From a virus: a stretch of 64,000 nt of DNA. Shown here one piece after another: positions 1 through 64,000 of the stretch. Both the position numbers and the translations under genes were made by a program. Location of the stretch: the IMG/VR virus record IMGVR_UViG_3300028127_000003, one strand, 5' to 3'. Below the pieces are notes generated by a model. It was not told the origin of the DNA. It saw nothing but the letters and a program-made list of their open reading frames with translations, and searched no databases. Positions within the stretch are counted from its first letter, which is position 1; each line of letters starts with the position of its first letter.

Positions 1-990
1 TAAATATGCTGGAACATTTCCTTCTCCATACCATTCTCTTGCAGTAACATCAAATCCAGCCGTATCTTGCGCTTTTCTTGTGAAAACTGTGATTGGTGTT
101 TGTTTAATATTAACAAAGTTTAAAACTTGGTTAGCATCTTCACCTAATGTTTGTAATAATTTCTCATCAGAAGGAATCATAAATTTATCAGTGTCAAAGA
201 AACTTGAATAAGTATAGTCTCCAGTCTGATGACCTAGTGAAGGATAAGTATAAAACGTATCAGCTTCAACTTGTGCTAGAGTATACTGATCGGGAGCAAT
301 AGTCGCTGCACTGTCATAAATATCAAAACTTGTTGAACCACCACCGTGAGCTGTATTGATAGCAGCTAAAGCTGTAATTACAGTATCTGTACCATCAAAC
401 GCAGCTGTTGCTGCAATATGAGGTTCATTACCTGCATCTGAAAGTAAATAGAAAGTACCTGCTAGGCTAGATGTTAAATCTACACCTGCTAGTGTTAAAG
501 TTAAACCGTCTACTGAAAGTGTAGCTGCTGCAGCGTCTGTAATAGCAGTTGCAACTGGAACAGATCCTGTATCTGGAATAGGATCACCTACTTCAAATGC
601 TACATCCGTTGGAAGCGGCGCTGAATATCTATTCGATACTGGATCAGATTCATATGATCCGTTTGTTGAAATTTGTGCAGCTGAAGCTAAATCATTTACT
701 CCAAATTGAGCAAGGTTAAGAGCTAGGATAGGTCCTCTTGAAAGAGCAGCTTTAGCTGATCTGTGGAAGAACATTCCTTTTTTCTCTAACGATTTGTCAA
801 TGTTTCCATATACTTGAATGAATGCTTCAACGTTTTCGATTAATACTGGTGTATTATAAGGTCCCTTTCTTGAGTGACCAACAACCAGCCTAAGAGTAGA
901 AACGTCAATATTAGCAGTTTGAGATTTATCAAATTCCAATCTGTAAACGCCTGAACTCTTGAATTGTAATAATTGAGGACTTAGTGCCAT
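1..990 (-). CDS. gp18: tail sheath protein, N-terminal part (continues past window start)
   Basis: Hand-translated from ATG at 990: MALSPQLLQFKSSGVYRLEFDKSQ...LVVGHSRKGPYNTPVLI...FIQVYG. This is the typical sheath N-terminus (SxGVY..E.D, G...KGP). Confidence 0.85.
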   Translation of the reverse strand, partial: MALSPQLLQFKSSGVYRLEFDKSQTANIDVSTLRLVVGHSRKGPYNTPVLIENVEAFIQVYGNIDKSLEKKGMFFHRSAKAALSRGPILALNLAQFGVNDLASAAQISTNGSYESDPVSNRYSAPLPTDVAFEVGDPIPDTGSVPVATAITDAAAATLSVDGLTLTLAGVDLTSSLAGTFYLLSDAGNEPHIAATAAFDGTDTVITALAAINTAHGGGSTSFDIYDSAATIAPDQYTLAQVEADTFYTYPSLGHQTGDYTYSSFFDTDKFMIPSDEKLLQTLGEDANQVLNFVNIKQTPITVFTRKAQDTAGFDVTAREWYGEGNVPAYL

Positions 991-1052
991 AGTTATTTAA
1001 TTTTATTTTTTTATTTGTTAATCTATATATCCGTGTAAATCTGGAGTTTAGT

Positions 1053-2879
1053 CTATATAAGATCATAAATATCATACTGCATATCTCCGGCTGAATCGTT
1101 TTGTTGATATAGAGTAGTTTCCATTAATTTATACTTTTCAGGATCTATAAAATCTAGCAATTCTTCGATGTAATCTGCATAATCTGTAGTGTTAAAAAAT
1201 TCAGTGGCAGTGATTCCTGTCATAATGATATCATCATTACCCATTTGAGCACCATAGCTTCCATTTTTAAGACTACCGAAAAGACTTGCTTCATTTACAG
1301 TTTCTGTGTCATTTATTTTTATTCTATTATTTTCAATTAATTTTTTAAAATTTTGGCAAAACACTGATTTGTTATCTGCTTTTAATTTTATACCTGGTTT
1401 TAAGGCTCTTGAATCATGTCTATGTTTAAACCTTAATACCATCTCGTCTTCAAATTCATTTCTTGAAGGATAAACTGTTTGTAAATATTTCAATAAGATA
1501 GAACCGTATGTATTGAATTCTATAATCATCTTAACATTTTCAGGATTAAATATCTCAACAGCTAATGTATATAGAACCTTTGCAAAATCTTCAATAACAT
1601 GTTCATTAGATCTAAAGACTGCCACTTGATTCAATCTAAAAAAGTCATACATTGCACCGGGTGTCACTGCATCAATAATGTCCTTATCTTCCATTGGTTC
1701 TACTTCGAAAACATTAATTACAGAGTAATCACCTCCGTTGCCTTCTGCGATGTCTACTGAAAACAAATAAAATCTATTAGATTCTTTTGCTCCTTCAGGA
1801 TCGAAGTCTTTATGAAATCCTAAAACTCCCTTTGTATCTATTTGTATATTTTCGAAATCTTCTAAATCATGCCATATAAATTCATGTGAATTCTTTCTCA
1901 TGGTTTTCATAACCATTGGGCTTAATAATAGATTAGAAGAACTTACGAATTCATTTCCATATTGTCTATTAAAGGCTTCTTCAGAACCTAAGTTTCCAAG
2001 TTCTCTTTCATACCATGCATCATCTCTATCCGGATGCTGCCACCAATCAACTCTCGTTGGTGTATATTCATTTTCTCCTTTTTCAGCACCTGCATAAATT
2101 TCATAGAATTTATTAAATCCATTCGGTGTTGAAGTAATATTAATTCTAGATACCTTAGAAGCTGATAATGTAGGATATACATTTTCATAGAATGAATCAA
2201 CTATAGTTGGATGAATGTGTGCGAACTCATCAAGATATAAGTTATGAATAGTAAAACCAATACCTGATTTTGCGGTAGTTGATTGACCTACTAATCTACA
2301 TCCATTATCTGAACGTACATTCATAACGTCATACTTAATAATACCTGGTTTCATAAAGAAAGGAAGGTTTTCAATAACTACCTTTGCTTTATCTATAATT
2401 TCTTTTGTTGAATCTGATTTATTAGCTAAAAGAAGAGTAGTTTTATCATAGTTAAATGTAACATACCATGCATTAAAAATAGAAGCCGTTACAGTTTTAC
2501 CCATTTGTCTGGCCGCTAATACAATATTAAATCTTTCGTTTTGAAAGTTATGTAATAATTCTTTTTGATATTCTCTAAGTTTCACCTGTTGAATACCTTC
2601 ATCTGTCATTACTACTGCATACTTTTCTGCAAAATAAACAATATCATTTGCGCATTTAGCCAGCTCTGCAATTTCCTCTTCAGTATATTCAAATACAATA
2701 TTACCCTTACGTAAAAACTGCTTACCCTCATAAAAGGGCATAGAAACTTGTGGGCGATATCCTTTATCTAGTGCTACTAAAAGATCATCAACATTCTTAG
2801 TCGACCATACCAGCTTTTGACCAGGATCGCTTTTGTCTCCTTTCGGAATCCACATATTATCTCCTACGTAATCGCTCAT
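1053..2879 (-). CDS. gp17: terminase large subunit
   Basis: Walker A ARQMGKT, Walker B LYLDEFAH, ITSTPNG motif III, RNase H-like C-terminal domain (SVDIAEG...DYS; DDIIM); 608 aa, similar to T4 gp17. Confidence 0.95.
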   Translation of the reverse strand: MSDYVGDNMWIPKGDKSDPGQKLVWSTKNVDDLLVALDKGYRPQVSMPFYEGKQFLRKGNIVFEYTEEEIAELAKCANDIVYFAEKYAVVMTDEGIQQVKLREYQKELLHNFQNERFNIVLAARQMGKTVTASIFNAWYVTFNYDKTTLLLANKSDSTKEIIDKAKVVIENLPFFMKPGIIKYDVMNVRSDNGCRLVGQSTTAKSGIGFTIHNLYLDEFAHIHPTIVDSFYENVYPTLSASKVSRINITSTPNGFNKFYEIYAGAEKGENEYTPTRVDWWQHPDRDDAWYERELGNLGSEEAFNRQYGNEFVSSSNLLLSPMVMKTMRKNSHEFIWHDLEDFENIQIDTKGVLGFHKDFDPEGAKESNRFYLFSVDIAEGNGGDYSVINVFEVEPMEDKDIIDAVTPGAMYDFFRLNQVAVFRSNEHVIEDFAKVLYTLAVEIFNPENVKMIIEFNTYGSILLKYLQTVYPSRNEFEDEMVLRFKHRHDSRALKPGIKLKADNKSVFCQNFKKLIENNRIKINDTETVNEASLFGSLKNGSYGAQMGNDDIIMTGITATEFFNTTDYADYIEELLDFIDPEKYKLMETTLYQQNDSAGDMQYDIYDLI

Positions 2880-2881
2880 TG

Positions 2882-3532
2882 TTATTCTTCGTTAGGTTCT
2901 ACATCTTCGATATCTTGAGTTTCTGAATCGATTCCAGAACGAATCATTCTCATAAGATCTTTAGTTCCTCTTTGAACCGCAGAATCACCAGTGGAACCTC
3001 CTGATTCTTCTATTTCCCTAACATCATCTCTTTTCTTGTAAATTTCTATATCTCTAGAAATTCGTTTAGCACTTTCTTCAGTTGCCATTAAATACATTGT
3101 TTGGGATTTAATAATATCTAGCATTGATTTCTGTAAAGTTGCAAGAACTTCAAACATTCTTGGAGCTAATTCGCCATCTTCGATAGTTTCTAATAGTGTT
3201 GTAAGAGCTCTTTCACCTGCTTGTAATTGATAAACTAAAGAAGACATTGTCATCTCATCCATCTTTTTCTTAGCAGCGATATATTCATCCTTTTCAATTA
3301 TATCTTCTGCAAGATAAAATTTCATAAGGGCTGTTATAGTTTTCTTAGCTGTTTTAGTAGATCTTGTTTTAAGTTCTCCAAATGATGGAAGAACTTCCTT
3401 TGGTTGAAGTGGAAGAAACGCTGGATCAGTATCCGTAGCCTCTGTTATATCTACACTTTCACCAATAAGTTCATCAAGCTCTTTTCTAATATCTTCTGCT
3501 TGGTCTTTTATTGACTTCTTTTCTTCTGACAT
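2882..3532 (-). CDS. gp16: putative terminase small subunit
   Basis: Immediately upstream of terL, helical, with PRMFEVLATLQK resembling the PRAYEV motif of T4-like TerS proteins. Confidence 0.6.
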   Translation of the reverse strand: MSEEKKSIKDQAEDIRKELDELIGESVDITEATDTDPAFLPLQPKEVLPSFGELKTRSTKTAKKTITALMKFYLAEDIIEKDEYIAAKKKMDEMTMSSLVYQLQAGERALTTLLETIEDGELAPRMFEVLATLQKSMLDIIKSQTMYLMATEESAKRISRDIEIYKKRDDVREIEESGGSTGDSAVQRGTKDLMRMIRSGIDSETQDIEDVEPNEE

Positions 3533-3564
3533 AAGTTATTGTTTTATAGGATTATATATCCTAA

Positions 3565-5514
3565 TTACCTAGTGTGTCTAAATTTCTGAAACCCAATACT
3601 AGGTATTGCATTGTCTATTAATTTAGCAAGTTGATTATCTCTAACTATATATTGATTTAATATATTAGATCTTTGTTCTTCTTCTATCATTTGATCGAAT
3701 ACTCTAATGTTGGTCATATACATACTATTTCCTCTTATTTGGAAATTAGAATTAGAGTTCCAAACTAAGCCCGAAGGTTTAACTTCATTAAACACTTCAG
3801 TTAATTGAGAGGTTGCGCTTTGAGGTAATCCAGATTCATTTAAGTTATAAATACTTAAACTAGTTGTGGAAAATTCATTACTTATATTTAAAGTAAATCC
3901 ATACCATCTTTTTTCTAAAGAAAGGCCGTGGTTAAATGTAACTGTATTTCCATTAACCATTATTTTAAATTCTGAATCGTTTAAATAAGTTTTAAATCCT
4001 GTAAGCGCGGTTGGATCTCCTATTATGAAATGATCTCCACTTCCAATTTCAAACTGTGGATTAAACCATCCGGAAATTGCCATGTTTTTGCCTGTTTCTA
4101 GACTAGATGGTGCATCATATTCGATACATAAATCTCCTTCCGCTACTCCAGATAAGTCATAATAATTTTTACTAACAATTGTCCATCTGTTTTTTAATTC
4201 AAAATCTATTATTTGTAAATCTTTATTATAGAAATTTCTAATACCATCCTTGTGTGTAGAAATAACTGTTTGAAATTGCTGCGGATTCGAAACCTTTTCC
4301 TGCTCTTCCCTTTGTCTTTCTCCAAAAACTTCTTCGATTCCAGTGGTTAACGTGTCAGTTGCGGCGTTGAATGTATTTTTATTAACTGAAGTTCTTTCTT
4401 GATATTTCTTCAGCATTACTCTCCAGTATGAATTGGTCTTATTAAACTCGTCAGCTAAAGCTATGGTATGAACTTCATACATTCTATTAATAATAGGAAT
4501 ATACATGTAATCCTTAGATCTAGGATATCTGCTTTTTATTAAATTTCCTTGAGAATCTCTTTCACCAAACGCTCTATCAAATTCTTCTTGAGTAATGTGA
4601 ATTTCAAAGTCTGCAAAATCCATTCCGAATATATCGAAAGTTATACTTTCTTCAGGAAATTCATTTCCCGGGACTAATATCTTTATGTTTTTATTATCTA
4701 CTACATCATGTAAACTATATTCCATAAGAGTAACATCTTCTGTTCTCATATCTGGTTCAGTTCTAAAATAGTTTACTTCATGGCCAAATATATTGCTTAC
4801 TAATCCTGTGATTTGTTTTACAAATTTAGTAGATTTACTTAAATTATATGGATTAAATAAATTATCATTACATTCTTCTACGATAATGTTTGCACATCCG
4901 TCCATTGAAAAGGGATCTAAACACTCAACACAAAAGTTAGGACATGCTTCAACAATACCGTCTTCAGTCTGTGTAGTATATGTGATTGAAATAAGAGATA
5001 AAGAGTTACCTCCGGATAATGAAGATACTTCTGCTTTTAGGTCAATGTAAAGTGGAAGTGTATTATTAAAATCTAAACTGAATAAATCTCCGATGTTTGA
5101 AGTTTTATTTAATTCTGAAAATTCTGAAAAAGATCCACCAGTCTGTGACCATCTAAATTCATAATCAAATTTATTTAATTCATTAGGAACTAAGAAAAAT
5201 TCTATTCCAGATGGTTGTGTTGAAAACTGGGGTGACGTTGTTAATTCCAGGGTGTATGCGTCTGGTACGGAACTAATTTGAAATATCTTATTTCCTAATA
5301 CAATTTCATCACCATTGGCTAGAAATGTAAAATCTGTTCCCATTCCTATTACTGTTGGAGATCCTGCATTCAATATAACTACACCCTTTGTCTGTGGTGT
5401 TGTTAAACCTGCTATAATTTCCCAATCCGTAATCTTTATTACGTTCTGAAAAGGATCTTGTAGGGATGCTATGAGTTGATCTCCGTTTGCGTTTGCAGTA
5501 TATCCTGTTACCAT
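3565..5514 (-). CDS. neck/head-completion protein (gp14-like central domain) with beta-rich N- and C-terminal extensions
   Basis: Central segment FGHEVNYFR...FDIFGMDF...PRSKDYMYIPIINRMYEV resembles gp14; the C-terminal region is LamG/concanavalin-like by eye. Confidence 0.55.
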   Translation of the reverse strand: MVTGYTANANGDQLIASLQDPFQNVIKITDWEIIAGLTTPQTKGVVILNAGSPTVIGMGTDFTFLANGDEIVLGNKIFQISSVPDAYTLELTTSPQFSTQPSGIEFFLVPNELNKFDYEFRWSQTGGSFSEFSELNKTSNIGDLFSLDFNNTLPLYIDLKAEVSSLSGGNSLSLISITYTTQTEDGIVEACPNFCVECLDPFSMDGCANIIVEECNDNLFNPYNLSKSTKFVKQITGLVSNIFGHEVNYFRTEPDMRTEDVTLMEYSLHDVVDNKNIKILVPGNEFPEESITFDIFGMDFADFEIHITQEEFDRAFGERDSQGNLIKSRYPRSKDYMYIPIINRMYEVHTIALADEFNKTNSYWRVMLKKYQERTSVNKNTFNAATDTLTTGIEEVFGERQREEQEKVSNPQQFQTVISTHKDGIRNFYNKDLQIIDFELKNRWTIVSKNYYDLSGVAEGDLCIEYDAPSSLETGKNMAISGWFNPQFEIGSGDHFIIGDPTALTGFKTYLNDSEFKIMVNGNTVTFNHGLSLEKRWYGFTLNISNEFSTTSLSIYNLNESGLPQSATSQLTEVFNEVKPSGLVWNSNSNFQIRGNSMYMTNIRVFDQMIEEEQRSNILNQYIVRDNQLAKLIDNAIPSIGFQKFRHTR

Positions 5515-5555
5515 TTAATATCTAGTTCTTTTGTCTATATATTCGTTAAAGAAAG

Positions 5556-6209
5556 CTAGTAATCAGTGATTAACATTATTTTGGGATTATCATCTTGGAT
5601 CTTAGCTTCTATGCAGTCCATTAGATCTAATGCAGTATCAAATTCTTTTCCATCTGAACCTTCTCTCGATCTTACAAAAGAATCTAAGGCATTAAATATA
5701 TGAGAAGCATTGTGCCTTGCGTAAGGAACATTCTTTTTCATAAGACCTAGTGAAATTAAAATAGAGTTTATTTCTTGTAAATCTTTTTCTTGTTGAAATA
5801 TATCATATAGCCTTAATGTTCCTGCCAATACTTTAAAATTAAATCTAAGAGTCTTAATTCCATCTATGTCAGATAATCTACTATAAGATTTATTCTTATT
5901 GATAGTCAGTTTAACATATTCTAGATTTGTAAAATCATTTAAAATCTTATGTAGAAAATAGATAGTAGTTGCTTCTTTATGAAATTGTTCAAAACCAGTT
6001 GCATTAATTCTATTAATATCGGATTGAAAGTTTTCTTTTAAAAACAAAGATAATTGCTCTTTACTTACTAGAAGAGATCCATCATTAACGACCCTATAGT
6101 CTAATTGATTCTTTACTAGTGTAAGAATCTTATTGTCGATGTAATTATATTTGAATAGGGTGGCGTCAACAACCGTAGCCACATCATTAAAGTCGTAGTA
6201 ACTAATCAT
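5556..6209 (-). CDS. hypothetical protein
   Basis: 217 aa ORF in a densely packed operon; no recognised motif. Confidence 0.8.
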   Translation of the reverse strand: MISYYDFNDVATVVDATLFKYNYIDNKILTLVKNQLDYRVVNDGSLLVSKEQLSLFLKENFQSDINRINATGFEQFHKEATTIYFLHKILNDFTNLEYVKLTINKNKSYSRLSDIDGIKTLRFNFKVLAGTLRLYDIFQQEKDLQEINSILISLGLMKKNVPYARHNASHIFNALDSFVRSREGSDGKEFDTALDLMDCIEAKIQDDNPKIMLITDY

Positions 6210-6641
6210 TTAATATACCTGCATTGTGTTTTCTAATTCCAATAGATTATTATTTAATTCAACCGGGTTGAATTTCTTAAGATCATTGAACTCTCTCATT
6301 CCAATTTCATTTCTTTGTAAAAAGAATTTAATTGTTTCTTCTTTAGGTATATATTCTTTTTTTGATTTTTTAGGTTTTGGAGCTGCCTTCTTAGTTTTAG
6401 TATAGATCCACCCTGGAACTGAACGAAATCTTGAAGATACCATGTGCCAACTATCTATAACTGCATTGCCATTAATTCCATTCACATTAAATAACTGTGC
6501 ATTTGATGGATATTTAATAGCAAAAAATCTGTTAATCATGAAGTGGTGTCTCTTCTTATTAAAGTTCTTTACGTTCTTGTATTGATTAGGTTTTGTAAAC
6601 ATGATCTTTACAAAATCAAATAATTTTGTTTCGTCTAGCAT
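6210..6641 (-). CDS. putative clamp loader small subunit (gp62-like)
   Basis: FMINRFF...NAQLFN and a K-rich W-containing middle segment resemble gp62; gp44 is two genes away. Confidence 0.5.
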   Translation of the reverse strand: MLDETKLFDFVKIMFTKPNQYKNVKNFNKKRHHFMINRFFAIKYPSNAQLFNVNGINGNAVIDSWHMVSSRFRSVPGWIYTKTKKAAPKPKKSKKEYIPKEETIKFFLQRNEIGMREFNDLKKFNPVELNNNLLELENTMQVY

Positions 6642-6673
6642 ATAAATTATACTGTAAACTTGCTATAAGTTTA

Positions 6674-7900
6674 TTAAAAAAGTTCGTTCAATTTCTTAGT
6701 AGAAGGTCTTTCCTTGCTACTATCTTCTTTTAATCCTGCGAAGGCATCATACTTTTTAGGAGCACCCTGTGATTTCTTTGCCATCCAATCTGTTCCTTCT
6801 AAGATCTTTTCCATCTGAGTGATATTAGAGAACTCTGGTAAAACATTTCTATCTGCTTCAATATTATTATAAATACCTTTTTGAATTGCAAGGGGAATAG
6901 TATTATAGTGAAGAAGAACTAGATCTAAGTTTTGATTAAATCTAATTCTGATTTCCTTAGGATCAGATTTACCAACAACTCTATAAATAATATCTACTAG
7001 CTTATTTACTTGACCTCTATTGAAAAAGTGTTCTATTGTAAATTCGCTTTCTTCTTTCTTATATTGTTCTAAGATCTTTACACAATGTTTTTCTGTAAGT
7101 GAATAGTTTCTGATCTTGCCATTAGATGCAGCTTTAGTCCATGTAATAACTGAAGGAATATTATCTGATTTGTCACCTTGTAGGATTTTACCGAATACAA
7201 AGTCGTCACAGTTAATTTCTTGAACTTCTACTCTGTTCTTATCCATCCATGCCTGGAAGTCTTCCTTTAGCTTGTCGTACGTTGCTTCTTCTGAGGCAAT
7301 GTTGAATAACAATTCGTCATTGGTCATTGTAGATGTTTTTCTAGATGCCATTACATCTTCGAAACCTTCAAAGGCAATAAGCTTTTTCTTAGAATTATAA
7401 TACCATAGTGTATATGCATCTGTCGCTTGATTGTAGTTTACGAGTTGAATTAAATCTCTATCACCTGTCCATGCAATGCAATTTTTACCTTCGCTATTTA
7501 ATTGAGTAGACCAGCCGTACATTACATCATCTGCTTCTGCACCTTGAACCTGGTGGATAATAATACCCTTTTGTTCTAGTATTTTTTGCCATTCAGCATA
7601 AACACCGAAGACTGCTTTCCAATTAATAGAATCGTCATGTGTTCTAGTTCCTTTATATTGTGCATCAGGAAAAAGATCTTTACGCCATGATTTAGCATCA
7701 ACTGCAACAACAATCTGGTCTACAAAAGGAGCCATTTTACGAACTTCTGAGGCGAAGTCAATACATAGCTTTCTCATAAGTTGAGATTGTGATTCTTTAT
7801 CGCCTAATAATTGTTTACCTTTAGGCCTAGGTAGAACGAATAGTCTACTGTGTAAAAAATAGTTACCGTCAATTAACAATGTATGTTTTCCTAGTTTCAT
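6674..7900 (-). CDS. rnh: RNase H / 5'-3' exonuclease (FEN-like)
   Basis: LIDGNY, AVDAKSWRK, YKGTR, EADD, TGDRDL and GDKSDNIP motifs of the T4 RNase H/PolI 5'-nuclease family. Confidence 0.9.
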   Translation of the reverse strand: MKLGKHTLLIDGNYFLHSRLFVLPRPKGKQLLGDKESQSQLMRKLCIDFASEVRKMAPFVDQIVVAVDAKSWRKDLFPDAQYKGTRTHDDSINWKAVFGVYAEWQKILEQKGIIIHQVQGAEADDVMYGWSTQLNSEGKNCIAWTGDRDLIQLVNYNQATDAYTLWYYNSKKKLIAFEGFEDVMASRKTSTMTNDELLFNIASEEATYDKLKEDFQAWMDKNRVEVQEINCDDFVFGKILQGDKSDNIPSVITWTKAASNGKIRNYSLTEKHCVKILEQYKKEESEFTIEHFFNRGQVNKLVDIIYRVVGKSDPKEIRIRFNQNLDLVLLHYNTIPLAIQKGIYNNIEADRNVLPEFSNITQMEKILEGTDWMAKKSQGAPKKYDAFAGLKEDSSKERPSTKKLNELF

Positions 7901-7961
7901 GTGTTTTGTTTTATATTACTAATATAAGCAAAATTTCTGAGATAAAAAAATATTTCAGCAA

Positions 7962-8912
7962 TTAATTTCTAATTATTTCTTGTAGCTTATATATACAACT
8001 TAGCATGGTTATCGCTGGGTCAATTACGTGAACCCTTTGTGCCTGATGTTCTGCTACAGTTACTGCAATTTGAGGAATATGCTTTGCGCTATTTCCTTTC
8101 TCTGATTGAATATAGTCTATGAACTCTTCTCCTAATGTTTGAAGTATTTCATCTGTTCTATTTGAATATTCACCTACTAAATACTTATAGTTTTTAACAG
8201 GGTCTGTTTCATTAAAGATTAATTCAAAAACATCTTTATAGACTGAGTTAAACTTTTTAACATCATTTAATGTAATCTTACTCGTTCCTTCTGACTTATA
8301 TCCTTGTAATTTATTAAGTGTCGAGCGAAGATCTGGGAAGTTTCTACGGACAAATTCAACCAATGCTGGTTTTTCTATTGTCATTTCTTCTTTTCCACAT
8401 ATATCATATACTCGTCTAATATATTTCTTTGTCAATTCGCTCTCTTCTTCTTTATCAAAGTCGAAATTAATTACTTCGAACCTTGAAAGAATTGGATCTG
8501 GAATTTTATTTACATAATTACAGGTTGCAATAAACCTTGAATTAGATGCAAATTGTTCCATAGTAGCACGAAGAGCTTTAAAGAATTGATCAGATACACC
8601 ATCTACCTCATCGAGGATAACTATTTTCATCTTACCTTGATCATCTAAGATAGACATAGTAGAACAGAAATCCATAATCCTGGTTCTAATAACATCTACT
8701 GAAGTATCAGTTGATGCATTGATGTAAATATAAGGAAGTTCGAATTGCTTAACAATCGCCTTCGCAGTAGATGTCTTACCAGTACCAGGGCTTCCAGCCA
8801 AAAGTACATTTTGAGTTAGACCATCTTTAAATTTTGACATTACTCTTTCTGGTAAAATCAACTCGTCTAAGTTATTTGGACGATATTTTTCTGTGAACAG
8901 TGTGTGAACCAT
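7962..8912 (-). CDS. gp44: clamp loader AAA+ subunit
   Basis: EKYRP, GSPGTGKT, ILDEVD, SRC-like ATCN/SRF, FPDLRSTLN. Confidence 0.93.
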   Translation of the reverse strand: MVHTLFTEKYRPNNLDELILPERVMSKFKDGLTQNVLLAGSPGTGKTSTAKAIVKQFELPYIYINASTDTSVDVIRTRIMDFCSTMSILDDQGKMKIVILDEVDGVSDQFFKALRATMEQFASNSRFIATCNYVNKIPDPILSRFEVINFDFDKEEESELTKKYIRRVYDICGKEEMTIEKPALVEFVRRNFPDLRSTLNKLQGYKSEGTSKITLNDVKKFNSVYKDVFELIFNETDPVKNYKYLVGEYSNRTDEILQTLGEEFIDYIQSEKGNSAKHIPQIAVTVAEHQAQRVHVIDPAITMLSCIYKLQEIIRN

Positions 8913-8971
8913 GTAAATTTGTTTAATAATTATACATAATATAGCTGTTTTGTTTCACGAATAAATACTAT

Positions 8972-9484
8972 ATGGCATATAATAAAAAATATCCCAAATT
9001 GGAAAGGGTTTCCCCTCATTCTCCTTATTCTAATAGATTTGGAATTAAGTTATCAAATCTTGCAAGACAGCAGAAGAGACTATTAATAGAAAATCCTATT
9101 TTAGGTGAAAGGTGTGAAAGCGATCAGTTCGTTCATATCATATTCAATATATGTCAACATAGATATACTTCCTCTAAAAATAAGTATTATTATGATTGGT
9201 CTACTGATTCGTTTGTGAAGATGGAAGATCTTAAAGAAAACTATAACACAATAGATTGGGTCTGTGCACTATCTGGTAAACCTATCAGATCTAAGACTGA
9301 TAACTTTAGCTTGGAAAACTTTGTTCATCCAGAGTATCATGATGCATTACTGGCTCCTATGGTAGATGCTAGAATACTTAAGTCATCGATAGAGTTCCGT
9401 AAGCACATAAAAAAACTCCTATTGAATCAACAACAGGAGTTTCTAAATTTAGCTCGTAAAAATTCTAAAAAGAATTTAGATTAG
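8972..9484 (+). CDS. hypothetical protein (the only clearly supported plus-strand gene)
   Basis: 170 aa ORF filling the gap between gp44 and the next gene, divergent from gp44. Confidence 0.75.
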   Translation: MAYNKKYPKLERVSPHSPYSNRFGIKLSNLARQQKRLLIENPILGERCESDQFVHIIFNICQHRYTSSKNKYYYDWSTDSFVKMEDLKENYNTIDWVCALSGKPIRSKTDNFSLENFVHPEYHDALLAPMVDARILKSSIEFRKHIKKLLLNQQQEFLNLARKNSKKNLD

Positions 9485-10861
9485 TTTAGAGAAACGATCT
9501 TTAACTGAAATAGACTCTTGTATTAAAGATTCCATTTCCATTTTTCTAAGATCGGATTCAAATATTAACCCTAATTTAGTATTATTTAATTGCCAAGATT
9601 CTTTTGCAAGAATTTTAGCTTTAAGTTCTTTTGCTTTTTTAAGCTTTGCTTCATCTCCACTCTCTTCTGCCTTTGCAATAACAGCATCAACTCTTTTGGT
9701 CATTCCTTCCTTTGAGTTATCTGTCTTATCGACTTCTTCCGTTTCTTCTTCAGGAGATTCTTCATCGTCTCCATCCGTTCCAAATGCATCGAAATCATCT
9801 TCTTTTTCTGGAGTTTCTTCCGGAGTCTCCGTTGGAGTTTCTTCTGGAGTTTCTTCTGGAGTTTCCTCTGGAGCTTCTTCTTTTTCTTTTCCTTTTTCTT
9901 TTTCAGCCTTTATTTGCTCTAGCTCAGCTTTAACCTTTTCGTCATTTTTAGCTGCATCATCTAACTTCTTAGCATTTTTCTCTTGCTCAGCTGTTATTTT
10001 ATCCATTCTCTCCTTTTGAGCCTGTTTAGATTTTGTAATTCTTTCTTTTAAATCTTTCTTAGTCTCGGCACTCATCTTATCTCCCCATGCATCTAGCTTA
10101 TATTCTGAAACTTCTGTCGTGATTTGATCTCTCATATCAGCGATTAACGTTTTAACTTTTCCAGATCCAAATCCACTTACCTTTGAGTATTTAACTTCTA
10201 ATGAAGATCCATATTCTGTAGCAGCTGAATTAATTCCATCTTTTTTCTGCCTCATAGATTCTATTTGATTATCTAACTTGGCTTTCATTTTTTGAAGTGC
10301 TTTTTTCTTATTTGCTGCGCTTGCCTTCGCCTTTACATCATCTCCAGCTTCTTCGATTGATTCAGTAGTTGAAAGTTCTCTTCTTTTATCCTCTAAAGAT
10401 AATACTGCAACTTCCATTTTAACGGTTTGCATTTTTAATTTCTTTAATTTAGAATAATCTTTTTCTGCTTCTTTAATGGTCTTTTTATTTTTAGCACCAT
10501 CTTTTATAGCCTTTGCACCTAAACCAACTGCACCAATAACTGCCGTTAATCCTAGAACTGCTCCCATAATAATAGGATCTTCCATAAGCACCTGTCCCAT
10601 AGGATTTGCTTCATTTAATGGTTGATCTTCTGATTCCGTAAGTTGATCAGAAAGTGTTTTTAGAGAATTGATAATATCATCACAATCTTGCATCATTTTA
10701 GAATAACCCTCTTCTCCCGTTGCTTCCGGAGAGGCTATGGCAGTAGTTGTGTCTGATTCTATTGAAGTTGATGATTTAGCTACAGGTATATTATCTTCAG
10801 AAGCTTCATCTATTGAATCAGCCTTTTTTGTAGAATTATACCATTGTTCGAATGTTTTCAT
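9476..10861 (-). CDS. putative internal head protein with capsid-targeting N-terminus and a hydrophobic segment
   Basis: MKTFEQWY start, linkers PLNE/A and ESIEE/A, hydrophobic IIMGAVLGLTAVIGAVGLGA, coiled coil, PEET repeats. Confidence 0.6.
   Translation of the reverse strand: MKTFEQWYNSTKKADSIDEASEDNIPVAKSSTSIESDTTTAIASPEATGEEGYSKMMQDCDDIINSLKTLSDQLTESEDQPLNEANPMGQVLMEDPIIMGAVLGLTAVIGAVGLGAKAIKDGAKNKKTIKEAEKDYSKLKKLKMQTVKMEVAVLSLEDKRRELSTTESIEEAGDDVKAKASAANKKKALQKMKAKLDNQIESMRQKKDGINSAATEYGSSLEVKYSKVSGFGSGKVKTLIADMRDQITTEVSEYKLDAWGDKMSAETKKDLKERITKSKQAQKERMDKITAEQEKNAKKLDDAAKNDEKVKAELEQIKAEKEKGKEKEEAPEETPEETPEETPTETPEETPEKEDDFDAFGTDGDDEESPEEETEEVDKTDNSKEGMTKRVDAVIAKAEESGDEAKLKKAKELKAKILAKESWQLNNTKLGLIFESDLRKMEMESLIQESISVKDRFSKLI
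9807..9878. repeat. degenerate 12-bp tandem repeat encoding (PEET)n
   Basis: About six tctggagtttct-like units inside the 461 aa ORF. Confidence 0.85.
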
Positions 10862-10922
10862 CTTTTATATTGATTTATTTATAAACTTATAGTCTATATA
10901 TCTGTTTAAGTTTCAACGAAAC

Positions 10923-10953
10923 AAAAAAAGGTCCTCTAAAATAGAGGACCTTT
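10923..10953 (-). terminator. intrinsic terminator after the major capsid gene
   Basis: Minus strand AGGTCCTCTA-ttt-TAGAGGACCT followed by a T-run. Confidence 0.85.
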
Positions 10954-10981
10954 AATATTAAAATCTAAAAGTTAGTTCTAA

Positions 10982-12421
10982 TTAAAGAGCTAATCCTTTA
11001 ACTTCGTATGTAACATATTGAGTTTCTGGGTGGAAACCTGCTTCAACTAATGCGAATCTAGATTTAACAGCTACTTTAGGAGCCATAGTTCCTTCAGCGA
11101 TTGTTTGTACTGATTCAGCCATTAAGTAAGGCATGAATACTAATCCAGGACCATTACCGTCACCTTTTCTACCAACTACTACTTCGTAATTAGAATCATT
11201 AGCTCCCCATGCTTGTCTTGGGTCAGTGTATACATTTACACCAGCTACAGAACCTACTGGGTAGATTGCACCTGCTGCTTGTGATAATGTGTTAGCCATT
11301 GGGTTAGCAACGAAACCAGCAACTGATTGTAAAGCTGTAGCCACTTTAGGACCTACAACACAAAAGTTACCAGCACCTCTTCTACCTCTGTTTGCGATAA
11401 AGTTCGCAGCAGCAAGGATTGAAGTTAAGATTCTTCTATGGTTAGAAGCGATAGTCTCACCACCGAAATCAGCATTTAATGCTAAATTACAGTCTAAATT
11501 TACACCAGCAGCTGTAACGTTATCTTTACCTAAAGAATTAAGTTTAGCTAAGATTAAGTTGTTGATTGACTGAGTTAATTCGTTAGTTAATACTGACTCA
11601 ACTTGAGCAACAGCATCTACACCGAATTGTTTAAGATCTTGTACTTGTTCTCTAGTAACTGCAGCAGCAACTTGGAAAGTTTCAGCAGCAACACTTTTTG
11701 AGAATAAAGAAAGACCCATAACTTTGTCAGGAGTTTGTTCACCTGCACCTCTTGAGAATGGGTTACCATCTTCGTCAGCAGCAGCGAATCCTTTAATATG
11801 ATCTTCTAAACCTTTTACTAATTCTACTGATTTAACAATAGCGATAGTAGCATCATCTGCATCAACTTCAGTATCTAATGCGTTGATTGCATCAGCAACA
11901 GAACCTGAAGTAGAAGCTGCTTCAGCAACTTTATAGATATCCATGTTGTCAATTCTAGAAGAACCGATCCAAGTGAAAGTAAATCCACCTGATTCGTTAC
12001 CATCTACCTCAGCTTTAGCAGCGTCAGTTTTGATGTAAGTTGGAGCAACATCTCCAGCTAATTTACCACCTTCGTAAACGAAGTCTAAGTAAGATAAAAG
12101 ACCCATTGGTCCAGCCATTGGTACAACTGGTACTAAGTCTAAACCTATAGTTTGTGCAGCAACTTGCATTGCTAATGGTAATAATGTAGGAGCTTTATCA
12201 CCTGAACCGTCTGCAGTTGCAGAAGGTAAAGATACATTACCCATACCGTAGATGTTACCAGCAGTCCCTAAAGACATGATGTGTGCATCTTCGTAAAGTT
12301 TGTGGTTATGACAGTATTCTGACATCCACGCTAGTTTTTCTGCTTCGTTGATACCTGTAGCTGATTCGATGATCGGAGCCCAAGTTTCTCTAACTTCTGC
12401 AGAGTTAATTAAATTTGCCAT
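10982..12421 (-). CDS. gp23: major capsid protein
   Basis: LVPVVPMAGPMGLLSYLDFVY, SVAAETFQV, ELTQSIN, FMPY and KSRFAL motifs of T4-like HK97-fold MCPs. Confidence 0.95.
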   Translation of the reverse strand: MANLINSAEVRETWAPIIESATGINEAEKLAWMSEYCHNHKLYEDAHIMSLGTAGNIYGMGNVSLPSATADGSGDKAPTLLPLAMQVAAQTIGLDLVPVVPMAGPMGLLSYLDFVYEGGKLAGDVAPTYIKTDAAKAEVDGNESGGFTFTWIGSSRIDNMDIYKVAEAASTSGSVADAINALDTEVDADDATIAIVKSVELVKGLEDHIKGFAAADEDGNPFSRGAGEQTPDKVMGLSLFSKSVAAETFQVAAAVTREQVQDLKQFGVDAVAQVESVLTNELTQSINNLILAKLNSLGKDNVTAAGVNLDCNLALNADFGGETIASNHRRILTSILAAANFIANRGRRGAGNFCVVGPKVATALQSVAGFVANPMANTLSQAAGAIYPVGSVAGVNVYTDPRQAWGANDSNYEVVVGRKGDGNGPGLVFMPYLMAESVQTIAEGTMAPKVAVKSRFALVEAGFHPETQYVTYEVKGLAL

Positions 12422-12576
12422 TTTATTATTTGTTTTTTTTTAATGGTTGTTTAAATTTGATCGATTGAACGATCTTCTCGATGTTTGTCAGATTTTTTCT
12501 TCTTATCTGATTATCGATATACTATATATTGTTATTATATTTACGTTTTTTACGTTTTTCCTAAAATATTAAGATA

Positions 12577-14637
12577 TTACTTGTTGAATCTCTTGTTAAT
12601 AGACTTCTTAACATTAGTTAAATCATATAAAGGTTTTTTGTCTTCAATAACAGGAGCAGCTTCATTTACTGATTCTACTTTTTCCATAACAACTTTGACA
12701 TCTCTAAGATCTCTAGTTTGCCAGAAGTTTCTTACTTGGTAAGCAGTTTCTAGTTTATGGTATTTAGATTGAGCTATAAGAGCTGTTTTCTTGTTATCTG
12801 ACATGTTAGACCATGCTTCTTTATATTCTTCTGGCATCATTTCAATAACATTAGGTTCGTTAGTTTTAACGCTATTTATTAATGAAGAGTTCCATAATGT
12901 AAGAATTTGTCCTTCAGTTAAGAATCCTTTTCCTTCGATTGATTTTAATACTTTAGATTGATCTTCAGTATTTAATTCGTTATATTCTGCTTTCTTAGCT
13001 TCAGAAATAAATCTAAAGAAATGAGGGTTAGTATTTTCTTTAACAGTTGCTTTTTCGATTAAAGCAGATAATTTAGAACTAATTTCAGATTTGTAAGCAT
13101 CTAATGTATCTACTGTTTCAGTTTCTTCTACTGCTTCAGTTTCTTCTTCTTCAGTTTCTTCTACTGCTTCAGTTTCTTCTTCTTCAGTTTCTTCTACTGC
13201 TTCAGTTTCTTCTACGAATTCTTCTGCATTTTCTTTATCTTCAGCATCAACGTCTTCAACTTTATAAGTTTCTCCGTCTACTGTAAATTCTTTTTCTCCG
13301 TCTGCGATTGCTTTTGCTCTTGCAGCACCAAATGCATTTCCTTCTTCAACGTCTTCTTCTTCAGTTTCTTCAACTGCTTCAACGTCTTCTTCTTCAGAAA
13401 TTTCTTCGTCACCTGCATCGTCAACTGTGTCTTCTAATTCGTCTTCTAACTCGTCAGATTTGTCTTCAACTTCTGCACCATGATCTAATTCATTATCTTC
13501 AGCATCAACTGTAGGTTCAGTAACATCCGTAGAATCGTCTTCTGCTTCAATTTCTTCAACTTCTTTACCAGCTTCATCTTCTAGTAATAAGTTAGAATTA
13601 ACTGTTTCTGCAACGTATTCTGCGTATTCAGTAACTTTTTCTAAATTTTCTTTTAAGTATTCAATATACTTTAATAAGCCTTCATGAGTTGTTGCACCTT
13701 CATTATAAGATTCTGCTAAATAATTAGTATAGTCTTTAATTGATTCAACACCTTCAGCAACATGCTCAGTATATGCAACGCTATTATCTAATTTCTCAGA
13801 TATTTCGTTATTTGTAGTTATTGTATTATCTAAGTTTTCAGCAAGGTATGCAGAATACTCGATAGTCTTTTCTAATTTCTCAGCAAGATAGTTTGAATAT
13901 TCTTTAACGCTTTCAACTTCAGACTTTACAGATTCATCACTATTTAAAGATTCCATTCCCTCTTTAATAGTTTTTATTTCGCTTGATAAATACTGTGAAT
14001 ATTTATTAAAATCATCAGTACTTACGAATTTTGATTCAGCCATTTTGTTTTCAGTTTTATTTTCGGTTGTTAAAAGTTCTTTTGTATTTCCAATTTCATA
14101 AATTTGAATGCTAGAATCGTTATCAAATCCGAAAGATTCGTTAACTCTTTTTAATTCAGCATTTTCAAAGCCAGGATCTGCAACTAAATCATAAGTGAAT
14201 AATTGCTTAATTTTAACAGTCCCGTTAGATTCAACTGTACCAGCTGCTCTAGATGAAATTTGTAAAGGAACACCAGCATCAACCAAAGCTTTAGCCTGAC
14301 GACCAGCTTCAGTATCAAGTAATCTGATTTTACCTTTTACTTGTTTTGTTTCGCTATCATAGGATAATTCTTCAATAACGTGAGATACGTTTTTTAAAGA
14401 TACATCAAATGTTTGTGGGTGATCTAATTCTCCTAAAAGTTTAGAAGAACCTATTTTAGATTGAAGAGCTTCAATTTGTGGAACATATTCTGACTCAGTA
14501 TAGATTCTATTATTTCTATTCTTTTTGTCAATTTCTCCAAATATACCTTCAAGGACATAAGCCCCATCACCATCTTGTTTGAATTCTAATTCACTAGAAG
14601 ATCTTTCTAGGATTAATAGATTGTTTTTTGTATTCAT
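12577..14637 (-). CDS. gp21: prohead protease (gp21) fused to an acidic scaffold (gp22-like) domain
   Basis: LEGIF...KNRNNRIY, GELDHP, VSHVI, ISSRAAG and YDLVADPGF in the N-terminal ~170 aa, followed by a long acidic helical region. Confidence 0.88.
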   Translation of the reverse strand: MNTKNNLLILERSSSELEFKQDGDGAYVLEGIFGEIDKKNRNNRIYTESEYVPQIEALQSKIGSSKLLGELDHPQTFDVSLKNVSHVIEELSYDSETKQVKGKIRLLDTEAGRQAKALVDAGVPLQISSRAAGTVESNGTVKIKQLFTYDLVADPGFENAELKRVNESFGFDNDSSIQIYEIGNTKELLTTENKTENKMAESKFVSTDDFNKYSQYLSSEIKTIKEGMESLNSDESVKSEVESVKEYSNYLAEKLEKTIEYSAYLAENLDNTITTNNEISEKLDNSVAYTEHVAEGVESIKDYTNYLAESYNEGATTHEGLLKYIEYLKENLEKVTEYAEYVAETVNSNLLLEDEAGKEVEEIEAEDDSTDVTEPTVDAEDNELDHGAEVEDKSDELEDELEDTVDDAGDEEISEEEDVEAVEETEEEDVEEGNAFGAARAKAIADGEKEFTVDGETYKVEDVDAEDKENAEEFVEETEAVEETEEEETEAVEETEEEETEAVEETETVDTLDAYKSEISSKLSALIEKATVKENTNPHFFRFISEAKKAEYNELNTEDQSKVLKSIEGKGFLTEGQILTLWNSSLINSVKTNEPNVIEMMPEEYKEAWSNMSDNKKTALIAQSKYHKLETAYQVRNFWQTRDLRDVKVVMEKVESVNEAAPVIEDKKPLYDLTNVKKSINKRFNK
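13118..13213. repeat. 33-bp tandem repeat, about 2.9 copies, encoding EEETEAVEETE
   Basis: Unit tcagtttcttctactgcttcagtttcttcttct at 13118 and 13151, partial copy at 13184. Confidence 0.95.
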
Positions 14638-14699
14638 ATATTTTAATACTATGTTTGTTGTTTATATATCTTTTGAAGAATAATGATTTTTCATTTTTT

Positions 14700-15068
14700 C
14701 TATATTTCTAAATCTCCTAGCTCATCTTCTAAGCCTCCAGCACCTTCTTCGCCACCTTCTTCCTTCTTAGCAGCTTCTTCCTCCTCAGTTTCCTTAGCCT
14801 TTACTTCTGTTTCAACTTCTAAATAATAAGTGACTAGAGTTTGCATATCTTCTTCGGTAAATGCGTTATTACCGTATTCTTTATAAAAATATTCTTTGAA
14901 TTCTTTCTCTGTTTTACTTGTATTTATTACTCCTATAATTTCAGCAGATTTAATCTTTTCACCTGAATCTAAAAGAATATCATCTACTATTACATCTGAA
15001 TCGTCTCCGACTTCTAGTGCATCTTCTGTTAAATTAGAGTAGTTTTTAAATGTTTTTAAGTGTTTCAT
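14700..15068 (-). CDS. small acidic prohead core/internal protein (gp67/68 position)
   Basis: Lies between portal and protease as in T4; N-terminus MKHLKTFKNYSNLTE/D. Confidence 0.55.
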   Translation of the reverse strand: MKHLKTFKNYSNLTEDALEVGDDSDVIVDDILLDSGEKIKSAEIIGVINTSKTEKEFKEYFYKEYGNNAFTEEDMQTLVTYYLEVETEVKAKETEEEEAAKKEEGGEEGAGGLEDELGDLEI

Positions 15069-15090
15069 TGCTAATTATATATTCTTTTTT

Positions 15091-16686
15091 CTAGAATCCC
15101 ATGTCCATAGGGTCCACCTCAGGTTCTTCTGCTTCTTCAGAAGCTTGTCTTTGTTTATAAGCTTCGTTTGCAGCTTTATCGTCAGGGGATAATTTTAAAT
15201 ATCTGTCTACTAAGAATTCCATATCAAAGTAAGGCATTTCTTCCATAGTAACTGGATCTGTTTTCATTAGAGAATCTTGCATTGTAGATATAAAGTCTAA
15301 TCGTTTCTCCATGATTTCCATTTGTTTTAATTCAGCAAACATATTCTCTTCATTAAATTGAATAGCTATTTGAGTTCTAAAACCTGCATCATCTTTAAAT
15401 TCAGGAAATTTAAGACACATTTGTAACCATAGGGGTTTTACTAAAATTTCTTGGAAAGAAGAACGTAATCTTTTGATAAATTTAGAAAACTTAATTTCAT
15501 CTCTAATCATACCATCAGCTGCAAGGTTAAAGTCACCTCCACCGTCTTCGTACATGAATCTATTGAATGGTATTTTAGAAACCATTTTTAATTTATCATT
15601 AAAATATTTAAGTGCTTCTGTATCTGATAATTCGGGACCGTCTCCTCCTAAAGTTTCAATCTCTGGAGATTCTCCTTCTTTAGATGGTAACCAATATTCT
15701 TTGTTAAATTGGAGCATTGGTTTTCCATTAGTTGCTAATGTAGCTGAATCCCAATCAAAATCTACAACTTCTTTATAATTACCCATTAATTGAGCAAGAG
15801 ATTGTTTAGCTCTTGTTTTAGATTTACCACCAACTGGAATAATAAACTTCATTCTATATGATGAGTTTGTAACCGCCCAGATAACTCTAGTATGTTCCAT
15901 TATTCTCATCAGGTTAAATGATCTTATAAGTCTTTCTAAGTAACTTACTCTCGAGGCAGTGGTTATTGAAGAATAAGAAAGATAGATAATCTGTGAATCA
16001 TACAGGACTCTCTCCTTAACAGGATCGTCCTTAAATTGAACCCATACTTTTTTACCATCATCTTTATTATAACCTGGCATTAGTGTAATAGGATCTATTT
16101 CCTTAAATCCTATAATCTGATCTTGATCTGGGCTGTAAATAATTTCAAAAGAAAGATATCCGTCAATTAAGAATTTTCTAAAGAAGTACCATGCCGATTG
16201 ATCTGAATTAAATCCAAAATATTGATATAAATCTCTGTATGATTTATTTAAGTACTTTGTAACTTCTTCTGAAACATCCATTCCTATAAGTTCTGGATTT
16301 CCAATAAAGTTCTTATTGTCATACACGATAGATTCATCACATAAGATATCTAATATATCTTCTATTTCATCATGTGTAGAAAATCTTCTTAATTCTTCTC
16401 TTTTACCTTCATAACCTTGGTCAAAGAAAGGAATATTTTTTCTCATATTGGTATCTGCCATCGATAATGCAGCAAATGCCCCATACATGTTATCGTCATC
16501 TAGACCCATCTGATTCATTTGGCCGTAACCAAATTCATCTTCTACAGGGCCTATTGCCTGAGATTGTCTTAAGACTAAATCATCGTAATACATTCCGAAA
16601 GACGAGAGTCTTTTTAATGTATCACTTAGTGTGAATGATCTTTTACCAGTACTTAATGGTCCGTTTCTTTCTATAAATCCTGCCAT
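15091..16686 (-). CDS. gp20: portal protein
   Basis: FRKFLIDG, SYLERLIR, YWLP...EIETL.G, MIRDEIKFSKFIKRLR. Confidence 0.95.
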   Translation of the reverse strand: MAGFIERNGPLSTGKRSFTLSDTLKRLSSFGMYYDDLVLRQSQAIGPVEDEFGYGQMNQMGLDDDNMYGAFAALSMADTNMRKNIPFFDQGYEGKREELRRFSTHDEIEDILDILCDESIVYDNKNFIGNPELIGMDVSEEVTKYLNKSYRDLYQYFGFNSDQSAWYFFRKFLIDGYLSFEIIYSPDQDQIIGFKEIDPITLMPGYNKDDGKKVWVQFKDDPVKERVLYDSQIIYLSYSSITTASRVSYLERLIRSFNLMRIMEHTRVIWAVTNSSYRMKFIIPVGGKSKTRAKQSLAQLMGNYKEVVDFDWDSATLATNGKPMLQFNKEYWLPSKEGESPEIETLGGDGPELSDTEALKYFNDKLKMVSKIPFNRFMYEDGGGDFNLAADGMIRDEIKFSKFIKRLRSSFQEILVKPLWLQMCLKFPEFKDDAGFRTQIAIQFNEENMFAELKQMEIMEKRLDFISTMQDSLMKTDPVTMEEMPYFDMEFLVDRYLKLSPDDKAANEAYKQRQASEEAEEPEVDPMDMGF

Positions 16687-16718
16687 GTGTTAAAATTACA
16701 ATTGTATTATACTTCTCT

Positions 16719-17315
16719 TTATATATTCTTTTTTCTACGATGATCTTCAAATAATCTAATAAGCTGCTGTTTATCAATTCCCTGAAGAGAATCGAAGTCA
16801 CATATTGCCATCTTACACCAATCTTTATAAGCTACTACAGCTTGATTAGTTTTTTTAGAAGGCTTATATCTTCTTATTGCAAAATCATATCCAAATGATT
16901 CAAGATATCTTTTTGCACCTTTATATGAAAATCTGGGTAAACCTTTTTGTTTTTTAGCGTCTTCCTTTTTAGAAGCGGATTTTATAGATGATTCGTATCT
17001 ACCATATATCTCGTCTAAGAATTCTTCTCTAAATTTAGGAGGAAGCATTGTTATATTAATTCCTATGTCGTCTCCTTCATAAGGATCTAAGGCTAGAACA
17101 ACAGGATTATCATCATACCATTTAATATCCTCTGTTATTGGGGTATATTCAAATACATACATTTTTCCTGGAACAAATCTAGATCTAATAGAACCCACTG
17201 CCTTTTCCTTTTTATCCTTTAAACTTTTTTGAAACCACTGTTCAGCCTCGTTGGCCGCCTTGGCCCTACCCTTGCCCTTTATTAATTTTTTTATTTCCTC
17301 TTTAATGTAGCCCAT
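16719..17315 (-). CDS. gp2: DNA end protector protein
   Basis: PGKMYVFEY...WYDDNPVVL...GINITMLPP. Confidence 0.8.
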   Translation of the reverse strand: MGYIKEEIKKLIKGKGRAKAANEAEQWFQKSLKDKKEKAVGSIRSRFVPGKMYVFEYTPITEDIKWYDDNPVVLALDPYEGDDIGINITMLPPKFREEFLDEIYGRYESSIKSASKKEDAKKQKGLPRFSYKGAKRYLESFGYDFAIRRYKPSKKTNQAVVAYKDWCKMAICDFDSLQGIDKQQLIRLFEDHRRKKNI

Positions 17316-17790
17316 TTATTATAGTTTCTTCTGTTAGAACTATGAAGTTCCAATTTCTTTGAGAGCAGAATTCTTTAGCTGCATTATATTTATCCATATT
17401 TTTAACATATTGCTCTGCTAAAAATTTATATGACTTAAGAGCCTTCTTAGAATTTACTCTAGGAGGCTCTGGTTTTATTATCTGTTGCTTTGGTTTGATT
17501 TCTACTAGATATTCTTTAGTAGTTTTATCGGGCTGAATTGCCTTAAAATAAAAATCAGGGTAATATTTCCTTTTGGTAGAATCTTGTCTAGACCAATATG
17601 GTATTTCAACTGGTTCGCTTGACCACATACTTACCTTTTCATTTTTGTCACACCACATCATAAACTTACGTTCCCAGGAACTTCTATATATGATAGGAGT
17701 AGGTCCTGCATATTTAGAAGGATTATTAGGTTTATAATAACCTTGATTAAATCCTGAATTTTTAGTTGGTTTGACATTCTTTATTGACAT
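17302..17790 (-). CDS. gp4: head completion nuclease
   Basis: YKPNNPSKY...YRSSWE...WSSEP..IPY...YYPDF...EIKP. Confidence 0.9.
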   Translation of the reverse strand: MSIKNVKPTKNSGFNQGYYKPNNPSKYAGPTPIIYRSSWERKFMMWCDKNEKVSMWSSEPVEIPYWSRQDSTKRKYYPDFYFKAIQPDKTTKEYLVEIKPKQQIIKPEPPRVNSKKALKSYKFLAEQYVKNMDKYNAAKEFCSQRNWNFIVLTEETIINGLH

Positions 17791-18173
17791 TAGATGCTAT
17801 AAATTCCTGTTTGATTTTCAGAGTTGCCTGATCCTTTGTCTATAGATAGAGTTCCTTTGTATTTTTGAGGGTGAATCTTATTCCATCCTTTGGCGTATCC
17901 TCTCTTTGCTATCTCTGTGAAATAAGCAAATGCATTTGGATATTTAGGATTGAAGTTTCTCCAATATTTTAAAAGGTCTAATATAGCGAATTGTAGACAA
18001 TCGTTCCTATCATCTTCACTAACATACCTCATCCTATTGATCGCCTTTTCTGCCAAGAGAATTAGCATTTTTTCAGCATCTCTTGTTAATTTATCCTGTT
18101 CTTTTGAAAGGACCATTTGATCAAAGAGGTCTCTGTTATTTAAATAGTTTTTTGATTTTCTTCTTTTAGCCAC
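17790..18173 (-). CDS. gp55: late-transcription sigma factor, compact
   Basis: NYLNNRDL, DCLQFAILDLLKYWRNFNPKYPNAFAYFTEIA match the gp55 conserved blocks. Confidence 0.8.
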   Translation of the reverse strand: MAKRRKSKNYLNNRDLFDQMVLSKEQDKLTRDAEKMLILLAEKAINRMRYVSEDDRNDCLQFAILDLLKYWRNFNPKYPNAFAYFTEIAKRGYAKGWNKIHPQKYKGTLSIDKGSGNSENQTGIYSI

Positions 18174-18232
18174 AATGTTGTTGGTTTATTTATAGAGATT
18201 ATACTCAAAAATGTTAAAAAGTTTATTAACCT

Positions 18233-18256
18233 AAAAAAGGGACCAATGGTCCCTTC
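18233..18256 (-). terminator. intrinsic terminator
   Basis: AAGGGACCA-t-TGGTCCCTT followed by Ts on the minus strand. Confidence 0.75.
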
Positions 18257-18277
18257 TCTATTTTACGATGATACGTC

Positions 18278-19030
18278 TTATGCGTTTAAAGCTTCGATCT
18301 TATCTTCCCATACTTTAATCTCTGAATTAATTAAAGCATCAGCAGCTTTAATTTCTTCAATTGATTTATCAGCTTCAGCTAATAAACCTCTTTGATCTTT
18401 TAAGAAAGAAATCATTTCTTCAAACTTTGAAATTTCTTCAGATTTCTTAGCAAGTTCTAAAGTTTCTCCTTCTAGCATTTCAATTACTACAGCTGAAGCG
18501 TCTTCTGAAGTTTCTGCTTTAATATAAGATACTGCTTCGTTAGCGGTAGCTGAAAAGAATTTATTTAATTTGGTGTCTTTGTTGAATCTTGAAATAAATA
18601 GATTTTCATCTAATTTAAATAAATCAACAGTGACACCTCCCTTCTTATACGTGGTAGCGAAGTCTAAATACATGAAATTTTCTACAATAGTAGAAAGGCT
18701 TTCAAATAATTCAGCTTTATTTTTGTTGTCATATCTAACTAGTCCGCTGGCTAATACGTATGTTGAGAATGATTCAGTAATTTCAGATGTTCCATTGTAG
18801 AACTTTCCTTCTTCAATGTTGTAAATAAATTTTGAACCTTTGTTATACCATTTGATATCGTTTCCTACTATATCGAAGTTTTCAAAAGCAGAAATTGCGT
18901 TTAAAAATTCTTTATTAGTTGGTCTTTCGATAATTTCAATGTTGTTTTCTTTTATTTCGTAAGCTCTATTATTTAAATAGAATTGAACGTTTTCTTCAAT
19001 TTTTACGAAAGGTGCTAACATGTTTGTCAT
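18278..19030 (-). CDS. hypothetical protein with C-terminal coiled coil
   Basis: 250 aa ORF with a late-type promoter upstream. Confidence 0.8.
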   Translation of the reverse strand: MTNMLAPFVKIEENVQFYLNNRAYEIKENNIEIIERPTNKEFLNAISAFENFDIVGNDIKWYNKGSKFIYNIEEGKFYNGTSEITESFSTYVLASGLVRYDNKNKAELFESLSTIVENFMYLDFATTYKKGGVTVDLFKLDENLFISRFNKDTKLNKFFSATANEAVSYIKAETSEDASAVVIEMLEGETLELAKKSEEISKFEEMISFLKDQRGLLAEADKSIEEIKAADALINSEIKVWEDKIEALNA

Positions 19031-19059
19031 TTTATTATTCGTTTAATTTTATTGTTTAA

Positions 19060-19953
19060 CTATATATCTGTATCGTTTTCATCAATTATGTTAGGATTGT
19101 CAGGTTGTGCCTGTGATTGCTCATCCTTTGCCTCTCCTTTATTAGATGTAATTGATTTTTGTTTTATTTCAAACATCCTATTTCCAGCGTGAAATTCAGA
19201 AGATCCACCTGAACCATATCTATATGCTCTAGATTCTCCAGATTCTCCAGATGATCCAGAACCTGGATTTCCGTCTGGCGTGTTTGAGAAAGAAGGTATA
19301 AATGAATTTACTTCTATTGGAAATGTTATTTTATATTTGTCTTTATCGTCGAATCCAAAATCTATTGGAGCCTCCACTGTATAATCATCCGGTAAAGAAT
19401 AATACGAAGGTAATCTGTACGTTCCTTCTTCTAGATGTCCTACTTCTATGTTAAAGTAATTAGATTTATATAATTTCTTTACTATCATTTCAGTAATCTT
19501 TAAAGAATCTAACATTGAAGATACTAAAACTTCTATGTCAAAATTTATTAAAATTGGAATCATTTCAAATTCAGAAGAATATGCTTGTAGAGCTCCTTCT
19601 TCATCAAGTCTAGAATAATTTCCCATTATTCTTTTATTGACTAGTTTAGAAGATTCTATAGATATTGAAGAAATTCTAGCGACTCCTCTTGGAATTACAT
19701 CGTAATTTCCATCTGCAAACCCAGGATCAGGGTAGCAGTCATCGCCACTTGCTGTTGTAAATAGAAAATTATCTCTTAAAAATTGATCGTCTCCTGTGAT
19801 CGAATAATAAAAAGGAACGTCTATATCCTTTCTCTCATTAGCGCTTACTTGTCTTTGAAACCAAACTTTATTATTTAAGTCTGCCAATAGACCGATAATT
19901 ATATGCCTAATTACAGAATCGTCCGTGTTATATTTAAGATTATATGTAGCCAT
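19060..19953 (-). CDS. gp15: tail sheath stabilizer/completion protein
   Basis: IRHIIIGLL..LN...I.VPFYY...FL...IPRG...PILINFDIEV resembles gp15. Confidence 0.65.
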   Translation of the reverse strand: MATYNLKYNTDDSVIRHIIIGLLADLNNKVWFQRQVSANERKDIDVPFYYSITGDDQFLRDNFLFTTASGDDCYPDPGFADGNYDVIPRGVARISSISIESSKLVNKRIMGNYSRLDEEGALQAYSSEFEMIPILINFDIEVLVSSMLDSLKITEMIVKKLYKSNYFNIEVGHLEEGTYRLPSYYSLPDDYTVEAPIDFGFDDKDKYKITFPIEVNSFIPSFSNTPDGNPGSGSSGESGESRAYRYGSGGSSEFHAGNRMFEIKQKSITSNKGEAKDEQSQAQPDNPNIIDENDTDI

Positions 19954-19956
19954 TTA

Positions 19957-21294
19957 TTATAGGTATCTTGTCGCTGCTCTTTGCCAGTTTGGTAAACCTG
20001 ACATTTTTAAACCAGCTGCTTTAACGAATGTTCTCATAGAAATATCGTTTGCGTTTTTCATAAATTCGTAGATTTCTTCCTTTTCTTTAAGTGGCATCTC
20101 GGTAGGTTCTAAATGGGGTAATAACCTTTCCATTCTTTCCATTAAGGTTGCATCATCAGGATTTACATCTACTAAAATAGATCTAGATCTAATAGCTCCA
20201 TCTGGATCTGCCTTTTCTTTTGCTAAATTCGAAATAAAAATTACTCTTCCTGCGAATTCAAATGAGTTAGGAACAATTCCATTTTCTTCTAATGTGAATG
20301 CTTCTTCAGGACTCACATCTTTAGGATCATATACTGCTTTAGTCTTTTTTAAATAAGAGATTTTTCTTACTTTCTTTGTATCTAATGCCGCTTTCATTAA
20401 GTTTCTACCGTTTTCATCTCTAAATACTGCATCACAGTCATCAAAGATTAATGTCTTATTTCTATATTGATAGAATTTCTTATACATCATAATAACAGAT
20501 GCTGCACCTGAAACCATAACGTAATCTTCTTCGTCAACAAGACCTTCATCTTTCATTGCTCTTTCTACATTATATGTTTTACCAGTACCTGCTCTACCTG
20601 AAATAAATAAAGAGTTAAATGCACCTGCAGCGACTCTTCTTGATATTTCGTAAATATCTTCCATTGTTTCTTCAAGATATTTAACCTTATCATTAAGTGT
20701 CATATCATTTTGTGTTTCAGCTGCGGTAGGTTTTACTACAACCTGCTGTCCTTTCTTAATATTCATGATTGAAGAATAAGGAACTTCTAATTCGTCTGCT
20801 ATTTTATTAACGGCCATTCCAGCTGCTAATTTAGCCTCGATCATTTTAATTTCTTCTTTAGAGAATGCTCTTTTAGTTCTTCTTTCTAATAACATTGACT
20901 CTTGTATAGATGCAACGTATTTTTTATCCATTAATCTAACGAATTCTCCAACTAATTTAACAATTGGGAATGTTTCAGATGAAATAGAAAAATCAGATTT
21001 AGCGTCTGCTGCATCTGAGAAATAGATTATAGAACCTACAATACCAGGGTTTTTTGCAGCAGCGGGAGTTACCATAAATGCCTCTGTACCTTTACTTGAG
21101 TAAAACATTACTCCAGAACCCATATCAGTTATCATTTCAAATGGAAACTTTTTAAAGTCCTTCTTTGTTTTCTTATTTACAAATCTTGCGATTATCGTAG
21201 CTGCTTTATTTAGAGAAGGATTTACAAGTTCTATTGAACCCGTTTTCATAGCTTCATTTAAATACTGATCGTATTTTAAGATTTTATTATTCAT
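19957..21294 (-). CDS. AAA+ ATPase with HTH and capsid-targeting-like N-terminus
   Basis: GRAGTGKT Walker A, LIFDDCD Walker B, RSR finger; HTH-like AVNKIADELEVPYSSIMNIKK; N-terminus KILKYDQYLNE/A. Confidence 0.8.
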   Translation of the reverse strand: MNNKILKYDQYLNEAMKTGSIELVNPSLNKAATIIARFVNKKTKKDFKKFPFEMITDMGSGVMFYSSKGTEAFMVTPAAAKNPGIVGSIIYFSDAADAKSDFSISSETFPIVKLVGEFVRLMDKKYVASIQESMLLERRTKRAFSKEEIKMIEAKLAAGMAVNKIADELEVPYSSIMNIKKGQQVVVKPTAAETQNDMTLNDKVKYLEETMEDIYEISRRVAAGAFNSLFISGRAGTGKTYNVERAMKDEGLVDEEDYVMVSGAASVIMMYKKFYQYRNKTLIFDDCDAVFRDENGRNLMKAALDTKKVRKISYLKKTKAVYDPKDVSPEEAFTLEENGIVPNSFEFAGRVIFISNLAKEKADPDGAIRSRSILVDVNPDDATLMERMERLLPHLEPTEMPLKEKEEIYEFMKNANDISMRTFVKAAGLKMSGLPNWQRAATRYL

Positions 21295-21330
21295 GTTTAA
21301 GTGAAATCTTTTTATTTGATTTATATATCT

Positions 21331-23004
21331 TTATTCTATAACCTCTATCTCGAGTTTAGAGAATCCATTTTCTCTATATATTTGTATCTTTTTATCAAAT
21401 AATTCATGGGGAAGAACAGTGTGATTAATTACGAAAGTATTAATCTTACTATCTTTAATAACCTGTGATAGAATTTTAAGAATATTGTGGACTCCATCTG
21501 CATCTACTGAAGATAATAACTCGTCTAAGAATAAAAGATTTAATTGTGGAAATCTTAACTTAAGTATTTTAATGATAGCAATAATTATAATAAAGTCTGC
21601 CTTCTTTCTTTCACCTGTAGATAATGTAAGTGGATTGATCTCTTCTCCTAAATGATTAATAAGACAATTAAACTTTTCATCGAATCTTATATGGAAAGGT
21701 AAGTGCATTGTCTGACCCATTGCGGCAATATTAGCATTAAGACCTGGTAAAATAGTTTGAATTGCAAGGTTCTTAACGCCATCTTCACCTAGAACCTCTT
21801 CTATTATTTCTAAGAAATTATAGTTACCAGAAGTTTCATCCTTTAAATTTGACTTTGATGATTCTTGTATTTCGAATTCTTCAATGATTTGCTTTAAGTG
21901 TGAAAAATCATTATTAGAATTTAAAGAATCTTTTATCTTTACTAATTCATTCTTTAAATTTCTAATGTTAGTATTAATAGTAGACACTTTATCGTTAATT
22001 GCCTTGTCCTTAATTCTTAAATCTGAAATATTAGATTTAATATCATTCACCTTTGTTTCTGCCTTTGAGATATCAGAAGGAAGAGATTCTGCCTTAGACT
22101 CTATTTCTTTTTTTCTTTCTTGGTGAAAAGAAGAGGTTAGTTCGCCTTCACATGTTGGACATTTATCAGTTTCATATAACGCTAGCTTTTTCTTTAATTC
22201 TACTAACTCATATTTAAGTGAAGTATATTTAGATTGTTTTTCCTGTAAGTCAGAAGAATTAGAAGTAATCATTTTAGATACTTTGGTGCTTGCCTCTTCT
22301 AATTTAATTCTATTAGAATCATATTTTTTAAGACTAGTTTTCAAAGATTCTATTTCTTCTTTGTTTTTAGTGTCAGCTTCTGCTAGTAATTGATTTAATT
22401 TCATATTAACTGAAACTATATTTTCACTAAGCTGGCTTAATTCTTTTTCATAAGAATCTAATTCTATTTTAAGATCTCTTCTTTCATCTTTAATCTGCTT
22501 TTGCATATCATTAAGGATGGAGAATCCAAACATTTTATCGATGATTTGTCTTTTATCATGATTTGTCATTGTTAAGAACGACTTAAAATCATTTACAGAT
22601 AAAATTATAATGTTTTTAAATACATGATATGGGATTCCGAATATCTCTTCTTCTAAATAATCCTGAACTGATTTCTTACCTGCTTTATCAAATTCAATTC
22701 CATTTAAAAGAACTTTAAATCTATTAGGCATCAAACCTCTCTCGATTTCTACTATAGTTCCTTTACATTGAAGTTCTATTCTTACCCATAATTCCTTATT
22801 AATTCTATTAGGAAGGTCCGCCATCTTAACACCTTCAACTTTACCGTATAGCGCATATACTATTGCATTGGCGATGGTAGTTTTACCATGACCATTTTTA
22901 CCAAGAGTTAATAACAACTCCGCTTTATCATCTTCGAATTCTATCCTTTGAATTGAATTTCCGTATGATGCAAAGTTTTTAAATTCTATTGATTTGATTT
23001 TCAT
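21331..23004 (-). CDS. gp46: SbcC/Rad50-like recombination ATPase
   Basis: GKNGHGKT, CPTC zinc hook, LSTGE signature, LFLDE. Confidence 0.93.
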   Translation of the reverse strand: MKIKSIEFKNFASYGNSIQRIEFEDDKAELLLTLGKNGHGKTTIANAIVYALYGKVEGVKMADLPNRINKELWVRIELQCKGTIVEIERGLMPNRFKVLLNGIEFDKAGKKSVQDYLEEEIFGIPYHVFKNIIILSVNDFKSFLTMTNHDKRQIIDKMFGFSILNDMQKQIKDERRDLKIELDSYEKELSQLSENIVSVNMKLNQLLAEADTKNKEEIESLKTSLKKYDSNRIKLEEASTKVSKMITSNSSDLQEKQSKYTSLKYELVELKKKLALYETDKCPTCEGELTSSFHQERKKEIESKAESLPSDISKAETKVNDIKSNISDLRIKDKAINDKVSTINTNIRNLKNELVKIKDSLNSNNDFSHLKQIIEEFEIQESSKSNLKDETSGNYNFLEIIEEVLGEDGVKNLAIQTILPGLNANIAAMGQTMHLPFHIRFDEKFNCLINHLGEEINPLTLSTGERKKADFIIIIAIIKILKLRFPQLNLLFLDELLSSVDADGVHNILKILSQVIKDSKINTFVINHTVLPHELFDKKIQIYRENGFSKLEIEVIE

Positions 23005-24116
23005 GCTTCGTTATCGTAATTATATGCACATTTATCATGCAAGTTTTTTAAACTAGTCTTAACTCTTTCTCTAGTTTCGTCATCATGTGGAAGACCATCA
23101 ACGAACGTATTACATAGGTGTAGAATGTTATAGTTCTTATAGAGATCTTCTATTTCATCCATATCATATAAGTCCTTATCTAAGAAAGAATCTAATTCAT
23201 ATATGTTTGGTTCTATTCTTCTACCTATTTTTTGTATTTTGTTTATTAATCTTGACAGTGCACTTGTTGTTGCAATATTAGAAGGAACATATAAATCTAC
23301 ATAATTATTTCTAATCTTATCTTTAAATTCACCAAGAGAAACATTGTAAAGACCTGTAAGATAAAACTTTACGAACTTAGGTGATATAGTATTTTCGTAA
23401 AAGGTTTCTTCCATGGTTCCTAGATCAACCATATCAAAGCCCTTAGTGTTACCCGAATCAGATCTTGTTAATTCGTAAGGAGTTCCTACTAATCTTAACT
23501 TTCCTTTAGTTTGTCTATAATGAATATGTCCTGAATAAACTGCATCATAGTTTTTATAAGAAATAGTATCTGTTCCATGGTGGTTTTTAACTTTAGAATT
23601 TAAAGAAACTCCTGAAACTTCAGAATGGCAAAATACAATATCTGAATTTGGAAATTGTGCAAGTGTTTCTGCTTCATGTGTGGAATCTCTTCTCCATGGC
23701 ATTAAGAGAACTTTCTTTCCTCCCCATTTAAATTCCCTAGGTTCCTTATATACTGCAACGTTAGGAATCCACTTTAAAGAATCTATTGAACTTACATCAT
23801 TGGATTTTTTAGCCCATATATCATGGTTACCGCATATAACATGAACTGGCAAAATTTCACCTAATCTTTCAAAAAGATCTACTGCATAGTGCAGAACTCT
23901 TAAGTTTATACTTTGTCTATTATCGAATGCGTCTCCAACCTGAACTAAAATGTCGCCTTCTTTGACATCTCTTTTTAGTGTTGGAATAAATTGGTTTTCG
24001 TAAAAATCTTTCTGTGTCTGTAACCATTCCAGAGAATTAGAACGAACTCCAAGGTGCATATCTCCGAGAATCCAGATTCTATTTACTGGTTTCTCTAATA
24101 CCTTTGGCTCTATCAT
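23001..24116 (-). CDS. gp47: SbcD/Mre11-like nuclease
   Basis: GDMHLG, GDAFD, GNHD, SGHIH phosphoesterase motifs. Confidence 0.93.
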   Translation of the reverse strand: MIEPKVLEKPVNRIWILGDMHLGVRSNSLEWLQTQKDFYENQFIPTLKRDVKEGDILVQVGDAFDNRQSINLRVLHYAVDLFERLGEILPVHVICGNHDIWAKKSNDVSSIDSLKWIPNVAVYKEPREFKWGGKKVLLMPWRRDSTHEAETLAQFPNSDIVFCHSEVSGVSLNSKVKNHHGTDTISYKNYDAVYSGHIHYRQTKGKLRLVGTPYELTRSDSGNTKGFDMVDLGTMEETFYENTISPKFVKFYLTGLYNVSLGEFKDKIRNNYVDLYVPSNIATTSALSRLINKIQKIGRRIEPNIYELDSFLDKDLYDMDEIEDLYKNYNILHLCNTFVDGLPHDDETRERVKTSLKNLHDKCAYNYDNEA

Positions 24117-24118
24117 TT

Positions 24119-24565
24119 TTAGAAAAGTTTATTTATGTTCTTTCTTTTTAAGACGTTTGTTTTCTTGTCAAGTTCTTGAATAAGGGCTTCCTTATATTTG
24201 TTACTTAGTGAAGAATAAAATTTAGTTGGATTGATATTAAAGTAATCGCATAGTTCTGAAAATAAATCTATTATAGAAAACTTTGTGCTTAGTTCGTCAT
24301 ACATAAACCCATACACTTCATTTATGTCTAATTTTCTTAATTTAGTTATCTGCTGAAATTCATCTACCTCATTAAACTTCTTAAATCTTGAAGCCTCTAT
24401 TAATTCATGAATCTTATTTCTGATTTGTTCACTTTCTATTTTATCTTCTTCGTCTCTGTTATCCGTGTATTGTGGATTAAGGTTAAATGAAATAGTTCCA
24501 TTTAGTTCAAAGTCTCCGCCGTCTTCGAAAGTGTTGTCAAATATTTTATCTCTTTTTGTTCTCAT
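24119..24565 (-). CDS. putative late-transcription coactivator (gp33-like)
   Basis: C-terminal half IIDLFSELCDYFNINPTKF..LS..YKEALIQE...N.L resembles gp33; ends in a clamp-type LF. Confidence 0.4.
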   Translation of the reverse strand: MRTKRDKIFDNTFEDGGDFELNGTISFNLNPQYTDNRDEEDKIESEQIRNKIHELIEASRFKKFNEVDEFQQITKLRKLDINEVYGFMYDELSTKFSIIDLFSELCDYFNINPTKFYSSLSNKYKEALIQELDKKTNVLKRKNINKLF

Positions 24566-24567
24566 AA

Positions 24568-25881
24568 TTATAAGCTGTGTATGTTAGAATTAGTAACTTC
24601 ATCGGTCTCTGTAAGTCTCATGTAATTATAGTTAATTCCTAATTTACATTTAGATCCTCTACCTTCACCGTCTCGTATTTTCAATATTTTAAGCCAGTAT
24701 TCATAACTAGCTCTCATCATATCGTCTTGTATAATACCAAGCATAATATCTGCAGTATGTGATAGACCTGCTGATTCTGCAACATCTGTCATTGTGATAT
24801 CGCTTGAATTATAACCGTTTCTTGTAATCTGTGTTGCTGTTACAATTAGCCATCCGTTTCTTACACCCATTGCTCTAAGATCTTCTGCAATCTGCTTGAT
24901 CTTAAGATATGTGTTTTCAGAATTAGGATTTCTAAAATTAGAAAGAATATTAATATAGTCAATAACTACTGCACCTAGTTTTATTTTTCTTTCTTCTTCA
25001 ATTTGCTTTAAGTATGCTTCAATATCTGGAACAGTCGCCTGTGATGTTGGAAATTGTTTTACAAATAATTGACCAGGGGGAGTAAAGCCGTCTCCTACTG
25101 TTTCTAATTTTCTTTTGATCAAATCAGAATTTTTAGATTTTTCTTCGTAGTCTGAAATATTTATGCTTAGTAAATTAGAACCGATTCTTTTCATAAATTT
25201 AATAGCTGACATTTCTGCAGTGATTACCGCAGTGTTTGTTCCCATCTTTACAAAATTAGCGGCATCGTTAGCAAGGTAAATTGATTTACCGATATTCTGT
25301 TCACCTACATAAACAACTAAAGAACCATCTTTATCATAACCACCATTTAAGGCTCGATCTAAAAAGTTATATCCTGTAGATACTTTAACGGCATCTTCGA
25401 AAGAGTGATCCTCTGGTTTAAAGAAGTCTAATCCTAGGTCAGAGTTAAATACGATAGAGTTTCTATCATTAATTAAAGTTTTAACCTTAGAGATGATCGA
25501 GTCTGCATTATCCGGTGTTACTTCAGTTGTTTTAATATACTCGATAGTATCTATAAGAGTATTATCAAAGTTACGCCATTTAATCCATGCTTCGGCTGTA
25601 GAAGTTAACCATTCTTCGTCATATTGGTCAAGGTCTACATTATATACAATATCTATAATAGACTCTTCAACCTTTCCTGAAATCTTATCATTCTTAATAA
25701 GCAGTTTCATTTGCTCGTTAGAAGGAGTTTCATGAAACTTATCATAGAACTTAGTAGCAAGGAAGTGTATTAAGTCAATATCTTCTGAGGTGTAGAATCC
25801 TCGTTTAATATTTCCTAGATACTTGGGTTTCTGTAAAGATAATTTAAAGAATATTTTTTCAAAATCAGGTCCAAATTTCAT
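24568..25881 (-). CDS. gp41: replicative DnaB-like helicase
   Basis: GEQNIGKS Walker A, TAEMS, VIDYINI, TATQITR, AESAGL. Confidence 0.93.
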   Translation of the reverse strand: MKFGPDFEKIFFKLSLQKPKYLGNIKRGFYTSEDIDLIHFLATKFYDKFHETPSNEQMKLLIKNDKISGKVEESIIDIVYNVDLDQYDEEWLTSTAEAWIKWRNFDNTLIDTIEYIKTTEVTPDNADSIISKVKTLINDRNSIVFNSDLGLDFFKPEDHSFEDAVKVSTGYNFLDRALNGGYDKDGSLVVYVGEQNIGKSIYLANDAANFVKMGTNTAVITAEMSAIKFMKRIGSNLLSINISDYEEKSKNSDLIKRKLETVGDGFTPPGQLFVKQFPTSQATVPDIEAYLKQIEEERKIKLGAVVIDYINILSNFRNPNSENTYLKIKQIAEDLRAMGVRNGWLIVTATQITRNGYNSSDITMTDVAESAGLSHTADIMLGIIQDDMMRASYEYWLKILKIRDGEGRGSKCKLGINYNYMRLTETDEVTNSNIHSL

Positions 25882-25891
25882 ATTATAGTTT

Positions 25892-26485
25892 TTATACTTG
25901 TTCTACCACTAAATCACCATTTGTTTTTGCAAAAGGTACATCTGACCATAAATTAATTGCAATTGCCTTTCTAGTTCCCTTAGTAACCGTATCGACTGCA
26001 TGGACATCATCACCTGCTCTAAATATAATTAATCTATTAGGTCGGGTTTGAATTACATCAGGCGCTTTATCCTTTCCTGCAGTATGAACTATTAATTCTC
26101 CTCCTTCAAACTCAGGCTGTGGCGGATAATATACAGTGCCTATTACAGGTCTTACTATTTCTTCTCCGTTGGTTTTCTTGAACCAAGATTCATCTTTATC
26201 AAAATGAAATCCTAAATTGTCCTTATGTCCTAATGTAGGATTAGCAGACTGAATACCTGTCCAATATTCAAATCCTGCTATATCCCATACTTCAGATATT
26301 GGGCAATCATTTGCCCAAATAGCTGATATAAGCCTTTGTTTTACTGTAGGTTCATGGCCTGGTTCTTCGTTGAACCATCCTTTCCACCAGTAATAAACAC
26401 CTGGATCTGCAAAAAATGTGTTATCATTTGCAATATCTCTGAGGAGTTTTTCATCTTTAATAAAGTTGTCTCTAATTGTTATCAT
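25892..26485 (-). CDS. 2OG-Fe(II) oxygenase (prolyl hydroxylase-like)
   Basis: HFD (HxD), GGEL, PNRLIIF, HAV..V..G.R.AI. Confidence 0.85.
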   Translation of the reverse strand: MITIRDNFIKDEKLLRDIANDNTFFADPGVYYWWKGWFNEEPGHEPTVKQRLISAIWANDCPISEVWDIAGFEYWTGIQSANPTLGHKDNLGFHFDKDESWFKKTNGEEIVRPVIGTVYYPPQPEFEGGELIVHTAGKDKAPDVIQTRPNRLIIFRAGDDVHAVDTVTKGTRKAIAINLWSDVPFAKTNGDLVVEQV

Positions 26486-26793
26486 AGGAATGGGTTAATT
26501 AATATTTTATAAGCTTCTTTACCTTCGTTCGAATTGGTTTGTTCTATTAGTCCCATACCAATTGCTTCATTTAATCCGGATTCTACATTTTCATTTTTCC
26601 CCTTTGCGAAATATTTATTGAGAGCATGTTTGGTGAAAGACGCCTTTTGTCTGTCAGGCTGTCTCACTGCTCTAGTTATAAATATATGCATAATGTCAAA
26701 TGCATCGGGAAAAGATTCTAATTCTTCTTGTATTCCCAGAATATATTTAATTGGAAGCTTATCTTCGTTTATCTTGTTTATGTTCAACTTCAT
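26482..26793 (-). CDS. hypothetical protein (possible winged helix)
   Basis: 103 aa ORF overlapping its neighbours in an operon. Confidence 0.75.
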   Translation of the reverse strand: MKLNINKINEDKLPIKYILGIQEELESFPDAFDIMHIFITRAVRQPDRQKASFTKHALNKYFAKGKNENVESGLNEAIGMGLIEQTNSNEGKEAYKILINPFL

Positions 26794-27902
26794 TATGCTT
26801 CACTATCTTCTAACATTTCTTCTACGTCAATTTCAGAAATTTCAGTGTTGTAATTAAACAAAGGTTGAATGTGCGATTCGATTTGCTCTAGTACGGTTTG
26901 TGTAAATACCATTTCAGAAAAGAAATCTTTATTCGCAACAGTATGATCTAGGTGTTTACATATCCATGTTCTTGCTGTTGCCTTTGGAATCTTTTCTCCT
27001 TTTACAATATTTCCTCTAGTAATTCCACAAATATCCCATGTAGCATATTGTTCTAATCCAACATAAGGATTCATACCTTCTGTAAAGTTTAAGTGAAACT
27101 TAATAGGATGTGGCTTTGCAAATCTATTTTTATCAGGTTTAGCCGTAACTATAATACCTACTTTTTCAGCTCCGTCCTTTAATTGAGCCTTGTTTAACAT
27201 CAGTACAATTGATGCTGCATACTGTGGTCCTGTTCCACCACCTGCGATTTGCATTGGAATAAAGGATTGAGATTGGTATGTATGGTTTGTAAATAAGAAA
27301 GGTATTTTAAGATCTGCTAATGGAGTCATTATAATTCTAAAGATAGATTTTAAAACCTTAGATCTAGTCATATCTGATTTGTCAGAACCACTTGCTGCAT
27401 CTGCTATTTCTTTCGCAGTCGCTAAGTTACCGGCTGAATCTAAAATAATCATTACTTTAGGAACTTCACCACCTGCTCTTTTAGCATCTTGCATTTTCTT
27501 AGTAATTGTAGTTACAGAAGTTCTAAAATCTTGAACTGTATTTGTAGGTTGGTAATTTACTTTGGAAGTATCAATTCCAAACTTTTCCATTTGTTCCTTA
27601 TCAACGGCTGCTTCAGAATCATAATAAATTACACTATATCCTTTATCAATAGCTTCTCTAACTGTGTTTAACATTAAGAATGTTTTACCTGTTCCTGAAG
27701 GACCAGCGATAGATGATGATCTATTGTTTGGCCATCCTTTAAATAATGAACCTGATACACATGCGTTCAAATGATAATTTCCTGTGTGAATCCAATCTGT
27801 TACCTTTGAAAAGTTTGAAGTTTCCATGATAGATCCTAATGGATTTAAATCAGCTAATTGCTTATTTAAATCGTCGAATGTAAAGTCTTTATTTTTTGCC
27901 AT
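26793..27902 (-). CDS. uvsX: RecA-like recombinase
   Basis: AGPSGTGKT, YDSEAA, ILDSAGNL, TNHTY, GGGTG..YAAS. Confidence 0.92.
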   Translation of the reverse strand: MAKNKDFTFDDLNKQLADLNPLGSIMETSNFSKVTDWIHTGNYHLNACVSGSLFKGWPNNRSSSIAGPSGTGKTFLMLNTVREAIDKGYSVIYYDSEAAVDKEQMEKFGIDTSKVNYQPTNTVQDFRTSVTTITKKMQDAKRAGGEVPKVMIILDSAGNLATAKEIADAASGSDKSDMTRSKVLKSIFRIIMTPLADLKIPFLFTNHTYQSQSFIPMQIAGGGTGPQYAASIVLMLNKAQLKDGAEKVGIIVTAKPDKNRFAKPHPIKFHLNFTEGMNPYVGLEQYATWDICGITRGNIVKGEKIPKATARTWICKHLDHTVANKDFFSEMVFTQTVLEQIESHIQPLFNYNTEISEIDVEEMLEDSEA

Positions 27903-28077
27903 TTTTAAATATGTTTTTTTCTTGTTTTCTTAGTGTTTCGAGTTCTTTAATAAGAACATCGGATTCCTTTTTCATAGAATCCATTTTTTCTTGAAGAGAA
28001 ACTAGCCTATTATAGAGTGTTTTGTATTTTGCAACAAATACATTCTGTTCTTCCGTAAGATTATTTGGATCAAGCAT
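27889..28077 (-). CDS. small coiled-coil hypothetical protein
   Basis: 62 aa ORF overlapping its neighbours. Confidence 0.7.
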   Translation of the reverse strand: MLDPNNLTEEQNVFVAKYKTLYNRLVSLQEKMDSMKKESDVLIKELETLRKQEKNIFKNGKK

Positions 28078-28246
28078 TGTTTTTTCTTTCTTCTATTTCG
28101 TCAAAGATACTAATTTGTTTAGGATCATTTGAAATTGTTTTTTCTTTAAAAATTAAAGGCCAAATCATTTTTCTTACCTTATCTCCTAATTCATAATTAT
28201 TAGGGGTTTGTTCAACCAATTCTATTATTTTACTTTTAAAATCCAT
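28070..28246 (-). CDS. small hypothetical protein missed by the ORF track (58 aa)
   Basis: Hand-translated MDFKSKIIELVEQTPNNYELGDKVRKMIWPLIFKEKTISNDPKQISIFDEIEERKNNA*; fills the gap after polB-C and overlaps the next start. Confidence 0.7.
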   Translation of the reverse strand: MDFKSKIIELVEQTPNNYELGDKVRKMIWPLIFKEKTISNDPKQISIFDEIEERKNNA

Positions 28247-28257
28247 TTTGTTTATTT

Positions 28258-29457
28258 TTAGAATAATGAAGATGAATATATTAGATTTCTGTTTAGTCTC
28301 TGAAGACCTACTGAAGATAATACTCTATTGATAGGATCTATTACAGATTTTTCAAATTGTGTTTCATAATCTACCTGTGGTGCAATTTCATAAGGATGGG
28401 CACCTGGTTGATATGCATACATTTCACATACATTATGTTTACAATGATATAATTTTAGCTTTTCGCCATTACCAATCATTTTATACTTGTTTTTATATTT
28501 TGGATTCTGATTCATTAAGAAGTTATAGAATCCTGCTGCCTTGACGTTCGGAGGACATTTTAAACCATATTGAAATTCTATCGTATCATCTACAATGTAT
28601 TTTTCAATATTATTAGTTCTTTTATTGAAAGCTATTTCATCAACATTAGACATCTTAAACTCTTTCTTTGCCGTTTTCAAAAAAGAAACTAATCTACTTA
28701 ACATCTCTGCAGTTGGCTTTTCAGATAAAATCAATTTAAGAGCTTCAGTCAAATGCTTTCTTGCTAATGTAGGAGTAGAAGATTGAATAGTATCAAATCC
28801 AATCGTCTTAATCTTCTTAAGAGAAGGGTATCTATCGTCTACTTCGAGCTTATCTTCCCATGCAATGTCTTGTAAATATTTCTTTTTAGCTAACCATATT
28901 CCTGAATATGCAATTGTTTCTAAATCGAAATATAAAAAGTTGTCTGTGTTCGTAACTTCGGCATACTTTGCCATACATTTCGTGATATAGTCTTTGATTC
29001 TGAACGTATATAATTCCATAATAAACTTATCAATTGGTAGTTTATTATCTCCTAGCCATTCAATAGATTCATACATTTCTTCAAACTGAACGTAACATGA
29101 ATCTGTATCAATATAAACCACGGAAGGTCTTACTAATTTATTCTTAATAGAAATATTGAAATGTTCATGGACCACAGTATCTTTAGGCCAAAACTCTTGA
29201 AAATATTTATTAAGAATCTTTTCAGAATATAGAATTGCATTCTGTCCTTGTAGTGTAATAGATTCTGCAATGTCTATATTAAAAAAGTGAAACCACTTAT
29301 TACCAAATGCACCATAGATCGAGTTAAGAGTTACTTTAACGGCCTGTTCGTATGCAGTAAACTTGGCGGACATTGTTTGATAGTGATCCGCCAAGGTTTG
29401 CATTTCATCCCGTGTAAGGTCGTCTTCGGGCTTGTTAATTAGTGTGTTTATATCCAT
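28258..29457 (-). CDS. gp43B: family B DNA polymerase, C-terminal half (fingers helix, palm, thumb)
   Basis: KVTLNSIYG (region III), YIDTDS (region I), KKKY; no exonuclease or region II. Confidence 0.92.
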   Translation of the reverse strand: MDINTLINKPEDDLTRDEMQTLADHYQTMSAKFTAYEQAVKVTLNSIYGAFGNKWFHFFNIDIAESITLQGQNAILYSEKILNKYFQEFWPKDTVVHEHFNISIKNKLVRPSVVYIDTDSCYVQFEEMYESIEWLGDNKLPIDKFIMELYTFRIKDYITKCMAKYAEVTNTDNFLYFDLETIAYSGIWLAKKKYLQDIAWEDKLEVDDRYPSLKKIKTIGFDTIQSSTPTLARKHLTEALKLILSEKPTAEMLSRLVSFLKTAKKEFKMSNVDEIAFNKRTNNIEKYIVDDTIEFQYGLKCPPNVKAAGFYNFLMNQNPKYKNKYKMIGNGEKLKLYHCKHNVCEMYAYQPGAHPYEIAPQVDYETQFEKSVIDPINRVLSSVGLQRLNRNLIYSSSLF

Positions 29458-29460
29458 AAA

Positions 29461-30216
29461 TTACTCTGCTGTTTGGCAAGTTGCAATCGTTAGCAAAGTT
29501 TCTGAATCATTAGATCTAAGAACTACTCTATTGTCTAATACATGGGCAGTGTAATCTTCTTTATCTAAAAGGTTAAGATATTTTTTGAATAATGTAACGT
29601 TAGTTCCTGATTCACCGTCATAATCTGGTGTTACTAACATGTTGTAGGTTTTTCCTAAAAGCTTTACACCATTTCCGTTTGCATTTATTGAGAACGTTTC
29701 TTCTTTATCTAAAGAGAATAGGTTTCTTACCTTTGCAAGTGAAGTGTAATCTAAATCGAATTTAAAAGTAGAAGCTTCGGTGTTAAAGATACCTTGAATC
29801 TGTGCATCAGTTAGATCTTTATAACCTAAAGATGGCTCTGAACATGCAAGTGTAATTTCTAATTCATCATTAAATATTTTGAATGTAGTTGCAACACAAT
29901 CTTCTTCGTTTTCAACGAATTCGATTTCAGCTGAAATAGCATCATAGTCAAATTGTTTGAATGCATCTGTTATTTTAGAAGCGTCAAAGAATGCAATCTT
30001 TAATTCTTTGTCTGTAGAGATTTCACCATCTTCGATTTGAAAAACTTGAGAAATCGGCATTCTGTGATGCTTAACAGCATCTCTTTGTGGTAAATAAGCG
30101 GATGCCTGTACGACACCATCTTTTAATTTAAAATAGACAAAAGAATCAATTACTTTAAGTCTATTAACGAAGCCGATGAAGTTGTTTGAATCGACCTTAC
30201 TGATTGAAATTTTCAT
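29461..30216 (-). CDS. putative sliding clamp (gp45/PCNA-like)
   Basis: 251 aa, two beta-alpha-rich halves, co-transcribed with polB-C; a clamp loader is encoded in the window. Confidence 0.55.
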   Translation of the reverse strand: MKISISKVDSNNFIGFVNRLKVIDSFVYFKLKDGVVQASAYLPQRDAVKHHRMPISQVFQIEDGEISTDKELKIAFFDASKITDAFKQFDYDAISAEIEFVENEEDCVATTFKIFNDELEITLACSEPSLGYKDLTDAQIQGIFNTEASTFKFDLDYTSLAKVRNLFSLDKEETFSINANGNGVKLLGKTYNMLVTPDYDGESGTNVTLFKKYLNLLDKEDYTAHVLDNRVVLRSNDSETLLTIATCQTAE

Positions 30217-30272
30217 GAATGTATAATTTTTATTTGTTTATTATTCTACACAAAAATCACAAATAGTTTCAG

Positions 30273-30310
30273 TAAAAAAAGTGAGGCCAGGAAGTAGCGA
30301 ACTCCTGGCC
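30273..30310 (-). terminator. terminator after nrdA
   Basis: GAGGCCAGGA-gttcgctact-TCCTGGCCTC followed by AC and T7. Confidence 0.8.
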
Positions 30311-30362
30311 TCGATCCGAGAACTATCTCGGTCCTAAGAAGTGGACTTAACCACAACTAATC

Positions 30363-32213
30363 TTATCCATCACATGCTAAACAATCTTCCATTGCTCGCT
30401 GTGCGATGTCTCCTCTTAATACAGATTCTGTTCTCATATAATAAAGAGTTTTTATTCCCTGCTTATAAGCTTCTAAATGAACTTGATTAATATATTTAGG
30501 TTCAGCCTGTGTAGGAAAAGCTAAATTTAATGAAACTGCTTGATCAATATATTGTTGTCTTACACCAGCTTGTTTAACTAATTCCATTTGATTAATTTCT
30601 TTAAAGGTTCTAAATACATCTTTAACAGAAATATAAAGATCCTTTTCGTGATCTGTTAATTTGTCATAAGTGGCTTGCTTAATCGGGGCATCACTACTTC
30701 CTTCCTTTACCCAATATTCTCCTAATACATCAACGCCTTGAACTGAACCACCGTCTTCTAGTATTTTGTCCCATACTGTTTTCTTATTTTGCTTGATCTT
30801 AGTTAACATATTTTCAAGTGCAGGGTTCTTTCTAATAAAAGTTCCTTTTGCAGTTTGTTCAGTAAATACATTTGCTGCCCATGGTTCAATGCCTGGTGAA
30901 ACATTTCCTGCTAATTTAGAATTAGAAACAGTAGGAGCAATTGCTCTTAAGTGTGTGTTTCTCATTCCAGTTCCTACACACCAAAGAGGTTCTCCAAATT
31001 CTGTAGCTAAATCTCTACTTGCTCTTTCACTTTCTACTTTGATTTGAGAAAATATCTTTCTAGTTTCAAATTGAGCTGTCAAAGAATCGAATGGAATATT
31101 TCTATCTTGTAAATAAGTATGCCATCCGAGAACTCCTAAACCTAATGCTCTACCCTTTTCAGCGGATCTTACTGCATTTTCAAAGCCTCTCATATATTTC
31201 GCTCTATGAATAAACTCCTGAAGAACTCCATCTAAAAAGTAAGTTGCAGTATAGATTAAATCAGTATCTTTCCATTCTTCATATCTTTTAAGATTCACAG
31301 AAGATAAACAACATACAAATGAATGATTTTCATCGGTGTGTAAAGTAATCTCAGAACAGATGTTAGTCATATAAACCTTTAAACCATTTTGCTTATACGC
31401 ATCCGGATTCATTCTATTGATATTACCCTTAAACATTATATAAGGTTCTCCTGTTGCTCTTCTTTTTCTAATCACAGCGGCCCATCTTTTACGAGCTTCT
31501 TTATCTCCAGCCTCGATCTTTTGCATAAACCCGTCAGATACTACGATACATTGATGTACGTTTAAACATTGTCTATTTACATCACCCTTAGGTTCTCTAA
31601 CCTCTAACCATTCCCAAAAATCATCATGTTCTATATCTATATTGACTGACGCTGCACCTCTTCTTACTGAACCTTGATTAGTTGCTAAAATAGTAGAATC
31701 ATAAATTTTTATAAATGGAACTACTCCGTCTGAAGTTCCGTTTCCTGTAATGGTTGCTCCTGCCGGTCTTATCTGATTTACTCCGATACCAACACCGCCT
31801 CCATGTTTAGCAAGTAACATTAATTCTAAATTCTTTGAACCTATATCGTGAATTGAATCTGCTACATCTATACCGAAACATGAAATTGGAAGACCTCTTT
31901 CTGAACCCGTGTTTGAAAAAACTGGAGTTGCAAGATTTAACCATCCTTTCCACATATAATCAAAGAATTTACTTGCTAATTCTGGCTTTCTTAATCTTTG
32001 TGCAACTGTTGTCGATACTCTCCAGTATGCATCCTTTGGAGTTTCTCCTTCTAGTAAATATCCCTTAGAAACAGTTTTTACATAAACTTCAGTATTAGCC
32101 CATACTGGGAAGTCTACTCCTAATTTCCATCCTTCAGATTCTCCGAAGTTTCTTTCTTTTCCCTTTTCATTGTATTCGGGGTTTGGTGCGTCGTTGTAAT
32201 TTCTTATCATCAT
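30363..32213 (-). CDS. nrdA: class I ribonucleotide reductase alpha subunit (no obvious ATP cone)
   Basis: ISCF, NICSE, VCCLSS, AIAPT, KTLYY, C-terminal CLACDG. Confidence 0.95.
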   Translation of the reverse strand: MMIRNYNDAPNPEYNEKGKERNFGESEGWKLGVDFPVWANTEVYVKTVSKGYLLEGETPKDAYWRVSTTVAQRLRKPELASKFFDYMWKGWLNLATPVFSNTGSERGLPISCFGIDVADSIHDIGSKNLELMLLAKHGGGVGIGVNQIRPAGATITGNGTSDGVVPFIKIYDSTILATNQGSVRRGAASVNIDIEHDDFWEWLEVREPKGDVNRQCLNVHQCIVVSDGFMQKIEAGDKEARKRWAAVIRKRRATGEPYIMFKGNINRMNPDAYKQNGLKVYMTNICSEITLHTDENHSFVCCLSSVNLKRYEEWKDTDLIYTATYFLDGVLQEFIHRAKYMRGFENAVRSAEKGRALGLGVLGWHTYLQDRNIPFDSLTAQFETRKIFSQIKVESERASRDLATEFGEPLWCVGTGMRNTHLRAIAPTVSNSKLAGNVSPGIEPWAANVFTEQTAKGTFIRKNPALENMLTKIKQNKKTVWDKILEDGGSVQGVDVLGEYWVKEGSSDAPIKQATYDKLTDHEKDLYISVKDVFRTFKEINQMELVKQAGVRQQYIDQAVSLNLAFPTQAEPKYINQVHLEAYKQGIKTLYYMRTESVLRGDIAQRAMEDCLACDG

Positions 32214-32240
32214 ATATTTTATATTAGAATTATTGATTTG

Positions 32241-33248
32241 TTATGAAAACAAATCGTCTTCATCCCAGTTTTCATCTTCGCCTGCTTTAGAATAATCAGT
32301 AGGTCTTACTGCAAAGAAATCCGTATGTGTATGTCCACCTGTTAAGTGATAGAACCAATCTAATTCTGAAGCACTTTCTTCATTGTATTCAAAGATAGAT
32401 TGATATCCTATTTCTGCTAATTTTTCATTAGCTCTTTTCTTAATAAATTCTTTAAGATCTTCTTTCTTAAGATTTTCTAAATCTCCCATTTCAAACATCT
32501 TATCAATAAACTTCATTTCCATTTCAACCATTAACTTAGCTGCTTCTTCTACTTGAGATTGAACTGAATCTCTAAGATCAGTATATTCTTCGCACATGTG
32601 GTTAAATAATTGACAACCCATTTTTGAATGAAGAGATTCATCCCTAACTGACCACTTCATTTGTTGTCCGATTCCCTTAAGTTTATTTCTCATTTGAAAA
32701 GAATAAAGAACGGCGAATGAAGAGTATAATGCAACTCCTTCTCCAAATGCACTGAATATTGCTAAAGATCTAGCAACATCCTTCCTAGCTGTTGGATTTT
32801 TCAAAAGGTCTTCATGAGTATATTCTGCTTCTGTATTCATTAAATAATCGAATCTTTCTGCTGTTGTTGGTTCATGTAAGAATGCTTCAAAATCTTCAAG
32901 GCCTAATGTTTCATTTAAATAAGAGTAAGCGGTTGCATGAATAGTTTCTTGAGAACCAAACAACATTGCCATGTGTTTGATTTCCCATTTAGGAAACCAA
33001 TCAGTAACCATCCCTGTCCAATAATCTGAAACTGCACATTCAGTTTGTGCAAACCCCAAAAGAATATTTCCAACTAAATTCTTTTCAGAATCTGTAAGTG
33101 TTTCATTCCAATCCTTGACATCGCCTTGCATTGAAATTTCGGTATGTAACCAAAACGCCTGTGCTTGTTTTAACCATCCTTCAGTATAATATACTGGATA
33201 TTCAAACGGTTTGTATTCTATTCTTTCTTTAAATATTGATGGTTTCAT
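32241..33248 (-). CDS. nrdB: class I ribonucleotide reductase beta subunit
   Basis: ETIHATAY, FGEGVALYSSF, RDESLH, DFFAVRPTDYSK. Confidence 0.95.
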   Translation of the reverse strand: MKPSIFKERIEYKPFEYPVYYTEGWLKQAQAFWLHTEISMQGDVKDWNETLTDSEKNLVGNILLGFAQTECAVSDYWTGMVTDWFPKWEIKHMAMLFGSQETIHATAYSYLNETLGLEDFEAFLHEPTTAERFDYLMNTEAEYTHEDLLKNPTARKDVARSLAIFSAFGEGVALYSSFAVLYSFQMRNKLKGIGQQMKWSVRDESLHSKMGCQLFNHMCEEYTDLRDSVQSQVEEAAKLMVEMEMKFIDKMFEMGDLENLKKEDLKEFIKKRANEKLAEIGYQSIFEYNEESASELDWFYHLTGGHTHTDFFAVRPTDYSKAGEDENWDEDDLFS

Positions 33249-33376
33249 AAATTATGTTTTCTTAAATTTTTTAACTAGTTCCTAAAGTCTACAAAAGACC
33301 AACTGGTAACAGATTGGTCTCGTTAGTAGTCTATATATTCATGTAGAATAATGGACTGCCTCTCGAGACAAAAAGA

Positions 33377-34774
33377 TTATCTTAATCTTTTTTTAAGTCT
33401 GTCGGCTTTAGTGAAATATTCGTATGAGGTTTGTTTATAATCTTTACGCTGATCATATAAATCTCCTAGAATTTTCTTTAACATTGAAGTCTCTTGTTTA
33501 TAGACTACTCCGTTTTCACAAACGATTACTTCTTTATCCTTTCTTCGCTCAGCGACTTCATGCTTTGCTACCTTTTCAACAAAGGCGTCAGGTGAAATAT
33601 TAAATTGTCTCATTATAGAAGGATATAGTGATGCAAAGTCAAATGCACTTACACCTGCATAATATCCAGTAATGGGTTCTTTTACATAAGCACCGGCATA
33701 TTGTGCATTCTTTTCACTGTCTTCCTTCTTTTCAGATCCAATTCGTTTACCTTCTTCTGATAATTTTCGTGCAATCAGAGATTCTGTAACTGCCACTGGC
33801 GATGCTGCTTTATATAGAGGCATCTTTGTGATGTTTGCCAAGGTTAAAAGAACTTCCATCGATTTCAACTTTTGATCTATATAATAAACCAATACGGAAT
33901 CGACTACATTGTAGTAAATGTATTTTACAAAATCATCCCTATATAAATCCTGTAGAGATCCTGTAAATTTAATCTTGTTAACATTAAGAACTTGACCTGA
34001 GACATAATCAAGTGCATTAGATTCTTTTACCTTTACACTTCTATCATACTTATCATATAATTGCATGTAATCTAAGATTCCAATATGTAAGGGTCTGCTG
34101 TCATTTCTATCCAAAGATTGTGTCATAGAAACTTCAGCAATATCAATTTGTAATCTTTTACATCTGTTTACAATATATTGCCAATCATAATTAATAAAGT
34201 TCCAGCCTGTCATCATTGGAAACTTAGGTAGGAACTTCATTAAGAACGTATAGACCATGTCATATTCTGACTCGAATTTCTGATATTTGAATTCCCAATC
34301 CTGATCAAAGTCTTTGAAATACTTATTAGTATCGTCTTCAATTTTTTGGATGCTTTTAGAATCCATATCTTCCAATCCTAATACAATAGCTTTATGTTCT
34401 GGTGTAATTATGGAAAATGATAGGATTCTACTTTTAGCTTCTTCAGCTTTTGGAAAGCCATCTACGATTTCAGTTTCAATATCGACGAAGTATGTTTTAG
34501 GCATATTGTATGCAAAGATTTCTTCTTTATCCTTTGCGGGTAATGAATCTAAGAAATAAGTTAAAGAAAACTTATTATATCTTCTTGCACTTCCTAGTTT
34601 GACTGATCTGCCATCCCAGTTTTTATGATCTAGACTTCTGCCTTTATCATTATCATTACATACATACCAGTTCTGATACTGTGAAATTGGATATTGTTTA
34701 AATGCTACTTTACCTTCGGTGTCGTAGTAAGAGATGATAACATCCCTGTCTCTCTGTTCAATATCTAATATCAT
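33377..34774 (-). CDS. gp43A: family B DNA polymerase, N-terminal half (3'-5' exonuclease, palm region II, first fingers helix)
   Basis: DIETE, GWNFINYD, YNVVDS exonuclease motifs, YAGAYV, DFASLYPS; ends ...RKDYKQ...RLKKRLR. Confidence 0.92.
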   Translation of the reverse strand: MILDIEQRDRDVIISYYDTEGKVAFKQYPISQYQNWYVCNDNDKGRSLDHKNWDGRSVKLGSARRYNKFSLTYFLDSLPAKDKEEIFAYNMPKTYFVDIETEIVDGFPKAEEAKSRILSFSIITPEHKAIVLGLEDMDSKSIQKIEDDTNKYFKDFDQDWEFKYQKFESEYDMVYTFLMKFLPKFPMMTGWNFINYDWQYIVNRCKRLQIDIAEVSMTQSLDRNDSRPLHIGILDYMQLYDKYDRSVKVKESNALDYVSGQVLNVNKIKFTGSLQDLYRDDFVKYIYYNVVDSVLVYYIDQKLKSMEVLLTLANITKMPLYKAASPVAVTESLIARKLSEEGKRIGSEKKEDSEKNAQYAGAYVKEPITGYYAGVSAFDFASLYPSIMRQFNISPDAFVEKVAKHEVAERRKDKEVIVCENGVVYKQETSMLKKILGDLYDQRKDYKQTSYEYFTKADRLKKRLR

Positions 34775-35241
34775 TAATAGTTATTTTTCTGACGGTTAAC
34801 ATTCTCTTCTGCTTTTGCGAAGTAGTAGTTGTATGCTGTTTTAGCATCTAGCCCAATTGAAGCGGCGTAATTAATAAAGAAGTGTAGAATGTCTACCCAT
34901 TCCATATACAATTCTTTTTTGTCGCCTTCGGACATGTCAGAAATTTTTAACTTATCATACTTAGTGAAGTCTTTTTTCCAGTATTTCCATACTGCATTAC
35001 CACTTCCGTCTTTAATACCGCCTAGAGCATCTGTCATTTCATGAATTTCGTCAACTACTGCATGTGTGTTACAGTGCCAGAAATCCATAATTTCTCGGAT
35101 TGTCATATTATCAAAGTTAAAACCATAAGTCTGCTCTTGCATCTTCTTTTGGTTTTCCATGATATCTGCTAAGTGTGTTGTTGATTGGTCGTAAAAATCT
35201 TTTACTTCTAGATCTTTACATTCGTTGTCAATGTTTGCCAT
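34774..35241 (-). CDS. gp56: dCTPase/dUTPase (T4 gp56 family)
   Basis: NEC N-terminus, DEIHEM..AL, AVWKYWK, EWVDILHF, RQKNNY C-terminus follow T4 gp56 along its whole length. Confidence 0.85.
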   Translation of the reverse strand: MANIDNECKDLEVKDFYDQSTTHLADIMENQKKMQEQTYGFNFDNMTIREIMDFWHCNTHAVVDEIHEMTDALGGIKDGSGNAVWKYWKKDFTKYDKLKISDMSEGDKKELYMEWVDILHFFINYAASIGLDAKTAYNYYFAKAEENVNRQKNNY

Positions 35242-35277
35242 TTTTTCGCTACTTTTTAATGTTACTTATTATTCTAC

Positions 35278-36501
35278 TTAAAATAATGAATCTGTTTTTA
35301 ATTCTACTGGTTTTTCTACTGATCTTTTATTAACATTGTTAATAGCTTCAAAGAGATCATTGTTAACAACTTCTGGCGCGTTGTGTAATTTAGCTAATCT
35401 TAAAGAGTTTTTTCTAAACTCTTCTCTTCTTTCGTTATTGTTTGCTAATTCTAAAATCTGTGGAATAGAAGCTGCAATATCTTCTTTGTCTACGAAGATT
35501 GCAAAATCTTCAAGTTCTATGAAAGGAACTCCTTCTGTTCTGTGAATAACGTGAGTTCCCCAGTGTTTGTCAAATAGTGGTATAGTTCCCGCTGCAATAA
35601 CCTCACACATTGCATATTCAATCATTGAACCATAGAGTCTTTCTGGTAAGTTAAAGAATTCTGCACCGAACATTGATTTTCCAAGTTCTGCCATTCCTTC
35701 TGCTAAATTATAAGGCCCATACATATACATTCTGTCTTCGACTTGTGGATATGTAACAGGGTTTTTGATTTCATGAACTTCAAAGATATCTTCTCTTAGA
35801 GTTTTTCTATCTTCTTGTAAAAACATAGGAAGAGCTCCAATAGATCTTTCAACTCCTCTACATTCTGTTACGAAATTATTACCTTTCAATAGTTCCATAA
35901 TATCGAACATTCTAAAAGGATCTTTAAATCCAGCAAATCTTCCAAAGTATGTAGTTCTTCTTTCTTGTTCTTCAACTGGAACCACAATATTAGACCATGC
36001 ATCATAGTCATAAGGATTAAGATTCATTTCGATTAATGGAGTATCAGGTGCATGTTCTCTTAATTTATTTGCAAAATTAGATCTTGCAGAATAGTTGAAC
36101 ATAGCGTCCATTGATTTCATGATTTCCCAATACTTATAATTCTTTGCTAAGTTTGCAGTGTTATGATCTAAGCAGTTTCCTATTTTAATAGGATTTTCTA
36201 AACCATAAATACAGTGCTCAATAAAATCTTCGTTGAATTCATCTCCTACTGATTTATGCGGATACGATGTGTAATATACTACATCACTTTTTTCAAGTTC
36301 TTTAGCGATATTAGGAATATCCTTTCTTTTAAATTCAGTGCAAACAATATCTGTAGTTTTATGGCGAGGCCATTTCTTTTCTACCGCTGCATAAATCGTG
36401 GCATCATGGCCTTCTTTTATAAGCCAATTATAAAATTCGATTGTGTGTCTTGTGAGTCCACAACCTTCAACTCCTTTTGCTAATACTAATGCTATTTTCA
36501 T
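35278..36501 (-). CDS. agt: DNA alpha-glucosyltransferase homolog (GT-B)
   Basis: N-terminus MKIALVLAKGVEGCGLT versus T4 AGT MRICIFMARGLEGCGVT; GRFAGFKDP; EYAMCE...GTIPLF. Confidence 0.8.
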   Translation of the reverse strand: MKIALVLAKGVEGCGLTRHTIEFYNWLIKEGHDATIYAAVEKKWPRHKTTDIVCTEFKRKDIPNIAKELEKSDVVYYTSYPHKSVGDEFNEDFIEHCIYGLENPIKIGNCLDHNTANLAKNYKYWEIMKSMDAMFNYSARSNFANKLREHAPDTPLIEMNLNPYDYDAWSNIVVPVEEQERRTTYFGRFAGFKDPFRMFDIMELLKGNNFVTECRGVERSIGALPMFLQEDRKTLREDIFEVHEIKNPVTYPQVEDRMYMYGPYNLAEGMAELGKSMFGAEFFNLPERLYGSMIEYAMCEVIAAGTIPLFDKHWGTHVIHRTEGVPFIELEDFAIFVDKEDIAASIPQILELANNNERREEFRKNSLRLAKLHNAPEVVNNDLFEAINNVNKRSVEKPVELKTDSLF

Positions 36502-36851
36502 ATTTGTGATCCGTGTTTTATGTTAAATCCTCCATGTTTTCTGTATGATTGGTCTTCTTCTCCTATTTGTATTTCTCCTTCATATCCTTTTTCAGATGAA
36601 TCAGAATATACGTCCATTTCGGAATAGACTAAATCTCCTAATGCGTTATGTGTTTCTTCGTCATTTACCCCGATATCAGTTCCTACTAATTCGTCCATTC
36701 CTTCCAGCTCCCAATAGTTTTCTGCTAAGTATTGAACGAATTCTTCTTCGGTTGCTCCTTTATAATTAGGGAATTTTTCAGTGTCTAATGTTACGATAGG
36801 AGTTGCTTCGGCAATATATCGATACTCGGTTCTTCTTACCTGTACTTTCAT
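36498..36851 (-). CDS. acidic hypothetical protein
   Basis: 117 aa ORF in an operon with agt. Confidence 0.75.
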   Translation of the reverse strand: MKVQVRRTEYRYIAEATPIVTLDTEKFPNYKGATEEEFVQYLAENYWELEGMDELVGTDIGVNDEETHNALGDLVYSEMDVYSDSSEKGYEGEIQIGEEDQSYRKHGGFNIKHGSQI

Positions 36852-37118
36852 TTATTTTCCGTTTTCGTAATTATCTAAACCTTGAATGTATGCTACTGCA
36901 TCTAAGAGATTATCTCTTTTATGATTGTAACTTTCTCTTGAAAACTTAAGAGCAACTAATGCTTTAAACATATCAGCGCCACTTACATCATGGCCTGTCA
37001 TACCTTTAAATATTAGGGCAGCTCTGTCCATGCCTTCTGAAAAAGGACCGTAATTACGATCCGCTTCTTCACTCCTGTTGTTTACAATTTCGTTTGCTTC
37101 TTCTAAGATACTTTTCAT
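36852..37118 (-). CDS. DUF6378-like protein (putative nucleotide pyrophosphatase-associated helical domain)
   Basis: ILEEA..IV..R....YG....M.....LK.SR......DN..D..AY pattern. Confidence 0.65.
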   Translation of the reverse strand: MKSILEEANEIVNNRSEEADRNYGPFSEGMDRAALIFKGMTGHDVSGADMFKALVALKFSRESYNHKRDNLLDAVAYIQGLDNYENGK

Positions 37119-37142
37119 AAGAATGTGTTTAATTATTATACT

Positions 37143-37319
37143 CTATATATGCGTTTTGTTTACGGCTAATTTTTCTAATTTTGATTCTACTAGAATTATT
37201 AGATCTTCAATTCCTTCGTTATACGCGAATTGTGTTTCGTGGTCCATGTTTGCATACTTAATTTCATCTGCTGCATTGGTTAGTAGATTAACCAATACCT
37301 TTACGTCTTCTTTGCTCAT
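37143..37319 (-). CDS. small hypothetical protein missed by the ORF track (58 aa)
   Basis: Hand-translated MSKEDVKVLVNLLTNAADEIKYANMDHETQFAYNEGIEDLIILVESKLEKLAVNKTHI*. Confidence 0.7.
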   Translation of the reverse strand: MSKEDVKVLVNLLTNAADEIKYANMDHETQFAYNEGIEDLIILVESKLEKLAVNKTHI

Positions 37320-37326
37320 CTTTGTT

Positions 37327-38268
37327 TTATTTTAGTAAGTTTTCTATTCCTAATTCTTCGGCGAAAGCAACTGTGATATCCTTTAGCAGCTTTACATTTT
37401 CTTCTGAGAAATCAGTGTTATCAAATTTAAATGAAATTGTTTTATCATTTGCACCTGTGCTTTCTTTTACGAATTCAAAACCTGGAACTTTAGATTTTAT
37501 ACTATCAATTATCTTTCCTGTTTCATCTATGATTCTAGTAAGTCCATGATCTTTAACTAAATATCCTGATATTTTAATTCCAAGGTCATGGTTCTTTTGA
37601 TTAATAACCCATTCTATACCCAATCTAGAACCAGTATAAGCCTTTCCAATATAAAGGTATCTACTGCGGTGTGGTAATTCTTTTCTATTTTTGAATCCCA
37701 TTTCAGATGAAGCGACTTTCATCCATTTTAAACCAAGCTCTTCAAGCGAAGCGAGTTTAACTGAAACCTTTTCCTTCTTTTCTTCTATTCCATATACATC
37801 TGCAAAATAACCTTGATCATTGAACCTTAGATGTATAGCATAAGAATCTTCCATCTTAGAAAATTCATTAAGATAGGGTGCATCGAATTCTTTAAACGCA
37901 ATTGCAAATGAATATACTTGTTCGTAATCCTGTTTAAGTCTATTGGATTTAAGATAGAACTGTTCATGGTGATCATTGTCCCATTTACCCTTTTGAGATT
38001 GACTCATCACTTCAAAATAATACATCTGTCCTTCGTCTTCAAACGTAAGATCAGCTCTTTTGGTTGCCATTCCAATTGTGATAGGTGTTTCTAATTTTCT
38101 GTCTATATCTTCAATGCTGGATAAACCACATGCTTCGATTACAGTGTTCATTTCTTCTTTGCCAAAAAAGGCTTCTACGAATTGAGTTTCTCTATTACAT
38201 TCATAGGCTGAAAATACATCTGTTAATGTGTGGTCGTTGGTTTTAATTCCTTTCGAATATCTTTTCAT
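37327..38268 (-). CDS. PD-(D/E)XK-like nuclease-fold protein (DUF4268-associated type)
   Basis: RADLTF.D....YYFEVMSQ...DNDHHEQ resembles the D..IENQ...DH.H motif of NucS-like/DUF4268 proteins. Confidence 0.45.
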   Translation of the reverse strand: MKRYSKGIKTNDHTLTDVFSAYECNRETQFVEAFFGKEEMNTVIEACGLSSIEDIDRKLETPITIGMATKRADLTFEDEGQMYYFEVMSQSQKGKWDNDHHEQFYLKSNRLKQDYEQVYSFAIAFKEFDAPYLNEFSKMEDSYAIHLRFNDQGYFADVYGIEEKKEKVSVKLASLEELGLKWMKVASSEMGFKNRKELPHRSRYLYIGKAYTGSRLGIEWVINQKNHDLGIKISGYLVKDHGLTRIIDETGKIIDSIKSKVPGFEFVKESTGANDKTISFKFDNTDFSEENVKLLKDITVAFAEELGIENLLK

Positions 38269-38363
38269 TTATTGCTTTGTTTATTAATTACTATACTAAT
38301 ATAACAAAAAAACCCGAGATAAAAAAATCTCGGGCTGCTTTTTTTCAAAAAAAGTGCAATGTT

Positions 38364-38579
38364 TTACAAATCTTCTGGAAAATACTTGTCAAGTGCTTCT
38401 AACTTATCATCAGCGTCAACTAACATTGATAAAGCTTCTTCTGCATTTTTATAGAAATCACCAGTTGAGTGATCTCCAATACCAGATCCTTTATTTCCTA
38501 AAAGATCTAAAGATAAAAGTGCTTTTGATTTTTCAGCTAAGGCACTAGCTCTTAGCATTTCGATTAATTTCTTATTCAT
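38364..38579 (-). CDS. conserved small phage protein
   Basis: 71 aa, two helices around GIGDHS. Confidence 0.75.
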   Translation of the reverse strand: MNKKLIEMLRASALAEKSKALLSLDLLGNKGSGIGDHSTGDFYKNAEEALSMLVDADDKLEALDKYFPEDL

Positions 38580-39505
38580 AATTGAGTTTCTAGTAGTTTA
38601 AATGTTTCTTCTTTTAAAAATTCTTCAAAGGATAAAGGGATCATTTCTCCTAAAATAGCATTTACCTTTGAGCTATTAAGTGCGTATCTTCTATCATGTC
38701 CTAGACGGTCTGCTACAAATTCAAATTCAGGAGTTTTGCCCATGATGTTTCCTATCATTTCAATAACTTCTAAATTAGTGTATCTTTCCTCTGAACCAAT
38801 ATTAAATACTTCGTTAATTCGGTCTGACATCATTAAGTTATAAATAACTAAAGTGTTGTCTGTTACGTCCATCCATTCTCTAACTTGCTTTCCATCTCCA
38901 TAAACAGGAATTTTCTTTCCTTCTTTAATAGAGCGCATGATAGTTGGGATAAATTTTTCTTTATGTTGATGAGCACCATAATTGTTACATGTTCTGGTAA
39001 TAATATATGGAAGATCAAATGTTCTGTTAGCTGAAAGGACTAGCATGTCTGATGATGCTTTAGTCGCCGAATAATAAGAAGAAGCTACTAGCGGAAATTC
39101 TTCATCCGCTACTACGTCCTTACTAATGTCGTCCATGTCGCCGTAAACTTCATCTGTAGAAATATGAATAAATTTTCTAAGATTAGGGTTTTGTCTAGCA
39201 CACTCTAAAAGATTGAACGTTCCTTCAACGTTTGTTCTAACGAAAGGTCTTCCGTCTTTAATAGAATTATCTACATGACTCTCAGCTGCGAAGTGAACAA
39301 GGAAATCATATTCTCCTAGATCTTCTACTGTTACTTCGCAAATATCTTTCTGAATTAATGTTACTTTAGTTTTAATGTTATTTGGATTTGCAGCATAAGT
39401 CATTTTATCAACTACTACAATTTCTGCTGTTGGGTTTTTTCTACCAATCGTGTTTACAAATTCAGATCCTATAAATCCAAATCCACCAGTTACTATTATT
39501 CTCAT
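38576..39505 (-). CDS. rfbB: dTDP-glucose 4,6-dehydratase
   Basis: TGGFGFIGS, DKMTYA, FAAESHVDNSI, ISTDEVYG, YSATK, CNNYG, DRLGHDRRY. Confidence 0.95.
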   Translation of the reverse strand: MRIIVTGGFGFIGSEFVNTIGRKNPTAEIVVVDKMTYAANPNNIKTKVTLIQKDICEVTVEDLGEYDFLVHFAAESHVDNSIKDGRPFVRTNVEGTFNLLECARQNPNLRKFIHISTDEVYGDMDDISKDVVADEEFPLVASSYYSATKASSDMLVLSANRTFDLPYIITRTCNNYGAHQHKEKFIPTIMRSIKEGKKIPVYGDGKQVREWMDVTDNTLVIYNLMMSDRINEVFNIGSEERYTNLEVIEMIGNIMGKTPEFEFVADRLGHDRRYALNSSKVNAILGEMIPLSFEEFLKEETFKLLETQL

Positions 39506-39996
39506 TTGTTATTAATTATTTTAGCCGCTTCATCAGCTGTTAATGACTTTACGTTTTCTTCTATAATAGAAGGATTCTGTAAGATGGTTTGCTTAGTTAT
39601 TAAATCTTTAATTCTTGTCGTAGACCAATTATGTGATCTAGTTGTATAAATAACCTCAATTGGCATGTGATCTCCTGTGAATCTTTTACCAATGTAATCA
39701 TCTCCTAAAATTCTAACATCTGGTTTATAAAATTCCATTAAGTTAATAAGATCTTCTTCTGTTTGATATGTAACTACTTCGTCTACGTATTTAATAGCCA
39801 TTAAAGTTTTATATCTTTCGTATAATGGAATTACTGGCTTGTATTTAGTAAATCTAGTTTCCGAAGGATCTCTTTGCAGAAATACCATAAAGTAATCACA
39901 GTGTTCTTTTGCTGTTTCGAATGTGTAAATATATCCAGGGTGAAGAAGATCGAAGTTCCCTGCTGTAAATCCTATTTTACCTTTATTTTGATCCAT
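39502..39996 (-). CDS. TagD-like cytidylyltransferase
   Basis: GNFDLLHPGY (HxGH variant), ER...L.AIKYVDEV, LGDDY, RSHNWSTT. Confidence 0.85.
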   Translation of the reverse strand: MDQNKGKIGFTAGNFDLLHPGYIYTFETAKEHCDYFMVFLQRDPSETRFTKYKPVIPLYERYKTLMAIKYVDEVVTYQTEEDLINLMEFYKPDVRILGDDYIGKRFTGDHMPIEVIYTTRSHNWSTTRIKDLITKQTILQNPSIIEENVKSLTADEAAKIINNK

Positions 39997-40228
39997 TTAT
40001 TTTATTTTCTTGTAACTTAATTCTGAGCCACAACTGGTGAATAATTATTTCAATAGATTTTTCATCATCTTCTTCAAGTGCAGTGATGATAGTAAAGTTA
40101 TCAACTAATTTTCTAGCTCCATCTAGATGGGAAAGACTAGAACATGAATCAATCACAGTTTCGATTTTCTCTATCGCTTGAATTGACCATGTGTTAAAGT
40201 TTTCGGGTCTGAAGATAATGTTATCCAT
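39983..40228 (-). CDS. hypothetical protein
   Basis: 81 aa, first gene after a class-2 promoter. Confidence 0.75.
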   Translation of the reverse strand: MDNIIFRPENFNTWSIQAIEKIETVIDSCSSLSHLDGARKLVDNFTIITALEEDDEKSIEIIIHQLWLRIKLQENKINGSK

Positions 40229-40258
40229 ATTGTATTATACTTAAAAAAACTAAATTGT

Positions 40259-40651
40259 TTATATTTTATATTTAGATCTATACCACTTGATAAGAATACT
40301 TGCAGTGCTGTAGTTGGTAGCCAAGGGGATGTCATGGACATCGCAAAGTCTCATTAGCATTGATATATCTACATCATGTGGATGTTTATCTAGAGGGTCT
40401 CTCATGAATATTACGCCTGTGATTTCTCCTCTAACTACCATTGCCGCTATTTCAGCATCTCCACCTAGAGGACCACTTTGAACAGTAGAAACTCTATCAA
40501 TTCCAGCATGCTCTACCTTTTTCCCCGTAGTTCCTGTGGTAACTATGTCTACTGCATCACTGTTAAAGAAATCTAATCTCTTAGATACAAATGCTACCAT
40601 GTCTGCTTTTTTGTTATCGTGCGCAATTAATGCGAATCTCATCTTGTCCAT
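40259..40651 (-). CDS. mgsA: methylglyoxal synthase
   Basis: ALIAHDNKK, TGTTG, SGPLGGD, RDPLDKHPHDVD, LCDVHDIPLATN: all MgsA catalytic blocks are present. Confidence 0.95.
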   Translation of the reverse strand: MDKMRFALIAHDNKKADMVAFVSKRLDFFNSDAVDIVTTGTTGKKVEHAGIDRVSTVQSGPLGGDAEIAAMVVRGEITGVIFMRDPLDKHPHDVDISMLMRLCDVHDIPLATNYSTASILIKWYRSKYKI

Positions 40652-40718
40652 ACTCTATTAATAAAAAATGCTCTGTAGTTATACAGAGCATTCTTAAATT
40701 GTTTAAATATTTTAAAGA

Positions 40719-42590
40719 TTACCAGCTAGCAGCCCATACAAATTCAAAGTTATGTTTCTTACAAAACTTTTCAATCATATCTGAAACCTTAGCTTGAGCA
40801 GCTTCGTACTTAGCGTAATCTCTTCCATCTATAATATTATAAGCGCTTTCTCCATATTCATCAGGATGTCTTAATTCTCTTGGCTCGTCAGTCTTATAAT
40901 AAACTTTCTTTTCAGCCGTTCTAATATAAGGCATTCTTAATTCTATTCTTCTATGTGCTTTTCTTCCGCTTGCCTTTGCGATGTCATATTGCTTTTCGAT
41001 TCTTGGCTTTAATCTAGTCCATTCGGCTAATATTTTATCATTAGCTTTAAAACCTGCTAGGATAGTTTTCATGTCAAATTCTACTCCGTTTACTCTTTTG
41101 TAATCTTTGAAAACTCCAACTACATCATCCATAAATTTATCAAAGCTAGAAATAGATTGATAAGAACCATGTACAGTTCCCATACCCCAATCATCTTCTA
41201 CCTTTCCAGTTGATACTTTTTTGGTTCCATTGAATAATTTTGCAAATGAATAATTAGGTTTACGCGTTGAGTTGTTAGACTGAAACTTAAATACTTCATG
41301 TTTCCATGATTTTCCTCGAAGCTCAATGCTCAAACATAAGTTACCTCCATAATTCCATTCTGATCTATAAACTCTACATTTGAATTGAATTTTTGGAAAT
41401 TCCTTTTTTAAACGTTCAGCCATTTGTAAACCATTACCGAAGTTAGATTCTCTTTTGTATGCTTCTTTACATTCTTTAGATTTTCTAGCAATAGCTAAAA
41501 CCTTACTTATTGTATAGTATGTTTCTGAATCGAATATTTCATCATCTGTTTCTTTATCTAAAATAACATCTTCATTAATAGATTTTAAATGAGTCAGTTT
41601 AGTGGATGTTGATTCTGCAAATGCTTCAATATCCCATTGGATTCTTTGCATTGGATCATCACCTCTAAAGTTTTTCTCAACCCAATCAATAAGACCTGGT
41701 TCGAATTGGGCGTTTTGTGCCATATCATAGGCATTCTTCCAACCGTCGTTTGATGCAACGTCTTCTAACCATTGGTCATATTTCCTTTGAGTCCATCTTA
41801 CTTTCTTAACAGCTTTCTTATGAGGACCAGCTCCTAATGTTGACTTTACAGTATTATAATGGTCTGGACCAGCAAATACGCCTTCTGCCCATTCTTGATC
41901 TCTTTTATTACCGTCCCAATATTTAATTTCTTTTCTGAATCTTCTTAGTGAATAATTACCACCTTCAATTTGTTTACGCTTTGTTACTTCTCCTTGTCTG
42001 TAACCTATTTCAATCTTCTTTTCTTCGGCAGTTTTAGGATCCATTTCAAAATGTAAAGATTTTACTAAATCTGCAATACCGTCAAACTTACCTTCATTAA
42101 CCGATTCTAAAATAATAGAATTTAGCTTTACTTCTTTATTAAATCTAGCGCTGCGTACATCGTCAGTTACTTCTAACTTAACACCATACATTGCAGTTAA
42201 TTTTACCTTTACTTTTTTACCATTATGTTCTGCTTCAAATTCTTTAAATGCATTTGCCTGTCGGCCATAATCCGTAATTTCATAGTTTCCATCTTCTGTA
42301 TCAAATATAGTACCGATGCTAATTTTATTAAGAACTCTTGCACCCATCATAGATATTTTAGAAGAAGATATTGTTTTACCTTCATCAAGTGATCCGAAAG
42401 ATTCAAATGATATAATGTTTTTCATTTCGCGTTGTTTCTTTTTATTTCTCTTCTTCTTATACTCTTCTTCGGCATCTCCTTTTCCGGCTGGAATATCCCC
42501 TGATCCAACTGATGTTTCAGATGGTAAAGAGACTTCTCCCATTCCGGCCATATCGCCAAGTGATAAGTTTTCGTTTTCGTTTAATTCCAT
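40719..42590 (-). CDS. putative internal head polyprotein
   Basis: GMG.V..P...GSGD N-module, internal MKNIISFESFGSLDE/G, linkers ESVNE/G and KSINE/D. Confidence 0.6.
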   Translation of the reverse strand: MELNENENLSLGDMAGMGEVSLPSETSVGSGDIPAGKGDAEEEYKKKRNKKKQREMKNIISFESFGSLDEGKTISSSKISMMGARVLNKISIGTIFDTEDGNYEITDYGRQANAFKEFEAEHNGKKVKVKLTAMYGVKLEVTDDVRSARFNKEVKLNSIILESVNEGKFDGIADLVKSLHFEMDPKTAEEKKIEIGYRQGEVTKRKQIEGGNYSLRRFRKEIKYWDGNKRDQEWAEGVFAGPDHYNTVKSTLGAGPHKKAVKKVRWTQRKYDQWLEDVASNDGWKNAYDMAQNAQFEPGLIDWVEKNFRGDDPMQRIQWDIEAFAESTSTKLTHLKSINEDVILDKETDDEIFDSETYYTISKVLAIARKSKECKEAYKRESNFGNGLQMAERLKKEFPKIQFKCRVYRSEWNYGGNLCLSIELRGKSWKHEVFKFQSNNSTRKPNYSFAKLFNGTKKVSTGKVEDDWGMGTVHGSYQSISSFDKFMDDVVGVFKDYKRVNGVEFDMKTILAGFKANDKILAEWTRLKPRIEKQYDIAKASGRKAHRRIELRMPYIRTAEKKVYYKTDEPRELRHPDEYGESAYNIIDGRDYAKYEAAQAKVSDMIEKFCKKHNFEFVWAASW

Positions 42591-42593
42591 ATC

Positions 42594-42911
42594 TTAATAT
42601 TCAAATGGTGGAGTTCCATAATCATCTTGTTCGATGCCATACCATACTCCTGATACTTGTAAATACCACCATCCATATTTAGTGTCGTCTACTACTTTAA
42701 ATTTCTTAGGTAATTTAACAGATTTTTTTGGAGCTCTAGCAATATACTTTAAAACTGGAACACCATCGTCCCATGTTTTTTTAGTAGATCTTGCTTGAAC
42801 TGATTGTCCATCTGAAAACGCATCAAATGCTTTTGCATCTTCTATTTCATCTGCTAATAAATCGATAGCTGATTCATTAATGTATTGTTCAAATAATTTT
42901 ACTTTTTTCAT
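42594..42911 (-). CDS. putative internal head protein
   Basis: N-terminus MKKVKLFEQYINE/S. Confidence 0.6.
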   Translation of the reverse strand: MKKVKLFEQYINESAIDLLADEIEDAKAFDAFSDGQSVQARSTKKTWDDGVPVLKYIARAPKKSVKLPKKFKVVDDTKYGWWYLQVSGVWYGIEQDDYGTPPFEY

Positions 42912-42912
42912 T

Positions 42913-44247
42913 TTACCAAACTATGTTTTTATTATCCCATTTAGCCATTCTTTGCTTAAGCTCTAGTGCTTTACGCTTAGCATCTCTCATATACCAAGAA
43001 CTTGATGAACCGAATTTTTCTTCTTCAGTTTTCATATTAACGTATGCTGAAACATATCCTTGATAATCTGACAATATATTTGCAATATAATTGGTTAAAT
43101 CTCTAGGTCTAATTTCTCTTCCTTTAGGGTCTTTTCCTATTGTTAATTCGTTATAGTTTCCTAATTCTTTTTTAGCTAAACCAGCCATTAAGAATTGGTG
43201 TGCATCTTCGATAATTTCTTTAACTTTCTTGTCTATTTTATCTGGGTTATCAGCTTTCTTCGCAAGAATATCGTTATACCTTGTTAAGTTATCCTCTTTG
43301 ATTTTCTTAGGGTTTGTAAGTGCAGTAGCTCCAGATTTTGCCTCTGCTCTTGCAGATGTCTTATCATCGGTAGATAAAGAAGCTCTTAATGTGTCTAAAT
43401 TAATAATGTAACATTCGTCAGACATTTCCGCAATTCTTTTAATGTTACCTAATCCCGTTCCACTATATTGGTTGTGTGATTTGTTAACACCGACAGTATC
43501 TTTAGATCCAGGGTATTTACCCATGTTCTTAAGTCTTCTTGTGTTTTTCTTACCACCTATTGTGTCGCTGTTTCTATTCCATATTGAATCGTTCTGAAAC
43601 ATTTCATTTTTTCCATTAGAAACAGCTAATAAACAATTTCCAGGAATCATTTCAACATATCTTCCGGAAGAAGGAGCATATTCATTTTCTTTTTCATTTC
43701 TAGAAATCCAAAATACAATTACGTTTCCGAATGTTTTTGCTTTCTTATAAACTTCAACTGGGTTGCTATTAGAAATTATCATATCATCGGTAACTTTATC
43801 TAGTGCTACTTTAGCAAGACCGTATATACCTTTAATTAATTCCTTACCACCTTTTTTGATGTCTATTAATCCTCTTAACTTGGAAGAAGCTAGAGCTTCA
43901 TTAAGTTCTAAAGATTCAGTTGCTCTGTATTTTGCAAATTTACCCTTTTTAATTGTTTTAACTAATTCAGCTTCGCTATCGTCCATGTGACCATATACAT
44001 CATTATGTGTTGCTGCGTTTACTATTTCACCAGCATCACCAATAAAATAAGTTCCTCCTGCATATTCGTCTCCATCCATATCTAGATCAAAACCACCGGA
44101 ATCTAATGAATTTTTAGAAATTGTGAATTCTTTTCCGTCTGCTTTTGAAAGAGCAGCTGCTAATTTTTTTGCTATTTTAGCAGTATCTTTCTGCTTCATA
44201 ACCTTTGCTTCATTGATAAAATTATCGAAGTTAGTATATAGTTTCAT
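42913..44247 (-). CDS. putative internal head polyprotein (two modules)
   Basis: MKLYTNFDNFINE/A and linker ESLELNE/A. Confidence 0.6.
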   Translation of the reverse strand: MKLYTNFDNFINEAKVMKQKDTAKIAKKLAAALSKADGKEFTISKNSLDSGGFDLDMDGDEYAGGTYFIGDAGEIVNAATHNDVYGHMDDSEAELVKTIKKGKFAKYRATESLELNEALASSKLRGLIDIKKGGKELIKGIYGLAKVALDKVTDDMIISNSNPVEVYKKAKTFGNVIVFWISRNEKENEYAPSSGRYVEMIPGNCLLAVSNGKNEMFQNDSIWNRNSDTIGGKKNTRRLKNMGKYPGSKDTVGVNKSHNQYSGTGLGNIKRIAEMSDECYIINLDTLRASLSTDDKTSARAEAKSGATALTNPKKIKEDNLTRYNDILAKKADNPDKIDKKVKEIIEDAHQFLMAGLAKKELGNYNELTIGKDPKGREIRPRDLTNYIANILSDYQGYVSAYVNMKTEEEKFGSSSSWYMRDAKRKALELKQRMAKWDNKNIVW

Positions 44248-44281
44248 TTTATATTGTTTTGTTTATAATAGTATATATCTT

Positions 44282-47200
44282 TTAATGTAAGGAATCATGT
44301 GCTAATTCATTAGCTAAGTCTGGATTATCATCTGTGAAATCTGATAATTCTTCGTCAGTCATTTCTTTTCCATTAGAATATTCACCATAACTAAAGAATG
44401 CATCTGTGAAATCTGGATAATCTTTCATATCAACATCTTCCATTTCTAATGAACTAATATCTACTTTCTTTCCTTTAAATTTAATATAATTAGCTTCGTT
44501 AATAAAAGATTCTAATGTTAAACTAACAACTGGTTTAATTCCAGTTAATATTCTTTTTCCAAATTTAGAAAGACCAATTCCATTTTCACTTACTGTAAAG
44601 TATTTAGAATTTCTTCTCATCCATCTTTTATTATCGATTGATTTTTCTTTTAGAATATTATTGAATTCTTCTTCTGTTAATACACCATCCGCTAATGCCT
44701 CGATCATTGCGTTTCTGACTTTAGCAGTTCTACCTGAAGTTTGTGCAGGATGATTATCGGTATATCTTCTTTTTATTTGAATTTTAGATTCTCTAAGACC
44801 CGGTTTCATTACGTTTAATTCCCACCACTGTTCTAATTGGTGATAAATATTTGCACCCATGTTTGAAATCATGAAGTCAATTACATCATCATAATTGTCT
44901 TTTTCATCTTGATAAAAACCAGGAGTATCGATATATTCTTTACCCATTATCTTTCTAACTGCTCTTTCTGGCATAGCATCGATTTCTTTTAAAAATTCTT
45001 CGAAATCTTCATCGTTTTTAAAACCCTTAGCTTCAATAACCATTGATTCCATTAGGCCAATAGCAATCTCTCCAACTTCTCTATCGCCGCCGTCAACATA
45101 TCTTTTGTTAAGTATTGCAAATTTAAAACCATCTGCTTTTATCGTATACATTGGCATCATACTATCACTATAGTCGTATTTGTATTTACCTGCTTTTAAT
45201 TCTTTACCGATTGCAAAGAAATCTTTAGCTTTACCTACTAAATCTGCAAGATTATCTAAGTGGTCACCGGCGTCGTCCTTTTCATTAACTAATGATTCAT
45301 AAACTCCTTTTTCAATGTTCTTGATTAAGAGTTTAGCACCCTTCTTGTCAAGTTCATTTTGAATAAAGTCCATCATTTCGTTGGGATCTTCAGCATCTAT
45401 ACCAAATTCAGATGCTAAGTTTTGATATGCATCAAATTCCATATTAGAAATAGTGTCTTCTAAGTCTGCATACACATCTTCATTAACTGCTGATTCTACC
45501 ATTACTAGCCCTATATCCTTATATGCTATTTCATGCTCTCCACCGTCTTGATCTAGTGCAAATACTGATTTATCATGCCACATTGCAGCATTGTCATCGT
45601 TATTAGAATCAGGATTATAAATGATATATTCTTTTCCGTTTCCGGTTTGAATCATTGCATCATCTGCATCTCCTAATTTTTTTAATAATGACTTTTTAGT
45701 ATACCTTTCTTCAACAGCTTCACCTGACGTATATTCAAAATCATTATATAGTGCCTTTAACCATTCTAAAAACTCTGGAGTTTTCTTCATTACTTTCTTA
45801 TGTCCGTATTCTTTAAAGAATTCTTTCTGAAAAGTATCAAATGATTTGTGATTACCTATCATTTGGTGAATGTCAGACATAACACCCTCACTGATAACTA
45901 ATTTTACATCTTTGTTTTTACCAGCTACTGCATCATCTAGTTCATTTGTAAGAGCTTTCTTTTTTGCTGTTAAATCTATTAGCTGCTGTCTAGTTGCTGC
46001 TTTCTCATCACTTCCATCTTCCGCAGCGATGTATATCTTTACAATATCTTTCATCTTATTAACTGTTTCTCCAAATTCCTTTGAAATCTTGTTAATAGAT
46101 CTAGCTTCTAATATATTAGATTCTTCAATGTATTCTCCTAATTCAGGATCGTCCCATCCATTAGGATCGGCTAATACTGATTGTAAATCTTCTCTTGAAC
46201 CTGTCATTTCAACTTCTGGCCAATTGCCACCAGGGCCGTTCATTGTTAAAACTTTCATTTTAACATTATATTTCTTTAAAAGCTTTTTGAGTGTTTTTGA
46301 TTTAGGATCTATTGCATCCATTACTACAGTAGCTTCATTTAAATTTTCGTCTAGCTTATCAAAGAATCCACCATGTTCACTTTGTAAATCTTCACCATAC
46401 TTGTCGTCCCATATTTTAGCTAATTCATCTTTAGTAATTTTACCTTTATATTTTCCCATGATTTCAACATAGACACTACCATATTCATATTCAAAATCTT
46501 CACCATAAGAAAAATCCCATGCCTTTTCAACATCTTTAATTGTAAGCTTTTTGGCTTCAGTAACCTTTGATTCATACCATCCGTTTTCGTAATCGTCATC
46601 ATCTTCATAATCATCATACTCAGGTTCTTGATACCATGATTGATTTGGATCAGATTCTGCTTCTTCAGTAAAGTCATGTCTTTTCCAATTAAATCTTGGA
46701 TCTTCAACTAATGCAGGGAATAATGTCTTTTTCTTTTTATCTTTGGTCTTTATTTTACCGAATGCTAAATCAATACCAAGTTGTCTTAATTCTTTAAATG
46801 AACCTTTCATTGTTTTAACATCTTCTTCAGTATATCCATTCATTGTAGCAACAAGATCATAATAATCCATTCCACCAAATTCACCATATCCTTCATAATC
46901 CTTTTCCGTCCACTTGTTACCCATATTATCATACATAAATACTGTAATCATGTTCTGTCTTTCAGAACCTATTTGTGTGTTTGTATCGGATGTAAGCCAT
47001 GAAAATTGACCTTCAACTATCATCTGTTCATGTAACAATTGAGCACCAGTCGTTACAATGTTTAAATAGCTTTCAGGAATTCCATTTACAAAGTTATGTA
47101 ATTCTGGTTCGAAATCTGGCATACCACATGCATATCTTGGATATGTTGCTCCTTCTGTATTTACAAGAATACTCATTCCATAATACTCTCCAAGCTCACC

Positions 47201-47500
47201 TGATTCAGTGTTACAATATAATACAAATACCTGTGGCACTTGAACTTTAAAGTTAGATTGTAATGGATATTCGTTATGACATCCTAATTCTTTAGTAGTG
47301 TATACGTCTAAGGAATGTAATTCTTTATCATATTTAGTTAATTCTCTATATGGAATAGAAGCTCTTTGGTTAAATAGATCTCCCCAATAAGAAGGCTTTC
47401 TCAAGGAATATTTCCCAGAAACCTTTTTGTATACTTTATATAAATCAACGTTTTCGTTCATTGAATTTACAAAGCTTTCGAATGTTTTTTTAGTGCTCAT
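44282..47500 (-). CDS. putative internal head polyprotein (about 10 modules)
   Basis: MSTKKTFESFVNSMNE/N plus repeated linkers ESKVTE, ENLNE, ESNILE, ESAVNE, ESLVNE, ESMVIE, ESFINE. Confidence 0.6.
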   Translation of the reverse strand: MSTKKTFESFVNSMNENVDLYKVYKKVSGKYSLRKPSYWGDLFNQRASIPYRELTKYDKELHSLDVYTTKELGCHNEYPLQSNFKVQVPQVFVLYCNTESGELGEYYGMSILVNTEGATYPRYACGMPDFEPELHNFVNGIPESYLNIVTTGAQLLHEQMIVEGQFSWLTSDTNTQIGSERQNMITVFMYDNMGNKWTEKDYEGYGEFGGMDYYDLVATMNGYTEEDVKTMKGSFKELRQLGIDLAFGKIKTKDKKKKTLFPALVEDPRFNWKRHDFTEEAESDPNQSWYQEPEYDDYEDDDDYENGWYESKVTEAKKLTIKDVEKAWDFSYGEDFEYEYGSVYVEIMGKYKGKITKDELAKIWDDKYGEDLQSEHGGFFDKLDENLNEATVVMDAIDPKSKTLKKLLKKYNVKMKVLTMNGPGGNWPEVEMTGSREDLQSVLADPNGWDDPELGEYIEESNILEARSINKISKEFGETVNKMKDIVKIYIAAEDGSDEKAATRQQLIDLTAKKKALTNELDDAVAGKNKDVKLVISEGVMSDIHQMIGNHKSFDTFQKEFFKEYGHKKVMKKTPEFLEWLKALYNDFEYTSGEAVEERYTKKSLLKKLGDADDAMIQTGNGKEYIIYNPDSNNDDNAAMWHDKSVFALDQDGGEHEIAYKDIGLVMVESAVNEDVYADLEDTISNMEFDAYQNLASEFGIDAEDPNEMMDFIQNELDKKGAKLLIKNIEKGVYESLVNEKDDAGDHLDNLADLVGKAKDFFAIGKELKAGKYKYDYSDSMMPMYTIKADGFKFAILNKRYVDGGDREVGEIAIGLMESMVIEAKGFKNDEDFEEFLKEIDAMPERAVRKIMGKEYIDTPGFYQDEKDNYDDVIDFMISNMGANIYHQLEQWWELNVMKPGLRESKIQIKRRYTDNHPAQTSGRTAKVRNAMIEALADGVLTEEEFNNILKEKSIDNKRWMRRNSKYFTVSENGIGLSKFGKRILTGIKPVVSLTLESFINEANYIKFKGKKVDISSLEMEDVDMKDYPDFTDAFFSYGEYSNGKEMTDEELSDFTDDNPDLANELAHDSLH

Positions 47501-47520
47501 TTTTATTTGTATTTGTTTAT

Positions 47521-48600
47521 TTAAACTCGGTTAGGCTTTATTTTATATTTAAATTTACCTTGTGTAATAGAATATATTTGTAATTCGCTAGTTTTTCCAG
47601 GTAATTTCTTGTAATAGTGAAAAGCTACTATTTCATGATCTTTAGACTCTATAAAAAGGAATGGAGTAGGTATATCTCCTACTGCTGAAATTACATCGTC
47701 TTGTATTTCAGTAAATGTTCTAACGGAAGGCTCAGTCTCTATTATACTTTTAATTTTTTCTGCAGTTTTAGAGTCACTTAGCTTTCCTAATTCTACGTCA
47801 TTAAATTTAATTACTAATGCGCCGTTATCTTTATCTCCAGGACCTATTTTAAAATCTCTTTCACTAGAAGAAAGGGCCTGAATATCTGTCTTAGTTAAAT
47901 TTTGAATATGCTTAAATCTTTTTCCACCTACAGTTCCCCATTCATTTATCCAACCTCCACCGGCAGCCATATCTTTACCATCTCCGTCCGGGTTGATTTC
48001 TTCAATATTATATTTTACTGCGTCATATAATGCCGTTAACTTCGGTACATAAGTACTATTAATTCCCTGGTGTTTTGCACCTGTTCTCCAATTTTGTAAC
48101 ATGCCCTTTGACATTTGAGCTTCTTTTAACTCACATTTACCAAGGGGTGGTTTAATTGGTGACCACCTTTCATTATATAATTCTAAGTCAGTATCGGCCG
48201 CACCTCCACCTATTTTTATATTTTCTACAATATACGCTAGCATTATTTCTCCAGCACCAATTCCATTATCGTCTCTTCCAATATTAAACAATTCGTTTGC
48301 TTCGCTTTTATTTAACATTAAATATTGAAAAACTACTCCGAATGTATCGTCATCCATTTTAGAAAGCCATAACCTGCCATCAGGTTGTTGTTTAACATCC
48401 TGTGTTGAAGTAAACTTAACACCTTGCCATGGACACTTATTCTTTTTAAATGTTCTATTAATTGAATTAAATAAATTCTGTTGGGCAGATTTACTTCCGG
48501 TCGTTGCAACTCCAATATAGGATTCTATAATTAACGCTTCATTTTCAGCGTTGGTTTTTGCAGCACTATGTAGTGCTCTTTCAAAATCGTACCTATCCAT
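47521..48600 (-). CDS. putative PD-(D/E)XK endonuclease
   Basis: GAGEIMLAY...GGGAADTDLEL...CELK pattern; N-terminal linker ALIIE/S. Confidence 0.5.
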   Translation of the reverse strand: MDRYDFERALHSAAKTNAENEALIIESYIGVATTGSKSAQQNLFNSINRTFKKNKCPWQGVKFTSTQDVKQQPDGRLWLSKMDDDTFGVVFQYLMLNKSEANELFNIGRDDNGIGAGEIMLAYIVENIKIGGGAADTDLELYNERWSPIKPPLGKCELKEAQMSKGMLQNWRTGAKHQGINSTYVPKLTALYDAVKYNIEEINPDGDGKDMAAGGGWINEWGTVGGKRFKHIQNLTKTDIQALSSSERDFKIGPGDKDNGALVIKFNDVELGKLSDSKTAEKIKSIIETEPSVRTFTEIQDDVISAVGDIPTPFLFIESKDHEIVAFHYYKKLPGKTSELQIYSITQGKFKYKIKPNRV

Positions 48601-50464
48601 TGTTTTCTAAAAATTGTTTAAATGTTAATAATGATTCAGCAACTTCATTTGATTCTGAAGTACCTACTGAATCTTCTAATTTTTTCTTAAGTTCGCCATA
48701 CATTTTATGTAATGCTTTGGGTGTTGTTGACTTAAATAATCCTTCATCTCCGTCTAGCATTGCGTTTCTAACCTGAGTCGCTGAAATATTATTGTCTGTT
48801 CTTGGAATTTCAAATAATCCAAAATCACTCCTAACTCCAAGATCTTCTCTATAAGAATCTTTATTTACTTGGAATCCGTAAGTTTTCATTCTATCGCTTC
48901 CTGTTCCCCATAATACGGGTTCATAAGTTGGTCTCATTGCATTGAACATTGTATCAATACCTCCGGTTGGAATTACAAAGATTTCTTTTAAGAATGGATA
49001 TTGTTTTTGAACCGCCTTAAACATATCTAATTGTGTCTTCTCATCATAAGGTCTTTTAAATGCATCTTCCTTTTTCTTATTCTTTGCTTTTACTAATAAA
49101 ACAACCACAGGATATCCATTTTCTTTGTGTATAGTTTCTAATACTTTAGCATGTCCAAGTGTAAATGGTTGGAATCTACCAACAAACATATTTACTAATT
49201 CTCCTCCTTGTTCAGGATGATCTACTTTAAGTGCTTCATTTAAATTAACACTTGTCTTTACTTTATTATGTAATATGAAATTATTAAAGTCGTATATGGA
49301 ATTTTCATCGGTATTCTCTACAAATACTTTCTTATCTATAGTTTCTACTATTTGATTTAAATGCTCTAACATTTCTGCATTTATGATATCGCTTTCCTTG
49401 CTTCTCTTTTTTCTAAAAGAACCTAAAGTTATTTTAAATAATTCTGCAAGTATTTCGTTTTCAACATAAGAAAGAGTGGTCTCGTTCTTAATGTATTTAG
49501 TATTTAGTTTAAAGGAATCTGAATCTGCAAAATCAGCTGATTCAAAGTTAACACCAATAAACTTAGCAGAGTGTTCTTTAACATACGTATTAAACATCAC
49601 TGACATTAATTCAATATATCTCCAGTCTGCTGTTTCTTCATTTAGTTGAATGTCTTTCATTTCAAATGTAGAAATAAATTCAATAAGACCAGCAATAGTA
49701 ATTTGATACATGTGGCTTGATCTCTTATTTTCACTAACAGTTCTTGTAAAATCTTCTAATTTAAAAGATCTAGATTTTTTCTCATCAATAAAAGAAACTA
49801 TTAATCCGTCAATTTCTACTTCAAAGTCTTCATTTAACGTAGGAGAAACTGCATTTGGATTAAATGTCTTAATCATCTTTTGAGTGAAAGGTAATCTTGC
49901 ATCTGTATTTGGATCATAATCAAATGCTTCAGAAAACTCCTTATCTGACATAGATAAAACACTTATTAATTCTTCTTTTTGCATTTGAGATAGCATACCA
50001 TCAAACACAATGCTAGGTCCTTGAACCTCTAATATCTTTGCCCATTTATTTAATATAATTGGATCGCTAATTGTTTTTCTAATCTTACCTGACTCATTCA
50101 TAGTTTGAATGTGCGTAAGTATTAAATTGTTTTTAGGTAGTTTAGTATATTTATATTCTGACACGTTTAATTCAGGTAAATATTCAAAACCAAATTTCCA
50201 ATCATGTGGCATTTGTTCCTTTATACTAGGATCTAAACTTTGGATGTGCTTGACACCTGTTTCATATAAACCTACTATTGTTCTGTCTATCATGTTCATT
50301 CTAGAATCTCCAGATTTGTAATATTCAAATTTAGTCTGGTTTCTTCTAACGTGAAATGAAGCTCCTTGTATTTTTTCAGTTACTAGAACCCTGCTATTCA
50401 ACATATCTTGAAATGCATTGATATTAGTTTCCTGAAATACTTGTCTTAGTTTTTTAAGTGCCAT
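48593..50464 (-). CDS. RNA-ligase-fold nucleotidyltransferase fused to a (T/H)xGH nucleotidyltransferase
   Basis: TEKIQG (motif I), DGLIV...FKL (motifs IV/V); C-terminal FVGRFQPFTLGH...GSDR...ISATQVR. Confidence 0.7.
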   Translation of the reverse strand: MALKKLRQVFQETNINAFQDMLNSRVLVTEKIQGASFHVRRNQTKFEYYKSGDSRMNMIDRTIVGLYETGVKHIQSLDPSIKEQMPHDWKFGFEYLPELNVSEYKYTKLPKNNLILTHIQTMNESGKIRKTISDPIILNKWAKILEVQGPSIVFDGMLSQMQKEELISVLSMSDKEFSEAFDYDPNTDARLPFTQKMIKTFNPNAVSPTLNEDFEVEIDGLIVSFIDEKKSRSFKLEDFTRTVSENKRSSHMYQITIAGLIEFISTFEMKDIQLNEETADWRYIELMSVMFNTYVKEHSAKFIGVNFESADFADSDSFKLNTKYIKNETTLSYVENEILAELFKITLGSFRKKRSKESDIINAEMLEHLNQIVETIDKKVFVENTDENSIYDFNNFILHNKVKTSVNLNEALKVDHPEQGGELVNMFVGRFQPFTLGHAKVLETIHKENGYPVVVLLVKAKNKKKEDAFKRPYDEKTQLDMFKAVQKQYPFLKEIFVIPTGGIDTMFNAMRPTYEPVLWGTGSDRMKTYGFQVNKDSYREDLGVRSDFGLFEIPRTDNNISATQVRNAMLDGDEGLFKSTTPKALHKMYGELKKKLEDSVGTSESNEVAESLLTFKQFLENNG

Positions 50465-50474
50465 ATTATATTAT

Positions 50475-51845
50475 TTATCTTCCGTACTTTATGATTCCCA
50501 TCAGCTGATTGATAGCAGCAAAAGTACCTGTTAGTTTCATAGTCTTTCCTTTATATACAAAAACTATTCCTTCAGTTGGTATGATAGATTCTACTCCTCC
50601 AATTCTATCTAATCTCTCTAGTTCTTTCATTACCTTTTCGATCTGAGTAACGCTTCCATCTTTTTTGATCTTTTCAGATTCTGATCTAATTTGATTATGT
50701 AGTCTTTGCATCTCTTTGTCTGGATTTGCAGCTACAAAATTAGAAGCATTCATAAGAATTATAGACCCTAGTTCTAAAAATAAATCTTCAAACGGTCTAA
50801 TGTTTTCTTTATATTTCTTTTTAACATCTTCTTTGTCAAATTTCTTAACAGAAGCAGCTTCATCTTTTCCTATCTCCTTTGCAAGTGATCTCATATTTAA
50901 AGACTTTTTATCTCCATAAGCCCATCTTAATAATAAACCTTCCTTATAGTCTTGTTGTAAATCTGGGAAATTTGCATCTATTGTTTCTCTCCACCACATT
51001 TCATGATATCTAGAAACTTCGTCACCGTCTGTTAAGTTATAACGATCTCTTAATTTTTCAATCTGCTTTATAAATTTAGCTTGATTTTTATCAAAATTAA
51101 TATCTTTACCTAGTTTTAAAATCTGAGGAGGAATTATTGTAAATGTCTTTTGAACATCGGCATCTACTTCCTTTAAAGCTTTGACTAATTCTCCTGCTAT
51201 TTTTCTAGATCCTGTAATATTACCATTCCCATCAGTTTCTTGAATATCGTGAAATTGAAGAACATCTCTTTCGTAATAGATTACATTTGGGTTTTTAGAA
51301 TAGATTAATTCTATATTTATAAAATCTTTACCGTCATTAAATATGGACTGATCTTTAATTTTTGGAAGAGCTTCATTTAGATCTTTAGCTGCAAACACGT
51401 ATGTTTCTCGCACTAAAGGTACCTCATGCTTTTCAAACATTTCTATAATACCGTCTAAATCAACGGGACTAATTAATTGACCTTTATTTCTAGAAAACAT
51501 CGTAACTCCGTTTTTTACGGTTGCTAATAGATTTTGACCGTCTGTTTTTTCAGTGGCTACCTCTTCAAAGTTTAATTCTCCTTGAAGACCGGACGTTACG
51601 ATCTTTTTAAAATCTGCGAATGTTAAATCTTTTTCATCGAAAGGATGAGACATGTGACCAGCTGCACCGCCTTCTAAGATTAATTCTTCTTTAAGTGTAT
51701 TGTATTTTTCAACGATATATTCGTCAAATGATAAAACTTTACTCTTATTTTCACTCATATAATGTGCAACATATTCCTCTCTGGTCATGCCTTGTGCATC
51801 TGCGTGATGTTGAATAAAATCTACAAAGTTGTTATTTAGTTCCAT
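50475..51845 (-). CDS. ligase-fold (covalent nucleotidyltransferase) protein
   Basis: GHMSHPFD, TEKTDGQN (KxDG), RNKG, EGIV...KLTG. Confidence 0.6.
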   Translation of the reverse strand: MELNNNFVDFIQHHADAQGMTREEYVAHYMSENKSKVLSFDEYIVEKYNTLKEELILEGGAAGHMSHPFDEKDLTFADFKKIVTSGLQGELNFEEVATEKTDGQNLLATVKNGVTMFSRNKGQLISPVDLDGIIEMFEKHEVPLVRETYVFAAKDLNEALPKIKDQSIFNDGKDFINIELIYSKNPNVIYYERDVLQFHDIQETDGNGNITGSRKIAGELVKALKEVDADVQKTFTIIPPQILKLGKDINFDKNQAKFIKQIEKLRDRYNLTDGDEVSRYHEMWWRETIDANFPDLQQDYKEGLLLRWAYGDKKSLNMRSLAKEIGKDEAASVKKFDKEDVKKKYKENIRPFEDLFLELGSIILMNASNFVAANPDKEMQRLHNQIRSESEKIKKDGSVTQIEKVMKELERLDRIGGVESIIPTEGIVFVYKGKTMKLTGTFAAINQLMGIIKYGR

Positions 51846-51864
51846 GTATATAGCTAATATAATT

Positions 51865-51898
51865 AAAAAACTTGACCCGGAAAAATCCAGGTCAGTTT
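51865..51898 (-). terminator. intrinsic terminator overlapping a promoter
   Basis: TGACCTGGA-tttt-TCCGGGTCA followed by AG and T6 on the minus strand. Confidence 0.75.
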
Positions 51899-51912
51899 AT
51901 TTTTATTTTTTA

Positions 51913-54039
51913 TTATAAATATCTATCGATAAATTCTTCTTTGCTACCAACAAATGATCTAGTCTTTGGGCCGAAAAGAACAATCTCAGCACCTTCTGAT
52001 TTAAGCCAATCTGCAACTTTTTGAGCTTTTTTCTTATCAGCTGATAACCATACTGTGTCAAATTCAGGACCATGAGACCTTTGCATTACAATACCTCCTT
52101 TTTCATTTGTAAATTTAAACTTATCTCCAAGAGCAACACTTACTTTAATATTTTTATCAAAATTCTTTTTATGATTCTTAAAAGAATATGCTAAAGCACC
52201 TGAGTAACTTTTAGTGTCAGTTGTAAATTCATCTAAAGATGTAGTAGTACCTTCATAAATATTTGATTCAAATGCTGGAACTAATCCAGTTTCTCCGTAG
52301 ATATCTGCCATCATCCATTTTTTAGAACCTTCATCCCATAAATAAACGAATTCTGCACCACCTTCGTAATTTGCATCTTTAATATATTTGTTAATATTCT
52401 TAACATTACCTTTCATCAGATTAACATCTCCGCCATAGAAATTAATTTTCTTAACGTCTTTATCTAAACCTGAATTATCTCCATTTTTAAGAACAAAATC
52501 TACATTTTTACCACTTTTAAAGGTTGATTTAATAATAGGCAACATGTTTTCAGGATATGAATCATAGTGAGTATATACTGAAGTAATATTTCCTTTCTTG
52601 TCTATTTTACCAAATTGACCTCTAGTTCCTTCATTAATTACATAATTGATTACTTCGTTAAATTTAGATTCTTTTAAAGAAATTTCTTCTTCAGTTAATT
52701 GAAACTTAACTGATTCTTCTACTGCGTTAAATCCTGCTAATAATTTTTCAGCAAGTTTAGATTCACCAATAGATTCTAAATATAGAGCAGTGCCTTCAGC
52801 AACTCCAATACCTGACCATCCGGCAGCATTTGAAATTCTAGAATAATACTCATCTAATATCTGTGATATTTTCTTTGCTCCTACTATAATAGCTTGTTTA
52901 CCAAGAGTTAAAGGATTAACAGTAACACTTCCTAATCTTCCTTTGATAATTTTTTCAGTAGCTGTTCTTTCTCTATGGAAATTAGCATCAGTTAATGCTT
53001 CAGCGTAAATATATTTAATAGCTCCTAAGTGAGAAATTTTATCAGCTGTTAAGCTTCCTAGTTCTGCAAATATTTTATTGTATTGAGTTAATACTTTCTT
53101 TGCATCTCTTTTATATTTAATATCTAAGGCCTCATTCATTAATGATTCTCCTAATCCCCAGTAATTTGCGTGATCGTATTCAACTGGGAATATACCTAAA
53201 TCACCTTCATCACCTTCTTCACTTTTAACAATTTTAGCAAGATAGTAATCTCCCTTTGCAGTATCTTCATATCCGTATGAATCTGCATCTGATCCCATTT
53301 CTTTTTTAAATTGCTTTGATATCTTTCTCCAATTATCGATAGCGATTATTTCAACTTCGCTTCCAATTGAATTTTCAGTAGTATCTCCTACTTTAAATTT
53401 AGCTTTTTCAGTAACTAAAGATTCTGAAAATTCTTCAATATGTTCCATATCGATTTCATCTTCTCCCTTTAATTCTTTTTGTACTTCTTTAGACTTTACT
53501 AATTTTGAAAGATCTTTCATAGTGATTTCTCCATCAATGAAGTCAGCTAGTATATAGTATTGATTAGAAGAATATCCTTCACTGTCTCTAAAATCACCAA
53601 TTTCTTCAATTGCTGCTTTAGTAACGGTCTTAGCTTCAGTAACTAAAGATTCGCTTAATGAATTTCTTAGACCACAGTGTACGCATTCTACCGTTCCGTC
53701 CTTGTCAATTTGCTTATATAAATGTCCTTTTTTATTAGTACACTTTGGTTCGTCTGATTCAGTAACTTCTTCTGATGCAGTAACATCTTCTACCTCTACT
53801 TCTATTTCAGCTATTTCTTCTTCTGAAACATCTCCAAATATTTTTGAGATAATTGATTCTTTCTGATCTTCTTCTAAACCTTCGAAAGAAGTTAATCCTA
53901 ATTCATCTAGAATAGCAGCTATTTTACCAACTGATTCTTGTCTTTTTAAATTGTTTTCTTCTCTAAGTTTACTAACAGATTCCTGTTTTCTAATCTCTGT
54001 AAACGATTTAAATGAAGAAATTTTATTAACTTGTGCCAT
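51913..54039 (-). CDS. putative internal head polyprotein
   Basis: KISSFKSFTE start; linkers EEVTE, ESLVTE x2, ESLMNE, YVINE, ESNIYE; contains a CxxC Zn-ribbon-like module and a TRGQ...SVYTHYDSYP module. Confidence 0.6.
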   Translation of the reverse strand: MAQVNKISSFKSFTEIRKQESVSKLREENNLKRQESVGKIAAILDELGLTSFEGLEEDQKESIISKIFGDVSEEEIAEIEVEVEDVTASEEVTESDEPKCTNKKGHLYKQIDKDGTVECVHCGLRNSLSESLVTEAKTVTKAAIEEIGDFRDSEGYSSNQYYILADFIDGEITMKDLSKLVKSKEVQKELKGEDEIDMEHIEEFSESLVTEKAKFKVGDTTENSIGSEVEIIAIDNWRKISKQFKKEMGSDADSYGYEDTAKGDYYLAKIVKSEEGDEGDLGIFPVEYDHANYWGLGESLMNEALDIKYKRDAKKVLTQYNKIFAELGSLTADKISHLGAIKYIYAEALTDANFHRERTATEKIIKGRLGSVTVNPLTLGKQAIIVGAKKISQILDEYYSRISNAAGWSGIGVAEGTALYLESIGESKLAEKLLAGFNAVEESVKFQLTEEEISLKESKFNEVINYVINEGTRGQFGKIDKKGNITSVYTHYDSYPENMLPIIKSTFKSGKNVDFVLKNGDNSGLDKDVKKINFYGGDVNLMKGNVKNINKYIKDANYEGGAEFVYLWDEGSKKWMMADIYGETGLVPAFESNIYEGTTTSLDEFTTDTKSYSGALAYSFKNHKKNFDKNIKVSVALGDKFKFTNEKGGIVMQRSHGPEFDTVWLSADKKKAQKVADWLKSEGAEIVLFGPKTRSFVGSKEEFIDRYL

Positions 54040-54072
54040 TTTTTAATGTTTATTTAATTTAGTTTCGTTATT

Positions 54073-55581
54073 CTATATATCTCCGTCAAATTTGACTTTC
54101 TTAATACTATACTCAAATTTCTCTTGTTTATAAATTTTCTGCCTCGCCTTACTATGTTTATATAAATAGTTATCCCATTCGTCAGTTCTAATGTCATCCA
54201 CAAAATCGACAATTAATACAGCTTCTTTAGACTCATGCTGCCTTAGACCTCTACCAATTGACTGCCTGATGATCACCTCGGACTTAAATGACTCTGTAAA
54301 GAATATATTGTGTATTTTCTTAATGGAAATTCCAGTAGAAAATGTACCATAACTCGCTACAATAACTACTTCATCTCCTGCTTCCATTTTCTTTTTATAT
54401 TCTTCTCTAATATCTTTATCTGTTCCTCCATCTACATAAAAAACTCTTTTATCTGAGTTTTGGCGGAGCTGTTCGTATATTTTTTTACCATGTTCTATTC
54501 TATGAAACAGAACTAGAGAGTTCCTAGGGACCTTGCCAACAACATTACATATAAAATTAAGTCTACCAAAAGAATTAATAATATAATTTTGTTCCAGTTG
54601 AAAAACATCCTTCCTATCATACTTATTAAATGCTAATTCTTCAAATGCTTTTTTGGCGGAATCAGGTGCGTAATTCATTTCAATTACTTTTACTTTACAT
54701 TTAGCGATGTGACCCTGACTCTGTAAAAATGCAGCCTTAACTTCGCTAATTACAGGACCCGTTTGACTCATTAGTGTTAACTTGTCTAAAGATCCATCTT
54801 TAGGAATTGTACCCGATAAACCATATTTATATTGTGCACTTGTACATTTTTGTAATATAGTCTTAATAGAATTAGATTTCGCTTTATGAGTTTCATCTAC
54901 AATAACAGCATCGAACTGTTGAAAATATTCTTTAGGCTTTTTAACTAAGGACTGATATGTACCTATCACTACATTCCTGTCTGACTTTATTTTCTGGCCG
55001 GCATATATCTGTTGTATCTTTAGTTTTATTCTATTCTTATTATTGTATTCGTGGAAATCTTCATGGGCCTGAACAACTAGAGAAACATTAGGAACTATAA
55101 ATAATATCTTTTCGGCCTTTTCTTTTTCTAACATATACGCCACTGTTAAAAAACTAATAAGTGTTTTCCCAGCGGAAGTTGCTAATTCAGCTAAACATCT
55201 CCTAAACTTTAGGATATTAAATGCTGTTTCTATTTGATAATCCCTTGGAACAAATTTACTACCCTCAAAAAATTCTAAAGCCCATGCTTCAAATGATTCT
55301 GCACCTATGTTTCTATCAAATAGTCTTTGAATTCCATTAAGTTTAAGATCAAACTTATATTCCTTGCAAATGAGCATAACGTATCTCCAAAGACCGGCGG
55401 GAATCCACTTATCGTCTTTGATGTATGAAACATATCCGTCCCATATTCCTTTCTTGACTAAAGGATTAAATCTCCAACTATCAATTCTTTTAGTTAAAGA
55501 TATTTTAATCTGCTCTAGTTCAAGTTCCTCTGCTTCATCAATTCGTAAGAATTGATTATCATCTGTTAGAGTTAAAATCAA
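54073..55581 (-). CDS. uvsW: SF2 DNA helicase
   Basis: ATSAGKT, IVDETH, GLSGT, FSTGISI, QSIGRGLR. Confidence 0.93.
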   Translation of the reverse strand: MILTLTDDNQFLRIDEAEELELEQIKISLTKRIDSWRFNPLVKKGIWDGYVSYIKDDKWIPAGLWRYVMLICKEYKFDLKLNGIQRLFDRNIGAESFEAWALEFFEGSKFVPRDYQIETAFNILKFRRCLAELATSAGKTLISFLTVAYMLEKEKAEKILFIVPNVSLVVQAHEDFHEYNNKNRIKLKIQQIYAGQKIKSDRNVVIGTYQSLVKKPKEYFQQFDAVIVDETHKAKSNSIKTILQKCTSAQYKYGLSGTIPKDGSLDKLTLMSQTGPVISEVKAAFLQSQGHIAKCKVKVIEMNYAPDSAKKAFEELAFNKYDRKDVFQLEQNYIINSFGRLNFICNVVGKVPRNSLVLFHRIEHGKKIYEQLRQNSDKRVFYVDGGTDKDIREEYKKKMEAGDEVVIVASYGTFSTGISIKKIHNIFFTESFKSEVIIRQSIGRGLRQHESKEAVLIVDFVDDIRTDEWDNYLYKHSKARQKIYKQEKFEYSIKKVKFDGDI

Positions 55582-55598
55582 TTTTCATTTAACTTTTT

Positions 55599-56036
55599 TT
55601 ACAGTCTCGAAATATCAAGGCGATTCTTTATTGCAAAGCCCATATTGTCGAGAGTTTTTACTGAGCCTTCAATAAAGGCCTTTTGGCTTTCAAGTAAATC
55701 CAAAATCTGTTTATCATCTGAAAGATCTGCGTCGATAAAACGTTCTCTTTGTTTATCCGTTATCTTATAATCAAACTTATAATATTCAATCCATTTCTGT
55801 TTATATAACTTGTCTACTGTTCCCTTCTGTGTTCTAATTTTACCAGCGATAGTTGCTAAATTTTCAACTAATATTTGCCTATAACTTAATGTATATGCAC
55901 TAACATCTTCTAGGTTAATACCTTCTTTTAAGTTTGCAGTAAGTTCTTTAATCTTTAAAGTCCATTCTGATCTTTGGTTTGCTAAATATTCGTCTAATTG
56001 TACAATCTTAGATTTGTTAGTTGATTGTTCTGTCAT
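55599..56036 (-). CDS. uvsY: recombination mediator
   Basis: Helical, C-terminal IEGSVKTLDNMGFAIKN; adjacent to uvsW as in T4. Confidence 0.75.
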   Translation of the reverse strand: MTEQSTNKSKIVQLDEYLANQRSEWTLKIKELTANLKEGINLEDVSAYTLSYRQILVENLATIAGKIRTQKGTVDKLYKQKWIEYYKFDYKITDKQRERFIDADLSDDKQILDLLESQKAFIEGSVKTLDNMGFAIKNRLDISRL

Positions 56037-56046
56037 GTGGTGTTTT

Positions 56047-56259
56047 TTAGAATAATGAGTTATTATTAGTATTCTTCTTAATATAAACTTGACTCTTAAA
56101 TTTCTTTTTGTATTTAGGAGTTATTTTAATTTCTTTTTCAGCGTGTGATAAATCGGCTGCTGCAAACCCAATAATCATTTTTAGATTTTTGTGTCTTTTT
56201 CCATCTTCTTCGAATTGATCTAATTCGTCATTTACCATTTGTACGTAATCGTCTATCAT
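56047..56259 (-). CDS. small hypothetical protein ending NSLF
   Basis: 70 aa ORF overlapping the primase end. Confidence 0.7.
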   Translation of the reverse strand: MIDDYVQMVNDELDQFEEDGKRHKNLKMIIGFAAADLSHAEKEIKITPKYKKKFKSQVYIKKNTNNNSLF

Positions 56260-57338
56260 AAGTAATAAGCATCTAGTCGTGAATTACTAAAATACTTATC
56301 CATTGTGGATAAACATTTATTTTTTGTTTTCCAAGCAGCGATAACTAGATCGTTTAGATCTTTAATCTTGCTAGGATATTTATCCATCTTTGATTCAGAC
56401 ATAAATTTGTCCCATGTAAATACTTCTTTACCTCTTTTTAATTTTTGCATCATCTTTGATTTTCCTGCTTCGTCATTATCAAACATATATCGTATTGTTG
56501 GAATTTCATCTAACTCTTCGGTTGATCTGGTTACAGACGCCAATGCTATAGAGTTAGGCATAAATAAGGCATCTAAAGGTCCTTCGAATACCGTACAGGG
56601 CATTTGGAAGTTTGCAGTCATGATACCAAACAAAGTTGATAACTTCTTAGAGGATATAAGCTGTTCATCCTGGAGAGGTATTTCTTTATTCATTTCCTGA
56701 TATATCTTTTCTATATCGTATGTTAGATATCTTGTGTTTTTACTTTTCCTTAAAGATCTACTTTGAAATCCTATAACCTTACCTTCAGGTGCTAAGTTTA
56801 AAACTAAGATTCTTTTATCTCTGGGAGAATACAAGAAGTGATTAAGCTTCTTATGTAAAAACCTGTTCTTTAAATAGAAAAAAGCAGGATCTCCTGGTTC
56901 TATCTCTACTAGTTTAAAAACTTCTTTAAGTTCCTTTCTCGTAGGTGATAAATCATATAAGGTTTTAAATACACCATGTTGTAGAGTGTCTACTTCATTA
57001 ACAGATACTTTGTGTTCTTTAATGTATTCTATAATTGTAATAGAATCTTGAGTATCTTTGAATTTTAGGTGATGATCTTTTAAAAAACCATATAGATCTG
57101 AGTGTTGTCCACAATTAAAGCAGTGGAATTGTAACGTTGCCCAATATAGATTACCTCTTTTCTTATGAGTTTCACCATGCGAGTCACCACAATAAGGGCA
57201 TGCCAGGTTTAAACGACCTGGCATTTCCTTAATCATGTGTTTGTTAGGGTCAGTATGTTCTTTTACACAAACTTGTTTAACTAAACTTCTGACCTTCTGC
57301 TTTAAATCTTCTGTGATTTTTTTAGATTCCGATTTCAT
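56256..57338 (-). CDS. gp61: DNA primase
   Basis: CPYCGDS...CFNCG zinc finger, VFEGPLDALF and FDNDEAG TOPRIM motifs. Confidence 0.9.
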   Translation of the reverse strand: MKSESKKITEDLKQKVRSLVKQVCVKEHTDPNKHMIKEMPGRLNLACPYCGDSHGETHKKRGNLYWATLQFHCFNCGQHSDLYGFLKDHHLKFKDTQDSITIIEYIKEHKVSVNEVDTLQHGVFKTLYDLSPTRKELKEVFKLVEIEPGDPAFFYLKNRFLHKKLNHFLYSPRDKRILVLNLAPEGKVIGFQSRSLRKSKNTRYLTYDIEKIYQEMNKEIPLQDEQLISSKKLSTLFGIMTANFQMPCTVFEGPLDALFMPNSIALASVTRSTEELDEIPTIRYMFDNDEAGKSKMMQKLKRGKEVFTWDKFMSESKMDKYPSKIKDLNDLVIAAWKTKNKCLSTMDKYFSNSRLDAYYL

Positions 57339-58278
57339 CTAAGAAAGAATCTAGATCATCGCTATCTGCTGATGCAGTTGAAGATTTTGTTTCTGCTGCC
57401 GTTGGAGTCGCTGTCATTGTGTCAGGGAATTCAAAGTTAGCATCATTTCCTGTTACCGGAGCTGCTTCTTTTACTGCTGCTTTTTTAGCAGCTGGCTTCG
57501 GTGTAGAAATTACAGAATCCATTGAAGAACCAGGGTTAAGATATTGTCTTAAAATACCATTGACAAAGTCAAGAGTTTCAGCATCCCATTTCTTATATCC
57601 ATAAGGATCTAAAGATGGCGCTGTATCTAATTCACCTTTAATAGATGTCATAGCTTCTTGGTTTCTTTCAGCTGGTTTTCCATCAATTGCAATAGCTGAT
57701 CTAGTTGCAGAGAATTTAGACTTATCATAGTTATTATATTCACCTTGGCGAGTAATAATAAGTTCAAAGTTCTTTCCTTCGAATAAATCATAAATCTGAG
57801 TTGGTTCACCAAATGCAGGTTTAGTTTCTTCTTCGATCTTCTCTTTAATTTTGTAACCGAATTTAAATACTTTATAAGTACCTTCTAATTCAGGGTTCTG
57901 AGGATCTTTCACTACTTTGATAAGTGAGTAATACTGTTCTCTACGCTTAAGCTTGTCGCTCATCTTACGGTCTACTGCTGAATCACTCTTACGAAGTTTG
58001 AAGAATGCATCTGCAATTGGACACTTATCTCCTACCGTTGAAGGTGAATCAATAAGTCTTCCATCGCCGTTAGCGTCAGTTAGCCAGTGTACATACTTTT
58101 TAACTAATGAATTTCTTGGGTTTGTTGGGTTTGGAACAAAACGAATAAGTGCTTTGTAAGTTCCGTCTTTACCATCATCTGCGGATGGTTTGTAGATCTC
58201 ATTTGTAGAGCTTGAGCTCTTTGTTTCATGAGTTTCAACGTCTGATACGCTGAGGTTAAAAATGTCAAAATCTGCCAT
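57322..58278 (-). CDS. gp32: single-stranded DNA binding protein
   Basis: IRFVP, CPI, YYSLIKVVKDP.NPELEG..KVFKFG.KI..KI, NYDKSKF, acidic tail DDLDSFLDEIGI. Confidence 0.92.
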   Translation of the reverse strand: MADFDIFNLSVSDVETHETKSSSSTNEIYKPSADDGKDGTYKALIRFVPNPTNPRNSLVKKYVHWLTDANGDGRLIDSPSTVGDKCPIADAFFKLRKSDSAVDRKMSDKLKRREQYYSLIKVVKDPQNPELEGTYKVFKFGYKIKEKIEEETKPAFGEPTQIYDLFEGKNFELIITRQGEYNNYDKSKFSATRSAIAIDGKPAERNQEAMTSIKGELDTAPSLDPYGYKKWDAETLDFVNGILRQYLNPGSSMDSVISTPKPAAKKAAVKEAAPVTGNDANFEFPDTMTATPTAAETKSSTASADSDDLDSFLDEIGI

Positions 58279-58325
58279 GTCTTTAATTGCTTTAATTTAC
58301 GTTAATGTCTTTAATCTTTAAAAAA
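58279..58325 (-). promoter_or_regulatory. gene 32 autoregulatory-type leader (UUAAAG repeats)
   Basis: TTAAAGATTAAAGACATTAACGTAAATTAAAGCAATTAAAGAC-ATG directly before gp32. Confidence 0.55.
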
Positions 58326-58412
58326 CTTTCAATAGTTATACATGCAATTCCTAAAAGGTTTCACAATAATAACTATTCTATATATCCGTATTGCAGGGGG
58401 CAGGGGGAAGAA

Positions 58413-58604
58413 TTATAACTCTGAATAGGTTGATCCAGATTCGTCAATCCACTTTGAAGAAGAGTTTGGAAGACGAGCTAAACCAGCCTTTCTTAACATA
58501 TCTATCATTTCATTTTCTGTTATTCTATGTTGAGTTACCATATCACTTAAAATCTCTTTAAGCTTTAATAGGTGTGCCGGTATTATTTCTCTATCTGTTT
58601 GCAT
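58413..58604 (-). CDS. small hypothetical protein
   Basis: 63 aa with its own late-type promoter. Confidence 0.7.
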   Translation of the reverse strand: MQTDREIIPAHLLKLKEILSDMVTQHRITENEMIDMLRKAGLARLPNSSSKWIDESGSTYSEL

Positions 58605-58684
58605 ATTTTATATATCTTTTTATTTTATGAAACTTTATGGGGAAAAGACAGTATAACTTAAGACTTTAAGCCTCAGTGGTAAAT

Positions 58685-59380
58685 CTATTCCTCAGTGGCC
58701 GACATCTTTGCTCTAACGAAGTGAGTTAAAAAGTAAGCGTCAACTAAATCGTCAAAGGGTTTTGGTATTTTTTTAGAAGGTCCAATTTCTTTCACACAAA
58801 AATCTAAAAGAGGATGTTCTGCTAAAATTTGATCTCCTAATACATTACTTAAAAAGGCATCCCATAATTGAGACTTATTCATGTTTCCTTTTCCAGCGTG
58901 TTTCTTAATTGTAGTGGGAGCAATGGTTTGAATATCTAAGATTTCAAGTTGACTTAGCATTCTTTCTTTAAGTATCGCAGCTCCTGCAGCCATATCTATA
59001 ATATTATTAGTTCCCATTTTAGAACCGAAAGAAGTTCCTTCAAAAGAAATAATATATTGCTTCTTTGTTTTTGTAATATCCGTTATTAAATTAATAATGT
59101 CATCTGCGGTTTTAGCGTATCTCTTTATCTTTGCTAATTCAACGCTTGAATAATCTTCACCATGTTTTCCCCAGTCAGGTTGATTAATAAGAGTAACTCC
59201 CTTTAAATGAGATATGTCTTCTTGCCAAGCTCTTTCTTTCTTGGTTCCTTGACCTTCTTTAATATAAGATATGAAATGATATTCGTTAGTTTCTTCTTGG
59301 TATATAAAAATACCTGGAGAATTTAATGAAAAGTCTACTGATACGTAATTCAAATTAGAATGATTTTCCGATAGCCGCAC
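58685..59380 (-). CDS. RuvC-like Holliday junction resolvase
   Basis: VDFSLNSPG, FEG.SFGS, KKHAGKGN..K, DLVDAY; the true start may lie a few codons downstream. Confidence 0.75.
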   Translation of the reverse strand: MRLSENHSNLNYVSVDFSLNSPGIFIYQEETNEYHFISYIKEGQGTKKERAWQEDISHLKGVTLINQPDWGKHGEDYSSVELAKIKRYAKTADDIINLITDITKTKKQYIISFEGTSFGSKMGTNNIIDMAAGAAILKERMLSQLEILDIQTIAPTTIKKHAGKGNMNKSQLWDAFLSNVLGDQILAEHPLLDFCVKEIGPSKKIPKPFDDLVDAYFLTHFVRAKMSATEE

Positions 59381-59723
59381 CTAATCCAGCGCCAACTAAT
59401 CTTGAGGTTAATAAATCGTAAAAAATACCTTTCTGAATTCCTAGAACTTTAGCAACTGTTTTACCAATTGTTTTACCTAGAGCAAATCCTGTAAGGCCAC
59501 CAAATATAGAACCTAAGAAACCTTCATTTGTTAATTCCTCATTAAATCTTTCAAAATCAAACGTTCCATCTTCATTTGCATACTGTCTAGTAAATTCTTC
59601 TAAAGCAGCATCTACTTTTTGCTCTAATTCATCAGTCCATTCTGACTGCAGAGATTCTTCTAAAAGGGTAATTTCCTCTTTAGTTATATTCTCTTCGCTT
59701 AAGTATTCAAAAAATGTTTTCAT
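59355..59723 (-). CDS. putative internal head protein with glycine-zipper membrane segments
   Basis: MKTFFEYLSE/E start, LTNE/G linker, then GFLGSIFGGLTGFALG...GAGLGAAIG. Confidence 0.6.
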   Translation of the reverse strand: MKTFFEYLSEENITKEEITLLEESLQSEWTDELEQKVDAALEEFTRQYANEDGTFDFERFNEELTNEGFLGSIFGGLTGFALGKTIGKTVAKVLGIQKGIFYDLLTSRLVGAGLGAAIGKSF

Positions 59724-59760
59724 TATATTGGTCTATATTGTTATGGATTATATATCTCGT

Positions 59761-60318
59761 TTATTTACCGTCTATCTCTGAGATAATATTAAACTTATTA
59801 TAATAGAAGTTAAGTGTAAATGTAGAAAAATCAGCAACATTACTTGACATGTTTAACTCTAATTCAGAAATAGAATTAAGAATAGGCTTTTCAAAAACTG
59901 CACTCATTAAATGTATACCTTCTGCATCCATTATTTGAAGTTTTAGATCGTTAATAAAAGGGTCTCTAACTTGTTTTGAATAATAATATAATAAAGTATC
60001 TTGCATTATCCAATAATTAATATACCCGTCTAATAGCTGTAACTCTATAGAGAATTGTCTTTCAACTGTATTTTGAATAGGAATAGACCCTCTATGGTAT
60101 GTGATAGTTCCGTCGTTAGGCGATTGCTGTATTGGATCAAAATTAATTCCAGGTAAACTTAAACCCTGTATTGAATAATTGACAAAATCAATAGGTTCTT
60201 CTATTATGTTGCCTGGCATTTTACCCAAATAAGATCTATATTTGTCAGCTACTTCCTTCGGAATAAATGTCCTAGGAAATTTAAAGTTAAATAAGTTATT
60301 TCTACTATTTAATATCAT
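59761..60318 (-). CDS. tail tube-fold protein (gp3/gp54-like)
   Basis: F.NYSIQGLSLPGI...F.I.L.L.D...NY..M...L.I...F....ISEL pattern. Confidence 0.5.
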   Translation of the reverse strand: MILNSRNNLFNFKFPRTFIPKEVADKYRSYLGKMPGNIIEEPIDFVNYSIQGLSLPGINFDPIQQSPNDGTITYHRGSIPIQNTVERQFSIELQLLDGYINYWIMQDTLLYYYSKQVRDPFINDLKLQIMDAEGIHLMSAVFEKPILNSISELELNMSSNVADFSTFTLNFYYNKFNIISEIDGK

Positions 60319-62375
60319 TATACTATTTCTACTTTTCCATGATACAATAAGGACTCTGTTTCTCCATTCTTTATATTAATATAGAATTTGTCTTCGAACT
60401 TATTTGCATCTGTTTTATCAAATCTTACAGCTGTGCCTTTAGGTATTTTAAAGAATACTTCTCCTAATCCTAAATCTATATTAGGAAATGAAGGATCATG
60501 TACTATTCTCTGTTCTATAGATCCGCTTTTAATAATTAAAATTATATTTTCAGCGCTTACTAATGAAACCGCTTTTTTATCGTCACCATCGGGCTGAGCA
60601 ATATTAAATTTCACGAAGTTATCAGATACTTTAGATAATTTAATGCTAGCTTTACCTTCTTCAAAAAACTTAATGTTATCTAATTCTTCAGATTCTGTTA
60701 AATCTGTTGTAACGTTTGTAGCAGATGCTAATATACCATAAGTATCTAACGCAACTGGAACATATTTAGTTTCTCCAACGCTCGGTCTAATTGAATTAAC
60801 AAATTGATTTAATTCTCTATTTACTGTAGTGTTAGGTAGTTTATTATAGATAATAGTAGGATCTACGTTTCTTAGATTAATCTTTTCCATACGAGTACCG
60901 TATTTCTTAGGATTATATGATGTCATAGTAGCAACCTTAATAATCTGTGTATTATCGGTTTCATTATACATTCTCATAGTATGTCTAATATAAAATGAAC
61001 TTGCAATATCAGAATTAAATATGATAGGTCTAAATGGTATCGGAGCTTCATAATTTGCGGTTTGAGTAAATGTCATAGAAGATGTGTCTAAGAAATCTAA
61101 ACCTATTTGTTCACTAACTTCTATGTCATGGAATATTATGATATCATCACTTGATGTTTGTATTCTTCCATTTATATAGTTTTCAAAACCTTGCCTAGAT
61201 CCGTCCTTGGTCCCATATATTTGAAAATAATCCATATCTTCTACTTCCTCGACGTTTGCTGCAATATCTACATATTCGTCTTCCATTGCGACTGTAACAT
61301 CAATAGTGTCTTCTACATTGATGTATTCTACATCTCCTTCTTCAGTTAAAGTGTTTATTAATTTTAAACTTATTTCATAGTTAGTAGAATCTAATATTGC
61401 ATCTTCGTTTTCTCCAAAGAATGCATCGTGAAAATCTTTATTCTTAGTTGAAACATCAAAATAAATTAAAGAAGGTACTTTAATTTGTATGTATTTAGAA
61501 TATGAAGTATCTCCTAATACAAATGAATTAGGATTACTAATTTCAAAATTAGAATGATTTAAATACACAATAGATGTGAAATAATTATAGACTCCTGATT
61601 CTCTTTTTGCTTTTACCTGAAACATAAAACCTTCTTTACCTCTAGCTGCAAATGAAAATCCTGTCTTTAAGTGTAATCTTATAGTGTCATACCATACATC
61701 ACTTACTATACTATCATCTACGTTTGCAAGAGAAGAGTCTGTTCCATTCCATGATGAACTATCTAAATATGCTAAATCATTTTTTAGTAAAGCCCATTTG
61801 CCATCATATTCTGAAGGAACTCCATAATATCTTCCAACTTCACCTGTTGCAGTTTTAATACTATTTCCAGTTTCTTGTTCTGGTTCTGCAAATAAAGGAT
61901 TAGCTCTATTTCCTACGTTTATTTCTCCACCTCTAGCACTATCTCCAGCCATATTTTCATATGAATATTCAAATCTTCCATTAGTTCCTGGAGTATATAT
62001 GTATGTGTTACCAATTAATTGGGTAGTTGAACCATCTATTGTGAATCCAGCTATATTGTCTATCGTAGAATCAGATAGGTTAAATTTATAAGTTTTGCCG
62101 TTTTTAAGAACTAATTGCCTAGACGCAAAATCATTAATAAAAACATAACCATCTTGTATCTTTACACTGAAGTTAACAACATCTGCTCCTAATTCATGAA
62201 TTAAGAATCTAGAGGCTGAATCGTTAGATGCCTCTGTGTTTAAAAATTTAAATTGACTTCCGTTGTCGTCGTTTTCTATCTTAGCATCATCTACATAATC
62301 AACATTTTGATCATGATACATGAACTCCATTAGAATGTCGTCATCTAGTCTTAAGAATTTGGATGATTGTGCCAT
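60318..62375 (-). CDS. structural (tail/baseplate-region) hypothetical protein
   Basis: 685 aa, beta-rich, N/S/T-rich, adjacent to a tube-fold gene. Confidence 0.6.
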   Translation of the reverse strand: MAQSSKFLRLDDDILMEFMYHDQNVDYVDDAKIENDDNGSQFKFLNTEASNDSASRFLIHELGADVVNFSVKIQDGYVFINDFASRQLVLKNGKTYKFNLSDSTIDNIAGFTIDGSTTQLIGNTYIYTPGTNGRFEYSYENMAGDSARGGEINVGNRANPLFAEPEQETGNSIKTATGEVGRYYGVPSEYDGKWALLKNDLAYLDSSSWNGTDSSLANVDDSIVSDVWYDTIRLHLKTGFSFAARGKEGFMFQVKAKRESGVYNYFTSIVYLNHSNFEISNPNSFVLGDTSYSKYIQIKVPSLIYFDVSTKNKDFHDAFFGENEDAILDSTNYEISLKLINTLTEEGDVEYINVEDTIDVTVAMEDEYVDIAANVEEVEDMDYFQIYGTKDGSRQGFENYINGRIQTSSDDIIIFHDIEVSEQIGLDFLDTSSMTFTQTANYEAPIPFRPIIFNSDIASSFYIRHTMRMYNETDNTQIIKVATMTSYNPKKYGTRMEKINLRNVDPTIIYNKLPNTTVNRELNQFVNSIRPSVGETKYVPVALDTYGILASATNVTTDLTESEELDNIKFFEEGKASIKLSKVSDNFVKFNIAQPDGDDKKAVSLVSAENIILIIKSGSIEQRIVHDPSFPNIDLGLGEVFFKIPKGTAVRFDKTDANKFEDKFYINIKNGETESLLYHGKVEIV

Positions 62376-62390
62376 TGTTTATTTATTATT

Positions 62391-63212
62391 TTAAAATCTA
62401 AGAAATTTAGGGGACCAGTATACTCCTATACCAATTGATGGACCAGTACTTATAACTTGATTGTTATTCAAGTTAAGTCCATATTGAAATCCAACACCAA
62501 TAGACCACCCTGCTTTTTTCTCATATTTATTATTTAATCTATCGTTAACTAAGTTTATATTTTCTATATTAGTGAACGTTACTCCTTTATATGGAGTTGT
62601 AATTTTAAGTCTGTCAAATCCTTCTTCATTAATGATGGCAGCACTTAAACCTATTCCCTGTATAATATCAAATCTAGAAGAGAATAAATTATAATTAGTG
62701 CTATCCTTTAAAAGAGATATACTTCCTTGAAATCTTCTCCAGTTATATTTATCAAACTCCCACTTATCGTTTACGTCAACTGTTATCGTATCTATATTAT
62801 TTATAGAATCCGTATCAACGGTTACAACTCCATTTGCGTTTATTATAGAATCTTTTACGTTTAAAGTTGTTGAAAGTAAACTATTAACATTCTCTAATTC
62901 GTTATTAATATTTAATTGATTAGCATATTTAGAAACTAGTTTCTTATTACTTTCAGTTAGGGTGTTTACATCATACTCAAAGGATCTTATACTAGAAACT
63001 AATTCTTTATTTTTATTCTTTTCAATTATAATAGTATCTTGCGTGGCTTTATAGTTATTAAGGTTTCTATCAGATACCTTCTGAACTTGTATAATTTCTC
63101 TTTTTAAGTTTTGGTTAGAGTTACATTGTTGTAAAAGACAAAACAACAAAATCGCAAGTCCTCCGAAAAGAATTACGTTTTTGTAAAGTTTATATGTGTT
63201 TATTATATTCAT
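62391..63212 (-). CDS. spanin-like membrane protein of Bacteroidetes-phage type
   Basis: N-terminal TM/lipobox-like LLFCLLQQC, coiled coil, C-terminal beta hairpin WSIGVGFQYG...GPSIGIGVYW. Confidence 0.5.
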   Translation of the reverse strand: MNIINTYKLYKNVILFGGLAILLFCLLQQCNSNQNLKREIIQVQKVSDRNLNNYKATQDTIIIEKNKNKELVSSIRSFEYDVNTLTESNKKLVSKYANQLNINNELENVNSLLSTTLNVKDSIINANGVVTVDTDSINNIDTITVDVNDKWEFDKYNWRRFQGSISLLKDSTNYNLFSSRFDIIQGIGLSAAIINEEGFDRLKITTPYKGVTFTNIENINLVNDRLNNKYEKKAGWSIGVGFQYGLNLNNNQVISTGPSIGIGVYWSPKFLRF

Positions 63213-63221
63213 ATCTTTATT

Positions 63222-64000
63222 TTAATCACATCTCAGCATTCCTCCTAGGGAAACCGATGCACCGGAACTTGGAGTTGTTATTATTACACTACCGATCGCT
63301 GCACAGAATGTTTGTGAAGGTCCATTTACCAGGATCGTATCAAACTGTATAACACCGTTACAATCTTCATAAGAGTAAAGTGATGAGGAATTAGTCCCGG
63401 CTGTCACCACATGTGACTCACATAGACTAGGGCATGTAGCTGTTGTTAAAGAACCAGTATACGTAATTTGCGTAGAATTACCCGCTGAATGCTGTATTAC
63501 AAGATCGTTAGTGGTATATCCCATGCCTAATTGCGAACATGCTGTCACTGATTGGATATCAATTGTTCCTATTCCAGTATTAATGTTAGGTGGATTTACG
63601 GTTGCAGTATACCTAGTTCCATTTCCAGTGTTTTGGGAAGTACCTGAAATTACAATAGGAGTTTGAGTAGCATCGTTTGTTATATACTGTACCTGGTCGC
63701 TACCGTTTCCCGCTCCAAAGGAATAATCATCCAAATTAAAGGTAGACCCTCCTTGTATTTGAAGTGCTGAAGTAGGTGGATTATAGTTCTGTACGCACAC
63801 TGATGGATCGTATCCCATTCCAGCCGGCTGTCTATTCCATGCTGAAGAACTGTAATCCGGACTTCCACCGCCATTATATATACCGTTGTCAGTGTCAGGA
63901 TCTAAATAATCTTCGGTTCCATCTTGTATCTTATCACTCCACCATGCAGTTCTAAATTTAATAGTAGAACCAGGATTATTATCTAAATAAGAATATATGT
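63222..64000 (-). CDS. C-terminal part of a fibre/structural protein (starts beyond window end)
   Basis: The frame of the tracked 198 aa ORF stays open to the window edge (IYSYLDNNPGST...GM); T/S/G-rich with paired Cys. Confidence 0.75.
   Translation of the reverse strand, partial: IYSYLDNNPGSTIKFRTAWWSDKIQDGTEDYLDPDTDNGIYNGGGSPDYSSSAWNRQPAGMGYDPSVCVQNYNPPTSALQIQGGSTFNLDDYSFGAGNGSDQVQYITNDATQTPIVISGTSQNTGNGTRYTATVNPPNINTGIGTIDIQSVTACSQLGMGYTTNDLVIQHSAGNSTQITYTGSLTTATCPSLCESHVVTAGTNSSSLYSYEDCNGVIQFDTILVNGPSQTFCAAIGSVIITTPSSGASVSLGGMLRCD

Follow-up and report, generated by a model that had tools for sequence, protein, structure and literature searches.

The window (the whole stretch of DNA analysed, 64,000 nucleotides) comes from a partial contig of 178.7 kb assigned to an uncultured marine relative of T4. 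All genes of the window lie on its minus strand, and a T4-like order of head genes was found in the contig. The range 40719-54039 holds eight ORFs, most of which carry a short leader-like segment (hereafter the tag), and the features are as follows.

54081-54088, minus strand: late-promoter-like box (GATATATA); the 708-aa gene lies 42 nt downstream
51913-54039, minus strand: 708-aa tagged polyprotein; tag at aa 1-15 (53995-54039, MAQVNKISSFKSFTE), Cys/His-rich mini-module at aa 95-135, PHROG 1987 module at aa 471-596
51894-51873: terminator at the 708-aa gene
50475-51845, minus strand: protein of 456 aa resembling a ligase-type nucleotidyltransferase (EKTDG at aa 99)
47521-50464, minus strand: two untagged ORFs (48593-50464 and 47521-48600), outside the putative cargo set
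44282-47500, minus strand: 1072-aa tagged polyprotein; tag at aa 1-16 (47453-47500), then twelve modules
47012-47452, 46556-47011, 46334-46555, 46106-46333, 45887-46105 and 45707-45886, minus strand: its six N-terminal modules
45479-45706, 45281-45478, 45032-45280, 44789-45031, 44495-44788 and 44285-44494, minus strand: its six C-terminal modules
46556-47011, minus strand: module M2, aa 164-315 of the 1072-aa ORF
44279, minus strand: second copy of the late-promoter-like box, heading the 444/105/623-aa gene run
42913-44247, minus strand: 444-aa tagged protein; tag MKLYTNFDNFINE (44209-44247)
42594-42911, minus strand: 105-aa single-module tagged protein, kept in relatives; tag MKKVKLFEQYINE (42873-42911)
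40719-42590, minus strand: 623-aa protein with an N-extension, an internal tag and modules

The tag spans ~10-16 residues and consists of Met-Lys, a hydrophobic residue 4, an aromatic residue 7, and an [LIV]-[NS]-E end, a pattern that matches the capsid targeting sequence (CTS) of T4 in register. The original prediction placed such a motif in most ORFs of the range. The motif as it was quoted is found in 6/8 ORFs, but only four carry a true N-terminal tag (44282-47500, 42913-44247, 42594-42911, and 51913-54039); in two others it is internal (Met56 of 40719-42590; residues 30-46 of 50475-51845), and 47521-48600 and 48593-50464 have none. Across the whole contig, the strict 7-mer [FY][EDNKQ]x[FYW][ILV][NST]E occurs seven times at ORF residue 7-8 and twice in 53,000 internal positions, and 9/200 N-termini match the T4-register pattern against 1.5 expected. 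The ORF 59355-59723 begins with MKTFFEYLSE. Loose matches to the tag include false positives, because one tag-like N-terminus turned out to be that of an ordinary DNA ligase. With ~10 further tagged ORFs outside the range, we count about 17 tagged genes and roughly 40 modules on the contig; the "dozens" of pieces that had been predicted thus hold for the whole contig but not for 40719-54039 alone.

The two long ORFs are punctuated by ES-type linkers, as had been proposed. The strict form ES-x-[LVIMF]-x-E occurs six times in the 1072-aa ORF (0.14 expected) and six times in the 708-aa ORF (0.18 expected), and 0/2000 shuffles attained either count. The remaining ~54,000 residues of the contig also contain six, which gives a density of 6.7 per 1000 aa in the two long ORFs vs 0.11 per 1000 aa elsewhere (~60-fold). 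Counting relaxed sites, i.e., [LIVM]-x-E coinciding with homology-block borders, there are 12 in the 1072-aa ORF, dividing it into the tag and 12 modules (13 pieces), and ~8 in the 708-aa ORF. A non-circular logo, aligned at the conserved beginning of M2, showed Glu at P1 and L/I/V at P3 in 75/75 distinct contexts, with Asn or Thr at P2 in 65/75. The [LIV]-x-E tripeptide was found before five unrelated modules. Internal BLAST HSPs started within 8 residues of a site in 53% of cases vs 15% for random positions, and phmmer block borders (310 domains for the 1072-aa ORF) cluster at the linker sites. The linkers are real module borders. As for their accessibility, the linker after M2 is disordered (AF2) and pLDDT dips at 454-467, 527-539, 589-598, and 669-688 in the model of the 1072-aa protein, but several linkers are helical in this low-confidence whole-protein model.

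Cuts are predicted after aa 94, 135, 211, 303, 442, 462/470, and 596 of the 708-aa protein, where they coincide with its homology-block borders, and after aa 163, 315, 389, 465, 538, 598, 674, 740, 823, 904, and 1002 of the 1072-aa protein. M2, the most widespread module, comprises a folded core of ~126 aa (pLDDT of the module 79.6) followed by an acidic disordered tail (aa 127-152, pLDDT below 50) with the terminal linker ESKVTE. The alignment of M2 holds 70 sequences with 54-79% identity to it, and searches of Foldseek PDB, Foldseek BFVD, and VIA-wide (solved and predicted viral structures) gave no match to the module.

We then compared the related genomes, where the flanking genes (helicase included) share 94-100% identity and do not differ in length. 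The tagged genes vary greatly in length, the 708-aa protein ranging over 525-832 aa, the 1072-aa protein over 703-1111, the 444-aa protein over 448-609, and the 623-aa protein over 380-682. Whole modules are gained, lost, and swapped exactly at the linkers and relocate between different tagged genes. The modules are shared by 1944 cluster representatives, at many positions and mostly behind a tag-like N-terminus; none was seen in cultured phages of the searched collection.

The 444-aa protein consists of the tag, an N-module that recurs inside the L015 polyprotein, the linker ESLELNE (aa 111-117, 43897-43917), and a C-terminal domain of 327 aa that also forms the end of the L017 polyprotein and many others. 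In the 623-aa protein, a conserved N-extension of 55 aa mimics the N-arm of the major capsid protein (MCP) (aa 13-39, 42474-42554) and precedes the internal tag (aa 56-70, 42381-42425, MKNIISFESFGSLDE), after which the modules begin. A uniform array across 40719-54039, as first envisaged, is not what we found: 48593-50464 and 47521-48600 are untagged, and the products of 48593-50464 and 50475-51845 look like ligase-type enzymes. The former has EKIQG at aa 30 and an NMN-adenylyltransferase-like C-terminal domain, and 47521-48600 is constant in length among relatives. The product of 50475-51845, which had no match in Pfam, NCBIfam, or PDB sequences, is probably cargo; its tag-like segment (aa 30-46) lies at 51708-51758, and its L017 orthologue (68% identical) begins directly with MKIYTNFTEFLNE.

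The head genes of the same window supply the candidate processing enzyme and its other putative substrates.

14700-15068, minus strand: 122-aa tagged ORF, N-terminus MKHLKTFKNYSNLTE; late box at 15083
12577-14637, minus strand: gp21-type prohead protease fused to an acidic coiled-coil scaffold; PF03420 match, 41.6 bits, above cut-off
10982-12421, minus strand: gp23-type MCP; PF07068 match, E 1.6e-46
9476-10861, minus strand: 461-aa tagged ORF, N-terminus MKTFEQWYNSTKKADSIDE; late box at 10902

The phage was predicted to have a gp21 of its own, and this proved correct. The protease domain (aa 1-167, 14137-14637) has gp21 matches in 1230 phage records, and its His73 and Ser128/129 motifs, catalytic-type and conserved, align with RB49-type gp21. 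Herpesvirus assemblin/scaffold proteins (at the M-site) and phage protease-scaffold fusions have a C-terminal release site. The ORF 12577-14637 resembles them as a protease-scaffold fusion with a C-terminal cut site; the likeness concerns the processing enzyme, not the cargo, and we used it only to read the site rule of the protease. Two self-cuts are predicted, RVNE167/S and VESVNE659/A (12661-12678), and the latter would release a conserved basic C-terminal tail; the scaffold's C-terminal [LIVM]-x-E site, 25-30 residues before that tail, is kept in 79 relatives. The MCP does have the same type of site, with residues 19-26 lying in the region ...IIESATGINE/AEK, and ESATGINE26/A is its sole N-terminal candidate cut (aa 1-26, 12344-12421). 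Among relatives, LINE7 and/or G[IV][NT]E26 is retained in 79/80 in a complementary pattern (LINS+GINE or LINE+GIND), but the nearest database phage, LR756500.1, has GIDN at the position equivalent to GINE. The 122-aa tagged ORF sits between the portal and protease genes, i.e., the slot of the T4 prohead core proteins gp67/gp68. The 461-aa tagged ORF directly follows the MCP gene and had no family match in family searches.

The gene strand contains 52 copies of the late-promoter-like box [AG]ATATATA and the opposite strand 7. The box lies mostly 12-50 nt 5' of the starts of head, tail, and tagged genes. Late-type boxes precede 2/3 transcription units of the range 40719-54039; the third, the gene run 50475-48593-47521, is preceded by the terminator and an early-like promoter box.

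Taken together, we consider it rather likely, judging from sequence features, that the products of the tagged genes are polyprotein cargo, addressed to the prohead and cleaved in trans by the gp21-like protease. Since a T4-style tag is combined with modules joined at the head-protease motif, the polyproteins are probably packed and cut in the capsid. This part of the original prediction is favoured by the protease family, the T4 gene order, the register of the tag, and linkers that are module borders matching the MCP and scaffold sites. During assembly of the gp23-type shell, the leader may anchor the precursor at the scaffold core, and the scaffold-fused protease would then cut behind the Glu of each exposed (E-S)-x-[LIVMF]-x-E site, removing the leader and freeing 2-12 independently folding modules of 7-18 kDa per precursor. 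The same protease would shorten the MCP at its N-terminus and set the scaffold free. Conceivably, the freed modules are retained in the head and exit with the DNA at infection, the least certain step, and they may serve in host takeover or anti-defence. As one short site bounds every module, insertion, deletion, and transfer between tagged genes would keep loading and release intact, which could account for the hypervariable content among near-identical phages.

It is unlikely, although worth weighing, that the precursors are loaded and cut but yield structural pieces instead of injected effectors, be it a scaffold extension, an inner-body-like filler organising or pressurising the DNA, or expelled peptides. 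The prohead protease of phiKZ and SPN3US does cut abundant internal proteins of the inner body or bolus (PMC9026906, PMC10052503), the modules are mostly acidic (pI 4-5.5) as are the retained internal peptides of T4 and not its basic internal proteins (IPs), and no effector or anti-defence domain was recognised in any module by sequence-family and structure searches. However, hypervariable modules amid near-identical neighbour genes would not usually be expected of structural components, whereas conflict genes, the T4 ip loci among them, typically show this (PMC12373910); moreover, the modules are conserved, mobile, and independently folded, and some tagged proteins are enzyme-like (ligase-type, and one ATP-grasp-like). 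We deem it very unlikely that the chains stay uncut as beads on a string, with the linker acting as a structural joint (helix cap) or as a short homology promoting recombination. The helical linkers and the shuffling exactly at linkers fit such a view, and the linker Ser codon is TCA or TCT in 18/18 printed motif matches vs 68% genome-wide, which hints at sameness at the nucleotide level. Yet P2, P4, and their codons vary, and invariance is confined to Glu at P1 and L/I/V at P3, as the gp21 rule demands and as a DNA repeat would not; the identical tripeptide also closes the N-terminal tags as well as the sites conserved in MCP and scaffold, and strong sites ([LIV][NTS]E) are depleted within the M2 core (3 seen vs 13.7 expected). 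It is highly unlikely that tag and linkers serve a non-prohead machine (phage Clp with adaptors, a host protease, or another compartment) with cytoplasmic processing, for which the lack of a clear late box upstream of the ligase-like ORF 50475-51845 and of a clear or perfect one upstream of the 1072-aa gene, at the end of that enzyme run, would speak. Against it, Clp proteases are processive and are not known to cut at fixed tripeptides, the site is identical to the maturation sites conserved in MCP and scaffold of this clade, the tag has the register of the T4 CTS, and the gp67/68 slot of the head operon holds a tagged ORF.

Our literature search found no paper describing tagged, linker-joined cargo polyproteins such as those proposed here, and three known systems invite comparison. 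Inner-body/ejection proteins of phiKZ, 201phi2-1, and SPN3US are cut by gp175/gp245 (PMC9026906, PMC10052503, PMC7411985), which, as is proposed here, involves a gp21-related protease, cuts after Glu in many head-internal proteins, a three-residue motif, and in some cases several sites per protein. In those phages much protein goes into the head together with the DNA, as the genes here suggest. The motif in those phages is S/A/G-x-E, whereas P3 here is L/I/V as in T4, and their multiple sites lie in N-terminal propeptides cleared to one mature fragment and not between folded mobile modules; sequence-family searches found no homology to these proteins. Polyvalent proteins of phages and conjugative elements, with 2-15 unrelated and extensively shuffled domains, are thought to enter together with the DNA and to be divided there into functional parts (Iyer et al. 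2017, PMC5512222). The tagged proteins are similarly large, multi-domain, and shuffled, but in polyvalent proteins conflict domains can be recognised, usually along with embedded peptidases (zincin-like MPTase, others) for self-processing, neither of which was found in a family search of these ORFs. Here, loading through an N-terminal CTS-like tag is proposed, with the head-maturation protease acting in trans to release the modules at one uniform short linker.

The closest system is that of T4 IPI, IPII, IPIII, and Alt, which carry the CTS and are processed by gp21 (PMC9026906, PMC8442874, PMC3012670, PMC12373910). The T4 CTS is MKTYQEFIAE (PMC8442874), in which residues 4 and 7 serve targeting and 8 and 10 processing (PMC9026906). 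Shared with T4 are the leader register (hydrophobic 4, aromatic 7) and its [LI]-x-E end, the gp21-family protease, the head-gene order, and unrelated protein bodies behind a common leader at hypervariable loci. The proteins here have no sequence similarity to any T4 IP. T4 IPs are single, small, basic, and cut once beside the CTS, whereas up to 12 mostly acidic modules follow each leader here, each bounded by a further candidate site in the extended E-S-x-[LIV]-[NT]-E linker form, and the tagged genes number about 17 on a partial contig as against a handful in T4.

The phage is, by its genes, a member of the T4 superfamily. The window corresponds to the reverse strand of an IMG/VR virus contig of 178,737 bp (G+C ∼32%), which CheckV estimates to be about 59% complete, and the minus strand of the window carries nearly all of the genes. 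Window and genome copy disagree at a single base, 31155. The genome encodes a prohead protease of the gp21 family along with head genes of the T4 type, and the T4 gene order is kept for the portal, the gp2-like end protector, the gp4-like head-closure protein, and TerL. Judged by the major capsid protein (MCP), the nearest phages in the database are an uncultured one of 462 kb (52% identity), the Lak phages, Tenacibaculum PTm1, and Sphingomonas PAU. Three features of the head operon are needed for what follows.

10982-12421, minus strand: gp23-type MCP (PF07068, E = 1.6e-46, above the cut-off)
14700-15068, minus strand: 122-aa ORF with an N-terminal tag, in the gp67/gp68 slot
9476-10861, minus strand: 461-aa ORF with an N-terminal tag, directly after the MCP gene

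The capsid targeting sequence (CTS) of T4 is the textbook route for loading non-structural proteins into a phage head. The T4 leader reads MKTYQEFIAE (PMC8442874), and the CTS is a leader of ∼10 residues in which positions 4 and 7 are the targeting residues (PMC9026906). The similar N-terminal peptides that the original prediction had quoted from 40719-54039 are present in the sequence. A 7-mer of the form [FY][EDNKQ]x[FYW][ILV][NST]E stands at residue 7 or 8 in seven ORFs, with 2 matches among 53,000 internal positions. In the T4 register (hydrophobic residue at 4, aromatic at 7, then [LIVMF]-x-E), the pattern occurs at 9 of 200 ORF N-termini vs 1.5 expected, and additional ORFs fit it in a shifted register. 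The leaders end in INE, LNE, LSE, MNE, FTE, or LDE and, at the sequence level, have both the character of a targeting leader and a gp21-type [LI]-x-E end. One of them, MKTFFEYLSE of ORF 59355-59723, is near the T4 peptide itself. The tag is a genome-wide property, wider than the range first flagged: ∼17 tagged ORFs are found in the contig, ten of them outside 40719-54039.

Three further N-termini deserve mention. A 317-aa ORF outside the window (G000:C1:32205-33158) carries the canonical tag MKQIQSFNQFINE and gives sub-threshold matches to several ATP-grasp families, and is possibly a packaged enzyme. A DNA ligase (G000 174421-175713) was dropped as tagged cargo, as its MKELKLTQEFVNE start appears to be an ordinary ligase N-terminus like that of T4 ligase. 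The modular 623-aa ORF 40719-42590, whose tag is internal, has a conserved N-extension (aa 13-39, 42474-42554; DMAGMGEVSLPSETSVGSGD) that closely copies the MCP N-arm segment IYGMGNVSLPSATADGSGD (MCP aa ∼57-78, window ∼12190-12250), these being the only two copies in the contig; the extension may offer a second way to dock, onto a partner of the MCP.

The two long ORFs of 1072 aa (44282-47500) and 708 aa (51913-54039) had been described as punctuated by ES-x-x-type linkers, and the sequence of both bears this out. Each contains six ES-x-[LVIMF]-x-E sites vs 0.14 and 0.18, respectively, expected from residue shuffles, and none of 2000 shuffles reached the observed count in either ORF. The motif has a density of 6.7 per 1000 residues in the two long ORFs vs 0.11 in the remaining 54,000 residues of the contig. 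When the 1072-aa protein was searched against 1.8 billion cluster representatives, we found 1944 related clusters (803 at E ≤ 1e-10), in which single stretches of the query match at widely differing positions in proteins of 170 to 1270 residues, the majority of them beginning with tag-like peptides. The ends of 310 matched stretches cluster at residues 156-163, 296-320, 381-390, 456-470, 531-540, 586-600, 671-675, 731-740, 816-825, 901-905, and 986-1005, and since [LIVM]-x-E is present at every one of these clusters, the protein resolves into a leader and 12 modules of 7 to 18 kDa. The corresponding borders in the 708-aa protein are 94, 135, 211, 303, 442, 462-470, and 596. When every pair in the set was compared by BLAST, 53% of the alignments that start internally did so no more than 8 residues from a predicted site vs 15% of random positions. 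Single-linkage clustering of the modules over-merged and is kept as an illustration only. A plus-strand ORF at 45870-46472 was dismissed as a low-complexity antisense frame within the 1072-aa gene, and a 41-residue module of the 708-aa ORF (53635-53757), flanked by two linkers, has three Cys and one His (C...H...CxxC) and is possibly a mini zinc-binding unit.

The joint was also examined independently of the motif by anchoring on the conserved first residues (GQFSW) of M2, the module at aa 164-315 of the 1072-aa ORF, in 75 different contexts. The three residues before M2 are L/I/V in 75 of 75, Asn or Thr in 65 of 75, and Glu in 75 of 75, whether a leader or another module lies upstream, and five unrelated modules are preceded by an identical tripeptide. 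Strong sites are depleted within the folded M2 core, with 3 seen vs 13.7 expected in 69 cores.

Comparison of module content among related genomes, which had been proposed as a check, covered fifteen IMG/VR loci related to the 1072-aa gene, and the alignments show whole modules gained, lost, or swapped at linkers. The helicase, the 359-aa ORF (47521-48600), and the downstream genes are 94-100% identical and of fixed length, whereas the tagged genes change size.

Sizes of the tagged ORFs in relatives
708-aa ORF (51913-54039): 832, 740, 590, 528, and 525 aa
1072-aa ORF (44282-47500): 1111, 987, 875, and 703 aa
444-aa ORF (42913-44247): 609, 508, and 448 aa
623-aa ORF (40719-42590): 682, 668, 523, 468, and 380 aa

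Modules also move between genes: the 1072-type gene contains one module of the window's 708-aa protein at two loci (L009 and L014), and L015 carries the N-module of the 444-aa protein. In L017, a single ORF of 703 aa combines a leader with modules 11 and 9 and with the C-domain (327 aa) of the 444-aa protein.

A candidate enzyme for cutting at these joints is encoded by ORF 12577-14637, which matches PF03420 (Peptidase_S77) with 41.6 bits vs a cut-off of 27. Its first 167 residues match gp21 in 1230 phage records, in an alignment with an RB49-type gp21 the counterparts of LGELDHP and ISSRAAG are LGELNHP and VSSRGLG, and the domain end V-x-E/S is common to both; the catalytic residues presumably lie in these His and Ser motifs, as in the family. 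The remainder of the ORF is an acidic coiled-coil scaffold, long and repeat-rich, with five (E/N)Y[LV]AE repeats and a basic tail (...YD...AKRFKK). A site MEK..[LIVM]-x-E/[ASGK] is kept in 79 relatives ∼25-30 residues before this conserved tail, which is how a site for scaffold release is laid out. In 80 relatives (loci L027-L106), the N-terminus of the MCP (window 12344-12421) carries LINE at residue 7, G[IV][NT]E at 26, or both; LINS is paired with GINE in the window type, and LINE with GIND in most others. The two sites are complementary, LINE at 7 being lost only where G-I-N-E at 26 is present, and one locus alone, with an odd start, has neither candidate site. T4 gp21 reportedly recognises a short motif and cuts behind its Glu, and processing fails when the CTS cut position is occupied by Asp (PMC9026906). 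Family assignment, scaffold site, and MCP site all point to [LIV]-x-E as the predicted protease site.

Over the whole contig, [AG]ATATATA, a box resembling a late promoter, has 52 copies on the gene strand vs 7 on the opposite one. Most copies lie 12-50 nt ahead of structural genes (portal, protease, tail, baseplate) and tagged genes, with examples at 54081, 44279, 14670, 15083, 16727, and 10902; it differs from T4 TATAAATA. The box at 54081 precedes the 708-aa gene, which a strong terminator (51894-51873) ends, and that at 44279 heads the run of the 444-, 105-, and 623-aa ORFs. The unit 51845-44282 comprises the 456-, 623-, and 359-aa ORFs and then the 1072-aa gene, and its first box resembles the repeated early promoter of the phage. 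No perfect late box was found for the 1072-aa gene or for this unit, the nearest late-box candidate of the gene being the AT-rich TAAATATAAAATA ∼45 nt upstream, and this is the main internal weakness of the cargo reading for the 1072-aa gene. A long, nearly invariant element, TTTTTTTATCTCAG...TTTTGCTTATATTAGTATAGTAAT, stands before about a dozen genes, at window ∼37270-37330 and ∼7900-7960 and at some ten other sites of the contig, and is presumably the early promoter; ORF 50475-51845 is preceded by a degenerate copy, which comes after the terminator.

The middle of the range appears enzyme-like. In the other 623-aa ORF (48593-50464), EKIQG lies close to the start and the C-terminal domain is NMN-adenylyltransferase-like, and the 456-aa ORF (50475-51845) has EKTDG at residue 99, the two motifs presumably resembling the lysine motif of ligase-type nucleotidyltransferases. 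The ligase-like parts of the two ORFs had no profile match in the families searched, and these adjacent ORFs (48593-51845) may form an RNA-repair or nucleotide-transfer cassette. No tag is present in the 623-aa ORF 48593-50464 or in the 359-aa ORF. The 456-aa ORF has a tag-like peptide at residues 30-46, and since its L017 orthologue (68% identical) starts directly with MKIYTNFTEFLNE, this enzyme-like protein may be cargo too.

Searches of Pfam, PHROGs, and NCBIfam for module functions were nearly blank: two PHROGs without an assigned function, and one DUF below threshold. M2 (46556-47011; GQFSW...LFPAL.EDP.FNWKRHDF), which keeps 54-79% identity across 69 clusters, gave a model (70 sequences, pLDDT 79.6) with a compact 126-residue core and a disordered acidic tail bearing the linker. 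Foldseek against PDB, BFVD, and VIA-wide found no match for this model (best Z 2.2), which does not make the fold new; when the M2 alignment was run as a profile against the PDB, no hit had an E-value under 0.047, and the ESM Atlas had no usable match for the modules. The AF2 model of the whole 1072-aa ORF is poor, with a pLDDT of 44.6. It is better over residues 318-668, where the stretches of low confidence (454-467, 527-539, 589-598, and 669-688) coincide with linker positions. Weak fold leads in this model are an Hfq/Sm-like barrel (aa 599-668) and a winged-helix-like segment (aa 922-990), and a generic helical hairpin (aa 464-530) is a lead only.

The most economical reading is that the tagged genes extend the T4 way of loading the prohead core to polyproteins. 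The precursor would be docked by its leader before the shell closes; the gp21-like protease would then cut off the leader and split the modules from one another, and the freed pieces would stay in the head. A search for a cultured relative with virion proteomics found none that carries these modules. The pieces could instead have a structural or inner-body role. The long ORFs could also be uncut strings of beads with a structural or recombinational joint. Another machine might process the tagged proteins; [LIV]-x-E, which ends the tags and stands at the joints, is likely the target of the protease.

Beyond the loading system, we propose, tentatively and with some doubt, a plug-in delivery in a marine T4-like clade. 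Whatever small protein follows a CTS-like leader or an (E-S)-x-[LIV]-[NT]-E joint would be loaded into the prohead, released by the protease, and injected, the uniform joint itself enabling fast shuffling between genes and phages, with ∼40 proteins from ∼17 genes per virion. If so, the cargo would include a ligase-type nucleotidyltransferase, an ATP-grasp-like protein, and the very widespread M2. If the cargo reading is right, the head protease would have a second task, that of freeing a large payload which changes fast. Tag and joint would then provide a sequence rule for finding injected proteins of metagenomic phages that have no cultured host, and thousands of small domains (1944 related clusters for one gene alone) would become candidate factors for first-minute host takeover or counter-defence. 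The arrangement would also be a natural design for putting several proteins into T4-type capsids.

In the literature searched, we found no precursor described in which a CTS leads several modules separated by uniform joints. Polyvalent proteins have peptidases embedded in them and combine known conflict domains in one polypeptide (PMC5512222), among them ART, ArdC, MPTase, and nucleases; the tagged ORFs in the range differ, with no conflict domain and no peptidase family match by Pfam, PHROGs, or NCBIfam, although distant folds are possible and most modules have no confident model. Proteins of the phiKZ type have an S/A/G-x-E motif, and multi-site propeptides are cleared (PMC9026906, PMC10052503), whereas here P3 is L/I/V in all 75 contexts before M2 and likewise at other borders; the sequence searches showed no PHROG or Pfam match to phiKZ/SPN3US-type head families and no tblastn match in 50,697 phage records. 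The T4 cargo proteins Ip1-3 are specific inhibitors of host restriction enzymes (PMC12373910), and the T4 internal proteins are basic and cut once (PMC8442874). In T4, one cut next to the CTS leaves one small basic protein, whereas here there are ∼8 and 12 candidate sites and the modules are mostly acidic; a single cut, as in T4, would suit the 105-aa ORF 42594-42911, which has one module. If the cargo reading is right, the one-tag-one-protein scheme of T4 has become a polyprotein scheme in its uncultured relatives.
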